Assembly: GCA_035471925.1 (NCBI GenBank) | Contig: DATIPO010000065.1 | Location: forward strand, 9,340-73,339 | Length of the DNA: 64,000 bases | Reading direction: 5' to 3' | Origin: Acidobacteriota bacterium | Lineage (GTDB): Bacteria > Acidobacteriota > UBA6911 > RPQK01 > DATIPO01 | Shown: one piece after another, positions 1-64,000 of the stretch | How the letters are laid out: each line of letters starts with the position of its first letter | How positions within the stretch are numbered: position 1 is the first letter of the stretch | Made by a program: the position numbers and the translations under genes | Notes under the pieces: model-generated | What the model was told of the DNA's origin: nothing | Seen by the model: the letters and a program-made list of their open reading frames with translations, nothing else | The model's database searches: none

Positions 1-1240
1 GCTTCTCGATTTGGCTGCGGGATACAAGGAAGGCAGCGGCGGCGCTGGCCAGAAGTCCGGCGTTGATGACCAGTGCGGTTGCGGGCGAGAGGCGCGAGGC
101 CGTCCAGCCGGTGGCTAGGTCGCCGACCGGCATCCCGCCCCGGAAGGAGAGCATGAAGACGCTCATGACCCGTCCCCGCATCTCGTCCTCCACCGCCAGT
201 TGGATGAGGGCGTTGATGGAGGCGATCAGCGTCAGCATCGACATTCCGCCCAGAAAGAGCAGGACGAAACTCAAAGGCAGCAGGCGCGACAGGGCGAAGC
301 CCACCAGAATGGCTGAAAAGAACAGCTCGATGATCAGCGTGACCAGTCCCCGGCGTTTCATGTCCGAGAAGTAGGCGTAGATGAGGGCGCCGGTGACCGA
401 TCCGGCGGCCGAAACGGTCATCATGTGTGAATAGGTCTGGGCGTCGCCGTTGAAGATGTCCCTGGCGAAAACCGGCAACTGGGTCAGCAGAGGAATGCCG
501 CAGAAGGCCGTGATGAAGCCCAGCAAGCTGAGTTGCCACAGGGCGGCCCTGTCGAAAAGGTAGCTGAGTCCGTGTCGGACATCGGCCAGTACCGAGCGGC
601 CGGTTTTCTGCGGCTTGAAGGAGGTCTCGATCAGATTGAGGGTGATGATGACGGCCACGAAGCTGAGCCCGTTGAAGGCGAAGCAAAGGACGGCGCCCAC
701 GTGCTCCAGCAGGATCCCGGCCAGAAAGGGACCCACCATGCGGGCCAGGTTGAATTGGGTCGAGTTGATGGCGATGGCGTTGGGCATGTCCTCGCGCGGA
801 ACCAGGTTGGGCAGAAGGGCCTGGTAAGCGGGTCCGCCGAAGGCTTGGGCCGTCCCCACGACGAAGACCAGCACCAGGAAGTGCCACAGAGCGATGACCT
901 CGAAGTAGACCAGCCCGGTGAGGATGAAGGCGCTGCTCATCTGCACGTACTGTGAGGCCAGCAGTTGCTTGCGGCGGTCCACCCGGTCGGCCACGGCACC
1001 GCCGATGAGGGTGAAGAGGATGAAGGGCAGCGATCCTAAGAATCCCACCAGACCCAGGTAAAACGGGTCGTTGGTCATTTCGTAGACCAGCCAGCCCTGG
1101 GCGATCTGCTGAGTCCAGGTGCCGGTGGTGGATGTGAAGGACCCCATCCACATCAGCCTGAAATCGCGGTGGGAGAATGCTCGGAACGTTTTCTTGACGA
1201 CGGAAGGTTGATCCGCTTCCGATTCCTTTTGGCCGTCCAT
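1..1240 (-). CDS. MFS transporter (EntS/enterobactin-exporter-like); N-terminus at 1240, C-terminus runs off the window start
   Basis: Reverse-complement translation from the ATG at 1240 gives MDGQKESEADQ...FRLMWMGSFTSTTGTWTQQIAQGWLVYEMT..., with 12-TM-like hydrophobic periodicity. It is open to the window edge. It was not in the ORF table; read directly from the sequence. Confidence 0.75.
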   Translation of the reverse strand, partial: MDGQKESEADQPSVVKKTFRAFSHRDFRLMWMGSFTSTTGTWTQQIAQGWLVYEMTNDPFYLGLVGFLGSLPFILFTLIGGAVADRVDRRKQLLASQYVQMSSAFILTGLVYFEVIALWHFLVLVFVVGTAQAFGGPAYQALLPNLVPREDMPNAIAINSTQFNLARMVGPFLAGILLEHVGAVLCFAFNGLSFVAVIITLNLIETSFKPQKTGRSVLADVRHGLSYLFDRAALWQLSLLGFITAFCGIPLLTQLPVFARDIFNGDAQTYSHMMTVSAAGSVTGALIYAYFSDMKRRGLVTLIIELFFSAILVGFALSRLLPLSFVLLFLGGMSMLTLIASINALIQLAVEDEMRGRVMSVFMLSFRGGMPVGDLATGWTASRLSPATALVINAGLLASAAAAFLVSRSQIEK

Positions 1241-1304
1241 CTCAGCGTAGATGCCTCTCTGGCTGTCGCGGATTCGCCTGAGTTCGTGGTATTTTCTTGC
1301 CCAA

Positions 1305-2324
1305 ATGGGCCTCTACGGACGAATCATGCACTGGCGCGAGAAGGTGTTGACCCGCAGGGACACCAACCGGCGCGTCTTCCCCTTTGAATGGGGATTGCAG
1401 TGGCTGGGTCTGGACAACAACGGTCATCCGCCTCTGCGCAAGCTGCAGGAGCTGTCCGGCGAAGCCGTCCAGAACTCCGACCGCTTTTTCGCTTTGCCTG
1501 AGAAGCATGTCAAAGCCCGCTGGCTCGATCAAGGCCGCGTGGTCGAGTTCGAGTCCCCCGCCGACTGCCTGCTGGAGCAGAACAACCTCGTCCGCTGCCG
1601 GGTTTTCGAGGCGCCTGATTCTCGGCGGGCGGTGGTCGTCCTGCCTCAGTGGAACGCCGACGAAGACAGCCACGTGGGGCTGTGCCGGATCCTTCAGCGG
1701 CTGGGAATCACCGCCGTGCGTCACGCTCTGCCCTTTCACGAGCACCGGCGTCCTCCGGGCATGGTGCGGGCCGACTACATGGTCAGCCCCAACATCGGAC
1801 GTACCATCCACGCGGTGCGTCAAGCCGTGCTGGAGACTCGCCGGCTAGTCCACTTGCTGCATGAAAAAGGCTATCAGCGGGTGGCTTTGATGGGCACCAG
1901 CATCGGTTCCTGCGTGGGCTTTCTCAGCTTTCTGCACGAGCCTCTGGCCCGTGTCGGAGTCTTTAATTTCGTCTCCGGATGGTTCGCCGACGTGGTTTGG
2001 CAGGGGAATGCCACCCGCTATGTACGGCGGGGACTGGAGCAGGAGATTAACCTTGAGGATCTGCGCCGCCTGTGGGCGCCCATCAGTCCCATGGCGTACG
2101 TGGAGAGAGCCGCCGCCGACACCCGTCGGCATCTGCTGATCTCGGCGCGCTATGATCTGACCTTCCTGCCTGAAATGAGTGAAGAGGTGTTTCAAGCCTA
2201 CCGCCGTCATGGACGCGAGCCGGAAGTGGCCTACCTGCCCTGCGGCCACTACACTACCGCCCGCTTTCCGTTCAAATACCTGGACGGCTGGCACATCTGC
2301 CGCTACCTCCACCGCCACCTCTAG
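1305..2324 (+). CDS. alpha/beta hydrolase fold protein
   Basis: ORF 1251..2324 contains the nucleophile-elbow-like motif GTSIGS. It is divergent from the MFS gene, so the start is probably an internal ATG (1305 or 1326). Confidence 0.65.
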   Translation: MGLYGRIMHWREKVLTRRDTNRRVFPFEWGLQWLGLDNNGHPPLRKLQELSGEAVQNSDRFFALPEKHVKARWLDQGRVVEFESPADCLLEQNNLVRCRVFEAPDSRRAVVVLPQWNADEDSHVGLCRILQRLGITAVRHALPFHEHRRPPGMVRADYMVSPNIGRTIHAVRQAVLETRRLVHLLHEKGYQRVALMGTSIGSCVGFLSFLHEPLARVGVFNFVSGWFADVVWQGNATRYVRRGLEQEINLEDLRRLWAPISPMAYVERAAADTRRHLLISARYDLTFLPEMSEEVFQAYRRHGREPEVAYLPCGHYTTARFPFKYLDGWHICRYLHRHL

Positions 2325-2889
2325 CCCGTTCTCGCGGGTTGTCGTCGCGAGGGGGCCGCCAGCGCCGCGATGACGAGGCGTCGCGACCGAGGCCCGCGGA
2401 GACCTGCTGTAGGGTACGTTGAGCATGCCGACCGAGGCCAATGCAGTCAGCGCGGATAGATGCGGCAACGCAGTACCGCCCGCGAGAGATATGGGCTAGC
2501 CCACCACGAGCTCTTGTATTGGGGACCGGGGCGGCAGAAAAATGAGATTTTTTCGGTCCTCGCCGAAGAATGTCAGAGGCGTCTGCTAGAGTCCTGGCCA
2601 TACTTCCAGGAGCTCCTGCCAACGATCCTGGAAGACTTGGAGAAGAGAAGGGCGTACATCAAGCCATCCAGCCTCTTTCAGCCTCTCTGCAAAAGCCTGG
2701 AACGCCCTTCTCTCCTTCCGGTTTCTTTCCCCCCGCCACATCTTGCAAGGTTTATTCACCCCTGCTGCGCTTTGCCTTTTTTCGTCCCCTGACCCAGAGT
2801 GGCATCGCTGCTCACAAGTGCAGGTCACAGGTACTGAAGAATGGCTCCAATTCACTTAGCCCAGGAGGGTAGTGCCTGCGTTGGCAGTC

Positions 2890-3350
2890 AGGGCCAAGTT
2901 CGCCGAAGGCGAGAGATGGGTCAGTGCTTTGCCGGTGGCTATGAAAGGCAGGCAGTCCTGGTGTCGAGAGCCAAGTTTGGGCTCGCCGTGGCAAGCGACA
3001 GGTGCTTCCTTCGCCAGATTCTAATGGAAGGCAAGCAGCCCGGTGTCGAGAACCAAGTCCGGGCTCGCTGTGGCGAGCCATGAGGTCCCGTCCCGCCAAA
3101 AGCGATGGTGGGCAGGCAGCCGGGTGTCGAGAACCAAGTCGGGGCCCGCTGTGGCGTGAGCCATAGAGCCGTCCTTCGCTAAAAGCCCCGGAGGGCAGGC
3201 GGCCAGGTGTCGAAAAGCAAGTCGGGGCTCGCTGAAGGCGAGCCATAGGCCAGCCCAGGGTGGAGCCCGCTGCGAGCGTAGCGCTGCAAGGGCGCAACCC
3301 TGGGTCTTGGCCAGAGGACGACCGAACGCTGAAAGCGTGCAATAGCGTCA
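2890..3350 (+). repeat. Structured intergenic repeat element, copy 1: ~3.7 tandem ~83-bp units plus a conserved ~100-bp terminal module
   Basis: Units carry a perfect hairpin (GGCTCGC-TGTG-GCGAGCC) within gtcgagaaccaagtccgggctcgctgtggcgagccat. The terminal module carries CCCAGGGT...ACCCTGGG and the aacgctgaaagcgtgcaatagcgt hairpin. It is homologous to 23395..23630 (inverted) and 63450..63915. Confidence 0.6.
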
Positions 3351-3381
3351 GGGGCTGGCTCGAATGGCTCGGCTTGCTACG

Positions 3382-4644
3382 CTAGTCGACCGTCTCGAGG
3401 TTGTTGGCCATGCGGACGGCTTCCTCGTAGGAGAGGGCGCGTTCCAGGTTGACGGTGGTCATGGCAGCCACCTTCTCGTAGGTTTCGCGAGCTTTCTCTT
3501 CTTGCCCGTCCTTATGATAGGCGCGGGCCAGGAGAAGCTGATGGAAGGCGTCGGTGGGGCTGGCTTGCTCCAGATGCTCGATGGCCGCGTCGATCTCGCC
3601 AGCTTCCAGCTTCACGTATCCGGCAAGGTAGTGGTAGGCCGCCTCGAAATTGACTGCTTGGGAGCCGCCTTCATCCAGGGCCTTGCGCATCCATTCCACT
3701 TCGGCCCAAGCCGCGTCGTCCTTGCCCATCTTAGCCAAGGTGCGGCCCTTGCCATGGTGGTAGCGCCCCGTCCAGATCTGGATTTGTTGCTCGGGCAGAC
3801 CGGAGCCTTCCAACGACTTGAGGCCCTTCTCATAGTCGGTCATGGCTTCTTCGAGGCGCCCGTTTTCCAAATTGATGCGGGCCCGCAGGTTGTGAATGAA
3901 GACGGTCGGGAAGGCTTGGGCATTGCCGGCTTCGATGTACCCGGCCAACGCCTGATCGACGGCGGACAAGGCCTTGTCGACGTGACCTTCGTGGACGTGG
4001 GTGAGAATGGTCCCGAAGTGGAGTCCGAAGGGGAAGTTGTCGGCCTTGGCCAGCCCCTTGCGGTAGGTCTTGCGGGCTTTGCCGTACTTGGAGTCCAGCA
4101 GTTGGCAGTTTCCGCGGAAGAAATAAATGCGCGGCGTGCTGTTGTCGAGCTTGAAGGCGCGGTCAAAAGACCGGCAGGCGGATTCGGCGTCGCTGCCCAT
4201 CGAAAGCTGTCCCACCAGCATGTGGGCGCGCCGCTCCTCGGGCCAGCCCCGGGCCATTTTCTGAAAGACCTCCAGAGCTTCAGGCAGGGTGCCGGCGCGG
4301 ATGTGTTTGACGCCCTCCAGATAGAGCTTCTCGCCCTCATTCAGGTTGGCGGCCAGTTCATCGGCCTTGGCCAGCATTTCCTGGGCCTGGGGATTGGGTT
4401 GAAACTGGCTGGCTACCATGTACCCGAAGGCCCACTCGGGATCGGCATCGATCAATTCCTGAGCCTTGGCGGCCAGGGCGGGTCCCGCCTGAAAGCTCTC
4501 GATGCCGTGGGTGATTTCGTCCACCAGCTCGACGGCCTTTTCAGAGTCGGATGAAAACTCAAGGGCTTTGCCGCCCGCGAAGGTCCAGCCGAAGGCCAGG
4601 AGTAGGATCGCCGCTGGCGCGGCACATTTGCTCACAAACTTCAT
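3382..4644 (-). CDS. secreted TPR-repeat protein
   Basis: 420-aa ORF with an N-terminal signal peptide (MKFVSKCAAPAAILLLAFGWTFAGG) and TPR-like helical repeats (AYHYLAGYV..., ARAYHKDGQ...). Confidence 0.7.
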   Translation of the reverse strand: MKFVSKCAAPAAILLLAFGWTFAGGKALEFSSDSEKAVELVDEITHGIESFQAGPALAAKAQELIDADPEWAFGYMVASQFQPNPQAQEMLAKADELAANLNEGEKLYLEGVKHIRAGTLPEALEVFQKMARGWPEERRAHMLVGQLSMGSDAESACRSFDRAFKLDNSTPRIYFFRGNCQLLDSKYGKARKTYRKGLAKADNFPFGLHFGTILTHVHEGHVDKALSAVDQALAGYIEAGNAQAFPTVFIHNLRARINLENGRLEEAMTDYEKGLKSLEGSGLPEQQIQIWTGRYHHGKGRTLAKMGKDDAAWAEVEWMRKALDEGGSQAVNFEAAYHYLAGYVKLEAGEIDAAIEHLEQASPTDAFHQLLLARAYHKDGQEEKARETYEKVAAMTTVNLERALSYEEAVRMANNLETVD

Positions 4645-4895
4645 GGTTGCGTCTCCTCCTTAACCGTGGTCGTCCTCCACCGTCGGCGAGAATGGATCCT
4701 TAATTCCGGGATTCCTGACAACAAACGTCGCCTCGCGCAGCTTCGTTCCCAAAAGATCTTCTGCCCCGGAGAGCGACGGGCAGCCGAGCCGGGGCCTTAA
4801 TGGCGCTCTCCGCTGAGCCTTGACCCGCGTCGGGATCTCGGTTTCGCTGCGGGCAGAGGCCGGAATTGGGTGGGTTGACTTCGGGCAGCGGGCAC

Positions 4896-4931
4896 AAAAA
4901 AAGACGCCTGATGCGGGCGGCACCAGGCGTC
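4896..4931 (-). terminator. Rho-independent terminator downstream of the Hsp20 gene
   Basis: On the minus strand a hairpin (gacgcctg...caggcgtc) is followed by TTTTTTT. Confidence 0.5.
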
Positions 4932-4996
4932 CTCGGGTTCGGACTCCGGCCGGGTCGCGTCTTCTCGCGACGCACCCGGGCCGAAGCAAGGCTCGG

Positions 4997-5413
4997 TCAT
5001 TTGACCTTGATGTCGATCTGCTTGGGCTTGGCTTCTTCCCGCTTGGGAAGAGTCAGCACCAGCAGCCCGTTTTTGAGGTTGGCGCTGATCTTGTCGGGAT
5101 CGATGTTGCGCGGCAGGGTGAAGCTGCGCTCGAAGCGGCCGTAGCTGCGCTCGATGCGGTGGTATTCTTCATCTTTGCGTTCCTGGGTGCGTTCACCCGA
5201 GAGGGTCAGGACGCCGTCCTCAACAGAAATGTCGATGTCGCCCTTGGCAAATCCCGGCAGTTCGGCGGTGAAGACCAGAGCATCGGTGTCTTCACTCACG
5301 TCCACGGCCGGCCTCCAGCCGCGGGAAGTCTCAGGATAGTTGCGGCTGAAAAAGTTGCTGAAAGCGTCATCGAAGAGCCGTTGTACGTCGTTGGTTCTCA
5401 TTAAGGTTGTCAT
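4997..5413 (-). CDS. Hsp20/alpha-crystallin small heat shock protein
   Basis: Alpha-crystallin domain (WRPAVDVSEDTDALVFTAELPGFAKGDIDISVEDGVLTLSGER...RSYGRFERSFTLP). Start is at the internal ATG MTTLMRTNDV with the RBS gaaggagga. Confidence 0.85.
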   Translation of the reverse strand: MTTLMRTNDVQRLFDDAFSNFFSRNYPETSRGWRPAVDVSEDTDALVFTAELPGFAKGDIDISVEDGVLTLSGERTQERKDEEYHRIERSYGRFERSFTLPRNIDPDKISANLKNGLLVLTLPKREEAKPKQIDIKVK

Positions 5414-5470
5414 GTCGTCTTCCTCCTTCGATCTATGTGAAATCAAGGTTGTTCGTGCCTTCGCGCTCGC

Positions 5471-5499
5471 TACATAAAATGCCTCTTGAGGGCTGTCAA
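5471..5499 (-). promoter_or_regulatory. Sigma70-like promoter of Hsp20 gene 1 (TTGACA-17-TATGTA)
   Basis: The minus-strand sequence cctcaccTTGACAgccctcaagaggcatttTATGTA lies ~55 nt upstream of the ATG. The extended motif GCCTCAC(C)TTGACAGCC is shared with the second Hsp20 promoter. Confidence 0.45.
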
Positions 5500-5615
5500 G
5501 GTGAGGCCGGCGACAAAGGCGGAACATCCGGCCTCAACCCAGAAAGCCCGGCGAAGGCGGCCTCCGCCGGGCTCGGGTCTCGGGTTCGCCCGGCGGCTTT
5601 GCCAGGCCTTTTCAA

Positions 5616-6059
5616 TCAGTGGACGTCGACCGCGATGTGGCGCGGCTTGGCCTCTTCGCGCTTGGGAATGGAGATGGTCAGCAGTCCATTCTTGAGCGAA
5701 GCGCTGATGTTGCCGGAATCAACGTTGGTGGGCAGCGCGAAGCTGCGCTCGAAGCGGCCGTAAGAGCGCTCTACGCGGTGGAACTGACGGCCTTCCTCCT
5801 GGCTCTCGCGCTGGCGTTCGCCGGAAACGGTGAGGGTGCCGTCTTCAACTGAGATGTTCAGGTCTTCCTTGTTGAAGCCCGGCACCTCGGCGGTGAAGGT
5901 CAGGCCCTCGGGGTCTTCGTGAATATCTACTGCGGGAAGCCATCCCTTTGAAGCTTCAGGGCGATGGCGGCTCGGCTCGAGGTCGTTGAAGACCCGGTCG
6001 AAAAGATCGTAGGGCGAAGTCGGTTGAGGCATCTGTCTGCGAATCTTCATTAAAGTCAT
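5616..6059 (-). CDS. Hsp20/alpha-crystallin small heat shock protein (paralogue)
   Basis: 147 aa (WLPAVDIHEDPEGLTFTAEVPGFNKEDLNISVEDGTLTVSGER...RSYGRFERSFALP); in tandem with 4997..5413. Confidence 0.85.
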   Translation of the reverse strand: MTLMKIRRQMPQPTSPYDLFDRVFNDLEPSRHRPEASKGWLPAVDIHEDPEGLTFTAEVPGFNKEDLNISVEDGTLTVSGERQRESQEEGRQFHRVERSYGRFERSFALPTNVDSGNISASLKNGLLTISIPKREEAKPRHIAVDVH

Positions 6060-6124
6060 GTAAGTTGGTCCTCCAGTTGGCTCGAATGTATTTAAAAGTA
6101 CTGCGTTTTTCGTCTACGTTTAGT

Positions 6125-6153
6125 GAGATAAGATGCCAGGAGGCGGCTGTCAA
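6125..6153 (-). promoter_or_regulatory. Sigma70-like promoter of Hsp20 gene 2 (TTGACA-17-TATCTC)
   Basis: The minus-strand sequence gcctcacTTGACAgccgcctcctggcatctTATCTC shares the same extended -35 context as the first Hsp20 promoter. Confidence 0.4.
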
Positions 6154-6207
6154 GTGAGGCGGGCAAAAAAATCGCATTTCTGCCCCAAATAGCTGAAAAA
6201 TAGAGGT

Positions 6208-7281
6208 TTAGGTCATCTGCAGGTAGGCTTCGGTGCCCAAGTCGGCTTGGCTCAGGGCATCGGTGAAGCTTTGCATGAGGGACATGCGTTGATCGTGGGG
6301 CAGGAAGGCCGAGCGGGCTCCTTGCAGGATGAGGCGGTGGAGCCCCTCCTGGGTCAGTCCGAAATGTTGGACGGCCAACAGGTACTCGTTGCTGATGGTG
6401 GTTTGAAAGAGTCCGGGGTCGTCGGTGTTGAGGCTGACGGCCAAGCCGCGCTTGAAGAGCAGGCCGAAGGGATTGTTGGAGACGGGCGCCCAGGAGCCGG
6501 TGCATTGGTTGCTGGTGAGGCAGACGTCGAGGCCCACCGGGTGGCCGCGCAGGTATTCGATGAGGCGTCCGTCGCGGGCCGCCTGGATGCCGTGGCCAAT
6601 GCGGTTGGCGCCCAGGACGCGCATGGCGTCCCACACTTGGTCGGGTCCCCCGGTTTCGCCCGCGTGGACGTGTATGAAGAGTCCGCGGGCCTTGGCCCGG
6701 CGGAAGACATCCTGGAAATCGCTCATGGGAAGGGAGTTCTCATCGCCGCCTAGTCCCAGTCCGCAGACGCCCCGCTGCTGATGCTCGACGGCCCACTGAG
6801 CGGTTTGCTCGGCTTCTTCGGGACCCCACTGGCGGACGCAGTCGAAGATCCAGCGAATGGAGACGGTCCCCTTGGATTCGATTTCGCCGGAACGTGTCAG
6901 CAAAGCGTCGATGACGGCCTCGGCGTCGAATCCGAACCGCTGAGGGATGGAAGGCGAGACGATGATCTCGGCGTAGCGGATGTGGTGCTGCTTGAAGTAG
7001 TCGCACAGGTGGTCGAGCAGCAGCAGATAGTCTTCAGGCTCGCGCAGGTGCTGGCACACCGTCTTGTAGGTGGAGAGAAAGTCGGCGAAGTCCTCATACT
7101 GGAAGAAGCGCCGGTGGACGTCAGCAACAGACAGGTCCTTGAGTTCCGTGTCGTACTTTTCGGCCAGCCCGATGAGGATGTCGGCCGTGGCCGAGCCCTC
7201 CAAATGGAGGTGCAGTTCGGCCTTGGGAACGCTCCTGATGCGCTCGTACAATTGCTCTGAAATGGCTTGGCGTTCCTTCAA
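6208..7281 (-). CDS. add: adenosine deaminase family protein
   Basis: Motifs ELHLHLEGS, HAGE and SLNTDDP. The ORF's ATG at 7419 overlaps the upstream gene by 115 nt. A TTG at 7281 preceded by AAGGAGG is the likelier start. Confidence 0.8.
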   Translation of the reverse strand: MKERQAISEQLYERIRSVPKAELHLHLEGSATADILIGLAEKYDTELKDLSVADVHRRFFQYEDFADFLSTYKTVCQHLREPEDYLLLLDHLCDYFKQHHIRYAEIIVSPSIPQRFGFDAEAVIDALLTRSGEIESKGTVSIRWIFDCVRQWGPEEAEQTAQWAVEHQQRGVCGLGLGGDENSLPMSDFQDVFRRAKARGLFIHVHAGETGGPDQVWDAMRVLGANRIGHGIQAARDGRLIEYLRGHPVGLDVCLTSNQCTGSWAPVSNNPFGLLFKRGLAVSLNTDDPGLFQTTISNEYLLAVQHFGLTQEGLHRLILQGARSAFLPHDQRMSLMQSFTDALSQADLGTEAYLQMT

Positions 7282-7304
7282 GAGCCTCCTTGCAAGAGGG
7301 CCGG

Positions 7305-8267
7305 CTATCCCAGCAGTTGCATCTGCTTGAGTCCGCTGAGGGTCTCCTCGGAGATGACGTTCTCGTAAGTCTTCAATTCGCGGTCTCCCGGCGTCCGTTT
7401 TCGCATCTCGTCCCAGCACATGGGCGAGACGAAAATCAGATCAGCTTCTTTGACGATTTTTTCGATCAAATCCTCGCGGTCGATAGGAGCGATCCAGAAC
7501 TTTTTGTCGGTGGAAGGGTGAAAAATGTTCATGAAAACTTCCCAGGGGGCGTGAAGCGTCCTCTCGTCTTTGATGACGATGGCGATGTTGCGGTCCTGGG
7601 CTTCGCTGAGAATGTCGGTGTAGATGGCGTGCCGCGGTTTGATTTCCTGGACGGGCTTTTTGTAGCGCTCCGCCATGCGGGTCACTTCGTCCAGATGCCA
7701 GCTTGTGGTCAGCAGGCAGTCGGCTTCTCGCAGGAAGCGTTCCTCTTCTTCGGTAGGCTGGCCCTCCAGGTTGACGGGAAAGGCCTCAGCATTGAGCCGC
7801 ATCTGCAGTTCGCGCGAGAAGATGAAAGCTTCTTCGCTGTGATCGACCACGGCCAGCTTGAGCTTGCGCAGGTCGGTGCCGTTGACGAAGCTGCTGTAGA
7901 GGCGGGCGAATTTTTCCGGACTCAGTCCCACGCTGCGGGCCCGGTCGCTGACCTCCCCCAGCAGCTTGAAGATGGCCTTGGCGCGCATCTGCTCGTAGCC
8001 TTCGCGTCCGCTCTTCTTCTGCAGGAAGGCACCGCTCCCCTTGACGATCTCGACGTAGTTTTCCTCGGCCAGCCGGACGTAGATCTTGCGGATGGTCTTG
8101 TAATTGACCTCCAAGTCGTCGGCCAGTTCGCGGATGGAGGGCAGACGGTCGCCTTCCTGGATCTTGCCGCAGTAAATGGCGCTCAGGAGCTGCCCCTTGA
8201 TCTGGCGGTAATAGCTGAGGTTGACGTTTTCCTTGTCCAGGTTGAACCTGAGGGTCTTGTCAGACAT
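7305..8267 (-). CDS. GntR-family transcriptional regulator (N-terminal winged HTH plus C-terminal ligand domain)
   Basis: N-terminal YYRQIKGQLLSAIYCGKIQEGDRLPSIRELADDLEVNYKTIRKIY is a GntR-type HTH. Its start codon overlaps the serS stop (TAATG). Confidence 0.75.
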   Translation of the reverse strand: MSDKTLRFNLDKENVNLSYYRQIKGQLLSAIYCGKIQEGDRLPSIRELADDLEVNYKTIRKIYVRLAEENYVEIVKGSGAFLQKKSGREGYEQMRAKAIFKLLGEVSDRARSVGLSPEKFARLYSSFVNGTDLRKLKLAVVDHSEEAFIFSRELQMRLNAEAFPVNLEGQPTEEEERFLREADCLLTTSWHLDEVTRMAERYKKPVQEIKPRHAIYTDILSEAQDRNIAIVIKDERTLHAPWEVFMNIFHPSTDKKFWIAPIDREDLIEKIVKEADLIFVSPMCWDEMRKRTPGDRELKTYENVISEETLSGLKQMQLLG

Positions 8268-9559
8268 TACAGCTTAAGTCCGTTCTCCACCGTGATGCGC
8301 TCCAAGCCGTCCATGTAGGGACGCAGCGCTTGGGGGATCAACACGGTTCCGTCGGCTTCCTGGAAGTTCTCCAGAAGGGCCACCCAGGTGCGTCCCACGG
8401 CCAGTCCTGAGCCGTTGAGGGTGTGGACGTGGCGAGTCTTCTTGGCATCGCTGGGACGGTAGCGGATACTGGCCCGGCGGGCCTGGAAGTCCTCGAAGTT
8501 GCTGCAAGAGGAAATCTCGCGGTAGGTGTTCTGACTGGGAATCCAAACCTCCAAGTCGTAGGTTTTGGCGGAACTGAAGCCGGTGTCGCCGCTGCAAAGC
8601 GTGACCACCCGGTAGGGCAGCTCCAGGCGTTGAAGAATGGACTCAGCGTCGGATGTCAGTTGCTCCAGTTGCTGATAGGAGTCGTCGGCGCGGGCGAACT
8701 TGACCAATTCCACCTTGTTGAACTGGTGCTGGCGGATCAGTCCCCTGGTGTCTTTGCCGTAGGATCCCGCCTCGCTGCGGAAGCAAGGCGTGTAGGCGGT
8801 CAGGCTGATGGGGAGGTTTTCCTCCTCCAGGATTTCCTGGGCCAGCAGGTTGGTGACGGGAACTTCCGCCGTGGGGACCAGATAGAAGTCATGGCCCTCC
8901 AGCTTGAAGAGGTCCTGCTCGAACTTGGGGAGTTGACCGGTGCCTACGAAGGCGTTGCGGTTGTTGATGTAGGGGGGCAGGACCTCGGTGTAGCCGTGCT
9001 CCTTAGTGTGGACGTCGAGCATGAAGCGGGCCAGCGCATGCTCCAAGCGGGCGCCGGCGCCCAGGTAGACGGCAAAGCGGGCTCCGGCGATCTTGCCGGC
9101 CCGCTGCAGGTCGAGAATCCCCAGGTCTTCGCCCAGCTCGACGTGATCTTTGATGGGGAAGTCGAAGGCGCGCGGCTCTCCGAAGGTGCGCATTTCCTGG
9201 TTGGCGCTCTCGTCCTCGCCTGGCGGCACCGAGTCATGGCAAAGGTTGGGGATGGTGAGCAGGAAGTCCTCCATGCTCTGGGCCAGCTCGGCCAGCCTTC
9301 CGTCCAGCTCCTTGATGCGGGCGCCTACCTGCTTCATTTCTTCGATCTGCGGGGAGGCATCGCCGCCGGAGCGTTTGACTTGGGCGATCTGATCGCTGGT
9401 CTTGTTGCGCTTGGCCCGCAGCTCCTCCCATTCCAGGCGGACCTCTTTTTCTTCATCGTCGAGTTGGCGGAAAGTCTCGCGCTCAAAGTCATAGCCGCGC
9501 TGGGAGAGTTTCTCGGCCACCCGGTCTAAGTTTTCGCGTATGAAGGTTCGATCGAGCAT
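8267..9559 (-). CDS. serS: seryl-tRNA synthetase
   Basis: 430 aa with an N-terminal coiled coil and a class II aaRS core ([34 protein letters not shown]). Confidence 0.95.
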
Positions 9560-9622
9560 GATGTGTCGCGTCCTTTATTATGAGTGATCTCGCGTCCCAG
9601 CGCATCCCCGACGCCCGGTGCC

Positions 9623-10495
9623 TCAGAGAGCGAGGCTGCGCAGCCAACGGCGCAAGTCGTCGGCCAGGTCTTCCCGTTCCAGGGCGAAGTCGATGGAGGC
9701 TTGCAGGTATTCCAGCTTGTTGCCGGCGTCGTATCGCGTGCCCTCGAATTTGTAGGCGTAGACGGGTTCCTTGCGCAGGAGCGCCCTGAGTCCGTCGGTC
9801 AGTTGAATCTCGCCGCCCTTGCCGGGAGGCGTGCTTTCCAGGGCGTCGAAAATGGCAGGAGTGAGGACGTAGCGTCCGATGATGGCCAGGGTGGAGGGCG
9901 CTTCGTCGACGGGAGGCTTTTCCACCAAGTCGGTGATTCGGAAGAGGCGGTCGTTGCCTTCAACAGCCTCCACGGCGGGTATGCCGTAGCGCGAGACGGC
10001 TTCGCGTTCCACCTCGAAGACGGCCAGCACGCTGGCTTGCTTGGCTTCGAAGACCTCGATCAATTGCTGCATGCCCGGTTTTCGGGAATGAATGATGTCG
10101 TCCCCCAGAAAGACGCCGAAGGGCTCCTGTCCGACATAGGGACGGGCCACCAGGACGGCGTGTCCCAGGCCCAGGGGCTTTTTCTGGCGCACCGAAGAGA
10201 TGGTGATCATGTTGGAAAGGCTGGCGACCATCTCCAGCAGGTCGGCCTTGCCCTGCTCCTTGAGGACGGTGGAGAACTGGTAGTCGTAATCGAAATGGTC
10301 GAGGATGGCGCTCTTGCCCTGCGAGGTGACGAAGCAGAAGTCCTGCAGCCCCGAGGCCACCGCCTCTTCCACCACATATTGGATGGTGGGCTTGTCGACG
10401 ATGGGCAGCATTTCTTTGGGAATGGCTTTGGTGGCCGGCAGGAACCGGGTGCCCATTCCGGCCGCCGGAATGACGGCCTTATGGATCTTGTTCAT
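9623..10495 (-). CDS. galU: UTP--glucose-1-phosphate uridylyltransferase
   Basis: MNKIHKAVIPAAGMGTRFLPATKAIPKEMLPIVDKPTIQYVVEEA is a GalU signature. Start is the internal ATG at 10495. Confidence 0.85.
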   Translation of the reverse strand: MNKIHKAVIPAAGMGTRFLPATKAIPKEMLPIVDKPTIQYVVEEAVASGLQDFCFVTSQGKSAILDHFDYDYQFSTVLKEQGKADLLEMVASLSNMITISSVRQKKPLGLGHAVLVARPYVGQEPFGVFLGDDIIHSRKPGMQQLIEVFEAKQASVLAVFEVEREAVSRYGIPAVEAVEGNDRLFRITDLVEKPPVDEAPSTLAIIGRYVLTPAIFDALESTPPGKGGEIQLTDGLRALLRKEPVYAYKFEGTRYDAGNKLEYLQASIDFALEREDLADDLRRWLRSLAL

Positions 10496-10696
10496 CAGTC
10501 GCCTCCATCTCGGCGAGGATGATAGCATGCGTCCCGGCCGTGCGCCCCCCGCCACACCCGGCTGCCCGACCTGTTCCTCGGCAGCCCCCTCCCGCTCTTG
10601 ACCCGTCTGCCAAGCGTCTGATACTTTTATCGTTTACGGAAACAAGCTCCCGTCTGCGAGACGGGGCAATCCTTTGACAGAGGGGAGTGAAACGAC

Positions 10697-10885
10697 TTGG
10701 CTGAAGTACATGTAGGAGAGAACGAATCTCTCGAGAGCGCGCTTCGCCGCTTCAAGCGGAAGGTCCAGCAAGAAGACATCATCAAAGATATCAAAAAGCA
10801 TTCCTTCTACCTGAAGCCCGGCGAGAAACGGCGCCTCAAGCAGGCCCTGGCCCGTAAGCGCGCTCGTAAAAAGTCGCGCCGCTAG
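10697..10885 (+). CDS. rpsU: 30S ribosomal protein S21
   Basis: (M)AEVHVGENESLESALRRFKRKVQ...RKRARKKSRR with a TTG start; matches the S21 family. Confidence 0.9.
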   Translation: MAEVHVGENESLESALRRFKRKVQQEDIIKDIKKHSFYLKPGEKRRLKQALARKRARKKSRR

Positions 10886-11000
10886 GCCGCTGGCTGGCGA
10901 CCAAGTTCGCACGAGTCCTGTTTTGTGAATTTGGTCAGCGGCCTGGGATGCCCTTGGCCGCCGGCTATTCGGCGCCGACTTGTTGAAGACGACTTTTGCC

Positions 11001-11037
11001 GCCCGAGCAGCCCCCCGCGGCTTGCTCGGGTTTTTTG
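11001..11037 (+). terminator. Rho-independent terminator after rpsU
   Basis: cccgagca...tgctcggg hairpin followed by TTTTTTGTGTTT. Confidence 0.5.
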
Positions 11038-11060
11038 TGTTTGCAGCGGGGGCCGAGAGA

Positions 11061-12365
11061 ATGAACGTAGTTGAGATCATCCGCAAGAAGCGTGACCAAG
11101 AGTCCAACTCGCCCCAAGAAATCCGCCACATGGTCCAAGGGGCGGTCGAGGGCGAGATTCCCGAGTATCAGGTCAGCGCCTGGTTGATGGCTGTTTACCT
11201 TAACGGACTCGAGGCCGAGGAAACCCGGTCGCTGACGCAGGCTCTCATCGACTCGGGCCGCACCGTGGACCTGTCTCACATCCCAGGACTGAAGGTCGAC
11301 AAGCATTCCACCGGCGGGGTAGGAGACAAGACTTCGCCCATCATCGCCCCCATCGTGGCGGCTGCGGGCGGACGCGTCCCCATGGTCTCGGGACGCGGGC
11401 TGGGGCACACGGGCGGCACTCTGGACAAGCTGGAGTCCATCCCCGGCTTTCGCGTCGACCTGTCCCTGCAGCGCTTCACCCAACTGGTTGAGGAGTGCGG
11501 ATTCGCTCTCATCGGCCAGACCGACGAGTTCAATCCCGGTGACCGCATCCTCTACGCCTTGCGCGACGTCACGTCCACCGTGGAGTCGATTCCCCTGATC
11601 GTCTCCAGCATCATCTCCAAGAAAGTCGCCGAGGGCATCGACGCTCTGGTCTTGGACGTCAAGACCGGTGGAGGAGCCTTCATGAAGACGCCGCAGCGCT
11701 CTCGAGAGCTGGCTCGTGCGCTGATCGAGGCCGGGACGGGACTGGGCAAGCGCGTTGTGGCCCTCATCAGCGACATGTCTCAGCCGCTGGGACGGGCGGT
11801 GGGCAACGCCCTGGAGATCCGCGAATGCATCGAGGTTTTGCGGGGCGAGGGACCTGATGACCTGCGCCAACTGTGTCTGGAGTTGGCCGGCTATATGCTC
11901 CTGCTGTCCGAGCTGGCCCCTGACATTGCTTCGGCCCGCGATTTGGCCCGGGAGCAAATCAGCAGCGGACGCGCCCTGCGGGCCTTGGGGGCTCTGATTG
12001 AAAAGCAGCATGGCGACCCGCGGGTGGTCGACGATCTGTCGCTGCTGCCTGGACCCCGCTCCGAATTTGAGTATACTGGCCCGCAGTCTGGCGTCCTGCA
12101 CGAGGTCCGCGCGCTGTCCATCGGACGCGCCGCCATGCTGCTGGGAGCCGGACGTCGAACGGTGGATTCCAGAATCAATCCGGCGGTGGGCATCGAGGTG
12201 CTCAAAAAGGTGGGCGATCATGTCGAAGAGGGCCAAAGTCTGGCCCGGCTTCATTACGATGACGAATCCACTTTGCAGCAGGCCCTCGAGGAGATGGAAA
12301 GCGCCTTCTTCATCTCCCAAGAGGCCGTCGAGGCGCCCCCGCTGATTCACGACGTCCTGGAATGA
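11061..12365 (+). CDS. deoA: thymidine/pyrimidine-nucleoside phosphorylase
   Basis: MNVVEIIRKKRDQ..., KHSTGGVGDKTS, SGRGLGHTGGTLDKLE. Start is at the internal ATG with the RBS gagaga. Confidence 0.9.
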   Translation: MNVVEIIRKKRDQESNSPQEIRHMVQGAVEGEIPEYQVSAWLMAVYLNGLEAEETRSLTQALIDSGRTVDLSHIPGLKVDKHSTGGVGDKTSPIIAPIVAAAGGRVPMVSGRGLGHTGGTLDKLESIPGFRVDLSLQRFTQLVEECGFALIGQTDEFNPGDRILYALRDVTSTVESIPLIVSSIISKKVAEGIDALVLDVKTGGGAFMKTPQRSRELARALIEAGTGLGKRVVALISDMSQPLGRAVGNALEIRECIEVLRGEGPDDLRQLCLELAGYMLLLSELAPDIASARDLAREQISSGRALRALGALIEKQHGDPRVVDDLSLLPGPRSEFEYTGPQSGVLHEVRALSIGRAAMLLGAGRRTVDSRINPAVGIEVLKKVGDHVEEGQSLARLHYDDESTLQQALEEMESAFFISQEAVEAPPLIHDVLE

Positions 12366-12414
12366 GCGTCCTGGGATCCGGGGTCATCTAGGAACGTGGA
12401 GGGCATCGAATAAC

Positions 12415-13653
12415 GTGGACAGACTCATCGGACTGGTTGGCATCGCCCTTTTGCTGGGTTTGGCCTGGCTCTTTTCCACCAAGCGCAGCGCCATCCGCTG
12501 GAAAACGGTGGCTTGGGGACTGGTGCTGCAGTTGCTCTTCGCCCTCTTCGTGCTCAAGGTTCCCTTCGGACAGAGGGCCCTGGAGGCTGTTTCCGCCGCC
12601 GTCACTACTTTGATCGGATTCGCCGACCAAGGATCCTTCTTTCTCTTCCGCGACCTGGTGGGCGAGGGAGCGCCCTTTATTTTCGCCTTCCAGGTGCTGC
12701 CCATCGTCATCTTCATCTCCAGCTTTTTCAGCGTCCTCTACTACCTGGGCATCATGCAGATGATGGTGCTGGGGATGGCCAAGGTGATGACCCGCTTCAT
12801 GGGGGTCAGCGGGGCTGAATCCCTGGGCGCGGCCGCCAACGTCTTCATGGGACAGACCGAAGCGCCCATCGTCGTGGCCCCATACATCAAGAAGATGACC
12901 GACTCAGAACTCATGGCGCTGATGACAGGTGGCATGGCCACTGTCTCGGGCGCCATCCTGGGCGGCTACATCGGACTGGGCGTCAACGCCCAATACCTGA
13001 TCGCCGCCAGCGTCATGGCGGCTCCCGGCTCGTTGGTGGCAGCCAAGATGCTGATTCCCGAGACCGAGCATTCCCTGACCGCCGGCAAAGTGGAGATGAA
13101 GATCGAGCGCACCGACGTCAACATCATTGACGCGGCCGCCCGCGGCGCCGGGCAGGGACTCAACTTGGCCCTCAACATCGGGGCCATGCTCATCGCCTTC
13201 GTCTCCATCATCTACCTGCTCAACGGCATCTTGGGGTGGGTGACGGGCTATTTCGGCGCCCAGCTCACCATGCAGGAGATCCTGGGCTACGCCCTGGCGC
13301 CTCTGACTTTCTTGATGGGCGTGCCCTGGGAGGACGCCAACTCGGTGGGGCAACTCATCGGGCTCAAGATCGTCCTCAACGAATTCCTGGCCTACGACGC
13401 CCTGGCCGGCATGCAGGGGTATGCGGCGGCGGCTGGAGACGTCGCTCCCCAACTGGGCGCCAAGGCCGAAATGATCGCCACCTACGCGCTGTGCGGCTTC
13501 GCCAACTTCTCCAGCATCGCCATTCAGATCGGCGGCATCGGCGGATTGGCCCCGGAACGCAAATCCGACCTGGCCCGGCTGGGACTGCGGGCCGTGCTGG
13601 GAGGCTCGATCGCCAGCTTCATCACCGCCACCCTGGCCGGTATCATCTCCTGA
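12415..13653 (+). CDS. nupC: concentrative nucleoside transporter (NupC family)
   Basis: 412-aa polytopic membrane protein with CNT motifs (GQTEAPIVVAPYIKKMT..., NEFLAY). Confidence 0.9.
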   Translation: MDRLIGLVGIALLLGLAWLFSTKRSAIRWKTVAWGLVLQLLFALFVLKVPFGQRALEAVSAAVTTLIGFADQGSFFLFRDLVGEGAPFIFAFQVLPIVIFISSFFSVLYYLGIMQMMVLGMAKVMTRFMGVSGAESLGAAANVFMGQTEAPIVVAPYIKKMTDSELMALMTGGMATVSGAILGGYIGLGVNAQYLIAASVMAAPGSLVAAKMLIPETEHSLTAGKVEMKIERTDVNIIDAAARGAGQGLNLALNIGAMLIAFVSIIYLLNGILGWVTGYFGAQLTMQEILGYALAPLTFLMGVPWEDANSVGQLIGLKIVLNEFLAYDALAGMQGYAAAAGDVAPQLGAKAEMIATYALCGFANFSSIAIQIGGIGGLAPERKSDLARLGLRAVLGGSIASFITATLAGIIS

Positions 13654-13662
13654 GGAGCCGCC

Positions 13663-14490
13663 ATGGACTACATGAACCAACTCAAGGATGCTGTCCGCTT
13701 CCTGCGCGGACACATCGGGGATCCGCCCGACGTGGTCCTGGTGCTGGGCAGCGGACTGGGCGGCGCCTTCGCCTCCCAAGTCGAAAGCCAACGCCTGAGT
13801 TACACCGAGATTCCCCATTTTCCCGCCTCTTCGGTGGTGGGACACGCCGGCGAGCTGGCCTGGGGCACCCATGAGCAGACCCGATTCTGCGCGCTGATGG
13901 GACGCGTCCACCTCTACGAGGGCCTTCCCCTGGAGCGGGTGGTCTTCGCCGTCCGGTCCATGGCCTTGTGGGGGACCGAGAACTTCCTCATCACCAACGC
14001 CGCCGGCGCCGTCAATGAAGACTTTGAGCCCGGTGAACTGATGCTGATCACCGACCACATCAATCTCCAGGGCGCCAACCCATTGGAGGGCGACAATCAT
14101 GAGGAGCTGGGCCAGCGCTTCCCCGACATGTCCGAGGCCTACCATCCCGATCTGAGGAGGCTGGCGCTGCAATGCGCCGGGGAAGTGGGCATCGGCCTGC
14201 GCCGGGGCGTCTATATCGCCGTCCGCGGACCCAGCTACGAGACTCCCGCTGAGATCCGCATGTGCCGTACTCTGGGGGCCGACGCCGTGGGCATGTCCAC
14301 CGTCCCCGAAGTCATCGCCCTCAATCACATGCAGCGCCGCGTGGCCGGGATCTCTTGCCTGACCAACATGGCCGCCGGCATCCTCGACCAGCCGTTGGTG
14401 CACGACGAGGTGCTGGGGGTGACTGAACGAGTCAAAGGCGATTTCGCCAAGCTGGTGCTGAAGTGGACCGAAAGGCTGGGCGCACAATGA
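13663..14490 (+). CDS. purine nucleoside phosphorylase (trimeric PNP family)
   Basis: VLVLGSGLGG, GHAGELAWG, GMSTVPEV motifs. Confidence 0.9.
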   Translation: MDYMNQLKDAVRFLRGHIGDPPDVVLVLGSGLGGAFASQVESQRLSYTEIPHFPASSVVGHAGELAWGTHEQTRFCALMGRVHLYEGLPLERVVFAVRSMALWGTENFLITNAAGAVNEDFEPGELMLITDHINLQGANPLEGDNHEELGQRFPDMSEAYHPDLRRLALQCAGEVGIGLRRGVYIAVRGPSYETPAEIRMCRTLGADAVGMSTVPEVIALNHMQRRVAGISCLTNMAAGILDQPLVHDEVLGVTERVKGDFAKLVLKWTERLGAQ

Positions 14491-14927
14491 GCGATTCCTC
14501 TTCCAATCAGCCCTCCAGCGGTGCCCCTTTAGAGCGGGCCGCCGAGTTGATCGAGACCGCCACCCAGGCCCGTCTCCGGGCTCAGGCGCAATTCAGCCAG
14601 TTCAAAGTGGGTGCTGCACTGCTCTCGTCACAGGGACAAGTCTTCTCGGGCTGCAACGTCGAAAACGCCAGCTACGGACTGACCATGTGCGCCGAACGAG
14701 TGGCCATTTTCAAGGCCATTTCTGAAGGAGTGACGGAGTTTGAGGCCATCTGCGTGGTGGCCGACACTCAGACCTTGACCCCGCCATGCGGGTCCTGCCG
14801 CCAACTGATCTGGGAAAAATGCGGCGACATCCCCGTTCTCTTGGCCAACCTGAGGGGCGACAGCCGCCAGTTCACCAGCGGCCAACTGCTGCCCTTTCCC
14901 TTCGACCGCTCCTCGCTGACTTCCTGA
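14487..14927 (+). CDS. cdd: cytidine deaminase
   Basis: CAERVAIFKAI and PCGSCRQ zinc-binding motifs. ATGA overlap with the PNP stop. Confidence 0.85.
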   Translation: MSDSSSNQPSSGAPLERAAELIETATQARLRAQAQFSQFKVGAALLSSQGQVFSGCNVENASYGLTMCAERVAIFKAISEGVTEFEAICVVADTQTLTPPCGSCRQLIWEKCGDIPVLLANLRGDSRQFTSGQLLPFPFDRSSLTS

Positions 14928-14933
14928 AAGGCC

Positions 14934-16481
14934 ATGACGATGGACTCCACGAAGAAATCTCTTCTCAACTCCCTGATCAAGACCGGCGCTTGCTCACGCC
15001 AACTCGCGTCGGCAGAGGAACCGTGGCGCGGCCGGCTGATCTTGCTCAAGCTGATGCTGGTTGTGCTTGTGACGGCGGCGGGCTGTTCGGAGGCCCCGCA
15101 GCCGCAGCAGGAGGGCCAAGGCAGCGGCGCGGTCGAGGAATCGAGTGAGGACTCGGCGCTGACGGTCGATCTGCTCATTGAGAAGGGCGCCGTCCTCACC
15201 ATGGACGAAGAGTTCACCTACCATCCGGTGGGCTACGTGGCCGTCAAAGGGGATGAGATCGTTGAAGTGGGTGCCGGGGACGTTCCCGCCGAGATTCATG
15301 GTGTCCGCCGTATCGACGCCTCCGGACACTTCGTCCTGCCCGGACTCATCAACGGCCATCAGCATGCGCCCATGACCGTCATGCGGGGGGTAGCCGACGA
15401 CTTGGCGCTGATGGACTGGCTCCAGAATTACATCTTCCCCGCCGAAGCCGCCAATGTCGATGAGGAGATGGTCTACTGGGGCACCTTGCTGGCCGCCATG
15501 GAGATGATCCGCGGAGGCACCACGCTCTACGTCGACATGTACTATTACGAGGACAAGGTCGCCGAAGCCACCGCCCGGGCCGGCATGCGCGGCATCCTGG
15601 GAGAGACCATCCTCGATTTCCCCGTCCCCGACGCCAAAGACCCGAAGAGCGGCATCGAGGCCGCCAAGGTCTATTTGGCCAAGTGGAAGGACCATCCCCT
15701 CATCATTCCGGCCATCGCGCCCCATTCGCCCTACACCTGTTCCACCGAAACCCTGCTGGCCTGCAAGGCTGCGGCGGAGGAATTCGACGTGCCCTTGGTC
15801 ATCCACGTGGCCGAGACCCAGGACGAGCTGCGCCAAGTCAAAGAGAAGTCGGGGACCACGCCGGTGCGTTATCTGCGCGACATCGGTTTTCTCGACCAGC
15901 GAGTGATCGCCGCCCACACGGTGTGGGTGGACGCCGAAGAGATCGCCCTCATGAAGCAGTTCGGCGTCGGTCCCGTCCACAACCCGGAAAGCAATATGAA
16001 GCTGGCTTCAGGCGTGGCTCCCGTTCCCGACATGCTGGATGCGGGATTGGCCGTGGGCATCGGCACCGACGGTCCGGCCAGCAACAACAACCTCGACTTG
16101 CTGGACGAACTCGACAGCGCCGCCAAACTACACAAGATCCACCGCATGGATCCCACCGTCCTCAGCGCGCGCCAAGCCCTGGCCATGGCCACCCGGCTGG
16201 GAGCCCAGGCTGTCGACATGGATCATCTGGTGGGGAGCCTGGAGATCGGAAAGAAGGCCGACCTGATCCTGATCAAGTCGGACGGGTTGCCTCAGGGCGT
16301 GCCATCCTTCGATCCCTACAGCAGCATCGTCTACTCCCTGGGCGCCGAGGCGGTCGTGATGACCGTCGTCAACGGCAGTGTGGTCTTCGAGAACGGCAGC
16401 CTCACAAAAATCGACGAGGCCGAGGTCTATTCCAAGGTGGCCGAGTTGTCGGCTAAGCTCCGCAGTTCGCTTGAAAAGTGA
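14934..16481 (+). CDS. amidohydrolase-family deaminase (MTA/SAH/guanine-deaminase-like) with a lipoprotein signal
   Basis: HxH metal motif (INGHQHAPM), HVAE and GTDGPASNN. The N-terminal hydrophobic segment ends with the lipobox-like AAGC. Confidence 0.75.
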   Translation: MTMDSTKKSLLNSLIKTGACSRQLASAEEPWRGRLILLKLMLVVLVTAAGCSEAPQPQQEGQGSGAVEESSEDSALTVDLLIEKGAVLTMDEEFTYHPVGYVAVKGDEIVEVGAGDVPAEIHGVRRIDASGHFVLPGLINGHQHAPMTVMRGVADDLALMDWLQNYIFPAEAANVDEEMVYWGTLLAAMEMIRGGTTLYVDMYYYEDKVAEATARAGMRGILGETILDFPVPDAKDPKSGIEAAKVYLAKWKDHPLIIPAIAPHSPYTCSTETLLACKAAAEEFDVPLVIHVAETQDELRQVKEKSGTTPVRYLRDIGFLDQRVIAAHTVWVDAEEIALMKQFGVGPVHNPESNMKLASGVAPVPDMLDAGLAVGIGTDGPASNNNLDLLDELDSAAKLHKIHRMDPTVLSARQALAMATRLGAQAVDMDHLVGSLEIGKKADLILIKSDGLPQGVPSFDPYSSIVYSLGAEAVVMTVVNGSVVFENGSLTKIDEAEVYSKVAELSAKLRSSLEK

Positions 16482-16507
16482 GGAGGCAAGGGAGAGCCGC
16501 TTGGCGG

Positions 16508-17182
16508 CTATTTGCGGTTGACGCAGCGGACGGCCTTCCAATGGCCCAGGAAGTCGATGTTGACGACGCGGTCGATCTCCAAGCCGGCTTCGTCGAAGAG
16601 AGGACGCAGCCGCAGGTCGGTGCGGAAGCCGACTTTGTAAAAGGCCGGGGCCAAGGCCGTTTCCAGAGTCTCAATGACCGGCACCTCGTGGACGAAGTGG
16701 TTGAGGACCAGGATGATGCCTCCGGGACGGCAAACCCGCTTCATCTCAAGCAGCACATTGACGGGATCAGGCACGACCGAAACGAAGTAAGCCGCCAGCA
16801 CCCGGTCGAAGCAGTTGTCGGCGAAGTCCATCGAGGTGGCGTCCATGCGCTTGAGGTCGACGTGGTCCCACCCCCGCTTCTGCATTTGCTTTTCCGCCTC
16901 GCGCAGCATTCCAAGAGAGAGGTCGATGCCCGTGATCTTGATGTCCCGGGGCAGCTCCGAGAGGGTCAATCCGGTGCCCACGCCCACTTCGAGCAGTTTG
17001 GCGCCGGGATAACAGTTGAGCAGGGCTGGTGCTCTTTCGCGTCCTCCGCTCAAGACCCAATTGAACAAAAAGTTATAAAAGCGCGAGTAGGTGTTGTAGA
17101 CCTTCTCGACGGATTCGACGGTCAAGGCGATCCTCCCAAGGCTGTATTGTAATCGTCCTCCCGCGGCCAAGCAAAAAAACAA
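16508..17182 (-). CDS. class I SAM-dependent methyltransferase
   Basis: Motif I LEVGVGTGL plus a downstream acidic loop; UbiE/Methyltransf_11-like. Confidence 0.75.
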   Translation of the reverse strand: MFFCLAAGGRLQYSLGRIALTVESVEKVYNTYSRFYNFLFNWVLSGGRERAPALLNCYPGAKLLEVGVGTGLTLSELPRDIKITGIDLSLGMLREAEKQMQKRGWDHVDLKRMDATSMDFADNCFDRVLAAYFVSVVPDPVNVLLEMKRVCRPGGIILVLNHFVHEVPVIETLETALAPAFYKVGFRTDLRLRPLFDEAGLEIDRVVNIDFLGHWKAVRCVNRK

Positions 17183-17190
17183 CTCCTGGC

Positions 17191-17871
17191 CTACAAGCGG
17201 GGAGGGTTTTCAACGGCCACTTCCTCGATGATCTCGGGACGCTCGTTGTGGGGTGAGTTCACCTCCCGGCTGACCGCAACGGCCTCCATCTCCTCAGCAG
17301 GGTAGGGGACGAGAAGCGCCCGCAGCTCCTTCGAACGTGCCTCCGGATCAAGCCAGTGCCCGTGCTCCTCATGTGGAAGAATCACCGGCATGCGGTCGTG
17401 CACCTGGCCGCTGAGAGGGTTGGGTCCGGTGGTAATGATGGTGCAGGAGAGCACCTGGTGTCCGTCGGGGGCCCGCCAGCGTTCCCACAGTCCGGCGAAG
17501 GCCATCAATCCCCGGTCTTTGCGTCTGAAGAGAAAAGGCTGCTTGCCGTCGCTTTGCTTCCGCCATTCATAGTAGCCGTCCGTCGGCAGAAGGCAACGTC
17601 TTTTCTGGAAGGCGTTGCGGAATGCCGATTTTGACGCTACAGTTTCGGAACGGGCGTTGATCATTTTGAAACCGATCTTCTCGTCCTTGGCCCAATAGGG
17701 AATCAATCCCCAGCGATAGAGGCCGAGTTGGCGGGTGTCGTGGTCGGCCAGGGTCACCGCCGGCACGGTCTGGCTGGGTGCGATGTTGTATCGGGGCGGC
17801 AGGCGCACCTCGTCGACTTCGAAAACGTCGGGAATCTGTTCGGTCTGGGTCAGCGTGTAGCGTCCGCACAT
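17191..17871 (-). CDS. SOS-response-associated peptidase (SRAP/YedK/HMCES family)
   Basis: N-terminal MCGRY with the catalytic Cys2; YNIAPSQ and WGLIPYWAKD motifs. Confidence 0.85.
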   Translation of the reverse strand: MCGRYTLTQTEQIPDVFEVDEVRLPPRYNIAPSQTVPAVTLADHDTRQLGLYRWGLIPYWAKDEKIGFKMINARSETVASKSAFRNAFQKRRCLLPTDGYYEWRKQSDGKQPFLFRRKDRGLMAFAGLWERWRAPDGHQVLSCTIITTGPNPLSGQVHDRMPVILPHEEHGHWLDPEARSKELRALLVPYPAEEMEAVAVSREVNSPHNERPEIIEEVAVENPPRL

Positions 17872-18143
17872 GGGGCCGATTCTAGCCGATCCGCTCCAGA
17901 TGTGAAGTTCTGGGGGTTCGGGGAGGGCTAAGACGCGGGCTCTTCAGACGGTTCCAAAAGCGCATGCCGCTTGCGTTTGGGCGGGGTTTGGAATTGAAGG
18001 AGCAAAATATTTATGGTAACTTCCCGTGCACTCAGGCATCTATGAACCCAGGGCCGGGAGACGCCAAAAAACCCGGACCGCCCGGTTCGGCAGAGAGAAT
18101 GAGCTGGACACGTCCAGTCAGCCATGGAGGTCGATTGAGAACA

Positions 18144-19163
18144 ATGAATTGGAAAACACTGAAGTTGGCAGTTGCCCTGATTGTCCTGGCCACGGTGGCA
18201 GCCCCGGCCGTGATGGCCCAGGAAGCGAGTGCGGAAGGACAAGATCCTGAACAGTACCGCATCGAGTACACGGCCTATCAAGACGCCATCAAGAAAACAG
18301 GCCAGGAAAAGGTCGAAGCTCTGCTGAAATTCTACAGGGATTTCCCCAAATCGAGCTTGCTGCCCTATATCAAGGGCGAATACCTGCAAATCCTGCAAGC
18401 GGCCTACAATGAAGGCAAGGCCGCTGAAACGGTGACGCTGGGCGAGCGCTTTATGCAGGTCGAACCCGGGGAGATCGCGCCGGTTTATTTTTCCGCTGAT
18501 CTGCTGTTCCGGCAGGGAAACTATGCCGATGCTCTTCCTTGGGCTGAGCGCCTTTACAAAGAGGCGGAGAAAGCCGACTTCAAGAAGCGTGCCACGTTCA
18601 TGGCCGCCTTCGCCTCTCTCCAGACCGGGAAAACGGCCAAGCTGCAAAAGTACGGCCCCGAAGCGGTCGATCAGTTCGCTGCCAAAGACACTTATCTGAT
18701 CTCCACCGAGTTGATGCGTCAGGCGGTGTCTTCCAACAATCTCCGTCAGGCTGCCCAATACGCCAACAAGGCCCTGGAGGGCTATGGCGCCGCCGAATCC
18801 TCGGCCAGTGCCGAGATGAGAGAGTACATCGGCGACAACCGCGTGGCCGCCACCATGGTTCTGGGCGAGGCTGCTTATGTTCAAGGACAGTGGAACCGCG
18901 CCATCCAGCAGTTTCAGAGAGTGCTCCAGCTAACTTCCGAGAAGGAGAAGACAGGGCAGGCCTACTATAAGATCGGCATGAGCCACTGGAAGGCCGGCAA
19001 GGTTGATCCCGAAGCCATGCGCGCCTTCGCCCGCGGCTACAAACTCGGCAGCGGCCAATTCTCGCAGCAGTGCTACAAGCATTTGGAAGATCTCTACAAG
19101 ATCCGCCACAACGACTCCACGGCCGGCTTGGATGAGTTCATTCAAGAATCACTGACTGAATAA
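18144..19163 (+). CDS. secreted hypothetical protein (helical, TPR-like)
   Basis: Signal peptide MNWKTLKLAVALIVLATVAAPAVMAQEA. The upstream in-frame extension of the ORF is not protein-like. Confidence 0.6.
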   Translation: MNWKTLKLAVALIVLATVAAPAVMAQEASAEGQDPEQYRIEYTAYQDAIKKTGQEKVEALLKFYRDFPKSSLLPYIKGEYLQILQAAYNEGKAAETVTLGERFMQVEPGEIAPVYFSADLLFRQGNYADALPWAERLYKEAEKADFKKRATFMAAFASLQTGKTAKLQKYGPEAVDQFAAKDTYLISTELMRQAVSSNNLRQAAQYANKALEGYGAAESSASAEMREYIGDNRVAATMVLGEAAYVQGQWNRAIQQFQRVLQLTSEKEKTGQAYYKIGMSHWKAGKVDPEAMRAFARGYKLGSGQFSQQCYKHLEDLYKIRHNDSTAGLDEFIQESLTE

Positions 19164-19189
19164 GCACGACTCACATGCCTGAGTTTCAA

Positions 19190-19226
19190 CGCCGGTCCTC
19201 TCCTCACGGGGGCCGGCGTTTTTTTG
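19190..19226 (+). terminator. Rho-independent terminator
   Basis: cgccggtcc...ggccggcg hairpin followed by TTTTTTT. Confidence 0.75.
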
Positions 19227-19242
19227 TATCCTTGACTCTTCT

Positions 19243-21528
19243 ATGGCCCCATCCGCCTCATCTCTGCTCGACCAACTCAACGAGCCTCAGCGCGAGGCCG
19301 TGACCCACGAAGAAGGCCCCTTGCTCATCCTGGCTGGAGCCGGCAGCGGCAAGACCCGCACCCTCACCTACCGTGTCGCCCATCTGATCGCCACCCACGC
19401 CTGCGGTCCCGACCAGATCCTGGCCGTCACCTTTACCAACAAGGCGGCCGAAGAAATGCGTTCGAGGGTTCTCTCGCTGCTGCCGCCGATGGACCGCGTG
19501 CCGCTGGTCTGTACTTTTCACTCCTTCGGGGTGAGGGTCCTGCGCCGCTACGCCAGCCGCGTGGGCTACCGCAACGACTTCAACATCTGCGATGCCGACG
19601 ATCAGCACCGCCTCTACAAGGGCATCTACAAAGAGATGGATCTCAACGACAAGGAGATCCGCATCGCCGAGGCCCGCTCGGTGATTTCCAGGGCCAAGAA
19701 CAAGGGATGGGGGCCGGATCAGTTGGCCAAGGACGGGCACCGCTCCGATTGCGAGGTGCTGGCCCGCCTTTACCGCCGTTACCAGCAGGTGCTGCGCCAG
19801 TCCAACGCCGTCGACTTCGACGACCTGATTCTGCTGACCGTCCATCTGCTGCAGGAAAATGAAGACGTCTGCTACCGCTATGGCGAGTGGTACCGCCACC
19901 TGCTTATCGACGAGTACCAGGACACCAATTTTCCTCAATACGAGCTGATCAAGGCCCTCACCTGCACGCACGACAATCTCTGTGCGGTGGGCGACGAAGA
20001 CCAGTCCATCTACGGCTTCCGGGGAGCCGAGATCGACAACATCCTGCGCTTCGAGAAGGACTTTCCCGGCACCCGCCTGATTAAGCTGGAGCAAAACTAC
20101 CGCTCCACCCAGCTCATCCTGGATGCTGCTGGGGCGGTCGTGTCCAACAACCAGCAGCGCAAGGGAAAGACGCTCTGGACCGAGCGCAAGAGCGGACCCA
20201 AGATCGATCTCTACGTGGCCGCCAACGCCTCCGATGAGGCCCGCTGGGTAGCCGAAAAGATCGAAGCCTGCCGACGCCGGGGAGTGGAACGCATCGCCGT
20301 GCTCTACCGCACCAACTTCCTCTCCCGCCAGTTCGAGGAAGCGCTGCGCCAGCGCCGCATTCCCTATCGCCTGATCGGGGGCGTCAGCTTCTATTCGCGC
20401 AAGGAAATCAAAGATGCCCTGGCCTACTTGCGCATGGCCCGCAATCCCGACGACAACGTCTCTCTTCTGCGCGTCATCAACGAGCCTTCGCGAGGTATCG
20501 GGAACAAGACGCTGGAACAGCTTCAGAGCTTGGCCTCCGAACACGATGGAAGCTTGTGGAAGGCTCTTGAGGCGGGACTCGGAGATCAACGCTTCCCAGG
20601 ACGGGCTCACCGCTGCCTCAACGCTTTCCGCGAAATCATCGGCAAGTCAGCCGAGGCCTTGGAAAAGCCTCTTCCATCGGCTCTGGAGCGCATTCTCTCG
20701 GTCAGCGGCTACGTCAGAGCCCTGGAATCGGAAGGGACGCCGGAAGCCGACAGCCGGCTGGAGAACCTCAAAGAACTGATCAACGTGGCTCGTGAAGTCG
20801 AAGCCGCCGACCTGGACGTCCAGCAATTCCTGGACGAGGCCGCCTTGCGCGCCGACACCGACGAGTACGACGCCAGGGCCCCCGTCACCCTGATGACCCT
20901 GCACAATGCCAAGGGGCTGGAGTTCGAGACGGTGTTTCTGGCGGGATGCGAAGAAGGGCTCTTCCCCCATGCCCGCTCGCTGGCCGAGAACGATATTGAG
21001 GAGGAGCGCAGGCTCTGCTACGTGGGCATGACCCGGGCCGAACGCAAGCTGCACCTCAGCTACTCGCGGCGCCGGCGTTTTTACGGCAGCGACGCCAATG
21101 AATTCAACCAGCCCTCTCAGTTCCTCCACGAGATTCCCGGAGAACTGGTTGAAAGTCACAGGTCTCCGCTGTTGGGCTACGCTTCGCCCTATGAAACGGG
21201 CTATCAGGGCGCGGCTTCACCATCATCCTCGGGGCGCCTCTTTCCCAGGGCGGCCTCGCCTTCAGAGCGCAGCAAGCCCAAGGCGGCCTTCTCGGGCATG
21301 ACGCTCAATACCAAGCAAGACGTTCAGGGCTACCTCGACAAGATGCACAAGCAGAAGGGGTCGGGAAAGGCCTTGCGGCGGGGAGCGTTCGTCGAGCACG
21401 CCAAGTGGGGCCGCGGCAAGGTGCTCTCGGTTGAGCCCAGCAAGGGCGACGACCTCAAAGTTACGGTCCGATTCTCTCAAGGCATCAAGAAGCTGATGCA
21501 AAGCTACGCTAAACTTCGCGTGCTCTAG
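19243..21528 (+). CDS. uvrD: ATP-dependent DNA helicase, UvrD/PcrA family
   Basis: LNEPQREAV, Walker A AGAGSGKT, helicase motifs throughout, and a C-terminal Tudor-like tail. Confidence 0.9.
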   Translation: MAPSASSLLDQLNEPQREAVTHEEGPLLILAGAGSGKTRTLTYRVAHLIATHACGPDQILAVTFTNKAAEEMRSRVLSLLPPMDRVPLVCTFHSFGVRVLRRYASRVGYRNDFNICDADDQHRLYKGIYKEMDLNDKEIRIAEARSVISRAKNKGWGPDQLAKDGHRSDCEVLARLYRRYQQVLRQSNAVDFDDLILLTVHLLQENEDVCYRYGEWYRHLLIDEYQDTNFPQYELIKALTCTHDNLCAVGDEDQSIYGFRGAEIDNILRFEKDFPGTRLIKLEQNYRSTQLILDAAGAVVSNNQQRKGKTLWTERKSGPKIDLYVAANASDEARWVAEKIEACRRRGVERIAVLYRTNFLSRQFEEALRQRRIPYRLIGGVSFYSRKEIKDALAYLRMARNPDDNVSLLRVINEPSRGIGNKTLEQLQSLASEHDGSLWKALEAGLGDQRFPGRAHRCLNAFREIIGKSAEALEKPLPSALERILSVSGYVRALESEGTPEADSRLENLKELINVAREVEAADLDVQQFLDEAALRADTDEYDARAPVTLMTLHNAKGLEFETVFLAGCEEGLFPHARSLAENDIEEERRLCYVGMTRAERKLHLSYSRRRRFYGSDANEFNQPSQFLHEIPGELVESHRSPLLGYASPYETGYQGAASPSSSGRLFPRAASPSERSKPKAAFSGMTLNTKQDVQGYLDKMHKQKGSGKALRRGAFVEHAKWGRGKVLSVEPSKGDDLKVTVRFSQGIKKLMQSYAKLRVL

Positions 21529-21661
21529 GCCCGCATTTCTCACGGGCCAGGGCCATCTCCTGCGATGCGGCGAGTCCCACGTCACCGGCAGCGACTCTGT
21601 ACAAGTTCACCCTCCAGTCAGGTTTGCCTGAGCTATGTCCTCGGCGGCAGGAACCCGCTGT

Positions 21662-22486
21662 CTACTGGATGGCGTCTTCAGCGTCGAGGAAAATCGGGGT
21701 GTCGAGTTCCTCTGGCCACACGGGTTGCCAGGGGTCCTGTGCCCAAGGATTGGTGCGGCAACGCTCCAGATATTCGTCGACCAGAGGGCGGACCTGGGGC
21801 GGGTCCTGAGTCAAGGCTGCCAGAATCAGTCCTGAATAGGGCACCGCGGGATCGGCCTGGGGGTGCATGCGCTGCAAAGCGGCTCGAAAAGCCTGAGAGG
21901 CCTGTTCAGATTGGCCGCTTTCCAGATGAGTGCGACCCAGCAAAAGGTAGACCCGCGAGGTGTCGGGACCGAGCCGGCGCGCCTGCTCCAGAAAGACACG
22001 GGCTTGTTCGGGTTGCCCGTCCTCGATCAGGGTTTCGCCCAGGGCCATCAGCAGCATGCGTCGGTGGGGGCGCTCTGCGGCCAGCCGGGTCAGCAGGGCA
22101 ACTGCGGCCGACGTTTCGCCCCGTCCCCGCAGGCACTGGGCCTTCAGGAAGAGCCGTTCAGGAGCCGACGAAGAAGCGGCCATCCAGTAAGCGCTTTCCA
22201 GAGCCTGTTGGGCCTCCTGAGAGGTGGGCGCGGTCAGGGCCGTCAGGTAGTGGGCCAGCGCATCGGAGGGAGCGCCGCGCAGAGCCTGTTGGGCCATCGG
22301 CGCCAACAGCGCCTTGGGCTGGGAGATCTCCAACCCGTGCAGGACCAACTCGGCCATTTCGAGAGTTTCAGGAGAATGTTGGGCGGAGGCGAAGACCGGT
22401 CCGTCGGCGGCCACATCCTTGGCCCAAGCCGGGACCAGCAACAACGCCAGCAAGATTAGCGTGAGCGTTCGCGGAATCATCGTCAT
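21662..22486 (-). CDS. secreted TPR-repeat protein
   Basis: Start at MTMIPRTLTLILLALLLVPAWA (signal peptide) followed by TPR-like repeats. Confidence 0.6.
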   Translation of the reverse strand: MTMIPRTLTLILLALLLVPAWAKDVAADGPVFASAQHSPETLEMAELVLHGLEISQPKALLAPMAQQALRGAPSDALAHYLTALTAPTSQEAQQALESAYWMAASSSAPERLFLKAQCLRGRGETSAAVALLTRLAAERPHRRMLLMALGETLIEDGQPEQARVFLEQARRLGPDTSRVYLLLGRTHLESGQSEQASQAFRAALQRMHPQADPAVPYSGLILAALTQDPPQVRPLVDEYLERCRTNPWAQDPWQPVWPEELDTPIFLDAEDAIQ

Positions 22487-22743
22487 CGTACTGCCTATTC
22501 CAATAACCCAGCGGACCTCCCACGATCCTGTCACTTTCACTGACGAGCGATGATTGCCCGTCGTTCCGAATATACGACGGTGTTCCCATGGAAATTCGAT
22601 GAATCGACGGGGTCGCCCCGGGCACCTCTCACCAATGGGGATGAAAATCGGCCTCATCGGGAAATGCGGCTGCAGTGTCGATTTTGAGGCGGCTCGTTCG
22701 TCAAGGGGGTGAAAGACAGAGTTATGACTTCGAGGAGACAACA

Positions 22744-23304
22744 ATGAAAAGGAGAAACCAAACCATGAGAAAGTGGATTACGCCCATGGCCGCGCTGATG
22801 CTGACGGCTTTTCTGTCGTTGACCTGGACGGTCGGCTGGGCCGGCGATGCCGGCACGCCTTCCCAAAGCGTGGTTGACGCGTTCGAGAAACTGAAGTCGT
22901 TGGAGGGCACCTGGAAGGGCACCAACGGCCAAGGCGAAGAGGTCGAATTGACCTTCGAGCTGACCGGCAACGGAAGCGCTGTCTACAGCCGCTACAGCGT
23001 CAACGGGACGGAACACGAGCACGACATGGCGACCGTGTATCACCTGGAGGGTGCGCGTCTGATGCTGACCCACTATTGCGCCATGGCAAATCAGCCCCGC
23101 ATGATTTCCACCAGCGGACTGCAAGGCAACGCTCTCCAGTTTCAGTTCCTGGACGTGGGGAACGCCGATGCGTCCAAGGATGGACACATGCACAAGGCGG
23201 CCTACCAGTTCCTGTCCGACAACCACTTCACCACGGATTGGACCTGGTTCGAGGGCGGTGAGTCGCGCTTCACCGCCACTGTCGACGTCAAGCGCGTCAA
23301 ATAA
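22744..23304 (+). CDS. secreted hypothetical protein
   Basis: MKRRNQTMRKWITPMAALMLTAFLSL signal peptide followed by a beta-rich domain. RBS aaggag lies before the second ATG. Confidence 0.5.
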   Translation: MKRRNQTMRKWITPMAALMLTAFLSLTWTVGWAGDAGTPSQSVVDAFEKLKSLEGTWKGTNGQGEEVELTFELTGNGSAVYSRYSVNGTEHEHDMATVYHLEGARLMLTHYCAMANQPRMISTSGLQGNALQFQFLDVGNADASKDGHMHKAAYQFLSDNHFTTDWTWFEGGESRFTATVDVKRVK

Positions 23305-23394
23305 AACGCCCTTCCCGGATTCGTCCGGGGGTGCGGCGAAGGGTGGATCCCCGATTTGTCTTCCGACAAAACCGCCCTTCGCCGATTCTCTCCT

Positions 23395-23630
23395 TGCAGG
23401 GAATTGGCCAACGCTTAGTGCAGCGAGTCCCCTTCAAGCCGTCCTTCAACGCTATTCCACGCTTTCAGCGTTAAGAGATGTGGTCCCCTTGAACCCAGGG
23501 TGGCGCCGTCGTCTCGCTTCGCTCGAGGCGGCTGACCCTTGGGCTGGCATATGGCTCGCCTACAGCGAGCTTTCAACACAGCCGCCGGGCTGAAGTGTGG
23601 CTCGCCTGAGCGAGCCCGGACTCTTCAACA
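23395..23630 (-). repeat. Structured intergenic repeat element, copy 2 (inverted orientation)
   Basis: The reverse complement contains gctcgctgtaggcgagccatatgccagcccaagggtcagcc and aacgctgaaagcgtggaatagcgt. These nearly match copies 1 and 3. Confidence 0.55.
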
Positions 23631-23671
23631 CTGGTTTTGAAGGCCGGGCCCGTCACTCTGCGGCTTTCTCG

Positions 23672-26600
23672 TTAGTCCTCGTCTGATGGGTCGGCGTTCC
23701 ACCACCAGAAGGGGGCGACTTCCTCTTCCTGAGGATAAATCTTCTTGAGGGTGTCCCCCTCGAAGAGTTCGCCGTTTTTCATCACCCAGCGGACGCTGTT
23801 GGTGTTGCGGATGTCCTGCAGCGGATCCTGATCCAGAATCACCAGGTCGGCCAGCTTGCCTTCGGTGATGCTTCCCAGATCCTGCTGGAGGCCGACGATT
23901 TCGGCACCGTCGATGGTGGCGGCCTTGAGGACTTCGCGGGGCGTCATTCCGCCCATGCCCAGCGACCACATCTCCCAGTGATAGCCCAGCCCCTGCAACT
24001 GGCCGTGTCCGCCCACGCCCACCAGTCCGCCGGCGCGCTGGACTTGAGCGGCCGCGGCAGCATGACGGGGAAAGGCGTGCTCGTCCTCCCGGAACCAGGG
24101 ACGCCTCTTGGTCAAGCGGTCGATCTCATTGTGAGGCACGAAACGATTGATCTTGGCGTCGTCGTGGACTTCGGTAGTGGTGTAGAAGTAATTCTCGGCC
24201 CAAGGACCTCCGTAGAGCACCAGCAGCGTCGGCGTGTAAGCGCAGCGGGTCTGGGCAAAGAGCTCCACCACGTCTTTGAAGAGGGGGACGATGGGCAGCG
24301 AATGCTCGTTTCCGCCGAAGCCGTCGATGGCGTGGGTCATGTCCAGCTTGAGGTCGAGAGCGCCTTCGGTAGTGACCGTCATTTCCAGTTCATTGGCGGC
24401 TTTGACAACCCACTGGCGCTGCTTGCGGTTGCCCACCACGTAGCTCTTAAGGTTGTTGTTCCTGTAGTAGCGCTTGTAGCGCTCCAGCACGTGGTAGGCC
24501 GACTCGTAGTCCTGGAAGTTGGTGTTGGAAAAGACCCCCGGCCCGGTGGAATGGGCGCGCGGGCCCAGCATGATGCCGGCCTGCACCATGTCGAGGTAAG
24601 CCAGATAGTCGTTGGTTGAGGTCTGGACGTCGAGTCCGGTGGTGACGCCGTAGGCCAGGTTGGCCAGGAAGCTCCAGTTGTGGAGTTCCAGCACGCCCTC
24701 GGTACGCATCTCGTAATGGGCGTGGGTGTCGATGAAGCCGGGAACCACGTACTTGCCCGCGAGATCGAAGACGCGGGCCTGGGACGGGACCTGCAGATCC
24801 TTGCCCACGGCCTTGATGCGGTTGTCCTCGATCAGGATGTCGGCGTCCTCCAGCACTTCGTCGCCGTTCATGGTGATGACCGTGGCGCCTCGCAGAACAA
24901 CCGTCCCCTCGGGCTTGTGGCGTGGAAACTCGATGACGACTTCGTAAGACTCGACGTTCTCGTCCTCTTCCTTGGCCTCGAACTTCTCCTCTTCGTTCTG
25001 GCCGTCGTCGGCTTCCGCGTCTTGGTTTTCCTCGCCTTCCTCCGGTGTTTCTTCGGCATCCGATTCGTCGTCGCCTTCTTCTTCGGCTTGGTCATCCTCC
25101 TCGTCGTCTTTCTTGGGACTGAAGTCGATGGAATCGAAGGGACGGCGGAAGAAAGTCGAGCCCATCGACCAAGTGACGGTCTTGCCTTGGTCGGCCCACT
25201 GATAGGAGTCGGCTCCGACGTCGGTCAGTCGCTTGGCGGGCAGAGTGCCCGAGTCGACGTTGATGCTGGGTGCGCTTCCGGTGGGGGGAGGCACGGCCGT
25301 GACGTAGAGCTGGTGGTTGACGCGGGCCAGGGCCCAGCGTCCGTCGGGAGAGATGCGGACATCCTGGGCAGCCGGCGGACGCCTGGAACGGGGCGTGGAG
25401 CGTCCCGTGACCTTGAGGTGGTTGCGCCGGTCGGTGCCGTCGTAGCGCATGGAGACGAGTCCGTCGCGTGAGTAGAAGTAGACTCGGTCGTCCTCGGGAC
25501 CGAAGTGAGGCACGCCCAGTCCGCGGGCGGGGACGATGAGCTGCACCTGGCCGCCTTCCGAAGGCAGCCACACCAAGTCGAGGGAAATGCGCAGTCCGCC
25601 GAATTCGCTGGGAGTCTGAGTGCGCATCCAGGCATTGCCCCGGCGGGCCACGATGCGGCTTCCGTCAGGCGAAAAAACGGGATCGGTGTAGAAGGCCGGA
25701 GTCTGGGTCAGACGCTGAGGCGTCCCCCCGGCTGCCGGACGCTTCCAGATGTGGCCGGTGCCGTCGGCAATCCAGGTGACGTAGACGATCCACTGCCCGT
25801 CGGGCGAGAAGGAGGGCTTGAATTCATTGGCGTTGTCTTGGGTCAGGCGGCGCGGTGTTTTCTCTTCCAGATTCATCTCGTAAAGATGCCCCATGGCCGA
25901 GAAAACGATGCGCTCGCCCTCAGGTGACTGGACGGGATCGAAGATGAGGCGCGAACGCACCGGCCCATCCCCGATCTTGCGCTGGAAGTTGAGCCGCGGT
26001 CCGATGTCGAGCGAAACATCGGCGCTGAAGGCGATCTCGCTGGAATCTCCGCTGCTGATGTCGATGCGGTGGATCTTGCCGTCGTAGGTGACGATCAGGG
26101 AGTCGCCGTCGGGAGTAAAGGCATAGGAAGGGAAGAGGTCGCGGCTTCCCCGCGATTCCATGTCGTCGCGCTGGACGGGGTACTTCAGCCAGCGGTCCTG
26201 TCCCGAGTCGAGGTTGCGGATGCGCAGTCCCGTCTCGGCCTCGTAGCGGGTACCGTAGACGAGGTGCTTGCCATCGGGCGAGATGAGGGGCCGGAAGGCT
26301 CCCCCCTGAGCCTGAGTGACACGGTCGCTTTCGCCGCTGATCATGTCGCGGCGGTGGATCTCCCAGTCGAAGGACATCTGGTTGTAGACGCTGCCGCCTC
26401 CGCGTTGGGCGTAGTAGAGGAAGCGTCCGTCGGGAGAGACGGCAGCCCCCATCTTGCGGTCGCCGCCCCGGCCTCCGCCGCCCGGTCCGTCGTCGTCCTC
26501 CTCGTCTCCCGTGACCTTGATGCCCGATCCGCCGTTGACGTGGTACATGTAGATGTCCACCCCGCGGTCGCTCTTGGTCACCAGCACATACTGGCTGTCC

Positions 26601-27028
26601 GGCATCCAGGCCGGGGAGATGATGGAATTGGACTTCTCTTTCGACAGTTGGCGCGGATCGCTGCCGTCAGCCTGGGCCACCCAGAGATTCTCGGCTCCGT
26701 CCCGGTCGGAGATGAAGGCGATCCATTTCCCGTCGGGCGAATAGCGGGGCTGGCTGTCGAAACCCATGCCTTCGGTCAGGCGCTGGGCCGTCCCACCCTC
26801 GATGGGGACGCTGTAGAGGTCGCCCACCAACTCGAAGACGATGTTCTGGCCGTCGGGCGAGACATCCAGCGACATCCAGGTCACTTCGTCGGTGGTGAAT
26901 TCGACCTGCCGGACCGGCTCCAGAGGCAGGTCCTTCTTCTCTTTCTTGTCGTCCCGCTGAGCCAAAGCCGATCCCGCGATCAGCAGCAACACTATCGTCC
27001 AAACAGAAAACCGTTCAACACTCTTCAT
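23672..27028 (-). CDS. secreted TolB-like beta-propeller (PD40 repeats) fused to a metal-dependent amidohydrolase
   Basis: 1118 aa: a signal peptide, WD40/PD40-like repeats, a ~60-aa acidic linker (DEEDDQAEEEGDDESDAEE...), then an amidohydrolase core (GFIDTHAHYEM...). Confidence 0.8.
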   Translation of the reverse strand: MKSVERFSVWTIVLLLIAGSALAQRDDKKEKKDLPLEPVRQVEFTTDEVTWMSLDVSPDGQNIVFELVGDLYSVPIEGGTAQRLTEGMGFDSQPRYSPDGKWIAFISDRDGAENLWVAQADGSDPRQLSKEKSNSIISPAWMPDSQYVLVTKSDRGVDIYMYHVNGGSGIKVTGDEEDDDGPGGGGRGGDRKMGAAVSPDGRFLYYAQRGGGSVYNQMSFDWEIHRRDMISGESDRVTQAQGGAFRPLISPDGKHLVYGTRYEAETGLRIRNLDSGQDRWLKYPVQRDDMESRGSRDLFPSYAFTPDGDSLIVTYDGKIHRIDISSGDSSEIAFSADVSLDIGPRLNFQRKIGDGPVRSRLIFDPVQSPEGERIVFSAMGHLYEMNLEEKTPRRLTQDNANEFKPSFSPDGQWIVYVTWIADGTGHIWKRPAAGGTPQRLTQTPAFYTDPVFSPDGSRIVARRGNAWMRTQTPSEFGGLRISLDLVWLPSEGGQVQLIVPARGLGVPHFGPEDDRVYFYSRDGLVSMRYDGTDRRNHLKVTGRSTPRSRRPPAAQDVRISPDGRWALARVNHQLYVTAVPPPTGSAPSINVDSGTLPAKRLTDVGADSYQWADQGKTVTWSMGSTFFRRPFDSIDFSPKKDDEEDDQAEEEGDDESDAEETPEEGEENQDAEADDGQNEEEKFEAKEEDENVESYEVVIEFPRHKPEGTVVLRGATVITMNGDEVLEDADILIEDNRIKAVGKDLQVPSQARVFDLAGKYVVPGFIDTHAHYEMRTEGVLELHNWSFLANLAYGVTTGLDVQTSTNDYLAYLDMVQAGIMLGPRAHSTGPGVFSNTNFQDYESAYHVLERYKRYYRNNNLKSYVVGNRKQRQWVVKAANELEMTVTTEGALDLKLDMTHAIDGFGGNEHSLPIVPLFKDVVELFAQTRCAYTPTLLVLYGGPWAENYFYTTTEVHDDAKINRFVPHNEIDRLTKRRPWFREDEHAFPRHAAAAAQVQRAGGLVGVGGHGQLQGLGYHWEMWSLGMGGMTPREVLKAATIDGAEIVGLQQDLGSITEGKLADLVILDQDPLQDIRNTNSVRWVMKNGELFEGDTLKKIYPQEEEVAPFWWWNADPSDED

Positions 27029-27125
27029 GACTGCTTACCCTCCTTTGAGCAACTACATTACGCGCAGCGGCAATGAAAGGCAACGCCGGATTGGCGCCAC
27101 ACTGGAGGAGACCGGCAAGTTTATA

Positions 27126-27153
27126 TTGACAGGTATATACTCATCGATATATT
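27126..27153 (+). promoter_or_regulatory. Candidate sigma70 promoter of the PadR gene (TTGACA-16-TATATT), near-leaderless
   Basis: TTGACAggtatatactcatcgaTATATT ends 9 nt before the ATG at 27163. Confidence 0.4.
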
Positions 27154-27162
27154 CTACGCCTC

Positions 27163-27516
27163 ATGGCGAAGAAAGACGAGACGCTCAAGCCGCACTGGTT
27201 TCAGATCCTCCTGGCGCTGGGAGAGCGCGATCTTCACGGCTTGGGGATCATGCAGGACGTGCTGGAGCGCACCCAGGGCACGATGCACCTGTGGCCGGGG
27301 ATGCTGTACGGAGCACTCAAGGACCTGAGCGAACGGGGACTGATCGAAGAAGTCGAAGCGCCCAAGGACGCTGAGACAGGGGGCGGCAAGCCGCGTTTTT
27401 ACCAGTTGACCGAAGAGGGCCGGCGCCAAGCTTCGGCTGAGGCCCGCAAGCTGGAGTCCTACGTCGAGGCGGCCCGCTCGCGCAGACTGCTGGAACAGAA
27501 AGGGGAAGGCCGATGA
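27163..27516 (+). CDS. PadR-family transcriptional regulator
   Basis: HWFQILLALGERDLHGLGIMQDV...GMLYGALKDLSERGLIE; 4-nt overlap with the downstream permease. Confidence 0.85.
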   Translation: MAKKDETLKPHWFQILLALGERDLHGLGIMQDVLERTQGTMHLWPGMLYGALKDLSERGLIEEVEAPKDAETGGGKPRFYQLTEEGRRQASAEARKLESYVEAARSRRLLEQKGEGR

Positions 27517-30314
27517 GCCGCAAGCCTGAAAGGGCCAAGCCCGACCGAGCGTCCGCGCCTGAGAGCCCAGGGGCCCCTCTGCCGGGCTGGATGGAAGCCT
27601 ACTACCGTGTTCTCTTGCGGCTCTATCCCGTGTCTTTCCGGCGGCGCTTCGGCAGCGAAATGAAGACGCACTTCCGCCATCTGGCGGCGGATCGCCTCTC
27701 CCGTCGGGGCCGGCTGAGGGGAGGATTGGGCGTCCTTTGGCGCATGACGTCGGATTCTCTGCGGGGCGCCGCCCGCCTTCACTGGAGCGGCAGGAGGGGC
27801 CAGCCTTCCTCGGCGTCGGGCCGCTCCCCGGGCACCCGGACGGGTTGGCTGGGCGACATCCGCTACTCTTTGCGCTCGTTGCGCAGGCGTCCGCTGTGGA
27901 CGCTTTCGATTCTCTTGCTTCTAGCCTTGGGAATCGGCGCCAACGCCGCCATCTTCAGCACCGCCCGCTCCATCCTGCATGCTCCGTTGCCCTTCCCCGG
28001 TTCTGAGCGCCTGATGCTGGTCGAGAACCTGCACGAAGGCCGCACGGGTCCTCAGGTGGCCTACCAGGACTTCCAGGACATCGTGGAACAAACCCCCTCC
28101 TTGGAGAGCGGCGGTCTGGCCCTGTGGTACGCGGGGACGCTCCAGCATCACCAGCGGGCCGAGCGTCTGGACGGCTTTCAGGTCACGCCGGGGTTCTTTC
28201 GCGCCCTGGCCGCCGACTTCGCATTGGGATCGAATTTCAGCGACCAGGAGGCGGCCCGGGACCAAACAGTCATCATCAGCCACCGGCTGTGGCAGAGCCG
28301 CTTCGGAGGAACCCCCGACATTCTGGGGCGGGAAGTGGTCATAGACGGACGGCCGCGGAGCGTGATCGGAGTCCTGGCGCCTGGAGTCGATCTGCCCTAT
28401 CCGCGCAGCGGCAACGACTTGTGGCTGCCTCTGAACCGGGACCACCAGTTGGCCCAAAGCCGCGCCGTGTTCACCTTCTTCGCCTTCGTCCGGCTCAGGC
28501 CAGGGGCCTCGCTTGAAGCTTTGCGCCAGGAGTTGCGGACGGTGGCTTTGCGACTTCAGGAGGCCTATCCCGAGACCAACGCCGGACGATTCTACGTCGC
28601 CCGTCCCCTGCTGGAGGCGGCGGTGGGAGACGTCCGCCCGTCGCTTTGGCTGCTCTACGCCGCCGTCACGGTCCTGCTGCTGCTGGTGTGCGCCAATGTG
28701 GCCAACCTCTTGCTGGCCCGCTTCAGCGTCCGCCGCCACGAAGTGGCTTTGCGGGCGGCTCTGGGGGCCGGACGTTGGCGCCTGATGGCTCAGTTTCTGT
28801 GGGAGAGCCTGCTGCTCTCTGCCTCTGGAGCCGCTGCTGGACTCCTGCTGGCGCTGGGACTCGTGCGTTTGCTGCCTCTGCTGGCTCCGCCCGGAGTGCC
28901 CCGATTGGAAGAGGTCGCGCTGAGTTCCGACGTCCTGCTCTATGCCTGCGCGCTGGCCCTCCTGACGGGACTCGTCTTCGGACTGGCACCGGCCTGGAAA
29001 GCCGGGCGGACGCAAGCTCGCCGCTCTCTGGCCCAAGCCCATCCGCGAGGCTCAGGGGGCGCTTCGGGAGGCCTGCGAAGTGGACTTGTGGTGGCCGAAC
29101 TGGCGCTGGCCCTGACCCTCACTGTGGCGGCCGGACTGCTGCTGACCAGCATGGCGCAAGTGCTAAACCAGCCGCCCGGATTCCGCGTCGACTCCACCTT
29201 GACCTGGCGGCTTTCTCTGCCGCCCGACCAGTATCCCGATTTCGCCAGCATTCTGGACTTTCAACGCCGGCTGGCCGAGGGCATCGAATCCTTGCCGGGG
29301 GCACGCCGGTTGGCCTTCTCCACCAGCCTGCCCTTGAGCGGACACGACACCGGCTCGTCGCTGACTATCGAAGGACGGCCGGCAGTTCCCATCGCCGAGT
29401 TGCCCAGCGTGCGCTGGCAGGCCATCTCTCCGGGGGGATTCCGCGCGGCCGGAATCCAGTTGCTGGAAGGACGGACCTTTGGGCCGGCAGACCTCGGGAC
29501 TCAGTCGGTCCGAAGTTCCAATTCCCAAGGGTCCAACTCACAAGGGGCGGGCTCAGACTCTTCCGATGAGAACTCGCAGGAGCGGCACTTGGTGGTTGTC
29601 AACCGGGCTTTGGCCGAGCGCCACTTCCCTGAGGGAGCCATCGGCCAGCGCATCCAACTGGGAATCCCCAACGGCGACTGGCACGAGATTGTCGGTGTGG
29701 TGGGCGATGTCCGTCACCGGACTCTCGATCAGGCCCCCGATCCGCGCGCCTATGATCTCTTCGGACAACACGGCAGCCGCAGCTTTTTCGCCCTCCTGCA
29801 AACCGACGTTCCGGCGGCTTCGCTGGCCGATGCGGTCCGCGCCGAGGTGGGCGGCTTGGATCCCATGCTGCCCGCCTATGACCTGCGCAGCATGCGTGAG
29901 CGCGTCACCGACAGCCTCTCCGGACGCCGCTTTCTCCTCACCCTGCTGGGGGGCTTTGCGCTGCTGGCTTTGGTCCTGTGCGCCATCGGCGTCTACGGAC
30001 TTCTGGCCTTCGTGGTGCAGGAAAGGCGGGGCGAGATCGGCATCCGCCTGGCTTTGGGCGCGCGTCCCGAGGACGTGCGGCGGCTGATGCTGGGTCGCGG
30101 TGCCTGGCTGGCCGTTGCAGGCATTCTCCTGGGATTGCCGGCTCTCTGGGCCGCCTCCCGCTATCTGGCGGGGAGGCTCTATCAGGTTTCAGCCGGCGAC
30201 CCGGTGATCGTGGCGCTCTCCTGCCTGTTGCTGCTGGTGGTGGCCTTGACCGCCACTTATTTCCCGGCCCGCCGCGCCTCCCTCCTCGATCCCCAGGAGA
30301 CGCTCAGGGAATGA
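27513..30314 (+). CDS. ABC-transporter permease, MacB-like with duplicated FtsX domains (ADOP family)
   Basis: 933 aa with two MacB_PCD+FtsX modules (LRSLRRRPLWTLSILLLLALGIGANAAIFS...). Preceded by a PadR gene. Confidence 0.85.
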   Translation: MSRKPERAKPDRASAPESPGAPLPGWMEAYYRVLLRLYPVSFRRRFGSEMKTHFRHLAADRLSRRGRLRGGLGVLWRMTSDSLRGAARLHWSGRRGQPSSASGRSPGTRTGWLGDIRYSLRSLRRRPLWTLSILLLLALGIGANAAIFSTARSILHAPLPFPGSERLMLVENLHEGRTGPQVAYQDFQDIVEQTPSLESGGLALWYAGTLQHHQRAERLDGFQVTPGFFRALAADFALGSNFSDQEAARDQTVIISHRLWQSRFGGTPDILGREVVIDGRPRSVIGVLAPGVDLPYPRSGNDLWLPLNRDHQLAQSRAVFTFFAFVRLRPGASLEALRQELRTVALRLQEAYPETNAGRFYVARPLLEAAVGDVRPSLWLLYAAVTVLLLLVCANVANLLLARFSVRRHEVALRAALGAGRWRLMAQFLWESLLLSASGAAAGLLLALGLVRLLPLLAPPGVPRLEEVALSSDVLLYACALALLTGLVFGLAPAWKAGRTQARRSLAQAHPRGSGGASGGLRSGLVVAELALALTLTVAAGLLLTSMAQVLNQPPGFRVDSTLTWRLSLPPDQYPDFASILDFQRRLAEGIESLPGARRLAFSTSLPLSGHDTGSSLTIEGRPAVPIAELPSVRWQAISPGGFRAAGIQLLEGRTFGPADLGTQSVRSSNSQGSNSQGAGSDSSDENSQERHLVVVNRALAERHFPEGAIGQRIQLGIPNGDWHEIVGVVGDVRHRTLDQAPDPRAYDLFGQHGSRSFFALLQTDVPAASLADAVRAEVGGLDPMLPAYDLRSMRERVTDSLSGRRFLLTLLGGFALLALVLCAIGVYGLLAFVVQERRGEIGIRLALGARPEDVRRLMLGRGAWLAVAGILLGLPALWAASRYLAGRLYQVSAGDPVIVALSCLLLLVVALTATYFPARRASLLDPQETLRE

Positions 30315-30320
30315 CTTCAG

Positions 30321-31076
30321 TTATGCCCCCAGCAGGTCGGCCGGTTCCCTCACAGGATGCAGGCGGATTTCCCGGGGCGCGGCCTTGTAGGCCAGGGCGG
30401 CGGCGAATCCTGGAGCCACTGACAAGTCGTGGAGCGTCCAGCGGCGGGCGGCTTCGGAGTCGTCCTCGACATGCAGCATGCGGGCTTCTTGACCGGGTTC
30501 GAGTGTGACCCGGAAGCTGTCTAGCGGAGCGGCCAGACCGTTGCCGACCGCCTTCAAATAAGCCTCCTTGCGCGTCCAGCAGAGGAAGAAAGCGTCTTCC
30601 CGCTGCCGGGCATCGAGCTTCATCAGTTCCTCGAACTCCTCGCGGCAGAAATAGCGCCGGGCGATGTCGCCGAGATCGGCAAGAGGACGGAAGACCTCCA
30701 GATCGGCCCCGATCTCGACCTCTCGGGCGAATGCGAAGAGGCCCAGTCCTCCCGAGTGGGAGAGATTGAAGCGCAGATTCGTGTCGCCCCTCAGGCAGGG
30801 CTTTCCCTTCGATCCGGTCCGGAAGGCGACGTCCTCGGCGGCGATGTCCAGATAACGGCCCAGCAGCGCCCGAAGCGCTCCTCGAGAGAGGGCGAAGGAA
30901 TCCCGCAGCCGCTGGAAGGCGAATCGGTCACGGCGAGCTCGCTCTTGGGCGTCCAGGACAGCGGCGAAGCACTCGATCACGGCTGCCGGAGCCTCCAGTC
31001 TCAGAGGCCACACGTCGATGCGGGCGGCATCCAAGTCAAAAGGAGGGTGGGTAGTGCTCACGGTTGGCTTCCTCAT
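30321..31076 (-). CDS. 4'-phosphopantetheinyl transferase (Sfp/EntD type)
   Basis: FNLSHSGGL and WTRKEAYLKAVG motifs. Confidence 0.75.
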   Translation of the reverse strand: MRKPTVSTTHPPFDLDAARIDVWPLRLEAPAAVIECFAAVLDAQERARRDRFAFQRLRDSFALSRGALRALLGRYLDIAAEDVAFRTGSKGKPCLRGDTNLRFNLSHSGGLGLFAFAREVEIGADLEVFRPLADLGDIARRYFCREEFEELMKLDARQREDAFFLCWTRKEAYLKAVGNGLAAPLDSFRVTLEPGQEARMLHVEDDSEAARRWTLHDLSVAPGFAAALAYKAAPREIRLHPVREPADLLGA

Positions 31077-31244
31077 CTCGACCTTGAGCAAGAACGGCCT
31101 GCTTGTCAAGAGGCTTGGCGATTTAAGTTGCTGTGCACGACAATAAGGCCTTGACTGCTGATGGCGGCTTAGCCTTCCACTGATCCTCAGCCCAGGGAGG
31201 GAAGGTGAATGAAGTTAGCTTAGCCAGCGTAGAATGGGATAGCC

Positions 31245-32195
31245 ATGACACTGCAGGAACTCAACGAGAAACTCTCGGAAACCCGCCGTCAACTGGCGCT
31301 GGCCGAGAAGAACCGGCGCGACCTCAGGGACATCCGTTCGCAACTTGGCGAAGAACTGCGCAGAGTCGAGCGGCTCGAGGCCGAGGTCCGAAAAGAGAGC
31401 CGCGACCTGGACCGTCTGGAAGGCTTGTCCTGGACGTCGCTGCTGGCCGACCTCAAGGGCGACAAAATGGAGAAGTTGGAGAAGGAGCAGAAGGAACTCC
31501 TCGAGGCCCGTCTCCGCTTGGAGGAGTGCAGCGACGGAGTGGCCAAGCTGCGCGCCCGCGAACGCGAGCTTCACAAGCGTTCCCAGTCGTTGGGAGATCC
31601 TCAGACCGAGTACGGCCAACTCCTCAAGCAAAAGCGCGCGATGCTCAAGGAGTCGGGACATCCTCAATTCGAGCGGCTGGCAGCTCTGGCCGAACAGCGG
31701 GGGAAATGGGAGGCCGACCGTCATGAACTGGACGAAGCTCTGACTTCGGGATCTCGGGCCGTGAGGGCTCTCAACCGCGCTCATGCCATGCTGGATAAGG
31801 CCGCCAACTGGGGGACCCTGGACATGCTGGGAGGCGGACTCATCTCGGGCCATATGAAGCATGCCAAGATCAACGAAGCCCGCCAGATCCTCTACCGGGC
31901 CCGGGATGCGCTGCGCCTCTTCAAGACCGAATTGCGGGATGTGCAGTTGCAGCAGGAGATCTCCGACACTCCCGAAATCAAAGTGCCCGGCGAACTGGTC
32001 GATCTGGTCTTCGACAATCTGCTGGTGGATTGGATGATCCAGTCCAAAATCCGCGGCGTCCAGACCCAGATTGGACTCTGTTCACGACGCCTCAAACGCG
32101 TCCTCAACCAACTGCGTAAACGGCGTGCTTGGACGGACTCCCAGCTCCGGGACCTGAGCCAGGAAGCCCGTTCGGTCTTAGAGCAGGCCGGCTGA
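31245..32195 (+). CDS. hypothetical coiled-coil protein
   Basis: 316 aa with heptad-rich charged segments (LEAEVRKESRDLDRLEG..., KLEKEQKELLEARLRLEE) and no recognisable catalytic motif. Confidence 0.55.
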   Translation: MTLQELNEKLSETRRQLALAEKNRRDLRDIRSQLGEELRRVERLEAEVRKESRDLDRLEGLSWTSLLADLKGDKMEKLEKEQKELLEARLRLEECSDGVAKLRARERELHKRSQSLGDPQTEYGQLLKQKRAMLKESGHPQFERLAALAEQRGKWEADRHELDEALTSGSRAVRALNRAHAMLDKAANWGTLDMLGGGLISGHMKHAKINEARQILYRARDALRLFKTELRDVQLQQEISDTPEIKVPGELVDLVFDNLLVDWMIQSKIRGVQTQIGLCSRRLKRVLNQLRKRRAWTDSQLRDLSQEARSVLEQAG

Positions 32196-32225
32196 CAGGC
32201 GGCCTGCTGCTTCGTCTCTTCATGC

Positions 32226-34952
32226 TCATTCCGCACCCAAGGCCTGCACAGGATCGATGCGCGTGGCGCGGCGGGCTGGAGTGTAGCAGGGGAGCAGCGC
32301 CAGCAGGAAGACGATCAAGGCCACCGCAACCAGGGTCAAGGGATCGGCGGGGCTGACGCCGAAAAGCAGCGAGGCCAGAAAGCGCGAGAGGATCAAAGAG
32401 GTGGCCATCCCCGCAACCAGTCCCAGGGCCGCCAGGGCCAGTCCCTGGCGCAGGATGAGGGCCCGGATGTTGGAGGGGCGTCCCCCCAGGGCCATGCGCA
32501 CGCCGATTTCCCGCGTCCTCTGAGTGACGAAGGCGGAAATGACGCCGTAGATGCCCACCGCCGCCAACAGCAGTCCCAAAGCGGCGAAGGCCGCCAGAAG
32601 CAGCATGGGATAACGTTTGGGGGCCAGATTGGACTCCACCGCCCGCTCCAGCGGACGGAGATTGAAGACCGGCAACTGAGGATCGGCTGCCTTGACGGCG
32701 GAACGGATTTCCTGGGCCATGAATTGGGGTGAAAGCCCTCCCTCGGCCACCAAGACCATGGAGCGCGGTCCGCCCGTTTGCGCCAGCGGCACGAAGACCT
32801 GGTCGGCGGGTTCCTGTCCTACGGACCGGCTTTGCAGGCCTTCCACCACGCCCACGATTTCCCGCCAGGGTCCCTCCTCGGAAGGGCCCACGCGCTTGCC
32901 TACGGCATCCTCATCGGGCCAGTATCTTTGGGCCACTTGGCGATTGACGATGATGGTCGGCAAGCTGGACGAATCGTCCTGGCGGGTGAATAGGCGGCCC
33001 TGCAGCAGGCGGACATCCAGGGTGCGGAAAAATCCGGGCGAGACGGTCTTGACCTCGGCGCCCGGCTGTTTGCTTCCGGGAGTGGGCGGCTGATCTTCGA
33101 TGTAGAAGGTGGCGGTGCCTTGAATGGGATCGAGGGGAAGCCAGTCGATGAATCCCGCCGAGGTGATGCCGGGGCGTCCGCCCAGATCGTCGAGCACCTG
33201 CTGAAACAGGGCATGGCGCTGGGCGGGCTGGGCGTATTGGGCGGCGGGCAGCGAGATCTCGGCGCTCATGCGTTGTTCCACCGAGAAGCCCGGATCGACC
33301 TCAACCAAGTGAAGGAAGCTGCGCAGCAGGAGGCCGGCTCCGGTCAGCAGCACCACCGCCAGGGCCACCTCGCCCACCACCAGCAGGCGGCGCAAACCCA
33401 GTCCTCCAACCGCTCCGCCGCGTCCCGACTGGTGCAGGGCCGGCGAGAGTTCCCGGCCCAGGATCTTCCAGGCGGGCAGGATGCCGGTCGCCAGTCCCGC
33501 GGCCAGCGACAGGGCTAGAGCGGCCAACAGGGTGGGGGTGTTGAGTCCGCTGTTGTCGATAAGGGGAAAGCCCTCTGGCGCGGAGGTCAGCAGCAGCCGA
33601 AGCAGGGCTGCGGCCAAGAGGACGCCGGCGGCTCCACCCACCAGGCAGAGCAGTAACGATTCTCCCAGCAGTTGTCGCAGCAGCCGCAGCGGAGGCGCTC
33701 CGAAAGAGGCCCGCACCGCCACTTCGCGCATCCGCAAAGAGGACTGTGCCAGTTGCAAATTGGCCACGTTCACGCAGGCGATCAGGAGCAGGCATCCCAC
33801 AGCGGCCAGAAGCATCCACAGCGGGGCGCGGACGTTGGCGGTGTAGCGCTCGCGGAAGGGCACCAGTTGAGCGCTCCAGTCCACCCGGCGCAGGAAGTCG
33901 GCTCGGGAGGGCACGGTGGCGATGACGTTGGCGGCGATGGCGTCCATTTCGGCTTCAGCCTCCTCAAAGGAGACATCGGGCCTCAGGCGTCCCAGGACCC
34001 GCAGAAACTCGTTCCCGCGCTGGGAATCTTGCCGATGCGCCAGTGTGAAGGCGGCGGGACGATAGAGGTCGACTTGCGAGGAGGGAAGGTCGAACCCCTG
34101 AGGCATCACGCCCAGGACGGTGTAGGGACGGCCGTCCAGATGCAATGTCCTGCCCAGGGCCTCGGTTTGGCCCCCGAAACGGCGCTGCCAGAATCCATAG
34201 GACAGCACCGCCACGTCGTCCTGGCCCGGCTGGTCGTGGGACTCGTCGAAGAAGGTTCCCAGCAGCGGGTTCATGCCCAACACCTCGAAGTAGCTGGCCG
34301 TAACCCGGGCGGCCTTGACCCGGACGGGCTCGCCTTCGCCGGTCAGGTTGACGTCGCGCGTCCAGTAGGCGGCCAGGCTCTCCAACGTGCCGCTCGATTC
34401 CACCCGGTCGAAGTAGTCGGGCACCGAGTTGGCGGAAGGGTTGCCCTCGTACTCGTTGTGAATCCACACCAGGCGTTCAGCCTGGGGATAGGGCAGCGGA
34501 CGCAGCAGAATGCCGTAGAAGACGCTGAAGACCGTGGCGGTGCCTCCGATCCCCAGTGCCAGGGTCACGATGGTCAGCAGGGCGAAGGTGCGCCGGCGCG
34601 AGATCAGGCGCAGTCCGTAGCGGAAATCCTGGGTCCATCCTTGCAGAAAACGAGACATGTCACTTCCTCCGTCGAGTTTCCCGGGCGAGGCGGGAAGGCG
34701 CTTGAGCCCGGAAAGCGGTCTTTCGATCTTGTGCAGCCGCATGCCGAGATTGGAATCGTCCAGATGAGCCAACGCTTCACGCCGGGCCGCCTTGACCGTG
34801 AGTCCCCGTTGCCGCGACTCGCGGTAGACGTCCTCCAGATGATCCGAGAGTTCGGCTGAGATCTCAGCTCGGCGCGGACCGCTCAATCCGTCCAGGTGAG
34901 GTTCGATGAAAGGCTTCCAATCAGGCATCTTGAAATCCCGTGACTTGGTCAA
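32226..34952 (-). CDS. ABC-transporter permease, MacB-like duplicated FtsX (ADOP family)
   Basis: 908 aa (FRYGLRLISRRRTFALLTIVTLALGIGGTATVFS...). TTG start with a GGAGG RBS; overlaps the 3' end of the upstream PadR gene. Confidence 0.85.
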   Translation of the reverse strand: MTKSRDFKMPDWKPFIEPHLDGLSGPRRAEISAELSDHLEDVYRESRQRGLTVKAARREALAHLDDSNLGMRLHKIERPLSGLKRLPASPGKLDGGSDMSRFLQGWTQDFRYGLRLISRRRTFALLTIVTLALGIGGTATVFSVFYGILLRPLPYPQAERLVWIHNEYEGNPSANSVPDYFDRVESSGTLESLAAYWTRDVNLTGEGEPVRVKAARVTASYFEVLGMNPLLGTFFDESHDQPGQDDVAVLSYGFWQRRFGGQTEALGRTLHLDGRPYTVLGVMPQGFDLPSSQVDLYRPAAFTLAHRQDSQRGNEFLRVLGRLRPDVSFEEAEAEMDAIAANVIATVPSRADFLRRVDWSAQLVPFRERYTANVRAPLWMLLAAVGCLLLIACVNVANLQLAQSSLRMREVAVRASFGAPPLRLLRQLLGESLLLCLVGGAAGVLLAAALLRLLLTSAPEGFPLIDNSGLNTPTLLAALALSLAAGLATGILPAWKILGRELSPALHQSGRGGAVGGLGLRRLLVVGEVALAVVLLTGAGLLLRSFLHLVEVDPGFSVEQRMSAEISLPAAQYAQPAQRHALFQQVLDDLGGRPGITSAGFIDWLPLDPIQGTATFYIEDQPPTPGSKQPGAEVKTVSPGFFRTLDVRLLQGRLFTRQDDSSSLPTIIVNRQVAQRYWPDEDAVGKRVGPSEEGPWREIVGVVEGLQSRSVGQEPADQVFVPLAQTGGPRSMVLVAEGGLSPQFMAQEIRSAVKAADPQLPVFNLRPLERAVESNLAPKRYPMLLLAAFAALGLLLAAVGIYGVISAFVTQRTREIGVRMALGGRPSNIRALILRQGLALAALGLVAGMATSLILSRFLASLLFGVSPADPLTLVAVALIVFLLALLPCYTPARRATRIDPVQALGAE

Positions 34953-35283
34953 GGGCCTCCACGAAGCGTTTCCAACTGCGCCGCTGGCTGGCCAACATTT
35001 CGCCGCCCTTGGGAGTCAGCCGGTAATAGCGCCGCCGCCGCTGACCCGCCTTTTCCACCCAGCGTCCTTTGAGCAGCCCCTGCTTTTCCATGCGGTAGAG
35101 GATGGGGTAGAGCGAGGCGGCATGAAAACTCAGTTCTCCGCCCGAGCGGGACTCGATCCTCTTGGCAATGTCGTAGCCGTGGCGCGCTTCGCTCTCCAAG
35201 ATCGAAAGGATCAGCAATTGGGTGCTGCCGCGCTTCAATTCACGTTCCAAGTCGCTTTTTGTTCCCATATGTGGTGTCACCAT
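34921..35283 (-). CDS. PadR-family transcriptional regulator
   Basis: STQLLILSILESEARHGYDIAKRIESRSGGELSFHAASLYPILYRMEKQGLL. An imperfect palindrome (atatggtgacaccacatat) spans the first codons. Confidence 0.8.
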   Translation of the reverse strand: MVTPHMGTKSDLERELKRGSTQLLILSILESEARHGYDIAKRIESRSGGELSFHAASLYPILYRMEKQGLLKGRWVEKAGQRRRRYYRLTPKGGEMLASQRRSWKRFVEALDQVTGFQDA

Positions 35284-35357
35284 ATATTAACTGGCGCTTG
35301 CCCCGCATGCCAAGCCTTCGACTCGGCCCTGTTTGATTTGGTTGTATGAAAAAATCC

Positions 35358-35386
35358 TTGACAGATGGAAGTCCGGCTGCTAGTCT
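35358..35386 (+). promoter_or_regulatory. Candidate sigma70 promoter (TTGACA-17-TAGTCT) driving a short transcript
   Basis: Good -35 box with 17-bp spacing, ~55 nt upstream of a 44-codon sORF and ~215 nt upstream of a strong terminator. Confidence 0.35.
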
Positions 35387-35600
35387 GCGTCTCCTTTTTG
35401 TTGAAGCAGGCTCTGAAGCCGCTCTTTGAAGACGGAGAAGAATGATGTTGAGAAGCGAATACCAACCCTTTCAGCAGATCGCGCGGGAGTGCAATCCCAG
35501 GGCCGACATGTGTCTGCATGGATTGGCTGGTCTTAGTTTTGCGACTCCAACCGTCTTCAGGGATCCGCCCGGATAGACCGGGTTGAATTCAGGTTTTTAG

Positions 35601-35637
35601 AGCCCCGAAGACGGCAGGTCTTCGGGGCTTTTTTTAT
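35601..35637 (+). terminator. Strong Rho-independent terminator
   Basis: agccccgaagac-ggcag-gtcttcggggct hairpin followed by TTTTTTTA. Confidence 0.75.
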
Positions 35638-35728
35638 GCATTGAAGTTTTCCCCGGATGTCTGGCCGACGGCGTTCCCTTCTGAGTTGAGGTCGGGGCGT
35701 TCCGTAACGGTTTCAAGAAAGGCATCCA

Positions 35729-35800
35729 CCGTCGATAGCTCAACGGTAGAGCACTGGACTTTGGATCCAGCGGTTGCGGGTTCGAATCCCGCTCGTTCAA
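35729..35800 (+). tRNA. tRNA-like element (anticodon loop CTTTGGA, so UUG/Gln-like); acceptor stem has 3 mismatches, probable pseudogene or relic
   Basis: Canonical D-arm (TA-GCTC-AACGGTA-GAGC), anticodon stem CTGGA/TCCAG and T-arm GCGGG-TTCGAAT-CCCGC. The 5' strand ccgtcga against the 3' strand tcgttca gives only 4 of 7 pairs. No CCA. Confidence 0.35.
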
Positions 35801-36248
35801 GTTGCCTGACAAGCAACCAACAGGCTCGAGAGAGCCACCGAAAGCGGCCGGGGGCGCGTGAGAACGGGAGACTCCAGCCGTCCGCAGAGGGCCGGACGGA
35901 AGCCATCGGGCTTCCCTGACGGCCTCTGTGGGTCGGCACTGCAGAGGAGGCCTAGAAGGCCAAGGGATACCGCCGTTTCCCAATCCGTGGCGGGCTGGGC
36001 GGACGGTGCTTTCGAAGTCTGGCACAGTGCCGGGACTCAGGAAGCGCCTAAAGCACGGTCCAAAGCGGGGAGTGAGGCGGCTCAACTTGGCCTCCGCCGC
36101 CGAAGCAGGGAGTTTCCGGGGATCGGCGCTCCCGGCTGTCAAAACTCGGCCGCCGGGTATCGACCGGAAAAGGTTTCCGCCGCCGCGGCTCCCGACCGCG
36201 GCAGCGGATGTAGCGAAAAGAGAACTTCGGGAGAAAGGAGCAGCAGCC

Positions 36249-37376
36249 ATGAAGTGGCTACGAGTCCGAATTCGTGAACATGAAGTGGGGCTGCGGTTCC
36301 GTTACGGTAACTTCGACCGGCTCTTGAAGCCGGGCGCGTACTGGAACTTCGGCGCCTTGCTGGGCGTCAGCCGAATCGAGGTGGTCAACCGCCTGCGGAC
36401 GCGCTTCCAGCATGAACTCTTGGATCTCATCACCCGTCGGGAGGAGGTCGAGAAGGACCTCCTGATCGTCCGCCTGGGCGAGCGTCAGCGCGCCTTGCTG
36501 TGGCAGGACGGCCGGCTGGCCGAGATCCTGGGACGCGGGCTGCACGCCTTTTGGCGCCAGCCCTACGAACTGAAGGTCGAGATCTTCGAGATCGACGAGT
36601 TTTGGTTCCGTCACCCCAAGCTGGAATCGATTGTCGCCTCTCCCTTCGGGAAGGTCTTCCTGGAGAGCATCCAGGTCGACTCCAACCAGACGGGGCTGTT
36701 CTTCCGCGACGGACGTATGTTGGAGCCGCTGCAAGCGGGCCTGCACGTCTACTGGAAGGAGACCGGCCGCGTCCGCTTCCAGATCGTCGATCTGCGTGAG
36801 CAGGTGGCCGAAGTGGCGGGTCAGGAGATCATGACCTCCGATAAGGTCACCTTGCGCGTCAACCTGGTTGTGACCTACCAGGTGACCGATCCGCTCAAGG
36901 CGGCCAGCGTGGTCAGCGACTACCAGCAGTCTCTCTACCGGGAGGCTCAGTTGGTGCTGCGGGCTGCGGTGGGGACGCGCAAGATCGACGCTTTGCTGGC
37001 CGATAAGGAATCGGTGGGCGGAGAGGTCCGAAAGGCCCTGTCCCGCCGGGCCGAGACTTTCGGCGTGGCCGTGCGTACGGTGGGTTTGCGCGACATCGTC
37101 CTGCCGGGCGACATGAAGCTGATCCTCAACCAGGTCATCGAAGCCCAGAAGCAGGCCGAAGCCAACCTGGTGCGGCGCCGCGAGGAAACCGCAGCGGCTC
37201 GTAGCCAGGCCAACACGGCCAAGCTCCTGGCCTCCAACCCGCTGTTGGTGCGGATGAAGGAATTGGAAAGCCTGCAGGAAATCCTGGCCGGCACCAAGAC
37301 CACCTTCATTCTGGGTTCCGGCGACCTCTCCGGGCAGATCCAATCTCTGCTCAAGTCCTCGGTGGAGGACGAATAA
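36249..37376 (+). CDS. SPFH/Band 7 (stomatin/HflC-like) domain protein
   Basis: Start MKWLRVRIREHEVGLRF with RBS gagaaaggag; an SPFH core followed by a C-terminal coiled coil. The upstream in-frame extension is GC-rich noise. Confidence 0.8.
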   Translation: MKWLRVRIREHEVGLRFRYGNFDRLLKPGAYWNFGALLGVSRIEVVNRLRTRFQHELLDLITRREEVEKDLLIVRLGERQRALLWQDGRLAEILGRGLHAFWRQPYELKVEIFEIDEFWFRHPKLESIVASPFGKVFLESIQVDSNQTGLFFRDGRMLEPLQAGLHVYWKETGRVRFQIVDLREQVAEVAGQEIMTSDKVTLRVNLVVTYQVTDPLKAASVVSDYQQSLYREAQLVLRAAVGTRKIDALLADKESVGGEVRKALSRRAETFGVAVRTVGLRDIVLPGDMKLILNQVIEAQKQAEANLVRRREETAAARSQANTAKLLASNPLLVRMKELESLQEILAGTKTTFILGSGDLSGQIQSLLKSSVEDE

Positions 37377-37537
37377 TCGCGTCCGGGGACCGTCCAAACC
37401 GGGCGGTCCCCTGGCAGATCGATGGTTCCTGTTATGCTGATCGGCGGTTCCGTTTTCAGACCTGTCTTCCGGCCGATTCGGAAGAAACGAGGCCGCTATG
37501 TTTGGTTTCGTCCAGACCCTTGGTTAAAATTCGGGCC

Positions 37538-38890
37538 ATGGACGAGGCGCTGACCGCTCACCGCTTCCACTTCGCCTTTACGGTGGCCTACCACTACATC
37601 TTTCCCCAACTGACCATGGGGCTTTCGCTGCTGATTCTGGTGCTCAAGACCATGCACCTCCGCGGCGACCAGGAGGCCGGCCGCGCGGCCCGTTTCTGGA
37701 TCAAGATCCTCGCCATCTCCTTCGTCATGGGGGTCGTCACCGGCATCCCCATGGAATTCCAGTTCGGCACCAACTGGAGCCGCTTTTCCCAGGCCGCCGG
37801 GGGCGTGATAGGACAGACGCTGGCCATGGAAGGCGTCTTCGCCTTTTTTCTGGAGTCGGCTTTTCTCTACGTGTTGGTCTTTCAGGAGAAGCGTCTCAGC
37901 GCCCGGGGCCATTGGACGGCCGCCTTGCTTGTTTTCATCGGCACTTGGCTAAGCGGGTTCTTCATCACCTGCACCAACGCCTGGATGCAGCATCCTGTGG
38001 GCTACCGGGTCACCTCTGGAGGCGTGATCGAACTGGAGAGCCTGACGGCCATGCTGACCAATCCCTGGGCTTTTGCCGAGTACAGCCATACCATGATCGG
38101 ATCGGTCATCACGGCCAGTTTCACCATGGCCTCCATCGGGGCTTTCTACCTGCTGCGCGGCCAGCATGAGAGGGTGGCTCGGCGCTTTGTCTCGGTGGCC
38201 GTTGTGGCGGGATTGATCGCCAGCATCACGGCCGCCTTTCCCACCGGGGACATCCAAGCCAAGATGGTCCACCGCCATCAGCCGGTCACTTTCGCGGCCA
38301 TGGAAGGTCACTTCAAGACCGAGGAGGGCGCCGGATTGGTCCTGGTGGGACAGCCCGACTTGGAGGAGATGGAACTCGACAACCCCATCGTCCTGCCCCG
38401 CATCCTGTCTTTTCTCACCCACGCCCGCTGGGACTCGGAGATCACAGGACTTACCGACTTTCCCCGCGAGGAGTGGCCCGACAACGTGGCCCTGCTTTAT
38501 TACGCCTATCACATCATGGCTGGACTGGGGACCATCTTCATCGCCACCATGCTGGCCGGCGCCTTCTTCTTGTGGCGCGGGACCCTGGCCCGCCAGCGAT
38601 GGTTGCTGTGGATCTTGCTGCTCTCCTTGCCCCTGCCCTTCATCGCCAACACCGCCGGCTGGATGACCGCCGAACTGGGACGCCAGCCCTGGCTCATCCA
38701 CGGGCTGATGCGCACCGCCGAGGGCTATTCCAGCCATGTCTCAGCGGGCAACGCCCTCTTTACCCTGCTGGGCTTCATGGGGCTTTACGTAATGCTTTCG
38801 GCGCTCTTCTTCTTCACTACCACCCGCATCATCGCCGCCGGACCGGACGAGGCGGTCGACGGAGCATCCCCAAGCGAGGTTGAAGACTGA
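37538..38890 (+). CDS. cydA: cytochrome bd ubiquinol oxidase subunit I
   Basis: MDEALTAHRFHFAFTVAYHYIFPQLTMGLS..., with the Q-loop and heme-ligating region present. Confidence 0.9.
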   Translation: MDEALTAHRFHFAFTVAYHYIFPQLTMGLSLLILVLKTMHLRGDQEAGRAARFWIKILAISFVMGVVTGIPMEFQFGTNWSRFSQAAGGVIGQTLAMEGVFAFFLESAFLYVLVFQEKRLSARGHWTAALLVFIGTWLSGFFITCTNAWMQHPVGYRVTSGGVIELESLTAMLTNPWAFAEYSHTMIGSVITASFTMASIGAFYLLRGQHERVARRFVSVAVVAGLIASITAAFPTGDIQAKMVHRHQPVTFAAMEGHFKTEEGAGLVLVGQPDLEEMELDNPIVLPRILSFLTHARWDSEITGLTDFPREEWPDNVALLYYAYHIMAGLGTIFIATMLAGAFFLWRGTLARQRWLLWILLLSLPLPFIANTAGWMTAELGRQPWLIHGLMRTAEGYSSHVSAGNALFTLLGFMGLYVMLSALFFFTTTRIIAAGPDEAVDGASPSEVED

Positions 38891-39963
38891 TGGAAACGCT
38901 CTGGTTCTGCCTGCTGGCCTGGATGCTGGCCACTTACGTGGTCCTCGACGGATTCGACCTGGGTGCCGGACTGCTGCACCCCTTCGTGGCCCGCACCGAG
39001 GCCGAGCGCCAACAGATCGTGCGCAGCTTGGGTCCCGTCTGGGACGGCAACGAAGTGTGGCTGCTGGCCGCCGGAGGAACCATGTTTCTGGCCTTCCCCA
39101 CCTTGCTGGGCACGGCCTTCAGCGGATTCTATCTGCCGCTCATGATTGTCCTCTGGCTGCTCATCTTCCGGGCGCTGGGCATCGAGCTTCGCCACCAACT
39201 CCACGACTCGATGTGGACGCAGTTCTGGGATTATGCCTTCGCCGTCTCCAGCTTCTTGCTGGCCGTGTGTTTCGGCGCCGCCTTGGGCAACGTGGTGCGG
39301 GGCGTGCCTTTGGGTCCCGACGGGACTTTCTTCGAGCCGCTTTGGACCGACTTCAGGGTGGGTGCCCGAACCGGCATTCTCGACTGGTACACCGTCCTCA
39401 TCGGACTCACCGCCGTCGCCGCCTTGGCTCAGCATGGCGCCTTGTGGCTGGCTTCCCGCACCGACGGGCCGGTGCAGGAGCGTTCTCGCCGGCTGGTTTC
39501 CCGGCTGTGGCCGCTGACCATCGTCTTGGCCCTGCTCACGACTATCGCCACCTTCTCCGTCCAGCCGTTGATCGTCCAAAGCCTCTCGGACCGTCCATGG
39601 GGAGTCGTCTTTGCCTTGTTGGCCGCCGGCGGACTGGCCGGCATCTACGCCTTCCGCCGCCGCGCCGTCGCCGAGTCGACCGAGGAGTCCAAGCGCCGCG
39701 CCAGTCTGCGCGCCTTTCTCTCTTCGGCGGCCTTCCTCTACGGGATGCTGGCGTTGGTAGGCGTGGGCCTCTACCCCTACCTTCTGCCCGCCCGCGATCC
39801 GGCGCTGGGACTCACCGCTCAAACCGCCGCAGCCGGAGGCGCCGGACTCACGACTGCCCTCTATTGGTGGATCCCGGGCATGATCTTGGCCGTAGGCTAT
39901 TTCACCTACCTCTACGGGTCGCTTCCCTCCTGCTTCTCCGTCCACGACCCCGGAGAACACTGA
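38890..39963 (+). CDS. cydB: cytochrome bd ubiquinol oxidase subunit II
   Basis: METLWFCLLAWMLATYVVLDGFDLGAGLL...; TGATG overlap with cydA. Confidence 0.9.
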   Translation: METLWFCLLAWMLATYVVLDGFDLGAGLLHPFVARTEAERQQIVRSLGPVWDGNEVWLLAAGGTMFLAFPTLLGTAFSGFYLPLMIVLWLLIFRALGIELRHQLHDSMWTQFWDYAFAVSSFLLAVCFGAALGNVVRGVPLGPDGTFFEPLWTDFRVGARTGILDWYTVLIGLTAVAALAQHGALWLASRTDGPVQERSRRLVSRLWPLTIVLALLTTIATFSVQPLIVQSLSDRPWGVVFALLAAGGLAGIYAFRRRAVAESTEESKRRASLRAFLSSAAFLYGMLALVGVGLYPYLLPARDPALGLTAQTAAAGGAGLTTALYWWIPGMILAVGYFTYLYGSLPSCFSVHDPGEH

Positions 39964-40064
39964 GGAATGAACCCGCTGGGTGCGGGGCAGACCGCATCCT
40001 GCAAGAGCGACGGGGGCCCTCCGTCGAAGCGTCAGCTCGGCACCCTACATGGTAAGATCTCATC

Positions 40065-40265
40065 ATGGTCGGATCGATTTCGCATGACCGGCAGGAAGAG
40101 AGCCTGGAAGCCAAAGCGCGGTGGTTTCAATCGCTTGCGCTTGAGGAACGGATGGAACTGCTGTGCGAATACACCGACCTCGTGCTGGAGAACAATCCCC
40201 GCGCCGCCGAGGTAGACCGTGCTCAACCGTCTTCAGACCGTGTTCGCGTCCTTACGCTCTCATGA
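40065..40265 (+). CDS. small hypothetical protein (66 aa) overlapping the start of the nucleotidyltransferase gene
   Basis: ORF ...EESLEAKARWFQSLALEERMELLCEYTDLVLEN...; no recognisable motif; ~45-nt out-of-frame overlap with the next gene. Confidence 0.35.
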   Translation: MVGSISHDRQEESLEAKARWFQSLALEERMELLCEYTDLVLENNPRAAEVDRAQPSSDRVRVLTLS

Positions 40266-40671
40266 TGTCCGCTACTTGATCATCGGAGGCATCGCCGCAG
40301 TGCTGCACGGCGTCCCCCGGGCGACTTTCGACTTGGACATTCTGATCGAGGCCAGCCGGGAGAATGCCGAGGCCCTCCTCGATGCACTCCGCGAAGCTGG
40401 CCTCGGAACAGCCAACCTGATCGATTCTGAAGAGCTTCTGGATAACGAAATCACTGTTTTTAAAGACCGAATGAGGATCGATGTCCTAACCGCAGCACCC
40501 GGTATCCGTTTCGCCGAGGCGTGGGCGCGACGCGAGGTTATGCAATACAGGAAGCAGGAGTTGAACGTGGCGTCACGTCACGACGTCATCGCTTCAAAGA
40601 AAGCAGCCGGCCGCGCCAAAGACTTGGAGGATGCTCGAATCCTCAGCCTTGGCGATGACAGGCCGACCTGA
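40220..40671 (+). CDS. minimal nucleotidyltransferase (pol-beta superfamily MNT-like) protein
   Basis: N-terminal YLIIGGIAAVLHGVPRATFDLDILIE gives the hG[GS]...[DE]h[DE]h signature. GTG start. Confidence 0.6.
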
Positions 40672-40695
40672 CCTGATCTTCTTGCCCCCCACCCA

Positions 40696-41952
40696 CTACT
40701 GCTGCTCGGCGGACACTTCCAGACTGCGGCTGGCCAAGACTTCGCGCTTGCGCACGTAGCGGACCTCGTATTGGCCGGGGGCGCTGGGAGCGAAGAGCGT
40801 AGCCGGGTTGCCGGCACTGCTCAAGGCGCGGCTCTCGTAGGAGTTGGCCGGCTCGTCCTTCTTGGCGATGGCGATGAAGTCTCCTTGGTCGTTGGGTCCC
40901 GTCCAAGTCACTTCGATCGTTGAACTGGGCGCCGCCTTTTCGGGAGCGTCCAGGCTGGCGCTGATGGGTTTCACCAGCAGGGGACGTTTGGCCAAAGTCT
41001 GCTTGGACTGCGACAGCACATAGCGGATTTCATACTGGCCCGGCGTCTCAGGCCCGCGCACGGTGAGAGGGCTGCCTTGGCGCGTGTACGTGTATTTCCC
41101 TGATGTGCCCTCGGGACTGCCCGACTCCACTATGGCGATGTAGTCGTTGTGGTTGTCGGGGCCCGTCCAGGTCACTTCGACCGGCACCTCCACCATGCTC
41201 TCTTCTGGCGCGGTCAAGCTGGCTTCCACAGCCGTCACCTCGATGGGAACGCTGGCCAGCGTGCGCTTGGACTGCGACATCACATAGCGGACTTCATAAT
41301 CGCCCGGCGTTTCCGCGGCTCGGATTTCCAAGGGACTGCCTCTGCGGGTGTAGGTGTAGTCCTCATGCGCGCCTTCGTCCGCAGCGGCGGGGACCACCGT
41401 GATGTAGTCGTTGTGATTGTCGGGACCCGTCCAGGTCACCGCGAAAGTGGCCCCTGCCCCCACCTGCTCAGGAGCCTCCAACGTGGCCTCCACCTCCGTC
41501 ACGGTCAAGGGGGCGCTGACCAGCGTTTCCTTGGTGGCGTTGGACACGTAGCGGACTTCGTACTCGCCGGGACTCTCGGAAACCGTCAACTCCAGAGGAG
41601 TGCCGTTGCGCGTGTAAGTGTAGTCTTGATGGGTGCCCTGTGCGGCGCCCTTCTCGACCACCGTGATGTAGTCGTTTTTTTCGTCCGGCCCCGTCCAGGC
41701 CACTTGAATGGCCGATCCCGCCGGAGCTTCCGCGGGCGTCTCAAGAGTCGCCTCCTCGCCCTCGGTGGTCACGGATTCCACTTGGGCGGGCGCGTCCGCC
41801 GAGTCGGACGGTGCATCTGACGGGGTGCCTTCGCCAGAAGTCGCCTCGGACCCAGCTCCCGCCTCGGCTTCCTCGGCGGGCTCTCCTCCGCCGCAGGCCG
41901 AGAAAACCAGAACCGCGGCACACAAAAGAACAACACAGCGCAACTTAGTCAT
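40696..41952 (-). CDS. lipoprotein with four tandem ~75-aa repeats
   Basis: Signal plus lipobox (LVFSAC). Repeats of VTWTGPDNHNDYITVV...YTYTRxGSPLxxRxPETPGxYEVRYV occur four times. Confidence 0.7.
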   Translation of the reverse strand: MTKLRCVVLLCAAVLVFSACGGGEPAEEAEAGAGSEATSGEGTPSDAPSDSADAPAQVESVTTEGEEATLETPAEAPAGSAIQVAWTGPDEKNDYITVVEKGAAQGTHQDYTYTRNGTPLELTVSESPGEYEVRYVSNATKETLVSAPLTVTEVEATLEAPEQVGAGATFAVTWTGPDNHNDYITVVPAAADEGAHEDYTYTRRGSPLEIRAAETPGDYEVRYVMSQSKRTLASVPIEVTAVEASLTAPEESMVEVPVEVTWTGPDNHNDYIAIVESGSPEGTSGKYTYTRQGSPLTVRGPETPGQYEIRYVLSQSKQTLAKRPLLVKPISASLDAPEKAAPSSTIEVTWTGPNDQGDFIAIAKKDEPANSYESRALSSAGNPATLFAPSAPGQYEVRYVRKREVLASRSLEVSAEQQ

Positions 41953-42188
41953 AAATCACCTTCCCTAGGCTCTAGCGATGTCTGAAAAATCTGCAAGTGC
42001 ACAGTGTATCGGGCGGAACCCCGTCCGGCAAAGTCCCCTTACCCAGACTCACCGCGTCAAGATTCGCTGAAACCGATGAAGGACGAAATGCCGGGGCCCT
42101 AGGTTGCCTCGATCCGGCCCATTCCGAATCCCGCCGACAGAGACAAGGAATTGTCGGCCTGGGAGCGCTTTCTCGCATCTCACAGCGG

Positions 42189-42728
42189 ATGAGACCGAGT
42201 CGGATCGTTGGCGCTTGTCTTTTTCTGCTTCTCTTCCATGGATGCCGACTGCTGCTCCATCCCCATGGCGGGCGTGGGTCAACCAAGTCAGATGTTGCCC
42301 TTGTCCAGATCCAAGAATTGGCTGGGGCCCTGGAGCTCTTCCACTTCGACACTGGACGCTATCCCACAAGCGAAGAAGGGCTGAAGGCATTGATCGACGG
42401 CCGAGGCACTGAAGGCTGGATGGGCCCATACCTGAACAAGGAGAGTTTGCCGGCCGATCCTTGGGGCAGCGACTACATCTATCGTCGTCCTGGTCGTTCA
42501 GGGGACTATGACTTGATGAGTCTGGGGGCCGACGGCCAAGCGGGCGGCGTCAGGGAAGGCGCCGATATCATTCTGGGCCAGCCATGGCCGCCCGATCCTC
42601 CCGTCTGGCGTCAGTTGTTGGGCTGGCGGTGGTGGATTCTCCACTCTGTCCTCCTTCTGCTCTATTTCCTGACAACAGCGACGGTCGCGGCTTGCACCCG
42701 TCCCCGGGTACATCCCCCTCCTGCATGA
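42189..42728 (+). CDS. GspG-like (type II secretion pseudopilin) domain protein lacking the canonical prepilin N-terminus
   Basis: SKSDVALVQIQELAGALELFHFDTGRYPTSEEGLKALI...GWMGPYL...PADPWGSDYIYRRPG...GDYDLMSLGADGQAGG matches GspG globular-domain conservation. The N-terminus MRPSRIVGACLFLLLFHGCRLLL has no G-F-T-L-I-E site. There is an extra hydrophobic C-terminal tail. Confidence 0.55.
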   Translation: MRPSRIVGACLFLLLFHGCRLLLHPHGGRGSTKSDVALVQIQELAGALELFHFDTGRYPTSEEGLKALIDGRGTEGWMGPYLNKESLPADPWGSDYIYRRPGRSGDYDLMSLGADGQAGGVREGADIILGQPWPPDPPVWRQLLGWRWWILHSVLLLLYFLTTATVAACTRPRVHPPPA

Positions 42729-42802
42729 TCGGGGACCGGACCAACCGGGTAGGGGCGCAACGTGTTCGCGGCGGCTCGACGGGCGGGGTGGTTTGGGGCA
42801 CA

Positions 42803-43909
42803 ATGCGCTACGGCGTTGTCATGCAAACCTCCACTCTAAAGGCCTATGTGCTGCCGGGACTCGTTTTTCAGTCCGTCGTCATCGCCGGGGGCTACGGCAC
42901 GGGACGCGAGCTGGCCGAGTTTTTTCTCTTTCATGGGCCCATGGAAGGGCTGATGGGCATGCTGCTGGTTTCGACGGTGCTGTGGTCGCTGGTCTGCGCC
43001 GCAACCTTTGAGTTCGCCCGCGCCTTCCAGGCCTACGACTACCGCCGCTTCTTCCAGCATCTGCTGGGGCGCGGCTGGATAGCCTTTGAAATCTGCTACC
43101 TGATTCTGCTGCTGCTGGTGCTGGCCGTGATCGCCTCGGCGGCGGGCAGCATTCTCCAGGAAACCTTTGGACTGCATTACTTGGCCGGAGTGGTGGGGAT
43201 CATGCTGGCCGTCGGATTCCTCGTCTTCAAGGGCAGTTCCGCCATCGAAGGCTTTCTCTCGGTGTGGTCGCTGGTGCTCTACCTGATGTACGCGGCCTTT
43301 CTGGCGGCCTGCTTTTGGTATTTCGGCGACCATATTCGAGAATCCTTTCAGACCCAGCCCCAAGGATGGGGATGGGTCGTCGGCGGGGTCAAATACGCGG
43401 CCTACAACCTGGGCGTGATTCCGGCCGTGCTCTTCGTTATTCGCCACCTCAAGACCCGACGCCAGGCGCTGGGAGCTGGAATGCTGGCCGGCCCCATCGC
43501 CATGATGCCGGGGCTCTTTTTCTACTTGGCCATGGCCTCGCAGTATCCCGAGGTGCTGGAGCGTCCGGTGCCCGCCAACGCCCTGCTGGAGTCGCTGGGA
43601 TCTCCGCTCTTCCAGATCGCTTTCCAGGTGGTCCTCTTCGGGACCCTGATCGAGACCGGCAGCGGCATGATCCACGCGGTCAATGAGCGTGTTTCAAACC
43701 TGCTCCAGGAGCGCCGAAAAGTCATGCCGTCCTGGCAGCGCTTCACCCTGGGAGTCGGGCTGCTTTTTCTGGGCGCGCTGATCGCCCAATACGGCCTTAT
43801 CGGACTCATCGCCCAAGGCTACGGGACCATCACTTGGGGCTTCCTGCTCATCTACGTCATACCCATCCTCACCTGGGGAATCATCAAGCTTCGCCGAGAG
43901 GCGTCCTGA
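42803..43909 (+). CDS. YkvI-like polytopic membrane protein (putative transporter)
   Basis: VVIAGGYGTGRELAEFF resembles the YkvI-family GAGFASGxE motif; ~10 TM segments. Confidence 0.7.
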   Translation: MRYGVVMQTSTLKAYVLPGLVFQSVVIAGGYGTGRELAEFFLFHGPMEGLMGMLLVSTVLWSLVCAATFEFARAFQAYDYRRFFQHLLGRGWIAFEICYLILLLLVLAVIASAAGSILQETFGLHYLAGVVGIMLAVGFLVFKGSSAIEGFLSVWSLVLYLMYAAFLAACFWYFGDHIRESFQTQPQGWGWVVGGVKYAAYNLGVIPAVLFVIRHLKTRRQALGAGMLAGPIAMMPGLFFYLAMASQYPEVLERPVPANALLESLGSPLFQIAFQVVLFGTLIETGSGMIHAVNERVSNLLQERRKVMPSWQRFTLGVGLLFLGALIAQYGLIGLIAQGYGTITWGFLLIYVIPILTWGIIKLRREAS

Positions 43910-43983
43910 GTTTGGCTGACTCGTAGGAGGTAAGGCAACAGGGGGGCGAAATCGTAATGGACGAGGTCGAATCGAGGTTGCGA

Positions 43984-45777
43984 TCAGATCCAGGTCTGAG
44001 TGGAGATTGCGGCCGGAAGCGTTGCGGCTGCCCAGGCTGCCAGAGTCGTCATCGCGGGTCGAAGACGGCGCTTGCGCAGAACCTGCCAGAGGGTGGCCGG
44101 CACACCCAGGACCAGCAGCGTCGCCGCTAAGCTCTCCCAGCCTGCAAAGTCCTCCAGGAACCAGGCTGAGGCCAGCAGCAGGAAGCTGGCGGCCAGCCCG
44201 TTCAACAGCGCCCTCCACCAGGCGATGCGCCGCACCGAACGGTAGAGCGCCGCTGCCAGCCCCCAGCAGACGCCCAGAACCAGGAGAGCACGCAGGATAT
44301 AGGGCATGAGAATCGTCTGGAGACTTAGATCACCTCCCTGCTCCTGCGAGGATCGGAGCTCTTGCATGGCGTCCGACATTCGCCGCAACGCCGTTGCCAT
44401 GGCGTCCGGCAGTCCCGCCTTCTTCTCCAACTCGTCGAGAGAAGAGTAAGGGGCTGTTCTTTGGATTCTGTCGGCAACTTCCAAGCTCATGCCCGGAACT
44501 CCCATCAGGTCGACGAGGGAGGCGGCATTGATGTCGAAGGTGTGGGTTCGGGGCAGGCCCCGATACTGATCGAAGAGGGTGGTCCCCGTCTTGAAGTCGG
44601 GGTTTGCCAGCCAGATTTGGGGGCTGCGCGTCAGGGATTGGCCCAGGAAAACCTCGTTCACCAGTCTGTCCAGCGCCTGGGCCTCCTGAGGGAAGCTTTT
44701 TTTATAGGCCGCAATCAGGGCCATGACGTCCTGGGGCTTGTCGGAATCGAAGACTGAAAAAAGCTTCAAGTAGGCATTCTCCAGGTCCGGCACTTCCTCG
44801 CTCAGCGTGCCGAACCGGGCAAAGAAATCCGGTCCTGAACGCGATTGCCGGATGGTCGAGTCGCTGACCCAACGATAAAACAATGCACTCACCACTCCCT
44901 CGGTGCTGACAAGAATCGAGGAGGGTTTGGCTGGACCTTCCGCTAAGCCGGGAAAGACGCCTTGTATCAGGTAGGCCTCGTAGGGATCTCCACCCCGAAG
45001 GAGCCGGTCCGGGATCCGTGGCTGGCGGGCAAAGGCGTTGGCTTTGACCCAATGGTAGCGCAGCAAATCTTCGGTCTGGCTGAACCAGAAGAGAAAGCGC
45101 ATGCGCGCCGGGGCTCCCGGTGAAAAGTAAGACTCCAAGGCCTGTCGATAGCGATGCAGGTTGTCCACCGCTCTCAGCCGGGACTCTTCGTCGTCGGCCA
45201 GGCGCGCAGTCTCAGGCGGGGCATCGGGAGCGTCCAGGGCCATGATCTGAAAGTGCTCGGCAAATCCTTCATTGAAGGCCACGATGGGGTCGGTGCGCAG
45301 CGCGGTGGCGTGAATCTGGTTGGCCCCTCCGTCGCCCAACTCGCCAATCAATTGGCGAATGAAGACGTGGCCTAGCTCATGGGGAAAGATCTGGTCGACT
45401 GCGCCGAATCGGCCTGTCAGGGGGCTTGACTTGTGGAGATCCACATAGGCCGCCTCGGGTTTCTCCTCACCCTCAAGGATGAAACCGTAGCGCGGAAATC
45501 CGCCCTGGTTCTCGGAAAGGTAGAGGTAGGCCGGCTCGACCTCGATGCCATCGCGCAGCGAGCGGAAGTTTTGAACAAGGCGGTAGAGCCGGACGATGCG
45601 GAGGGGGAAGCCGGAGGAGAGTGTTTGCCGGATGGCCTCGGCCTGTGGGTGATGAGTCAGCACCGGCAGCCCGTTGTGCTCTTCGTCCGTCCCGGTCAGG
45701 ATCACGAGTTGGGGCTGAGCCGCAAGATTGGAGCCGATCCCGACAAGCACGAGGCATGCTGCGAGAAGTGCCCTCAT
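43984..45777 (-). CDS. secreted HExxH zinc-metallopeptidase-like protein with a ComEA-type helix-hairpin-helix and C-terminal TM anchors
   Basis: Signal peptide; HELGHV; HhH motif INAASLVDLMGVPGMSLEVADRI; two C-terminal hydrophobic helices. Confidence 0.65.
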   Translation of the reverse strand: MRALLAACLVLVGIGSNLAAQPQLVILTGTDEEHNGLPVLTHHPQAEAIRQTLSSGFPLRIVRLYRLVQNFRSLRDGIEVEPAYLYLSENQGGFPRYGFILEGEEKPEAAYVDLHKSSPLTGRFGAVDQIFPHELGHVFIRQLIGELGDGGANQIHATALRTDPIVAFNEGFAEHFQIMALDAPDAPPETARLADDEESRLRAVDNLHRYRQALESYFSPGAPARMRFLFWFSQTEDLLRYHWVKANAFARQPRIPDRLLRGGDPYEAYLIQGVFPGLAEGPAKPSSILVSTEGVVSALFYRWVSDSTIRQSRSGPDFFARFGTLSEEVPDLENAYLKLFSVFDSDKPQDVMALIAAYKKSFPQEAQALDRLVNEVFLGQSLTRSPQIWLANPDFKTGTTLFDQYRGLPRTHTFDINAASLVDLMGVPGMSLEVADRIQRTAPYSSLDELEKKAGLPDAMATALRRMSDAMQELRSSQEQGGDLSLQTILMPYILRALLVLGVCWGLAAALYRSVRRIAWWRALLNGLAASFLLLASAWFLEDFAGWESLAATLLVLGVPATLWQVLRKRRLRPAMTTLAAWAAATLPAAISTQTWI

Positions 45778-46116
45778 AACCCTTATGACGGTCGCCGGCC
45801 GCCTTCGTTTAACAGGCGGGGCGAAGAACCGCTACAGCCTGACTGCGTGGGCCCATCCGCAGGGCATCCTCAGTCCGCCGACAATGCCGGTAGCCGCTTG
45901 ATTCGCCTCCCGGAGGCGGCCCGAATCACTCGCACTTCGCAGCCGGCGCAGGATTGATGCGCACGGCAGGGCAGTTCGAGGCCGACCGCCGGCTCCCCCG
46001 GGCCGAAAATAATCCACGACTCACAAGACCGCGTCGGGAGGAGGGATGGGGACAGCCCCCGCGCAGAGACTCGGTCCACGCGGGGGCTCGGATGGTGCGA
46101 GACCAGCGGAGCAGCG

Positions 46117-48456
46117 TTACTGCTGATTCTGGTCCTCGGGGTTTTGGGTTTCCGGTTCATCGCCTTCCAGCGGAGTGACCGGCAGAGCGGTGAAGCTGCC
46201 CGGTTCGGCGCCGAACTCCAGCACCGTGGCCACGAAGGAACCGTCCTGGCTGCGGATCTCCAGCTCGCCCTGGAAGAACGGCGGCACGGCGTCGCCGAAG
46301 AGCTCGTCGAGCAGCAGGGCCGACCGCCCTTGGGCTGGCAGGCTCAAGGTAGTGAAGCCTCCCTCCAGCGGCTGTCCCAGCGGGTCGCGGAGGGTCAGCG
46401 AGAGGGTGATGGGATGATCCTCAGTGTTGCGAACAGCCGCTCCGGTGTTGGATCCGGCCTGGCGTCGGACGCTGGCCAGCGCCTCGCTCATCGGCTGGCT
46501 GCCCGGAACCACTGCCGTGCCCAGCCCCTCGATGGTGAAGCGCACGATGCCGGCCAGGCGTCCATCGGACTGCACCGTGGCCGATCCGCTGCGCAGTTGC
46601 GCGGCCTGCGGTCCCTCGAGCGCGAAGTCGCCCAGAGGAGCGATGGAGAAGTAAACCGCGCTCCAGTCTCCGGCGGCTTCCACCTGCTGTCCGTTGATGC
46701 GCGGCAGTGACTGCCAGGGCTGGCCCTGGGCGTCCAGCAGGCGGACGAATCCGCTCACCGTGCGGGTCTGGGAAGGATTGTGCAGGATCATCTGGGAGCG
46801 CAACCCCTGGCCCGAGCTGAACTGGGCGAAGTCGAGCCGGTGCTCGAGATCCAGCGCTTCCAGGCTTTGGGCGGGATTCACGACCGCCACGCTGCAGGTC
46901 TCGCTGGCCATGTTGCCGAAGGTGTCCTCGGCTGTCACCGTCCACTCGATAGTGTCGTGGACGCCTCCTGAGTCCTCGATCGTCAGCGTATCGCCCTCGA
47001 ATGAGACTACGCAGGAGTTGGTCTTGTCTACCAGTTTGCCTGAGGGATTGGTCCAGTAGCAGTCGAAGGAAGTGACTTCGGCCGCCACTGTGCCTTCACA
47101 GGCGTCCTCGGCGCTGGCGGTAAAGGAGATGGGCGCGTCCGGCGGCGTGATGGTGGCCGGCGCATTGCAAGAGATCACCGGCGGCAGCGTGTCCTGGACG
47201 ATCACCGTGCGGCTGACCTGCACCGCGTTGTTTCCGGCTGTATCGGCGGCGTCGTAGAGGATGATATAGGTGCCGGGAGTGGAGGTGTCGACGGTGTCTC
47301 CGCTGACCGTCACCGGGACGCTGCCGTCGCAGATGTCGGTGGCCGTGGCACCCGGATCCGTAAAGGTGTCGACGTTGCATTCCAGCGTGATCTCGGCATC
47401 GCCGTTAAGGGTGATCACCGGGGGAATCGTGTCCGCCACCGTGACCGTGCGGGTCCTCTGCACGGCGTTGTTGCCAGAGTCGTCGACAGCGTCATAGGTA
47501 ATGACGTAGACCCCCGGCGTGGAGGTGTCGACCGTGTCGCCTCCCACCGTCACTGGGACGTCGTTGTCGCAGTTGTCGGACGCCGAGAATCCAGGATCGA
47601 CGAAGGTGTCCACGCCGCATTCCAGCGTCAGGTCGCCGTCCACCAGCGAGATTACCGGCGCGGTTTCGTCCACCACCGTGACCGTGGCGGGGCACATGTC
47701 CTCGGCATTGCTGTCGTCGGTGACCGTCAACGTCACCGGCGTGTCGCCCAGCGAGAAGGGACCCGAGGGTGAAAGCGAAAGGGTGATGGGATCGCCGTCG
47801 GGGTCGAAGGACCCGTCATCAACCTGAGCGGCCGTGACGGTGGCCTGGCACTGCGCGTCGGCCACTTCCTGCACGTCCTGGCACATGGCCACCGGCGGAG
47901 TGTTGGGCTCCGTGAAGTAGACAATCAGTTCCACCGCATCGATATCCAGGGTGGGACCATTGACTTGCGTCAGACGGAATCCCAAGGTGCCGTTGGTCGC
48001 GGCCGTCCTCAGACTGGCCTCGGAGATGCCCCACAAGTTCCCGTCGCCGCCGGCACTGACGAAACTGGTGCTGGCGCAGTTGGATTGGCCTCCGAAGAAA
48101 AGAGGCAGAACCATGGCGGAGCCGCTCAGAGATCCTCCGATGGTGAGCTGGACCTGGTTGTCTCCGTTGGTGCGGTACTTAACCCGCACCTCCACGCCGG
48201 TGATCATTTCGCCGGCCGGGATCGTGAAGGCCGGGAAGGTCACCTCGATCCAGTTGTCCATCGGGACGTCAGAAGTAGCGGCGCAAAAATCGTCGGGTGC
48301 GCCCTCGATATTCCCGGTGGCGATCCACTCGTTGGGGTTGTCGACTGTATGTCCATTAGCGTTTCGGGTCTGGTCGGCAGCAAGTAGAAACAGTTGGAGA
48401 AGGCATAAGACGATCAGAGCCGTCATGAGCGCGAGTCTCCGGATTGATAGGAGCAT
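46117..48456 (-). CDS. large secreted Ig-like (DUF5011/HYR-like) repeat adhesin-like protein
   Basis: Signal peptide. Two ~80-aa repeats ETAPVISL.GD..ITLECGVDTF.DPG..A.D.CD..VPVTV.GDTVDTSTPG.Y.I.YDA.D..GNNAVQ..RTV.V.D. Confidence 0.7.
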   Translation of the reverse strand: MLLSIRRLALMTALIVLCLLQLFLLAADQTRNANGHTVDNPNEWIATGNIEGAPDDFCAATSDVPMDNWIEVTFPAFTIPAGEMITGVEVRVKYRTNGDNQVQLTIGGSLSGSAMVLPLFFGGQSNCASTSFVSAGGDGNLWGISEASLRTAATNGTLGFRLTQVNGPTLDIDAVELIVYFTEPNTPPVAMCQDVQEVADAQCQATVTAAQVDDGSFDPDGDPITLSLSPSGPFSLGDTPVTLTVTDDSNAEDMCPATVTVVDETAPVISLVDGDLTLECGVDTFVDPGFSASDNCDNDVPVTVGGDTVDTSTPGVYVITYDAVDDSGNNAVQRTRTVTVADTIPPVITLNGDAEITLECNVDTFTDPGATATDICDGSVPVTVSGDTVDTSTPGTYIILYDAADTAGNNAVQVSRTVIVQDTLPPVISCNAPATITPPDAPISFTASAEDACEGTVAAEVTSFDCYWTNPSGKLVDKTNSCVVSFEGDTLTIEDSGGVHDTIEWTVTAEDTFGNMASETCSVAVVNPAQSLEALDLEHRLDFAQFSSGQGLRSQMILHNPSQTRTVSGFVRLLDAQGQPWQSLPRINGQQVEAAGDWSAVYFSIAPLGDFALEGPQAAQLRSGSATVQSDGRLAGIVRFTIEGLGTAVVPGSQPMSEALASVRRQAGSNTGAAVRNTEDHPITLSLTLRDPLGQPLEGGFTTLSLPAQGRSALLLDELFGDAVPPFFQGELEIRSQDGSFVATVLEFGAEPGSFTALPVTPLEGDEPETQNPEDQNQQ

Positions 48457-48726
48457 TGGGCCCTCCTCGTAAAGAAATGGTTATCGGGGTAAAAACCAGT
48501 GTTTAGTGTGCACGAACACGGGGGTTTAGGCAAGTGCCAAATAGCACGCGATGCCCTAATCTTTGCTTAGAATGATTCGGCTTGATTCGACGCCGAGGGC
48601 CACGAATCCAGCGGCTTTGCGAGACGCCGGGCGGAGATCCGCCAATTGGACTCCATGACGTGAGATGGAAGCTCCTGAGCCGGTCGAGGCGTGCAGTGAA
48701 ATGCTCAGGAAGATATAGTTGAGTTC

Positions 48727-50061
48727 ATGTTAGGACGCATCTGTTTGACTGGTTTGGCGTCGGTCGCTTTGATCGGCGTATCTCTCAGCGAGGATTGGCC
48801 TCACTGGCGTGGGCCGGAGGGTTCGGGAGTTTCCGACGAGACCGCTCTCCCGGCCTCTTGGAGCGCTACCGAGAATATCGCTTGGAAGGCCCCCCTCAAG
48901 GGCACCGGTGTTTCCTCGCCGGTCGTTTGGAGTGACACCGTTTTCGTCACCTCGCAGTCGGGGAGGGGAGCGGTCCGTTCCGGCAATCATCCCACCCTTT
49001 CGCGGGGAGAGGAGGCCATGGAGCGCGAACTCGGCGGTGCCGATGAGACCCGGAGCCCCGAGAAGGTGGTCTTTTTGGTGCAGGCTTTCGACACCGCCGA
49101 CGGCAGTCTGCGCTGGGAATTCATGCTGGACGCCGCCGCTCCGCTGCCGGAAGTCCACAACAAGAACAACCTGGCCACGCCCAGCCCGGTCACCGACGGC
49201 TCCATGGTCTATGCCTGGTTCGGCACCGGACAACTGGTAGCGCTCGACATGCAAGGCCGCCAACAGTGGGAACGCAACTTGGCCGACGACTACGCGCCCT
49301 TCCAGGTCAGTTGGGGACACGCCAGCTCGCCCACGCTCTACAAGGACACCCTTTTCCTGCTCTGCGACCACAGTTCGGAATCTTATCTGCTGGCCCTCGA
49401 CAAGCAGGACGGCAGCCAGAAATGGAAGGTGGAGCGCAACAGCGAGCGCGGATACAGCACGCCCATGGTGGTCTATCGCGAGCAGGGAGACGAGTTGATC
49501 GTCAACGGCAACCGAGGACTCAAGGCCTACGATCCTTCCAGCGGCGAGTTGCTGTGGAATCTGGAAGGAGAGAACCGTTTTCCGGTGCCTTCGCCCTCGC
49601 AAGGCGATGGGATGATCTTCACAAGCCGGGGCTACCGCAGCGGACCCTACATGGCCATTGAGCCCGGAGGGCGCGGAGACATCTCCGAGAGCCACGTCAA
49701 ATGGCGCAAGCCCACTGGCGCCCCCTACGTGTCATCGGTCGTCTACTATCGGGGAACCGTCTACTTCGTCAATGACAGCGGCATCGCCTCGGCCATTGAC
49801 GGCGCCACCGGCGAGACCCTTTGGAGGAGCCGGCTGGGCGGTGTCTTCAGCGCTTCACCAGTGGCTGGAGACGGCAAGGTCTACCTCACCAACGAGGGCG
49901 GCGAAACCATCGTGCTGCAGGCCTCACGTCCCCCGGAAGTCCTCTCGCGCAACGACTTGGGCGAACGCTGCCTGGCCTCTCCCGCTCTCGCTGGCGGACG
50001 CCTCTACCTGCGCACCGACCAACACCTCGTCGCCATCGGTCCTCCGCCCGCGGCCGAATGA
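48727..50061 (+). CDS. PQQ-like beta-propeller repeat protein (secreted)
   Basis: Signal peptide; DWPHWRGP hallmark; repeated W/G-containing blades. Confidence 0.8.
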   Translation: MLGRICLTGLASVALIGVSLSEDWPHWRGPEGSGVSDETALPASWSATENIAWKAPLKGTGVSSPVVWSDTVFVTSQSGRGAVRSGNHPTLSRGEEAMERELGGADETRSPEKVVFLVQAFDTADGSLRWEFMLDAAAPLPEVHNKNNLATPSPVTDGSMVYAWFGTGQLVALDMQGRQQWERNLADDYAPFQVSWGHASSPTLYKDTLFLLCDHSSESYLLALDKQDGSQKWKVERNSERGYSTPMVVYREQGDELIVNGNRGLKAYDPSSGELLWNLEGENRFPVPSPSQGDGMIFTSRGYRSGPYMAIEPGGRGDISESHVKWRKPTGAPYVSSVVYYRGTVYFVNDSGIASAIDGATGETLWRSRLGGVFSASPVAGDGKVYLTNEGGETIVLQASRPPEVLSRNDLGERCLASPALAGGRLYLRTDQHLVAIGPPPAAE

Positions 50062-50242
50062 GCAAGGGCATCGTCTGCGGTTCGGCTGTCAGGGATTGGC
50101 TGGAAGCACCTTGATCCGCTTCAAGGAGCCCCCCGCAGGAGGCGCCTCGTCCAGGCTGCGCGTCAAGATGGCGAAACCTCGGGTGCCCGCCCTGATTCCT
50201 CCACCGGCCATGAGGCCTTCGGAAGCCTGCTCGGCGCCCGTT

Positions 50243-51388
50243 TTATTGGTTTCTGAAGTATTGTTCGTTTTCCTTGATCCAAACGTGCCCGTGGGCCGCA
50301 TCTTTTCCGCAAGTTTCCAGCGCGGCTACCGAGGACCGCAGCAACTGATCGGCGCGGCGATGCTCTCCCAAGAGAAAGTAGGCGCGCCCGAAACCCAAGT
50401 CGATATCGGCTCGCTGGCAGGGGTCCGGGGAGTGGCCTGCCAGGGACTCCAGATGAGGCAAGGCGGCGGCCGCCAACCCCGACGCCAAGTAGAGCCGCGC
50501 CAAGGGGAGGTCAAAAACCGGCGTATTGGTCGCGCCGGAACATTCCAACAAGGTCACAATGGCTTCTCCCAAGATTCCATGGGTCTCCAGCAGGCGGGAG
50601 CGGGCTAGACAGGCGCCTTGGGGCTCCAATGGGGCTTGGGCGAGCAGTGCGAGTTCCCGCTTGACTTCGGCTGAGGCTTGCGGAGTCGTGAGCATGAAGC
50701 TGGACTGCGCCTCGGCTTCGGCTGGCTTCAGGTCGGCTCCCAATCGTGTGACTGTGAAGTCCACCAATTGACCCGGACGGAGAGGTGCGCCGAAAGCGGG
50801 ATAGTCCATCTTGCAGAGGGACCGGCTCGCCGTCAGTCGACGGCACAGGCCGGCGGCCTTGACGACCTTCGTGCCCATGCTGGAACCGGCCTCCGACAAA
50901 GTCCAATGAAAGTATTGGGCGCTTGCGGGGACGGTCCATGCCAGGGGCGGGCGGTCGTCCGGCGTGCTGCCGCGCGGCGAGAGGACCCAAAGTGAAGATT
51001 GGCCCTTGGGGGCCCGCGTCTTCAGCGTCGCTTCGCCCGATGCGGTCACCGATATCGGAGAGGCTGAGTCCATCAGTCTCTCGAACAGGCTGGTTGGTAG
51101 CGATTCGCCAACGCATTCCTGCTCGTTGGCCGTCCAATCCCGCGGTCCCTGCAGGTTGACCAGGCGGTTGTTGTCGCACAGAATCCTGGCCTTGCTGCCC
51201 TGGGCGAGTGAGAGTCGGACGCCGGGTGGAAGCAGGCTCAGCAGTTGAAGCGCACAACTCGGTCCGGTCGGGTTGAAGCGGGCTTCGACCTTTCCTTCGC
51301 TGTGAAGCGGCAAAACGGCGATGCCGTCCTTGCTGTCGCCCGATACTCCGAGGACGAAGAGTCCAGTAGCCAGTATGTGCAAGAACAT
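50243..51388 (-). CDS. secreted hypothetical protein, co-operonic with the CHAT protease
   Basis: Signal peptide MFLHILATGLFVLGVSG. Starts 15 nt after the CHAT gene stop. Several Cys residues. Confidence 0.6.
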   Translation of the reverse strand: MFLHILATGLFVLGVSGDSKDGIAVLPLHSEGKVEARFNPTGPSCALQLLSLLPPGVRLSLAQGSKARILCDNNRLVNLQGPRDWTANEQECVGESLPTSLFERLMDSASPISVTASGEATLKTRAPKGQSSLWVLSPRGSTPDDRPPLAWTVPASAQYFHWTLSEAGSSMGTKVVKAAGLCRRLTASRSLCKMDYPAFGAPLRPGQLVDFTVTRLGADLKPAEAEAQSSFMLTTPQASAEVKRELALLAQAPLEPQGACLARSRLLETHGILGEAIVTLLECSGATNTPVFDLPLARLYLASGLAAAALPHLESLAGHSPDPCQRADIDLGFGRAYFLLGEHRRADQLLRSSVAALETCGKDAAHGHVWIKENEQYFRNQ

Positions 51389-51403
51389 TCTTCCGTCCTC
51401 TTC

Positions 51404-53737
51404 TTAGGTTTCTGAAGAGCCGGCGGCACAGTTGATGGTTTCTTCCAGTTTTTTGCCTTCGTAGAACCAAACGGACTCAGCTCCGCCATCGGTCTGCCTC
51501 AGGAGCTTGAGACGAAGGCAGGCCTCATCCCTCTCTCCCAACTCATGGTGCAGCAGCGCCTTCAGGTAAGTTATTTCTAAGAGCAGAAAAAAGCGGTCGC
51601 CGATGGTGCTTTCAATTCCTTTGAGGTCGGCCAGGGCGGACTCCAGCTCTCCTAGCTTCAGTTTTGCTCGGGCCAGGTTCTTTCGCATCCTCGGATCGCC
51701 GGGCTTTGCGGCCAGTCCGTTGACAAGAACCCGGCGGGCCTTCTTCCAATCACCGCGGTCCAGGTAGATGCGTCCCAACTCATTCCAGGCATCGGGAAAG
51801 GCGTAATCCTCGGCCGCGACTCGCAACTGCACGATGGCGTCCTCGATTTGATCTTGCTGAGGGTGGGCCAAGAGGATTCCGTAATTGAAGCGCAGGTGTC
51901 CGTCGCCGGGATCAATCTGAACCGCCTCCCGAGCATGTTCAACGGCGGAGGCGATCCTCCCGAGACCGCTTTCAGCCAATGCCAGATAGGAGTGGGCGGG
52001 CGCGAAACGCTCATCACTGTCAATGGCGTTTTGAAAGCAGCGGCGAGCCGCCGAGTAGTCGCGCTTCTGAAGGTGCTTGACTCCTTGCAGCGTCCATTCC
52101 CCCACGTCGGAGGCCACGGCTGTGCGGATCGACTCTTTCAGGACGGGACTGAGGCTCACCCCAGCCTTCTCCAGCAGCCATTCCGCGATCCGCGATTCCA
52201 ATGGAAAGGGGTCGGCTGGAAGGGTCTCGTCTTTGGGGCTGCTGCGGGTCGAATCCAGCAGTTGTTTCAGACCGACGAGTTCCTGGGTTCTGCATTTGCC
52301 ATCGACAACACCGAAATGGGAGGAGCTCACGTCGCCGTTGGAGGCCAGTTGCCTAAGCTGTACGAAACTCGATCCGCCCTCCTCCCAGGAGCCCCGGCCA
52401 TCGGGCCTACAGCCGGAATGGACAATCCTGAGCGGGGGACCAGCTTGGCGGGGCCAGTTGCGGGCCGCGGCCTGCAGCTTGGCCACCACTACTTCGTGTT
52501 GGGGACCGGCAAGCCCCTGCGAATCGTCGAAGGCCTCAACAAAGACCCGCAATTCTCCTTTCTGCGGTCCACTGCCGATCGTCAGCCAGCCCAGGACCAC
52601 GAGAATGACGAGGGCAGCCGCAGCATTGATTATCCGTCTCTTGTTCCACCAAACCGTTTGGCTGAAGAGTCGTTGCCCGCTGCGGGCCGCGTAGAGCACC
52701 GGCGTACCCCAAGCGGGACGGTTGGAGCCTGAGTACAAATCCCGCCAGCATTCTGCCAAGGCTTCGTCCACTGTGTGGCCCTGGCTCAGGGCGGCATAGA
52801 AGCGGACCGCGAAGCTGACGGCCAGGTCAGAACGGATGTCGAACTGCATGGCCACTACGTTGGGAATGCCCCGCCGCTCCAGCTCGGCGGCCATGGCCGG
52901 AAGGGAGGTCTCGAATTCAGCGCGGGCACCTTCGCAAGAGTTGAGAACCACCAGACGCAGGTCGGGCTGATCTTTCAGGAGGGTGGCAAAACGCCGGCTC
53001 AAGACCACGTCCCTGCCGCTGCTGTGCTCGTCCGCCTTGAAGAAGAGGCTGTCGGGACCTCCGTGGCGGATCAGGTGGAGGATATGGTAGGACTCGCCTT
53101 TAAGCTGCTGCTGGAGGGTGGTCATGCTGTCGGCATCGATCCTCAGAAGCTTGAGACGCCCGGCGCGGACTTCTGGTGCGAGCAGCTCTTGAAGTTGGTT
53201 CCACTCATTGTCGCCTCCCAGGTCCTCTTCACCGACTGGCACAACCACCGCCATGCGCACCGGTCCTTCGGGTGTGGGAGTCAGTTCCCCGGCCCTGCTG
53301 CCCAGCCGGCGCACCAGAGTGGCGGCTCCTCCGGGCAGCATGAATTCGCGTTCTTGGGGATCGAACAGATACTCCCAGGGCAATTCCGCCAATTTGGGTG
53401 CCTGGGTGAAGTCCAGCGTCAATCGCAGCTTCCGTCCTCGTCCTAGTGCCGCGCGGCAGCAGCGCAAGGCTGTCAGCATTTCGCCCTGGAAGAGGATCTC
53501 GAAAAGAATCTCGCCCACCTGTTCCATGGCCTTCATGCCATCGGCCGGAGATTCCGAGAGCCTGCCTTCTGCCCGTTGACGAATCAGGGCCAGTTCGTCA
53601 TCGTCGAAAGGCACCTTGAAGTCGACGACCGTGCCCACATTGCTGCTGGCTCGCACTAATTGGGCGCCATAGTGCGCTTCGCCAATGCGGCGAAACCACA
53701 CCTCGAAGGCCTCGAGACGAACTCCTGCTGACATCAC
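51404..53737 (-). CDS. CHAT-domain (caspase-like) peptidase: N-terminal cytoplasmic CHAT, single TM, periplasmic TPR region
   Basis: CHAT hallmarks PWEYLFD, His-Gly dyad YHILHLIRHGG and catalytic Cys VVLNSCEGA. TM helix IINAAAALVILVVLGWLTIG. C-terminal TPR repeats. Confidence 0.8.
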   Translation of the reverse strand: MMSAGVRLEAFEVWFRRIGEAHYGAQLVRASSNVGTVVDFKVPFDDDELALIRQRAEGRLSESPADGMKAMEQVGEILFEILFQGEMLTALRCCRAALGRGRKLRLTLDFTQAPKLAELPWEYLFDPQEREFMLPGGAATLVRRLGSRAGELTPTPEGPVRMAVVVPVGEEDLGGDNEWNQLQELLAPEVRAGRLKLLRIDADSMTTLQQQLKGESYHILHLIRHGGPDSLFFKADEHSSGRDVVLSRRFATLLKDQPDLRLVVLNSCEGARAEFETSLPAMAAELERRGIPNVVAMQFDIRSDLAVSFAVRFYAALSQGHTVDEALAECWRDLYSGSNRPAWGTPVLYAARSGQRLFSQTVWWNKRRIINAAAALVILVVLGWLTIGSGPQKGELRVFVEAFDDSQGLAGPQHEVVVAKLQAAARNWPRQAGPPLRIVHSGCRPDGRGSWEEGGSSFVQLRQLASNGDVSSSHFGVVDGKCRTQELVGLKQLLDSTRSSPKDETLPADPFPLESRIAEWLLEKAGVSLSPVLKESIRTAVASDVGEWTLQGVKHLQKRDYSAARRCFQNAIDSDERFAPAHSYLALAESGLGRIASAVEHAREAVQIDPGDGHLRFNYGILLAHPQQDQIEDAIVQLRVAAEDYAFPDAWNELGRIYLDRGDWKKARRVLVNGLAAKPGDPRMRKNLARAKLKLGELESALADLKGIESTIGDRFFLLLEITYLKALLHHELGERDEACLRLKLLRQTDGGAESVWFYEGKKLEETINCAAGSSET

Positions 53738-53882
53738 GGTCTCCCTGAGCAGAGCTGAAAGGCAAGTTCCCTCCCTTAGACACGCTCATTGAATGATTGT
53801 GTGATAGGAAACTGAAAATTCTCCGTAATCGTCCCCAGTAGTGCTGTGAGTCCGGCCCCGGCCTATGATGCGATTTGACCGC

Positions 53883-53964
53883 GTTTACTGGAGGTGTAAA
53901 CAGCGGACCAGGTAAACAGTTTCTGCTCCTGGGCATTGACATTTGGGGCGGAAGGGCCGTTTAC
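53883..53964 (+). promoter_or_regulatory. Operator/promoter region: GTTTAC-N7-GTAAAC inverted repeat, AAAC-N-GTTT, and a TTGACA-18-TTTACT promoter with a third GTTTAC half-site
   Basis: Perfect 6-bp inverted repeat at 53883..53901, a palindrome at ~53913..53921, and gtttac again in the -10 region. Lies between the divergent CHAT operon and the XRE-HTH ORF. Confidence 0.4.
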
Positions 53965-53986
53965 TTTGGTAGATCTTTTTACGACC

Positions 53987-54406
53987 ATGAGAATCCGGCT
54001 TCGGCATGATCGGCTGGCAGATGCAATCGCCAAGAGCCGGGCCAGCCAGAACGCCTGGGCGCGGCGGCTGGGACTCGGCAGAGGGCATCTGTCGCTGCTC
54101 GTTCGAGGCAAGCGTCCCTACCCGTCGAAGGTCACGCGGATCAAGCTGCTGAGCGGACTGGACCTGCCGTTTGGAGAGTTGTTCAAGGTTGAGCGCTCGG
54201 CTGGCGCTCGAAACACAAATTTCGGGGAGGATCCGCTCCCGGAAGCCAGGACCCACTCGTCGCTGAGGGCCGCCCCAGTGGACTCTCAGGGCAGGCGTCG
54301 GTCGAGGCGGGCTGCCAAGAGGCGGCGTTCGGCGACGGTCCCAGCCGGCAGCCTACATTCAAGAACGCTGTGGCCCGCCGGAAAAGGGGCCACGAGAAAG
54401 GAGGGT
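53987..54406 (+). CDS. XRE-family (Cro/C1-type) HTH domain ORF, in frame with no stop before the downstream permease
   Basis: MRIRLRHDRLADAIAKSRASQNAWARRLGLGRGHLSLLVRGKRPYPSKVTRIKLLSGLDLPFGELF is an HTH_XRE domain. It is followed by an Arg-rich low-complexity linker that reads through into the permease. Confidence 0.45.
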
Positions 54407-56830
54407 ATGTTGAGCAGTTTGAGAGGAGATCTGCGCTCTGCCTTTCGCCTGATGGCAGCCCACAAGGGCCTGATGGCGGTCATGGTCGTGGTGTTGGCCT
54501 TGGGCATCGGGCCCAATCTGGCCGTTTTCGCGGTCATGGACGCGGTCTTGCTCAAAAGCCTTCCTTATTCCCAACCCGACGCCTTGGCCGCCGTAGGACC
54601 TCCGCTGCTGGAGCTTTCGCCCGTCGAGCTGCTCGACTTGCGGCAACGAAGCCGGCTGGCCCGCTCCATAGCGGGATGGCAGCCGGTCGATTGGAGCCTC
54701 ACTCATCCTGGGGAACCAGCGGTCGTCCGGGGAGCGCGCGTAACCCCAAACCTCTTTGCCACATTGAAAGTCGAGACGGTCCTGGGTTCGGGCTTTGACG
54801 CCGAAGGGCCGGCGAGCGCAATGATTTCCGACCGCCTGTGGAGAAGCCGCTTTTCCGGCTTGGCCGATGTCCTGGGGCGCAGGCTGACAATCGAAGGACA
54901 ATCCTACCCGATCAGCGGCGTCATGCCTCCCGGATTCGCCTTGCCCGACGACATCGAAAGCGGTCAAAGGTCGGACGTTTGGCTGCCCATCGACATGCGC
55001 GCCGTGAGTCCGCGCAGCCGCGGCTTTAAAGACCTGCTGGTGGTGGCCCGTTTGAAAGAAGGCGTCTCCATGGCCTCCTTTCAGGCCGAAATCACAGCCA
55101 TCGCCCAGGACCTGCAGCGCGAGTTTCCTGATTGGTATCCGTCCGACAAGGCCTTCCAGATCCCGATCCTGCGGCTGCATGAGAAAACCCTGGGCCGGAC
55201 GCGTCCCGCCCTGCGCCTGCTCCTTGGCGGCGTGGGGCTGGTGTTGCTGATCGCCTGCGTCAATGCGGCCAACCTGTTGTTGATCCAGGCCCGGCGCAGT
55301 TACTCCGGATTGGCGCTGCGGCGGATCCTGGGTGCCAGCCGGGTGCGCCTGATGCGTCCGCTGGTCCTGCAAAGCCTGGCGGTGGCGCTGCTGGCAGGAG
55401 TCCTGGGCATGGCGATGGCCGAGGGGATGCTGGGCCTGATGCGGTTACTGGCTCCTGAAGGGGTTCCCCGCTTCGAAGCCATCCAAGTCAGCACGCGGGT
55501 CTTCGCTTTTGGCTTCCTCCTCTCGATGGCTGTAGGGCTGGTATTCGGCGTTTTGCCTGCTCTCAGGGTCTCAGGCTGGTTCAAGGGCGCGATGCCCCTG
55601 GCGGGACGGGGAACGCGGGGCATCCTGGGCGGCTTGCGGCTGCACCGCCAGGCCATTCTGGCCGAAAGCGCGCTGGCCATGATTCTGCTGGTGGGCGGCG
55701 GACTCATGGCCAAGAGCTTCTGGCTGCTGACCCGCGTCGAGGCGGGATTCGAATCGCGAGACACGCTGACCTTCGAGATCGCTTTGCCCAAGTCGCGCTA
55801 TCCCGAATCCCACCGGGTTTCGTCCTTTTTCAATGCTCTGGTGCAGCGGCTGGAAGGGCTTCCGGGCGTGATCTCGGGAGCGGCGGTGCGCAAGCTGCCG
55901 CTGCAGCACTCGGTGGGACGCTGGGAGAGCAGCGTCGCCGGCTCTCCCAAGGGCGACGAGAAGATACTGCCCCAATACCAAGTCATTACGCCGGGGTATT
56001 TCAAGACCCTGGGAATCCGTCTGGCTGAGGGACGCGACTTCAGGCCCACCGACGATGCCGAGGCTTCTGCTGTACTGATCGTCAACCGCTCGCTGGCAGC
56101 GGAGGCATGGCCGGGAGTCAGCGCCCTGGGTAAGCAGCTCAAGATGAGCGGCTCCAGCGAGTCTCCCTGGCTGCGTGTCGTGGGAGTGGTTGAGGACGTC
56201 CGCCATGCAGGCTTAGACGTCCCCGCCGGCCCGCGCATGTACCTGCCCCACAGTCAGTACCCCTCGTCATCGGTGATTGGAGGTCCGGTACGCCGCATGA
56301 CAGTGGTGCTGCGGGTCAAGGGGGCAGCGGACGACCTGGCCGGGCCGGTCAAGCAAGAGGTTCGGCGGCTGGATCCCGGCCTGCCCCTGCAGAGCGTCCG
56401 CAGCATGGACGAGGTCGTGAGCCGGTCGATTTCGCGTCCTCGCTTCCTTACCTCGCTGCTGGCCGCCTTCGGAACGACCGGACTGTTGCTGGCAGCTCTG
56501 GGGGTGTACAGCGTGGTCCTGCTCTCGACAACGCTGCGGCGTCACGAATTCGGAGTGAGGATGGCCGTGGGTGCCCGTCCCTGGGACGTCCTCAGGCTGA
56601 ACGCCGGGCAGGGGCTGCTTCTGACCCTGGCCGGGGCGGGCATCGGACTGCTCGGGGCATTGGCCTTGACCCGCCTTCTCTCAGGATTCCTCTTCGGCGT
56701 CTCTCCCCTCGACTGGAGCGTGATGACCGCCTGCTTCGCGCTGCTGACCGCCATCGGACTGGCCGCATCGGCCATTCCCGCCCTCCACTCAGCCCGCATC
56801 GACCCGATCTCTGTCCTGCGAAGCGAATAG
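54407..56830 (+). CDS. ABC-transporter permease, MacB-like duplicated FtsX (ADOP family)
   Basis: Internal ATG with RBS gagaaaggaggg. MLSSLRGDLRSAFRLMAAHKGLMAVMVVVLALGIGPNLAVFAV... is the typical permease N-terminus; two FtsX modules. Confidence 0.85.
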   Translation: MLSSLRGDLRSAFRLMAAHKGLMAVMVVVLALGIGPNLAVFAVMDAVLLKSLPYSQPDALAAVGPPLLELSPVELLDLRQRSRLARSIAGWQPVDWSLTHPGEPAVVRGARVTPNLFATLKVETVLGSGFDAEGPASAMISDRLWRSRFSGLADVLGRRLTIEGQSYPISGVMPPGFALPDDIESGQRSDVWLPIDMRAVSPRSRGFKDLLVVARLKEGVSMASFQAEITAIAQDLQREFPDWYPSDKAFQIPILRLHEKTLGRTRPALRLLLGGVGLVLLIACVNAANLLLIQARRSYSGLALRRILGASRVRLMRPLVLQSLAVALLAGVLGMAMAEGMLGLMRLLAPEGVPRFEAIQVSTRVFAFGFLLSMAVGLVFGVLPALRVSGWFKGAMPLAGRGTRGILGGLRLHRQAILAESALAMILLVGGGLMAKSFWLLTRVEAGFESRDTLTFEIALPKSRYPESHRVSSFFNALVQRLEGLPGVISGAAVRKLPLQHSVGRWESSVAGSPKGDEKILPQYQVITPGYFKTLGIRLAEGRDFRPTDDAEASAVLIVNRSLAAEAWPGVSALGKQLKMSGSSESPWLRVVGVVEDVRHAGLDVPAGPRMYLPHSQYPSSSVIGGPVRRMTVVLRVKGAADDLAGPVKQEVRRLDPGLPLQSVRSMDEVVSRSISRPRFLTSLLAAFGTTGLLLAALGVYSVVLLSTTLRRHEFGVRMAVGARPWDVLRLNAGQGLLLTLAGAGIGLLGALALTRLLSGFLFGVSPLDWSVMTACFALLTAIGLAASAIPALHSARIDPISVLRSE

Positions 56831-56851
56831 TCAAGGCTGGGGCTAGCTTAG

Positions 56852-57589
56852 CTAGCTGGCCTGCAGCTCCCCTTCCAGGCGCTGGCGCAGGCTCTCCATG
56901 TCGAGGAGCATCTTGCGTCCCTGATAGTCGAGCATTCCCAGCTTCTTGAATTCTGAGAGGATGGTCGAGATGTGAGGTCGGCAGCCGCCGATCATTTCCG
57001 CCAGACGCCGGTGGCTGATTGGAATGCTGAGTTTGAGAAGCCCCTTGTCGGCGTAAGTCGGCTGGCCGTGCAGGTCGCCCAGCTTGAGGAGGGTCTTGGC
57101 CACCCTCTGGCGAGCTTCCAGAGATCCGTCCTGCAGGTCGCTGCGGGCCTCCCACAGCCGCTGGGTCAGGATGCGGATGAGGTTGAGCGAAAGAGCCGGC
57201 CTGAGCTGCATCAGTTCCAGCAGCTTGTGGCGCGGCAGAAGCGAGGCCCAGCATTCCTGGTAGGCGGTGGCGGTGGCTTGGTAAGCCGTGGTGCGACCCA
57301 GTATTTCCTCCCCGAAGACCTCGCCCCCTTTGAGAATGCGCAGGACTTTGGGACGCGGCTTGCGTCCCACCGAAAGCTGGACGTATCCGCGGTTGAGGAT
57401 GTACAGGTGCTGGACCGGATCGCCTTCTCGGAAGATGTGGCTGCCTTCGGGGTAGATTCGATCGCTACAGGCTCTGCCCACGGTTTCGATCTCCTCGGTG
57501 GAAATCTCCCACACCAAAGTGGATCGCTTGAGGTGCCACATTCGGTCGGCACTCCTCAGCGGGCGTTCTTGAGTTGCGGCTTCAGCCAT
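56852..57589 (-). CDS. Crp/Fnr-family transcriptional regulator (cNMP-binding domain plus HTH)
   Basis: IFREGDPVQHLYILNRGYVQL...GEEIL is a cNMP fold; C-terminal HTH RRLAEMIGGCRPHISTILSEFKKLGML. Start at the internal ATG. Confidence 0.8.
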   Translation of the reverse strand: MAEAATQERPLRSADRMWHLKRSTLVWEISTEEIETVGRACSDRIYPEGSHIFREGDPVQHLYILNRGYVQLSVGRKPRPKVLRILKGGEVFGEEILGRTTAYQATATAYQECWASLLPRHKLLELMQLRPALSLNLIRILTQRLWEARSDLQDGSLEARQRVAKTLLKLGDLHGQPTYADKGLLKLSIPISHRRLAEMIGGCRPHISTILSEFKKLGMLDYQGRKMLLDMESLRQRLEGELQAS

Positions 57590-58268
57590 GGTTTCTCTCC
57601 TTCCCGGAACGGGCAGCCAATGATGCCAGGACTCCACCAGCCGGGACGGCCGGCGCCGGACCCAGCCGGCGCTCCTTGAGTTCGGAGCGGATGAAAACTC
57701 GGGCCCGATGTACCCGGCTCTTGATCGTAGATTTCGGAAGTCCGAGGGCTTGGCAGACTTCGGACTCCGAGAGCTTCTCCAGATCTTTGAGGACGTAAGG
57801 GAGCCGGTAGGTTTCGGGCAATTCGGCGATCAGCTTGCGCACCTGATCGGCCAGCTCGCGACGCAGCAAGGCCGTTTCCGGCATCCGGCTCCAGTCGCGG
57901 ACGGCGGAGGGGTGCCGGGCGCAGGCATCGGGCAGCCTGGAGTCGACATCCACCAGCGGAGTCCTGCGCTTCTTCCTCAGCCTCGATAGGGCCAGATTGG
58001 TGGCGATGCGGTAGAGCCAGGTCGAAAGCGAAGCCTGGCCCCGGAAGCTTGAGATCGACTGGAAGGCCTTAAGGAACGTCTCCTGAACACAGTCCTCGGC
58101 ATCTTGAGCATTGCGCAGGATGCGCATGGCTACGCCCTGAAGTCGATGGCCATGACAGCTCACCAACTCGTCAAAGGCCTGGGATGAACGGCGCTTCAGC
58201 CGCTCGACCAGGATCTGCTCGCGGTCATCGGGGTGGAATTTTCGACTCTCGTCGTCTCGTTTCTCCAT
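57582..58268 (-). CDS. ECF-type RNA polymerase sigma-70 factor
   Basis: Region 2 (FDELVSCHGHRLQGVAMRIL...VQETFLKAFQSISSF) and region 4 (LPETYRLPYVLKDLEKLSESEVCQALGLPKSTIKSRVHRAR). Confidence 0.85.
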   Translation of the reverse strand: MEKRDDESRKFHPDDREQILVERLKRRSSQAFDELVSCHGHRLQGVAMRILRNAQDAEDCVQETFLKAFQSISSFRGQASLSTWLYRIATNLALSRLRKKRRTPLVDVDSRLPDACARHPSAVRDWSRMPETALLRRELADQVRKLIAELPETYRLPYVLKDLEKLSESEVCQALGLPKSTIKSRVHRARVFIRSELKERRLGPAPAVPAGGVLASLAARSGKERNHG

Positions 58269-58501
58269 GAGGCTCTCTCCTATGAGTCCTGCCTACATGG
58301 AGAGCTTAAACCGGTGAAAAAGAAAGTGGTATCAGCGAAAGACCACTTGCCTTATAGTATTTTCACTCCCGGGCTATAGGGATTTGTCCTACAAGACTCA
58401 GCGTCGCTCCTACAGGATCAACAGGCGCTCGGAAGCCTCGGCTGGGGGGATTCCTTGAGGAATCGACGCCCGAACATGGATGGTGCAGTCAATCGAGGCG
58501 G

Positions 58502-59137
58502 TCAATCGACCAGACCGTGCTTGAGGGCGTATCGGGCCAGTTCGACATTGTTTCTCAGATCCATCTTCTCCAGGATGCGGGTGCGGTAGGTGCTGATGGT
58601 CTTGATGCTCAGGGACAGTTCGTCGGCGATTTCCGAGACGGTCTTGCCCGAGGCCAGCAGGCAAAGCACCTGGTATTCGCGGTCGGAGAGCGATTCGTGG
58701 GGGAACTGGGCTTCGCTTCCCAAGTCGATGGCCAGCTTTTCGGCCAAGGTCGGACTCACGTACTTCCTGCCCCCAACCACCTTGCGGATGGCCTTGACCA
58801 GTTGCGAGGGTGCGCTTTCTTTGGTCAGGTATCCTGCCGCTCCAGCCCGCAGGACGCGCGTGGCGTACTGGTCCTCTGGGTACATGCTGATGACCAGCAC
58901 GGGCAGCGAGGGGTAATGGGTCTTGATCTGCTGAAGAATCTCCAAGCCACCGCGTCCCGGCATATTGATGTCCAGCAGAACCACGTCCGGACGTTTGGCG
59001 GCCAAGCGGTCGAGAACTTCCTGGCTGGTGCCGGCCTCGGCGGCCACGAGCATGCCGGAGTCCTTCTCGATCACCCTCTTGAGGCCTTCCCGAACCACCG
59101 GATGGTCATCCGCTACCAGAACTTTGATCATGTTCAC
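58502..59137 (-). CDS. NarL/FixJ-family response regulator (REC plus LuxR HTH)
   Basis: KVLVADDHPVVREG...DVVLLDINMPG is a receiver domain; C-terminal LSDREYQVLCLLASGKTVSEIADELSLSIKTISTYR. Confidence 0.9.
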   Translation of the reverse strand: MNMIKVLVADDHPVVREGLKRVIEKDSGMLVAAEAGTSQEVLDRLAAKRPDVVLLDINMPGRGGLEILQQIKTHYPSLPVLVISMYPEDQYATRVLRAGAAGYLTKESAPSQLVKAIRKVVGGRKYVSPTLAEKLAIDLGSEAQFPHESLSDREYQVLCLLASGKTVSEIADELSLSIKTISTYRTRILEKMDLRNNVELARYALKHGLVD

Positions 59138-61506
59138 TTAGCCTGTTGCCGGACGCCAGCTTCGAGAGGAACCCGTAGTGAGACGGTTGTGCCGGCGCCG
59201 GCTTGTCCGGCAATTTCGACTTGGCCGCCCAGCAGTAGTGCCCGTTCGCGCATTCCCAGAATTCCGAAGGTATGAGTTCCACCGCTTTGCCCGGCCTCGA
59301 TGCCCTTTCCGTTATCGCGCACGTTCAGCACCAGATTTCCCCCGGCCTCTCCAAGCTTGACCTCGACTTGGGTGGCCTCGGCGTGCCGGGCGACGTTGGT
59401 TAAAGCTTCCTGGAAGATTCGGAAGACGGCGGTGGCGCGGGCCTGATCGAGTTCGATCTCATGAGCGCTGCAATCCAGTTGGCAATCGATCTTGGTGCGC
59501 TCCTGGAACTCCTGGGCCTGCCATTCCACGGCGGCCGCCAACCCCAAGTCGTCGAGGACCGCCGGCCTCAAAGCCGTCAGGATGCCGCGTACAGAGCGGA
59601 TGGTCTCGTCCACCAGATTCGTCATGCCGCGCGTGTGGGCGGAAAGAGCCTCTTGATCCTCGGCCAGCTCTTCTTCCATCCAGGACAAGTCGAGCTTGAG
59701 AGCCGTCAAGGCTTGACCCAGTTCGTCGTGGATCTCCCGGGCAATCTGCTTTCGTTCTTCTTCGCGGGCTGAAACCAGGTGACGGGAGAGGCGCCGCAGC
59801 TCCTCGTGCGAAGTCCGCAGCTCGGCTTCGGCTTTCCTGCGTTCGGTGATGTCGCGCTGCTGGGCTACCAGGTAAAGGGGCTGGCCATCGCGGTCGCGGA
59901 CCACCGAGGCGGCCACATAGGCCCAGCGCACGTGGCCCTCCTTATGGATGTAGCGTTTCTCCAGGCGGAAGGAATCGAATTCGCCCTCCAGGGCCCGCTG
60001 AGTCTGGTCGCGCCCGATGTCGAGGTCATCGGGATGGGTCACGTCTTGAAAGCTCTTGCGGGTGAGTTCTTCAGCGCTGTATCCCAGCATGTCGCAGAGG
60101 GCGCGGTTGACTCTTTGGAATCTGAATTCCGGCGTCACCACCGACATTCCGATGGTGGCGTGCTCGAAGGCGCTGCGGAAGCGGGCCTCGCTCTCGCGCA
60201 GCTTGGCTTCCACTCTGCGGCGTTCTTCGACCTGCTCTTTGAGGGCTTGGTTGGCTTTGGAGAGCTGGGCTGTCCTCTTCTCGACGCGGGCTTCCAGCAG
60301 TTCGTAGGATTCCTTGAGTTCGGCTTCGGCCCGCTTGCGCTGGCCCTCCAGCGCGGCTTCACGCTCCATCCGCCGGTAGTTGTCGAAGAGCAGCCCCAGT
60401 GCGTTGGTGAGAACGGCGATCTTTCGCTGGTCTCCGCTTTGATACCCGCCGGGACGGTTGGCCACGCCGATCATTCCCACCACGTCGCCGCCCTTGACGG
60501 CCGGCACGCCCAGGAAGCTGTTGAGCGGCGGATGCCCGGCCGGCACTCCGGTCGCTTTGGGGTGCTTGGCGGGGGCGTTGGACAGGACCACCTCACCGTG
60601 GGTGGCGACCCGGCCGGCCAAGTTATCCATCTTTGCGAAAGGAATGTAGCCCCGCTTCTTGAGTTCCCGGTGGGCCGAGTCGTAGATGTCGCGATTGACC
60701 ACCTTGTCCCATTTGAAGCCCTTGTGGTCCAGGATGCGCAGGTCCGGACCCTTCGCAACGACCGCCACAAAGCCGTATTCGCTTTGGGTTTGACGCAGTG
60801 CCTCATCCAGGATCGACCCGACGGCTTGGCGCAGGTCGCCCGTTTCAAGGTAGCCCATCATGGCGTCGGTGATGGACTGCAGTTGGGCGGTCTTCTCCTC
60901 CAGCGCCTTTTCGGTCCGCTTGAGCTCGGAGATGTCCTGGATCTGGGCCAGGCAGCGGAGAGGCTTGTCGTCGGCGTCCCGCACCAAGGTTGCGCTCAAC
61001 AAGGCCCACACGGCGTGACCGTCTTTGTGCAGGTAGCGTTTTTCCTGGCGGAAGCTGTCGATTTCACCGGCCAGCATGCGCTTGACGAGCTTGCGTCCCG
61101 GAGCGATGTCGTCAGGGTGAGTGATGTCGGCAAAGGTCTTGCCCAGGAGTTCTTCTTCGCAGTAGCCGAGCATCTTGCAGAAGGAGGGATTGACCCGAAT
61201 CAGGTGGCTGTCCAGGCTCATCACGGCTCGGCCCATCACCGTCAGCATGAAGTCGCTGGGTGAGGTTTCCTCCGATACCGGAACCTGGGGCGTCGCTTTG
61301 CTCATCGTCCTCAAGTATAGAACGGGGCCTGCCGCCATGCTTGTCGGAGACTTGCCCTTTCTCGTGTGGTCGATTGTCCTACACAGGGCGTTGGGAGATG
61401 CGGAAAAGCAGTCGCGCGGAGCCTCGAGAGGCCCTTTGAGCTCCGTGCGGGCGGCAATCTGGGCTAATCGCGCCTTTTTGCTGTTTAGTCCGATTTCTGA
61501 CCACAA
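59134..61506 (-). CDS. PAS/GAF multi-sensor histidine kinase (HisKA_3 plus HATPase), partner of the NarL-type regulator
   Basis: Two PAS domains and a GAF domain. HisKA_3 H-box REIHDELGQALTALKLDLSWM and a C-terminal ATPase domain. The true start is probably internal (ATG at 61338 or 61305). 4-nt overlap with the regulator gene. Confidence 0.85.
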   Translation of the reverse strand: MWSEIGLNSKKARLAQIAARTELKGPLEAPRDCFSASPNALCRTIDHTRKGKSPTSMAAGPVLYLRTMSKATPQVPVSEETSPSDFMLTVMGRAVMSLDSHLIRVNPSFCKMLGYCEEELLGKTFADITHPDDIAPGRKLVKRMLAGEIDSFRQEKRYLHKDGHAVWALLSATLVRDADDKPLRCLAQIQDISELKRTEKALEEKTAQLQSITDAMMGYLETGDLRQAVGSILDEALRQTQSEYGFVAVVAKGPDLRILDHKGFKWDKVVNRDIYDSAHRELKKRGYIPFAKMDNLAGRVATHGEVVLSNAPAKHPKATGVPAGHPPLNSFLGVPAVKGGDVVGMIGVANRPGGYQSGDQRKIAVLTNALGLLFDNYRRMEREAALEGQRKRAEAELKESYELLEARVEKRTAQLSKANQALKEQVEERRRVEAKLRESEARFRSAFEHATIGMSVVTPEFRFQRVNRALCDMLGYSAEELTRKSFQDVTHPDDLDIGRDQTQRALEGEFDSFRLEKRYIHKEGHVRWAYVAASVVRDRDGQPLYLVAQQRDITERRKAEAELRTSHEELRRLSRHLVSAREEERKQIAREIHDELGQALTALKLDLSWMEEELAEDQEALSAHTRGMTNLVDETIRSVRGILTALRPAVLDDLGLAAAVEWQAQEFQERTKIDCQLDCSAHEIELDQARATAVFRIFQEALTNVARHAEATQVEVKLGEAGGNLVLNVRDNGKGIEAGQSGGTHTFGILGMRERALLLGGQVEIAGQAGAGTTVSLRVPLEAGVRQQAK

Positions 61507-61636
61507 GTCTCAGTCCGCGAAACGCTCATCTATCTGCCGAGTCCAAGGGGGCGTCCGATGCCGAAAGCGCAGCGGATGGCTGACAGGAACGGGGCGCTCC
61601 AAGTGGAGTTGCCCCTCCAAACCAAGGAGATGAACG

Positions 61637-62251
61637 ATGAAACTGTATAGCAAGTACCGAAACCAAACCCTCCTCCTCTTTGTCCTGATCTTGGGCTTCT
61701 CGGTGGCGGGCCTTTTGACCGCGGCGGCGGGACCCGCCTTTCAGGAAAAGCTGGTCTTCAACGGCGACAACGAACTGCAGCGCCCCGATTTCAGCTTTCG
61801 CAACTGGCGTTACATCGGAACGCCGGTGACGCCCAACGACCTGAATTCTGGAAAGGCCCCGTTTCCGGAATTCCACAACGTTTACATCCATCCTGATGAC
61901 TACGACTACTACGCCCGCACCGGCAAGTTCCGCGACGGGACAGCCCTCATCAAGGAGCTGGTGAGCGTCAGCTCCAAGCAGGCGCCCAGCGGCAACGGCT
62001 ACTTCATGGGCGATTTCATCGGCCTCGAGGTGGCGGTCAAGGACTCCAGGCGTTTTCCCGATGAGCCCGGATACTGGGCCTACTTCAGTTACGGCCACAG
62101 TTATCCCCTGAAGGAGAAGGCGGCCGCCCAACCCACGGATACCTGCAATGCCTGCCACCAGGCCAATGCGGCCGACGATTGGGTGTTCAGCCAATACTAT
62201 CCGGTCCTGCGGGCCGCCAAGACCGTCCCGATGGGCGGCGGAAGCCAGTAA
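61637..62251 (+). CDS. cytochrome P460 / cytochrome c'-beta family protein (periplasmic)
   Basis: Signal peptide, RBS aaggag, C-terminal heme-binding CNACH and FRNWRYIG...YYARTGKFRDGTALIKE conservation. Paralogous to the next gene. Confidence 0.7.
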   Translation: MKLYSKYRNQTLLLFVLILGFSVAGLLTAAAGPAFQEKLVFNGDNELQRPDFSFRNWRYIGTPVTPNDLNSGKAPFPEFHNVYIHPDDYDYYARTGKFRDGTALIKELVSVSSKQAPSGNGYFMGDFIGLEVAVKDSRRFPDEPGYWAYFSYGHSYPLKEKAAAQPTDTCNACHQANAADDWVFSQYYPVLRAAKTVPMGGGSQ

Positions 62252-62291
62252 ACCCTGAAGTTGGCTCCAATCCGAGGCTAAGGAGAAGCTC

Positions 62292-63446
62292 GTGATGAAC
62301 AGAATGGTCCTATTAGCATTCATATTGACTCTGGGCGCGGGGGCCGTTCTCTCCGGCCTGCAGGTTGAACCCTTCTCGCCCTGGGCCGACGCCCAGGGCA
62401 ATATCCGCCTTCCTGAGGAATTTCGGACCACCTGGTCACATTTGGGTGACTGGGTGGTCCCCGAGGAGGGCGGACTGTCCTTCCACGAAGTCTATGCCTC
62501 ACCCGAGACGGTGGACTACTACAAGCGGCACCGGCAGTTCCCGGACGGTGCCGTCCTGGTCAAGGAGGTTCGCAGCAGCAGCTCGGCCCAGATGACCACC
62601 GGGCGGGCCTCCTGGGCGTCCGACAACCAGATCTGGTTTGTGATGATCAAGGACGCCCACAACCGCTTCCCCGACAATCCGCTGTGGGGGGACGGATGGG
62701 GCTGGGCCCTGTTCGCGGCCGAGGATCCTCAGGTCAACGTGACCAAAGACTACCGCCAGGAGTGCCTCCCTTGCCACTTGCCCGCCAAAGAGCATGACTG
62801 GGTTTACGTGGAGGGCTATCCAACCCTCAAGCCCGCCCCTGCGGCTGCAGGCATGAACGCGTCTCACGCGGGCGGCATGGGTTCCGGGGCGATGAGTACC
62901 TCCCATGCGGGCTCTGCCGGCGGGACCGGGGCGATGAGTGTCCCCCAGGAGGGAGAGGCGAACGAGTCGGATATGAGCGCTTCCCACGCGGGCGATCATG
63001 GGGCCGGGCCGCCAAGTGTCTCCCAGGAGCGAGAAGCCGGTGCGCCGGATATGAGCGTTGGCCAGCCGGGTCCTGCCGAAGCGGCTGGGTCGATAAGTGC
63101 GTCTCAGGAGGGCAACTCTGACGCTCCGGGGCCAAGGAACAGGCTGCCTTCCAATGCGGGTCCCCGCAAGGAGTCCGCTGCCAGCGACGACGTGCCCGAG
63201 AACAGCGTCAGGATGAACATGTTGGCCTATAGTCCCCAGACCTTGACGGTGAAGGTCGGGACCACAGTGACCTGGATCAACGAGGATCCTTTCCCCCACA
63301 CGGCCACGGCCGACGACGGCAGTTTCGACACGGGGACCATCGCGTCCAAACAGAGAGCTTCCGTCACATTCAACGACCCCGGAACCTTCCCTTACACCTG
63401 CACCCCGCACCCCTTCATGAAGGGAACCATCAAGGTCGTCGAATAA
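62292..63446 (+). CDS. cytochrome P460-like domain fused through a Met/His-rich linker to an amicyanin-like type-1 copper (cupredoxin) domain
   Basis: Signal peptide, CLPCH heme motif, repeats MSxSHAG, and a C-terminal TWINEDPFPHT...YTCTPHPFMKGTIKVVE (His...Cys-x2-His-x2-Met blue-copper ligand set). Confidence 0.7.
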   Translation: MMNRMVLLAFILTLGAGAVLSGLQVEPFSPWADAQGNIRLPEEFRTTWSHLGDWVVPEEGGLSFHEVYASPETVDYYKRHRQFPDGAVLVKEVRSSSSAQMTTGRASWASDNQIWFVMIKDAHNRFPDNPLWGDGWGWALFAAEDPQVNVTKDYRQECLPCHLPAKEHDWVYVEGYPTLKPAPAAAGMNASHAGGMGSGAMSTSHAGSAGGTGAMSVPQEGEANESDMSASHAGDHGAGPPSVSQEREAGAPDMSVGQPGPAEAAGSISASQEGNSDAPGPRNRLPSNAGPRKESAASDDVPENSVRMNMLAYSPQTLTVKVGTTVTWINEDPFPHTATADDGSFDTGTIASKQRASVTFNDPGTFPYTCTPHPFMKGTIKVVE

Positions 63447-63449
63447 CCG

Positions 63450-63915
63450 GCGAGCAGGCGGACACATCAGGGCCCGTCAGATCCTCGCCGCGGGCAACGA
63501 GGATGCCAGCCCAGCAGGCGGACACATCAATACCCATCAAGGACTCGTGTAGGCAACCAGCACGCCAGCCCAGCCGACGCGCGCACCGGTGTCAAGTCAA
63601 GTCCGGGTTCGCTGCAGGCGGGCAGTGTGCCAGCAATAGGGCGCATCAGTGCCAAGTCAAGTCCGGGCTCGCTGCAGGCGGGCAGTGTGCCAGCAATAGG
63701 GCGCATCAGTGCCAAGTCAAGTCCGGGCTCGCTGCAGGGCGGGCAGTGCGCCAGCAGAAGGGCGCATCAGTGCCAAGTCAAGTCCGGGCTCGCTGTAGGT
63801 GAGCCATATGCCAGCCCAGGGTCAGCCGCCGTCGAGCGCAGCGAGACTAAGGCGCCACCCTGGGTTCGAGCGGCGACATGCCCTAACGCTGTAAGCGTGC
63901 AATAGCGTCATCCAG
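63450..63915 (+). repeat. Structured intergenic repeat element, copy 3: ~5 tandem ~60-bp units plus the conserved terminal module
   Basis: Units ...cagtgccaagtcaagtccgggctcgctgcaggcgggcagtgtgccagcaatagggcgcat occur about 3.5 times. The terminal gctcgctgtaggtgagccatatgccagcccagggtcagcc...accctggg...taacgctgtaagcgtgcaatagcgt matches copies 1 and 2. Confidence 0.6.
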
Positions 63916-63943
63916 TGAGCGAAAACTGTTTCGCTTGCTCGCT

Positions 63944-64000
63944 TTATCCAAACAGCGTCGTGGCGATGTTGATGATGAGCAGCAGCGAGAAGCTGCCGTA
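63944..64000 (-). CDS. C-terminal end of a minus-strand (membrane?) protein gene running off the window
   Basis: Reverse-complement translation ...YGSFSLLLIINIATTLFG-stop; too short to classify. Confidence 0.35.
   Translation of the reverse strand, partial: YGSFSLLLIINIATTLFG

Follow-up and report, generated by a model that had tools for sequence, protein, structure and literature searches.

Described relatives of the locus

Few enzymes are known to convert hydroxylamine straight into N2O, a greenhouse gas, and cytochrome P460 is among them; to our knowledge, no natural electron acceptor has been established for it. Catalysis uses four oxidising equivalents per N2O, which an artificial dye supplies in vitro. 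In the characterised P460s, NH2OH oxidation needs a distal glutamate or aspartate as proton relay; this is Glu96 in the Nitrosomonas europaea enzyme (CytL; 2JE2/2JE3/8GAR) and Asp102 in its Methylococcus capsulatus counterpart (PMC11928373). Oxidase activity depends on the equivalents of both Glu96 and Lys70, the lysine cross-linked to the haem (PMC11928373, PMC6427953). The 'halfway-house' P460 of Nitrosomonas sp. AL212 (6AMG) has the lysine cross-link without the distal carboxylate; alanine occupies that position and the protein is inactive towards NH2OH (PMC11928373). M. capsulatus has two proteins of the P460 fold, one catalytic and the other, cytochrome c'-beta, with a non-polar pocket, and the latter takes electrons from NH2OH-reduced P460 (PMC6427953). 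Cytochrome c'-beta proteins carry phenylalanine, as in M. capsulatus, or another hydrophobic residue at the position of the cross-link lysine.

Two copper proteins are also relevant here. Amicyanin from Paracoccus (1AAC) is a free cupredoxin that accepts electrons from methylamine dehydrogenase. Nmar_1354 of Nitrosopumilus maritimus (MCO4; 9CCK) oxidises NH2OH and bears a pendant ('dangling') type-1 copper domain at its C-terminus, attached through an unstructured linker of 15 residues; its catalytic part, a multicopper oxidase of two domains, uses O2.

We analysed a 64-kb stretch of DNA (the window) from an Acidobacteriota metagenome-assembled genome, which is not that of an ammonia oxidiser. 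Near its end lie two genes of the P460 family, the second of which continues through a long linker into a cupredoxin. In the searchable literature we found no description of a P460-cupredoxin fusion, of a P460-cytochrome c fusion or of the gene pair discussed below, and a 2025 review of the family mentions neither a fusion nor copper nor a redox partner.

Two P460 subfamilies in adjacent genes

ORF1 and ORF2 lie next to each other on the forward strand where the original prediction had placed them (Table 1). Each is preceded by an AAGGAG ribosome-binding site 6-8 nt before its start. We took GTG 62292 as the ORF2 start (384 aa), whereas the NCBI call begins at ATG 62295 (383 aa); the protein is 100% identical to P0001, an Acidobacteriota protein annotated 'cytochrome P460 family protein'. 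The gap between the genes is 40 nt, which suggests that they are co-transcribed, and we found no terminator-like site within it. Promoter, terminator and Rfam scans of 61300-64000 likewise returned nothing.

Table 1 Features of the ORF1-ORF2 locus, in window positions
Feature	Position	Strand	Basis
ORF1 ribosome-binding site AAGGAG	61624..61629	+	sequence read; 7 nt 5' of ATG 61637
ORF1, 'A-type' cytochrome P460, 204 aa, N. europaea-like	61637..62251	+	PF16694, PDB matches
ORF1 Lys106, equivalent of N. europaea haem cross-link Lys70	61952..61954	+	alignment
ORF1 Glu131, equivalent of N. europaea proton-relay Glu96	62027..62029	+	GLEVAVKD aligned to GLEASVKD
ORF1 haem-binding motif CNACH	62144..62158	+	alignment to N. 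europaea CAACH
ORF2 ribosome-binding site AAGGAG	62279..62284	+	intergenic sequence
ORF2, 'B-type' P460 domain + disordered linker + cupredoxin, 384 aa	62292..63446	+	Pfam, AlphaFold2
ORF2 B-type P460 domain, residues 41-172	62412..62807	+	Pfam Cytochrome_P460, 91.6 bits (cutoff 27)
ORF2 Lys91, aligned to cross-link Lys	62562..62564	+	invariant in alignment A1
ORF2 Phe116, at N. europaea Glu96 position	62637..62639	+	pairwise alignment
ORF2 subfamily motif GDGWGWALF, in P460 domain	62688-62714	+	
ORF2 haem-binding motif CLPCH	62763..62777	+	aligned to N. europaea P460 haem motif
ORF2 linker, residues 181-300, low-complexity	62832..63191	+	composition, pLDDT
Three MxxSHAG motifs in ORF2 linker	62853-62873, 62892-62912, 62973-62993	+	
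ORF2 C-terminal cupredoxin	63192..63443	+	PF00127, amicyanin and 9cck matches
ORF2 His336, predicted type-1 copper ligand	63297-63299	+	alignment to amicyanin
ORF2 Cys370/His373/Met376, predicted ligands in CTPHPFM	63399-63419	+	alignment to amicyanin

The pair had been predicted from the sequence to be secreted P460-family proteins, and the profile searches bear this out: both ORFs match Pfam Cytochrome_P460 (PF16694) well above its cutoff (96.2 bits against 27 for ORF1), and ORF2 also matches the copper-protein family PF00127. ORF1 begins with a hydrophobic export signal. Its identity to N. europaea P460 is about 55% (alignment A4), and it finds the structures of that enzyme with E values of 5e-54 (8gar) and 1.7e-53 (2je2). 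Fold, CxxCH, cross-link lysine and distal glutamate are common to the two proteins; at the position of N. europaea Arg44, ORF1 has histidine, as does the AL212 protein.

The haem domain of ORF2 is a more distant relative. Its best PDB match has an E value of 7e-12 at about 26% identity. The AlphaFold2 model of ORF2 contains two confident domains (pLDDT >90), and Foldseek matched the haem domain to Nitrosomonas P460 with an E value of 1e-7 and a target-normalised TM-score of 0.67 against both the AL212 and the N. europaea proteins. Like N. europaea P460 it has the fold, the lysine and the CxxCH motif: CLPCH aligns to the haem motif of that enzyme, and Lys91 aligns to Lys70, as does Lys106 of ORF1, so that both proteins have at the haem cross-link position the lysine that sets P460 proper apart from cytochrome c'-beta. 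Unlike the N. europaea enzyme, it has a shorter distal loop, a phenylalanine in place of Glu96, and the added linker and copper domain.

These residues separate the two proteins. The distal carboxylate of active, NH2OH-oxidising P460s is present in ORF1 (E131) and missing from ORF2 (F116), as judged by alignment, so that ORF1, by its sequence, is the one of the two that bears the catalytic signature of lysine plus carboxylate. Because phenylalanine replaces the required Glu/Asp proton relay, family membership alone does not make ORF2 a hydroxylamine enzyme, and its haem domain is probably no further hydroxylamine oxidase like that of N. europaea.

ORF2 resembles the AL212 protein in having the lysine without a distal carboxylate. 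By sequence, however, the AL212 protein groups with ORF1 (A-type, E 8e-52) and not with ORF2, and the B-type is set apart from it by an invariant phenylalanine and the motif GDGWGWALF; there are no solved B-type structures. The M. capsulatus proteins are only weakly similar to ORF2 (E 1e-5 to 1e-6). The two systems are alike in combining a catalytic P460-fold protein with one that has a non-polar pocket, but cytochrome c'-beta has phenylalanine for the cross-link lysine, whereas the B-type retains the lysine and carries or adjoins an electron-carrier module.

The two genes had been called tandem paralogues. They are adjacent, but a recent tandem duplication is ruled out, since ORF1 and ORF2 are 29% identical and belong to two old, distinct and conserved subfamilies that travel together. 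We likewise rejected the possibility that ORF2 is a product of frameshift or misassembly: nine further protein clusters have the same domains in a single frame, which makes ten in all, and the lysine, the CxxCH motif and the His/Cys/His/Met copper ligands are invariant across the ten (alignment A1).

The linker and the copper domain of ORF2

The fusion to an amicyanin-like type-1 copper domain is well supported. Residues 304-382 match Copper-bind (PF00127) with 50.3 bits (cutoff 21.2) and also Cupredoxin_1, and the AlphaFold2 model and Foldseek agree on a cupredoxin fold. Amicyanin was matched by sequence (E 1.5e-13) and by structure (Foldseek E 3e-9), with 36-39% identity; plastocyanin and pseudoazurin were also found by Foldseek. 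The segments TWINEDPFPHT and YTCTPHPFMKG align to TWINREAMPHN and YHCTPHPFMRG of amicyanin, so that the ligand loop C-T-P-H-P-F-M is identical and the upstream histidine lies in W-I-N-x-x-x-x-P-H in both. The predicted ligands H336, C370, H373 and M376 therefore map onto the cupredoxin fold as the original prediction had it, and all four are invariant in the ten fusions. By sequence the domain is nevertheless amicyanin-like and not an amicyanin, because its score against the amicyanin equivalog TIGR02657 (61.1 bits) is under the cutoff of 110.2. Among the window ORFs scanned against Pfam, which were part of the total, none matched a methylamine dehydrogenase family. Amicyanin is a free protein, whereas the ORF2 copper domain forms the C-terminus of a haem protein.

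The best match of the domain, in sequence and in structure, is the C-terminal cupredoxin of Nmar_1354 (9cck; E 7e-16, rmsd 1.0 A, 40% identity). Both are pendant domains. The ORF2 domain, however, is joined to a haem P460 and not to a multicopper oxidase, and its linker is about 120 residues long.

That linker had been described as Met/His-rich and Cu(I)-binding. It does contain three MxxSHAG motifs, but it is not rich in either residue: its 120 amino acids include 24 Ala, 20 Gly, 19 Ser and 12 Pro against 6 Met and 4 His. Residues 202-297 have pLDDT <50 and are predicted to be disordered, and a lineage-specific insertion of 104 residues in the linker is absent from all nine related fusions (9/9). 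On these three grounds the Cu(I)-binding reading is weak, and we found no support for a conserved Met/His Cu(I) site. Tandem Repeats Finder detected no DNA tandem repeats within the linker; the sole array that it found is downstream of the gene.

The same observations bear on the idea that ORF2 handles copper, with the MxxSHAG motifs and the cupredoxin binding or trafficking periplasmic copper and the P460 domain secondary. In its favour, the linker holds a GMGSGAM stretch besides the three motifs, and two other loci hint at a copper-related context instead of an NH2OH/NO one: the fusion P0004 (L001) comes immediately after an OEP/CusB-like/RND efflux operon of CusCBA-like type, and in L092 a YHS-domain protein follows B. 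We consider copper handling very unlikely, given the composition and predicted disorder of the linker, the absence of its insertion from all nine related fusions, the complete and invariant His/Cys/His/Met site of the cupredoxin, which is of the electron-transfer and not the chaperone type, and the fact that in most relatives the appended module is a cytochrome c, unrelated to copper.

Pairing and exchangeable electron carriers

We compared 80 metagenomic B-type loci. A-type P460 genes lie upstream of B in 33 and downstream in 14. In 13 more, B is flanked on each side by at least 800 nt that hold no A gene; the pair is thus present in 47 of these 60 informative loci (78%), on the same strand and across several phyla. 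A lies directly 5' of B, as it does here, in a Vicinamibacteria genome (L004/L005) and in L086, L087, L088, L089/L090 and L091. The B-type signature is constant in the metagenomic set (Lys, Phe and CxxCH each 80/80), as is that of the A-type neighbours (Lys 46/46, carboxylate 46/46), and in P0011 a B domain and an A domain are fused in a single chain. The A-B pair is a conserved two-gene module. The pairing suggests that work on the family has looked at single proteins where many bacteria use a two-protein unit.

The C-terminus of B varies. It may bear no further domain, continue into a cytochrome c or, in rare cases, into a cupredoxin. Among the 120 best homologues, 19 have a cytochrome c where ORF2 has its copper domain, and a cupredoxin with the amicyanin loop follows B in ten clusters. 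P0170 has a different, plastocyanin-like cupredoxin after B (C-x2-H-x4-M) and is, from its sequence, an independent fusion. In L093 the cupredoxin is encoded by a separate gene for a secreted protein, which starts 24 nt after B. The electron-carrier modules on B are thus interchangeable. The P460-cupredoxin architecture extends beyond this genome, to nine other clusters, yet few bacteria have it: it occurs in 3 of 185,579 species genomes.

The original prediction took the fusion as direct evidence that the copper protein is the redox partner of the haem enzyme. This is a reasonable inference, because relatives of B carry a cytochrome c at the same site and L093 has a separate cupredoxin. AlphaFold2 did not dock the cupredoxin on the haem domain with confidence, either in ORF2 (pTM 0.56) or in the short-linker relative P0002 (pTM 0.61), so that electron transfer from haem to copper lacks structural support.

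We lean, by a little over even odds, towards a periplasmic two-gene module that oxidises NH2OH or NO and has a one-electron acceptor built in. ORF1 would act on hydroxylamine like its N. europaea relative, yielding NO and N2O. ORF2, with its cross-link lysine and non-polar phenylalanine pocket, would work with ORF1, as a hetero-partner or at the next step, with a haem that binds NO or takes up electrons. The type-1 copper domain on its long flexible tether would be the one-electron acceptor built into B, moving electrons of NH2OH/NO oxidation from the haem or haems to a periplasmic carrier or a terminal oxidase; in other bacteria a C-terminal cytochrome c on B, or a separate adjacent cupredoxin gene, may do the same job. 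What we infer here is which substrate is used, which way the electrons flow, that A and B interact physically, and that the role in this non-nitrifier is detoxification rather than energy conservation.

Electrons might instead run the other way, the cupredoxin donating them to a B haem that reduces an N oxide (for example NO to N2O) or peroxide, with ORF1 acting independently. The best structural matches of the cupredoxin include copper nitrite reductases that bear additional domains at the C-terminus (6hbe; 9cck by its depositors' label), and an analogous donor arrangement exists in copper nitrite reductases with a fused cupredoxin or cytochrome c. The non-polar pocket of B is like that of the gas-binding cytochromes c'-beta and of inactive AL212 P460, and peroxidase-like activity has been reported for an Arg-capped cytochrome c'-beta. 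We nonetheless judge this direction unlikely. The cross-link lysine, a hallmark of the oxidative P460 cofactor, is kept in every B-type sequence of the set, and the prevailing pairing of B with a catalytically complete A points to a shared oxidative pathway. Type-1 copper potentials, at about +250 to +300 mV, also lie far above the Fe(III)/Fe(II) potentials of P460 and c'-beta (-205 mV for M. capsulatus c'-beta).

Nor is it necessary that A and B act together. They could be independent enzymes with unrelated substrates, kept adjacent by shared export, haem maturation or regulation. Their 29% identity fits such a view, and two observations that weigh against the A-B reading favour it: one fusion lineage (L001) has no A gene, and B is alone in 13 of the 60 loci. 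Independence is hard to square with the same-strand adjacency in the other 47 across several phyla, with the single-chain fusion P0011, and with the complementary invariant signatures, carboxylate in A only and phenylalanine in B only; we regard it as distinctly improbable.

Taken further, the oxidative reading leads to a proposal that we put forward only tentatively, as somewhat less than an even chance: A and B may form a widespread and hitherto unrecognised two-component haem system, possibly heterodimeric, in which A is the hydroxylamine oxidase and B its obligate lysine-cross-linked, phenylalanine-capped partner that relays electrons or captures NO, with an exchangeable cytochrome c, amicyanin-like or plastocyanin-like module. 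If this is true, it would identify the physiological electron exit of cytochrome P460 and give a function to those 'halfway-house' P460s whose pockets are non-polar; the enzymatic chemistry from NH2OH to N2O/NO would then reach into soil phyla that do not nitrify, Acidobacteriota among them. The fusion of a P460 fold to blue copper, the cytochrome c fusions and the split-gene version each name a candidate electron partner of P460, so that one recombinant protein would be enough to put the partner question to a direct test. The presence of the module in Acidobacteriota and other non-nitrifiers bears on who processes hydroxylamine and NO in soils.

Genomic context and regulators

No ammonia monooxygenase, HAO, nir or nor gene was found in the 64-kb window, where part of the ORFs were scanned against Pfam; this weighs against an NH2OH/NO reading. 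A nearby kinase and response regulator, a Crp/Fnr regulator and an ECF sigma factor had been proposed as an N-oxide-responsive control layer. The kinase and response regulator did not hold up, as they are not conserved neighbours across related loci; other B loci have AraC, LysR or other regulators adjacent. The window kinase has no significant similarity to the kinase beside the Vicinamibacteria copy (best E 0.04), and the Crp proteins of the two loci align over the cNMP domain alone, at 26% identity, so that we rejected orthology of the kinase and regulator with those of the Vicinamibacteria locus.

As a whole, the proposed control layer is not conserved. Only a Crp/Fnr-type regulator turns up repeatedly (4 of about 10 annotated contexts), a suggestive recurrence. 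When B loci were compared by tblastn with control loci that have a cupredoxin only, genes for Crp, ECF sigma factors or response regulators were not clearly enriched, in a search of low sensitivity that missed the Pfam-annotated Crp gene of L089. Genes of the CcmE/CcsA, globin-cupredoxin or terminal-oxidase kinds accompany the pair in L004 and L089. In L089 that Crp/Fnr regulator is adjacent and the next gene encodes a truncated globin fused to a cupredoxin, neighbours that are consistent with an NO-related context.

Two adjacent P460 genes with different haem pockets

The original prediction placed two adjacent P460-like genes, ORF1 and ORF2, in the window, and both ORFs were recovered exactly at the predicted positions on one strand. 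The 40 nt between them contain no terminator-like site, and an AAGGAG ribosome-binding site lies just ahead of each ORF. Both match Pfam Cytochrome_P460 (ORF1, 96.2 bits; ORF2, 91.6 bits; cutoff 27 bits), and the C-terminus of ORF2 matches Cupredoxin_1 and Copper-bind (50.3 bits; cutoff 21.2 bits), confirming the two families that had been anticipated. A GenBank protein from an Acidobacteriota MAG (P0001, 76-kb contig) is 100% identical to ORF2, annotated solely as "cytochrome P460 family protein". Among the scanned ORFs of the 64-kb window, no amo, hao, nir or nor genes were found.

ORF1, which we term A-type, matched the N. europaea P460 structure 2JE2 with an E-value of 2e-53. K106 aligns with the porphyrin cross-link Lys of that enzyme and E131 with its distal proton-relay Glu (GLEVAVKD versus GLEASVKD in N. 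europaea), both treated as essential for hydroxylamine oxidation (PMC11928373, PMC6427953). Judged by alignment, ORF1 is a close relative of this characterised enzyme with both essential residues kept. For the B-type haem domain of ORF2, sequence identity to ORF1 is just 29%, and to any solved P460 about 26%; Foldseek matched it to Nitrosomonas P460 structures (E 1e-7, target-normalised TM-score about 0.67). Its distal loop is shorter, GDGWGWALF is its characteristic motif, and Lys K91 and CLPCH are retained. F116 occupies the carboxylate position of active P460s, which alone separates enzyme from inactive haem protein in the comparison of N. europaea and Nitrosomonas sp. AL212 P460 (PMC11928373).

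An amicyanin-like domain on a variable linker

AlphaFold2 predicted two confident domains in ORF2 (pLDDT >90, about residues 30-175 and 300-383), with pLDDT <50 for residues 202-297 between them; together with Foldseek, these models bear out the expected separate P460 and cupredoxin folds. The C-terminal domain has the amicyanin ligand loop and is 36-39% identical to amicyanin (Foldseek E 3e-9). It scored 61 bits against an amicyanin equivalog cutoff of 110, which makes it amicyanin-like but no true amicyanin. Among solved structures, the best match to it comes from Nmar_1354 (C-terminal type-1 copper domain; E 7e-16, rmsd 1.0 A), a hydroxylamine-oxidising enzyme of Nitrosopumilus maritimus that, like ORF2, carries this domain pendant on an unstructured linker (PMC11761707). 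No confident docking of cupredoxin and haem domain was seen in AlphaFold2 models of ORF2 or of its nearest relative, the short-linker protein P0002 (pTM 0.56 and 0.61, respectively).

The ORF2 linker had been described as Met/His-rich and likened to Cu(I)-binding motifs, a description that its composition contradicts: residues 181-300 comprise 24 Ala, 20 Gly, 19 Ser and 12 Pro against just 6 Met and 4 His, the latter two falling within three MxxSHAG motifs. It is predicted to be disordered, includes a 104-aa insertion relative to P0002 (77-78% identical in multiple alignments), and compares with linkers of roughly 25-35 aa in all nine other fusions. This gives no support to a conserved role in Cu(I) binding. 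These motifs, a CusCBA-like operon preceding one fusion (locus L001) and a YHS protein after one B gene (locus L092) would suit copper handling as the function of the fusion. We consider this very unlikely, however, given that the linker is not conserved, the electron-transfer ligand set is complete and cytochrome c can take the place of the cupredoxin.

Nine more protein clusters have the identical in-frame architecture, and the cross-link Lys, CxxCH and four copper ligands (His...Cys-x-Pro-His-Pro-Phe-Met) are invariant across the fusion clusters, leading us to reject an artefactual fusion. Among the best 120 ORF2 homologues, 10 clusters carry an amicyanin-loop cupredoxin, 19 carry cytochrome c domains and the remainder are mostly single-domain; the module appended to B is exchangeable. 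At L093, a cupredoxin gene begins 24 nt after a single-domain B gene, which is the fusion in split form. When 1.84 billion cluster representatives were searched with a profile, only P0001, P0008, P0177 (a fragment) and P0170 emerged as P460-cupredoxin proteins. P0170 has another cupredoxin type (C-x2-H-x4-M) and a longer Ser/Thr/Pro-rich linker, and represents an independent fusion event. Its cluster (L089/L090) also holds an A gene, an upstream NosD-like beta-helix protein and a truncated-globin/cupredoxin fusion, after which come a CcsA-like gene for cytochrome c assembly and a divergent Crp/Fnr regulator. This second haem-cupredoxin fusion hints at NO chemistry.

The fusion occurs in 3 of 185,579 species-representative genomes, all Acidobacteriota, and in one of these (L008) the gene is a deleted pseudogene beside a transposase. 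At L001 it lies directly 3' of an OEP/CusB-like (with HMBD)/RND efflux operon and of a 231-aa protein that matched no family.

Features of the window and of related loci
Locus	Feature	Coordinates	Length	Remark
Window	MacB_PCD/FtsX duplicated permeases (three)	27513-30314, 32226-34952, 53936-56830	908-964 aa
Window	cydAB	37502-39963
Window	CHAT-TPR protein	51404-53737
Window	ORF1	61637-62251	204 aa	same strand as ORF2
Window	ORF2	62292-63446	384 aa	same strand as ORF1
Window	tandem array	63453-63815		about six 60-bp units
L001	fusion region	3021-8957		3-Mb Acidobacteriota contig; without A-type gene
L004	PF14376 haem-binding-domain protein	7270-7713		about 1.6 kb upstream of A-type gene
L004	CcmE-domain haem chaperone homologue	10920-11324	134 aa	after fusion gene
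L008	DDE transposase	5792-7129		adjoins pseudogene
L008	fusion pseudogene	7696-8378		third Acidobacteriota MAG; about 65 codons deleted, including GDGWGWALF and CxxCH
L008	A-type P460 with further C-terminal domain and second CxxCH	11482-12249		about 3 kb downstream of pseudogene
L089; L090	truncated globin (PF01152) + Copper-bind protein	7164-8429; 5930-7195	421 aa	directly downstream of independent A + B-cupredoxin pair
L093	single-domain B-type P460	522-1085	187 aa
L093	separate secreted cupredoxin	1110-1466	118 aa	loop C-T-I-H-P-Y-M (C-x2-H-x2-M)

Conserved pairing of A-type and B-type genes

The A-then-B order recurs in a Vicinamibacteria MAG (L004/L005), where B bears the cupredoxin and a CcmE homologue comes next; on three unrelated contigs (L086, L087, L088), where a cytochrome c domain or nothing is appended to B; and in a Schlesneria MAG (L091) and L089/L090. 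We typed by tblastn every P460 gene at 80 metagenomic loci with the B motif. A lay directly upstream of B on one strand at 33 loci and directly downstream on one strand at 14, while B stood alone at 13 with at least 800 nt on both sides and at 5 with at least 800 nt upstream and too short a downstream flank; flanks were too short to judge at 15. Adjacency thus holds at 47 of 60 informative loci (78%) of this metagenomic set. All 80 B-type domains have the cross-link Lys, Phe at the Glu96 position and CxxCH. The 46 neighbouring A-type proteins all have the Lys and a carboxylate (29 Glu, 17 Asp), and 45 have CxxCH. In addition, P0011 (394 aa, from an ENA contig of 3147 bp) joins a B-type and then an A-type domain, the latter with Lys and Glu, in one chain, a "Rosetta stone" link between the subfamilies.

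The window thus holds a conserved two-gene module. The predicted tandem paralogues are not local duplicates, since the pairing, the distinct signatures and P0011 mark a conserved unit. That ORF1 and ORF2 are independent enzymes is quite unlikely in light of the 78% adjacency, the single-chain B-A fusion and the complementary signatures. Six loci (L134, L138, L143, L152, L153, L165) have three P460 genes in series, B-A-A. Of the 19 lower-scoring A-type copies in the alignment, which include those of the B-A-A loci, 17 have Asp in place of Glu as the proton-relay residue; these copies may form a third subfamily.

Proposed electron route and genomic surroundings

Forming one N2O by P460 catalysis means removing four electrons and requires an external oxidant, a dye in vitro; the P460-fold cytochrome c'-beta of M. 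capsulatus accepts electrons from hydroxylamine-reduced P460 (PMC6427953). On these grounds we infer a detoxifying scheme in which ORF1 would oxidise hydroxylamine, the ORF2 haem domain would contact it as an electron relay and/or NO-binding site, and the tethered type-1 copper centre would serve as built-in acceptor, passing electrons to a periplasmic carrier or oxidase. A swinging-arm carrier such as that of Nmar_1354 would fit the long flexible tether and also the lack of confident docking in the models. Electron flow could instead be reductive, from copper to the B haem, whose pocket resembles those of gas-binding relatives; we judge this unlikely, as the cross-link Lys is invariant in B and B is paired with a complete oxidase.

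The component families are well known, and the ORF2 protein was already in GenBank under a generic name. We found no description of P460-cupredoxin fusions, P460-cytochrome c fusions or A/B pairing in the searchable literature. A term search of a 2025 superfamily review, which lists the functions of "halfway-house" P460s with non-polar pockets as unresolved, returned none of fusion, fused, copper or redox partner. The fusion gives a concrete way to test which electron acceptor cytochrome P460 uses physiologically, and the pairing suggests that many bacteria use the family as a two-protein unit.

Pfam upheld the annotation of the neighbouring genes that had been proposed as a control layer (a PAS-GAF-PAS HisKA_3 kinase, a NarL-type regulator, an ECF sigma factor and a Crp/Fnr protein), but little ties them to the P460 module. 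In the Vicinamibacteria locus, the neighbouring GAF kinase has no significant similarity to the window kinase (best E 0.04), L086-L088 have AraC, LysR or other regulators instead, and a low-sensitivity tblastn comparison of B loci with control loci gave no clear regulator enrichment. The one recurring regulator is of the Crp/Fnr type (window, L005, L089/L090 and L091).

From 7 nt past the ORF2 stop codon, a tandem array with central copies 83-100% identical and decayed outer copies extends almost to the window end; no inverted repeats, Rfam match or terminator-like site were found in it. Long MacB_PCD/FtsX duplicated permeases like those of the window are common in Acidobacteria genomes. Many close relatives of the ORF2 cupredoxin (P0121-P0169 and others; loci L009-L085), mostly from Thermoleophilaceae, Gemmatimonadota and Longimicrobiales MAGs, contain 3-12 tandem cupredoxin repeats in proteins of up to 3670 aa.
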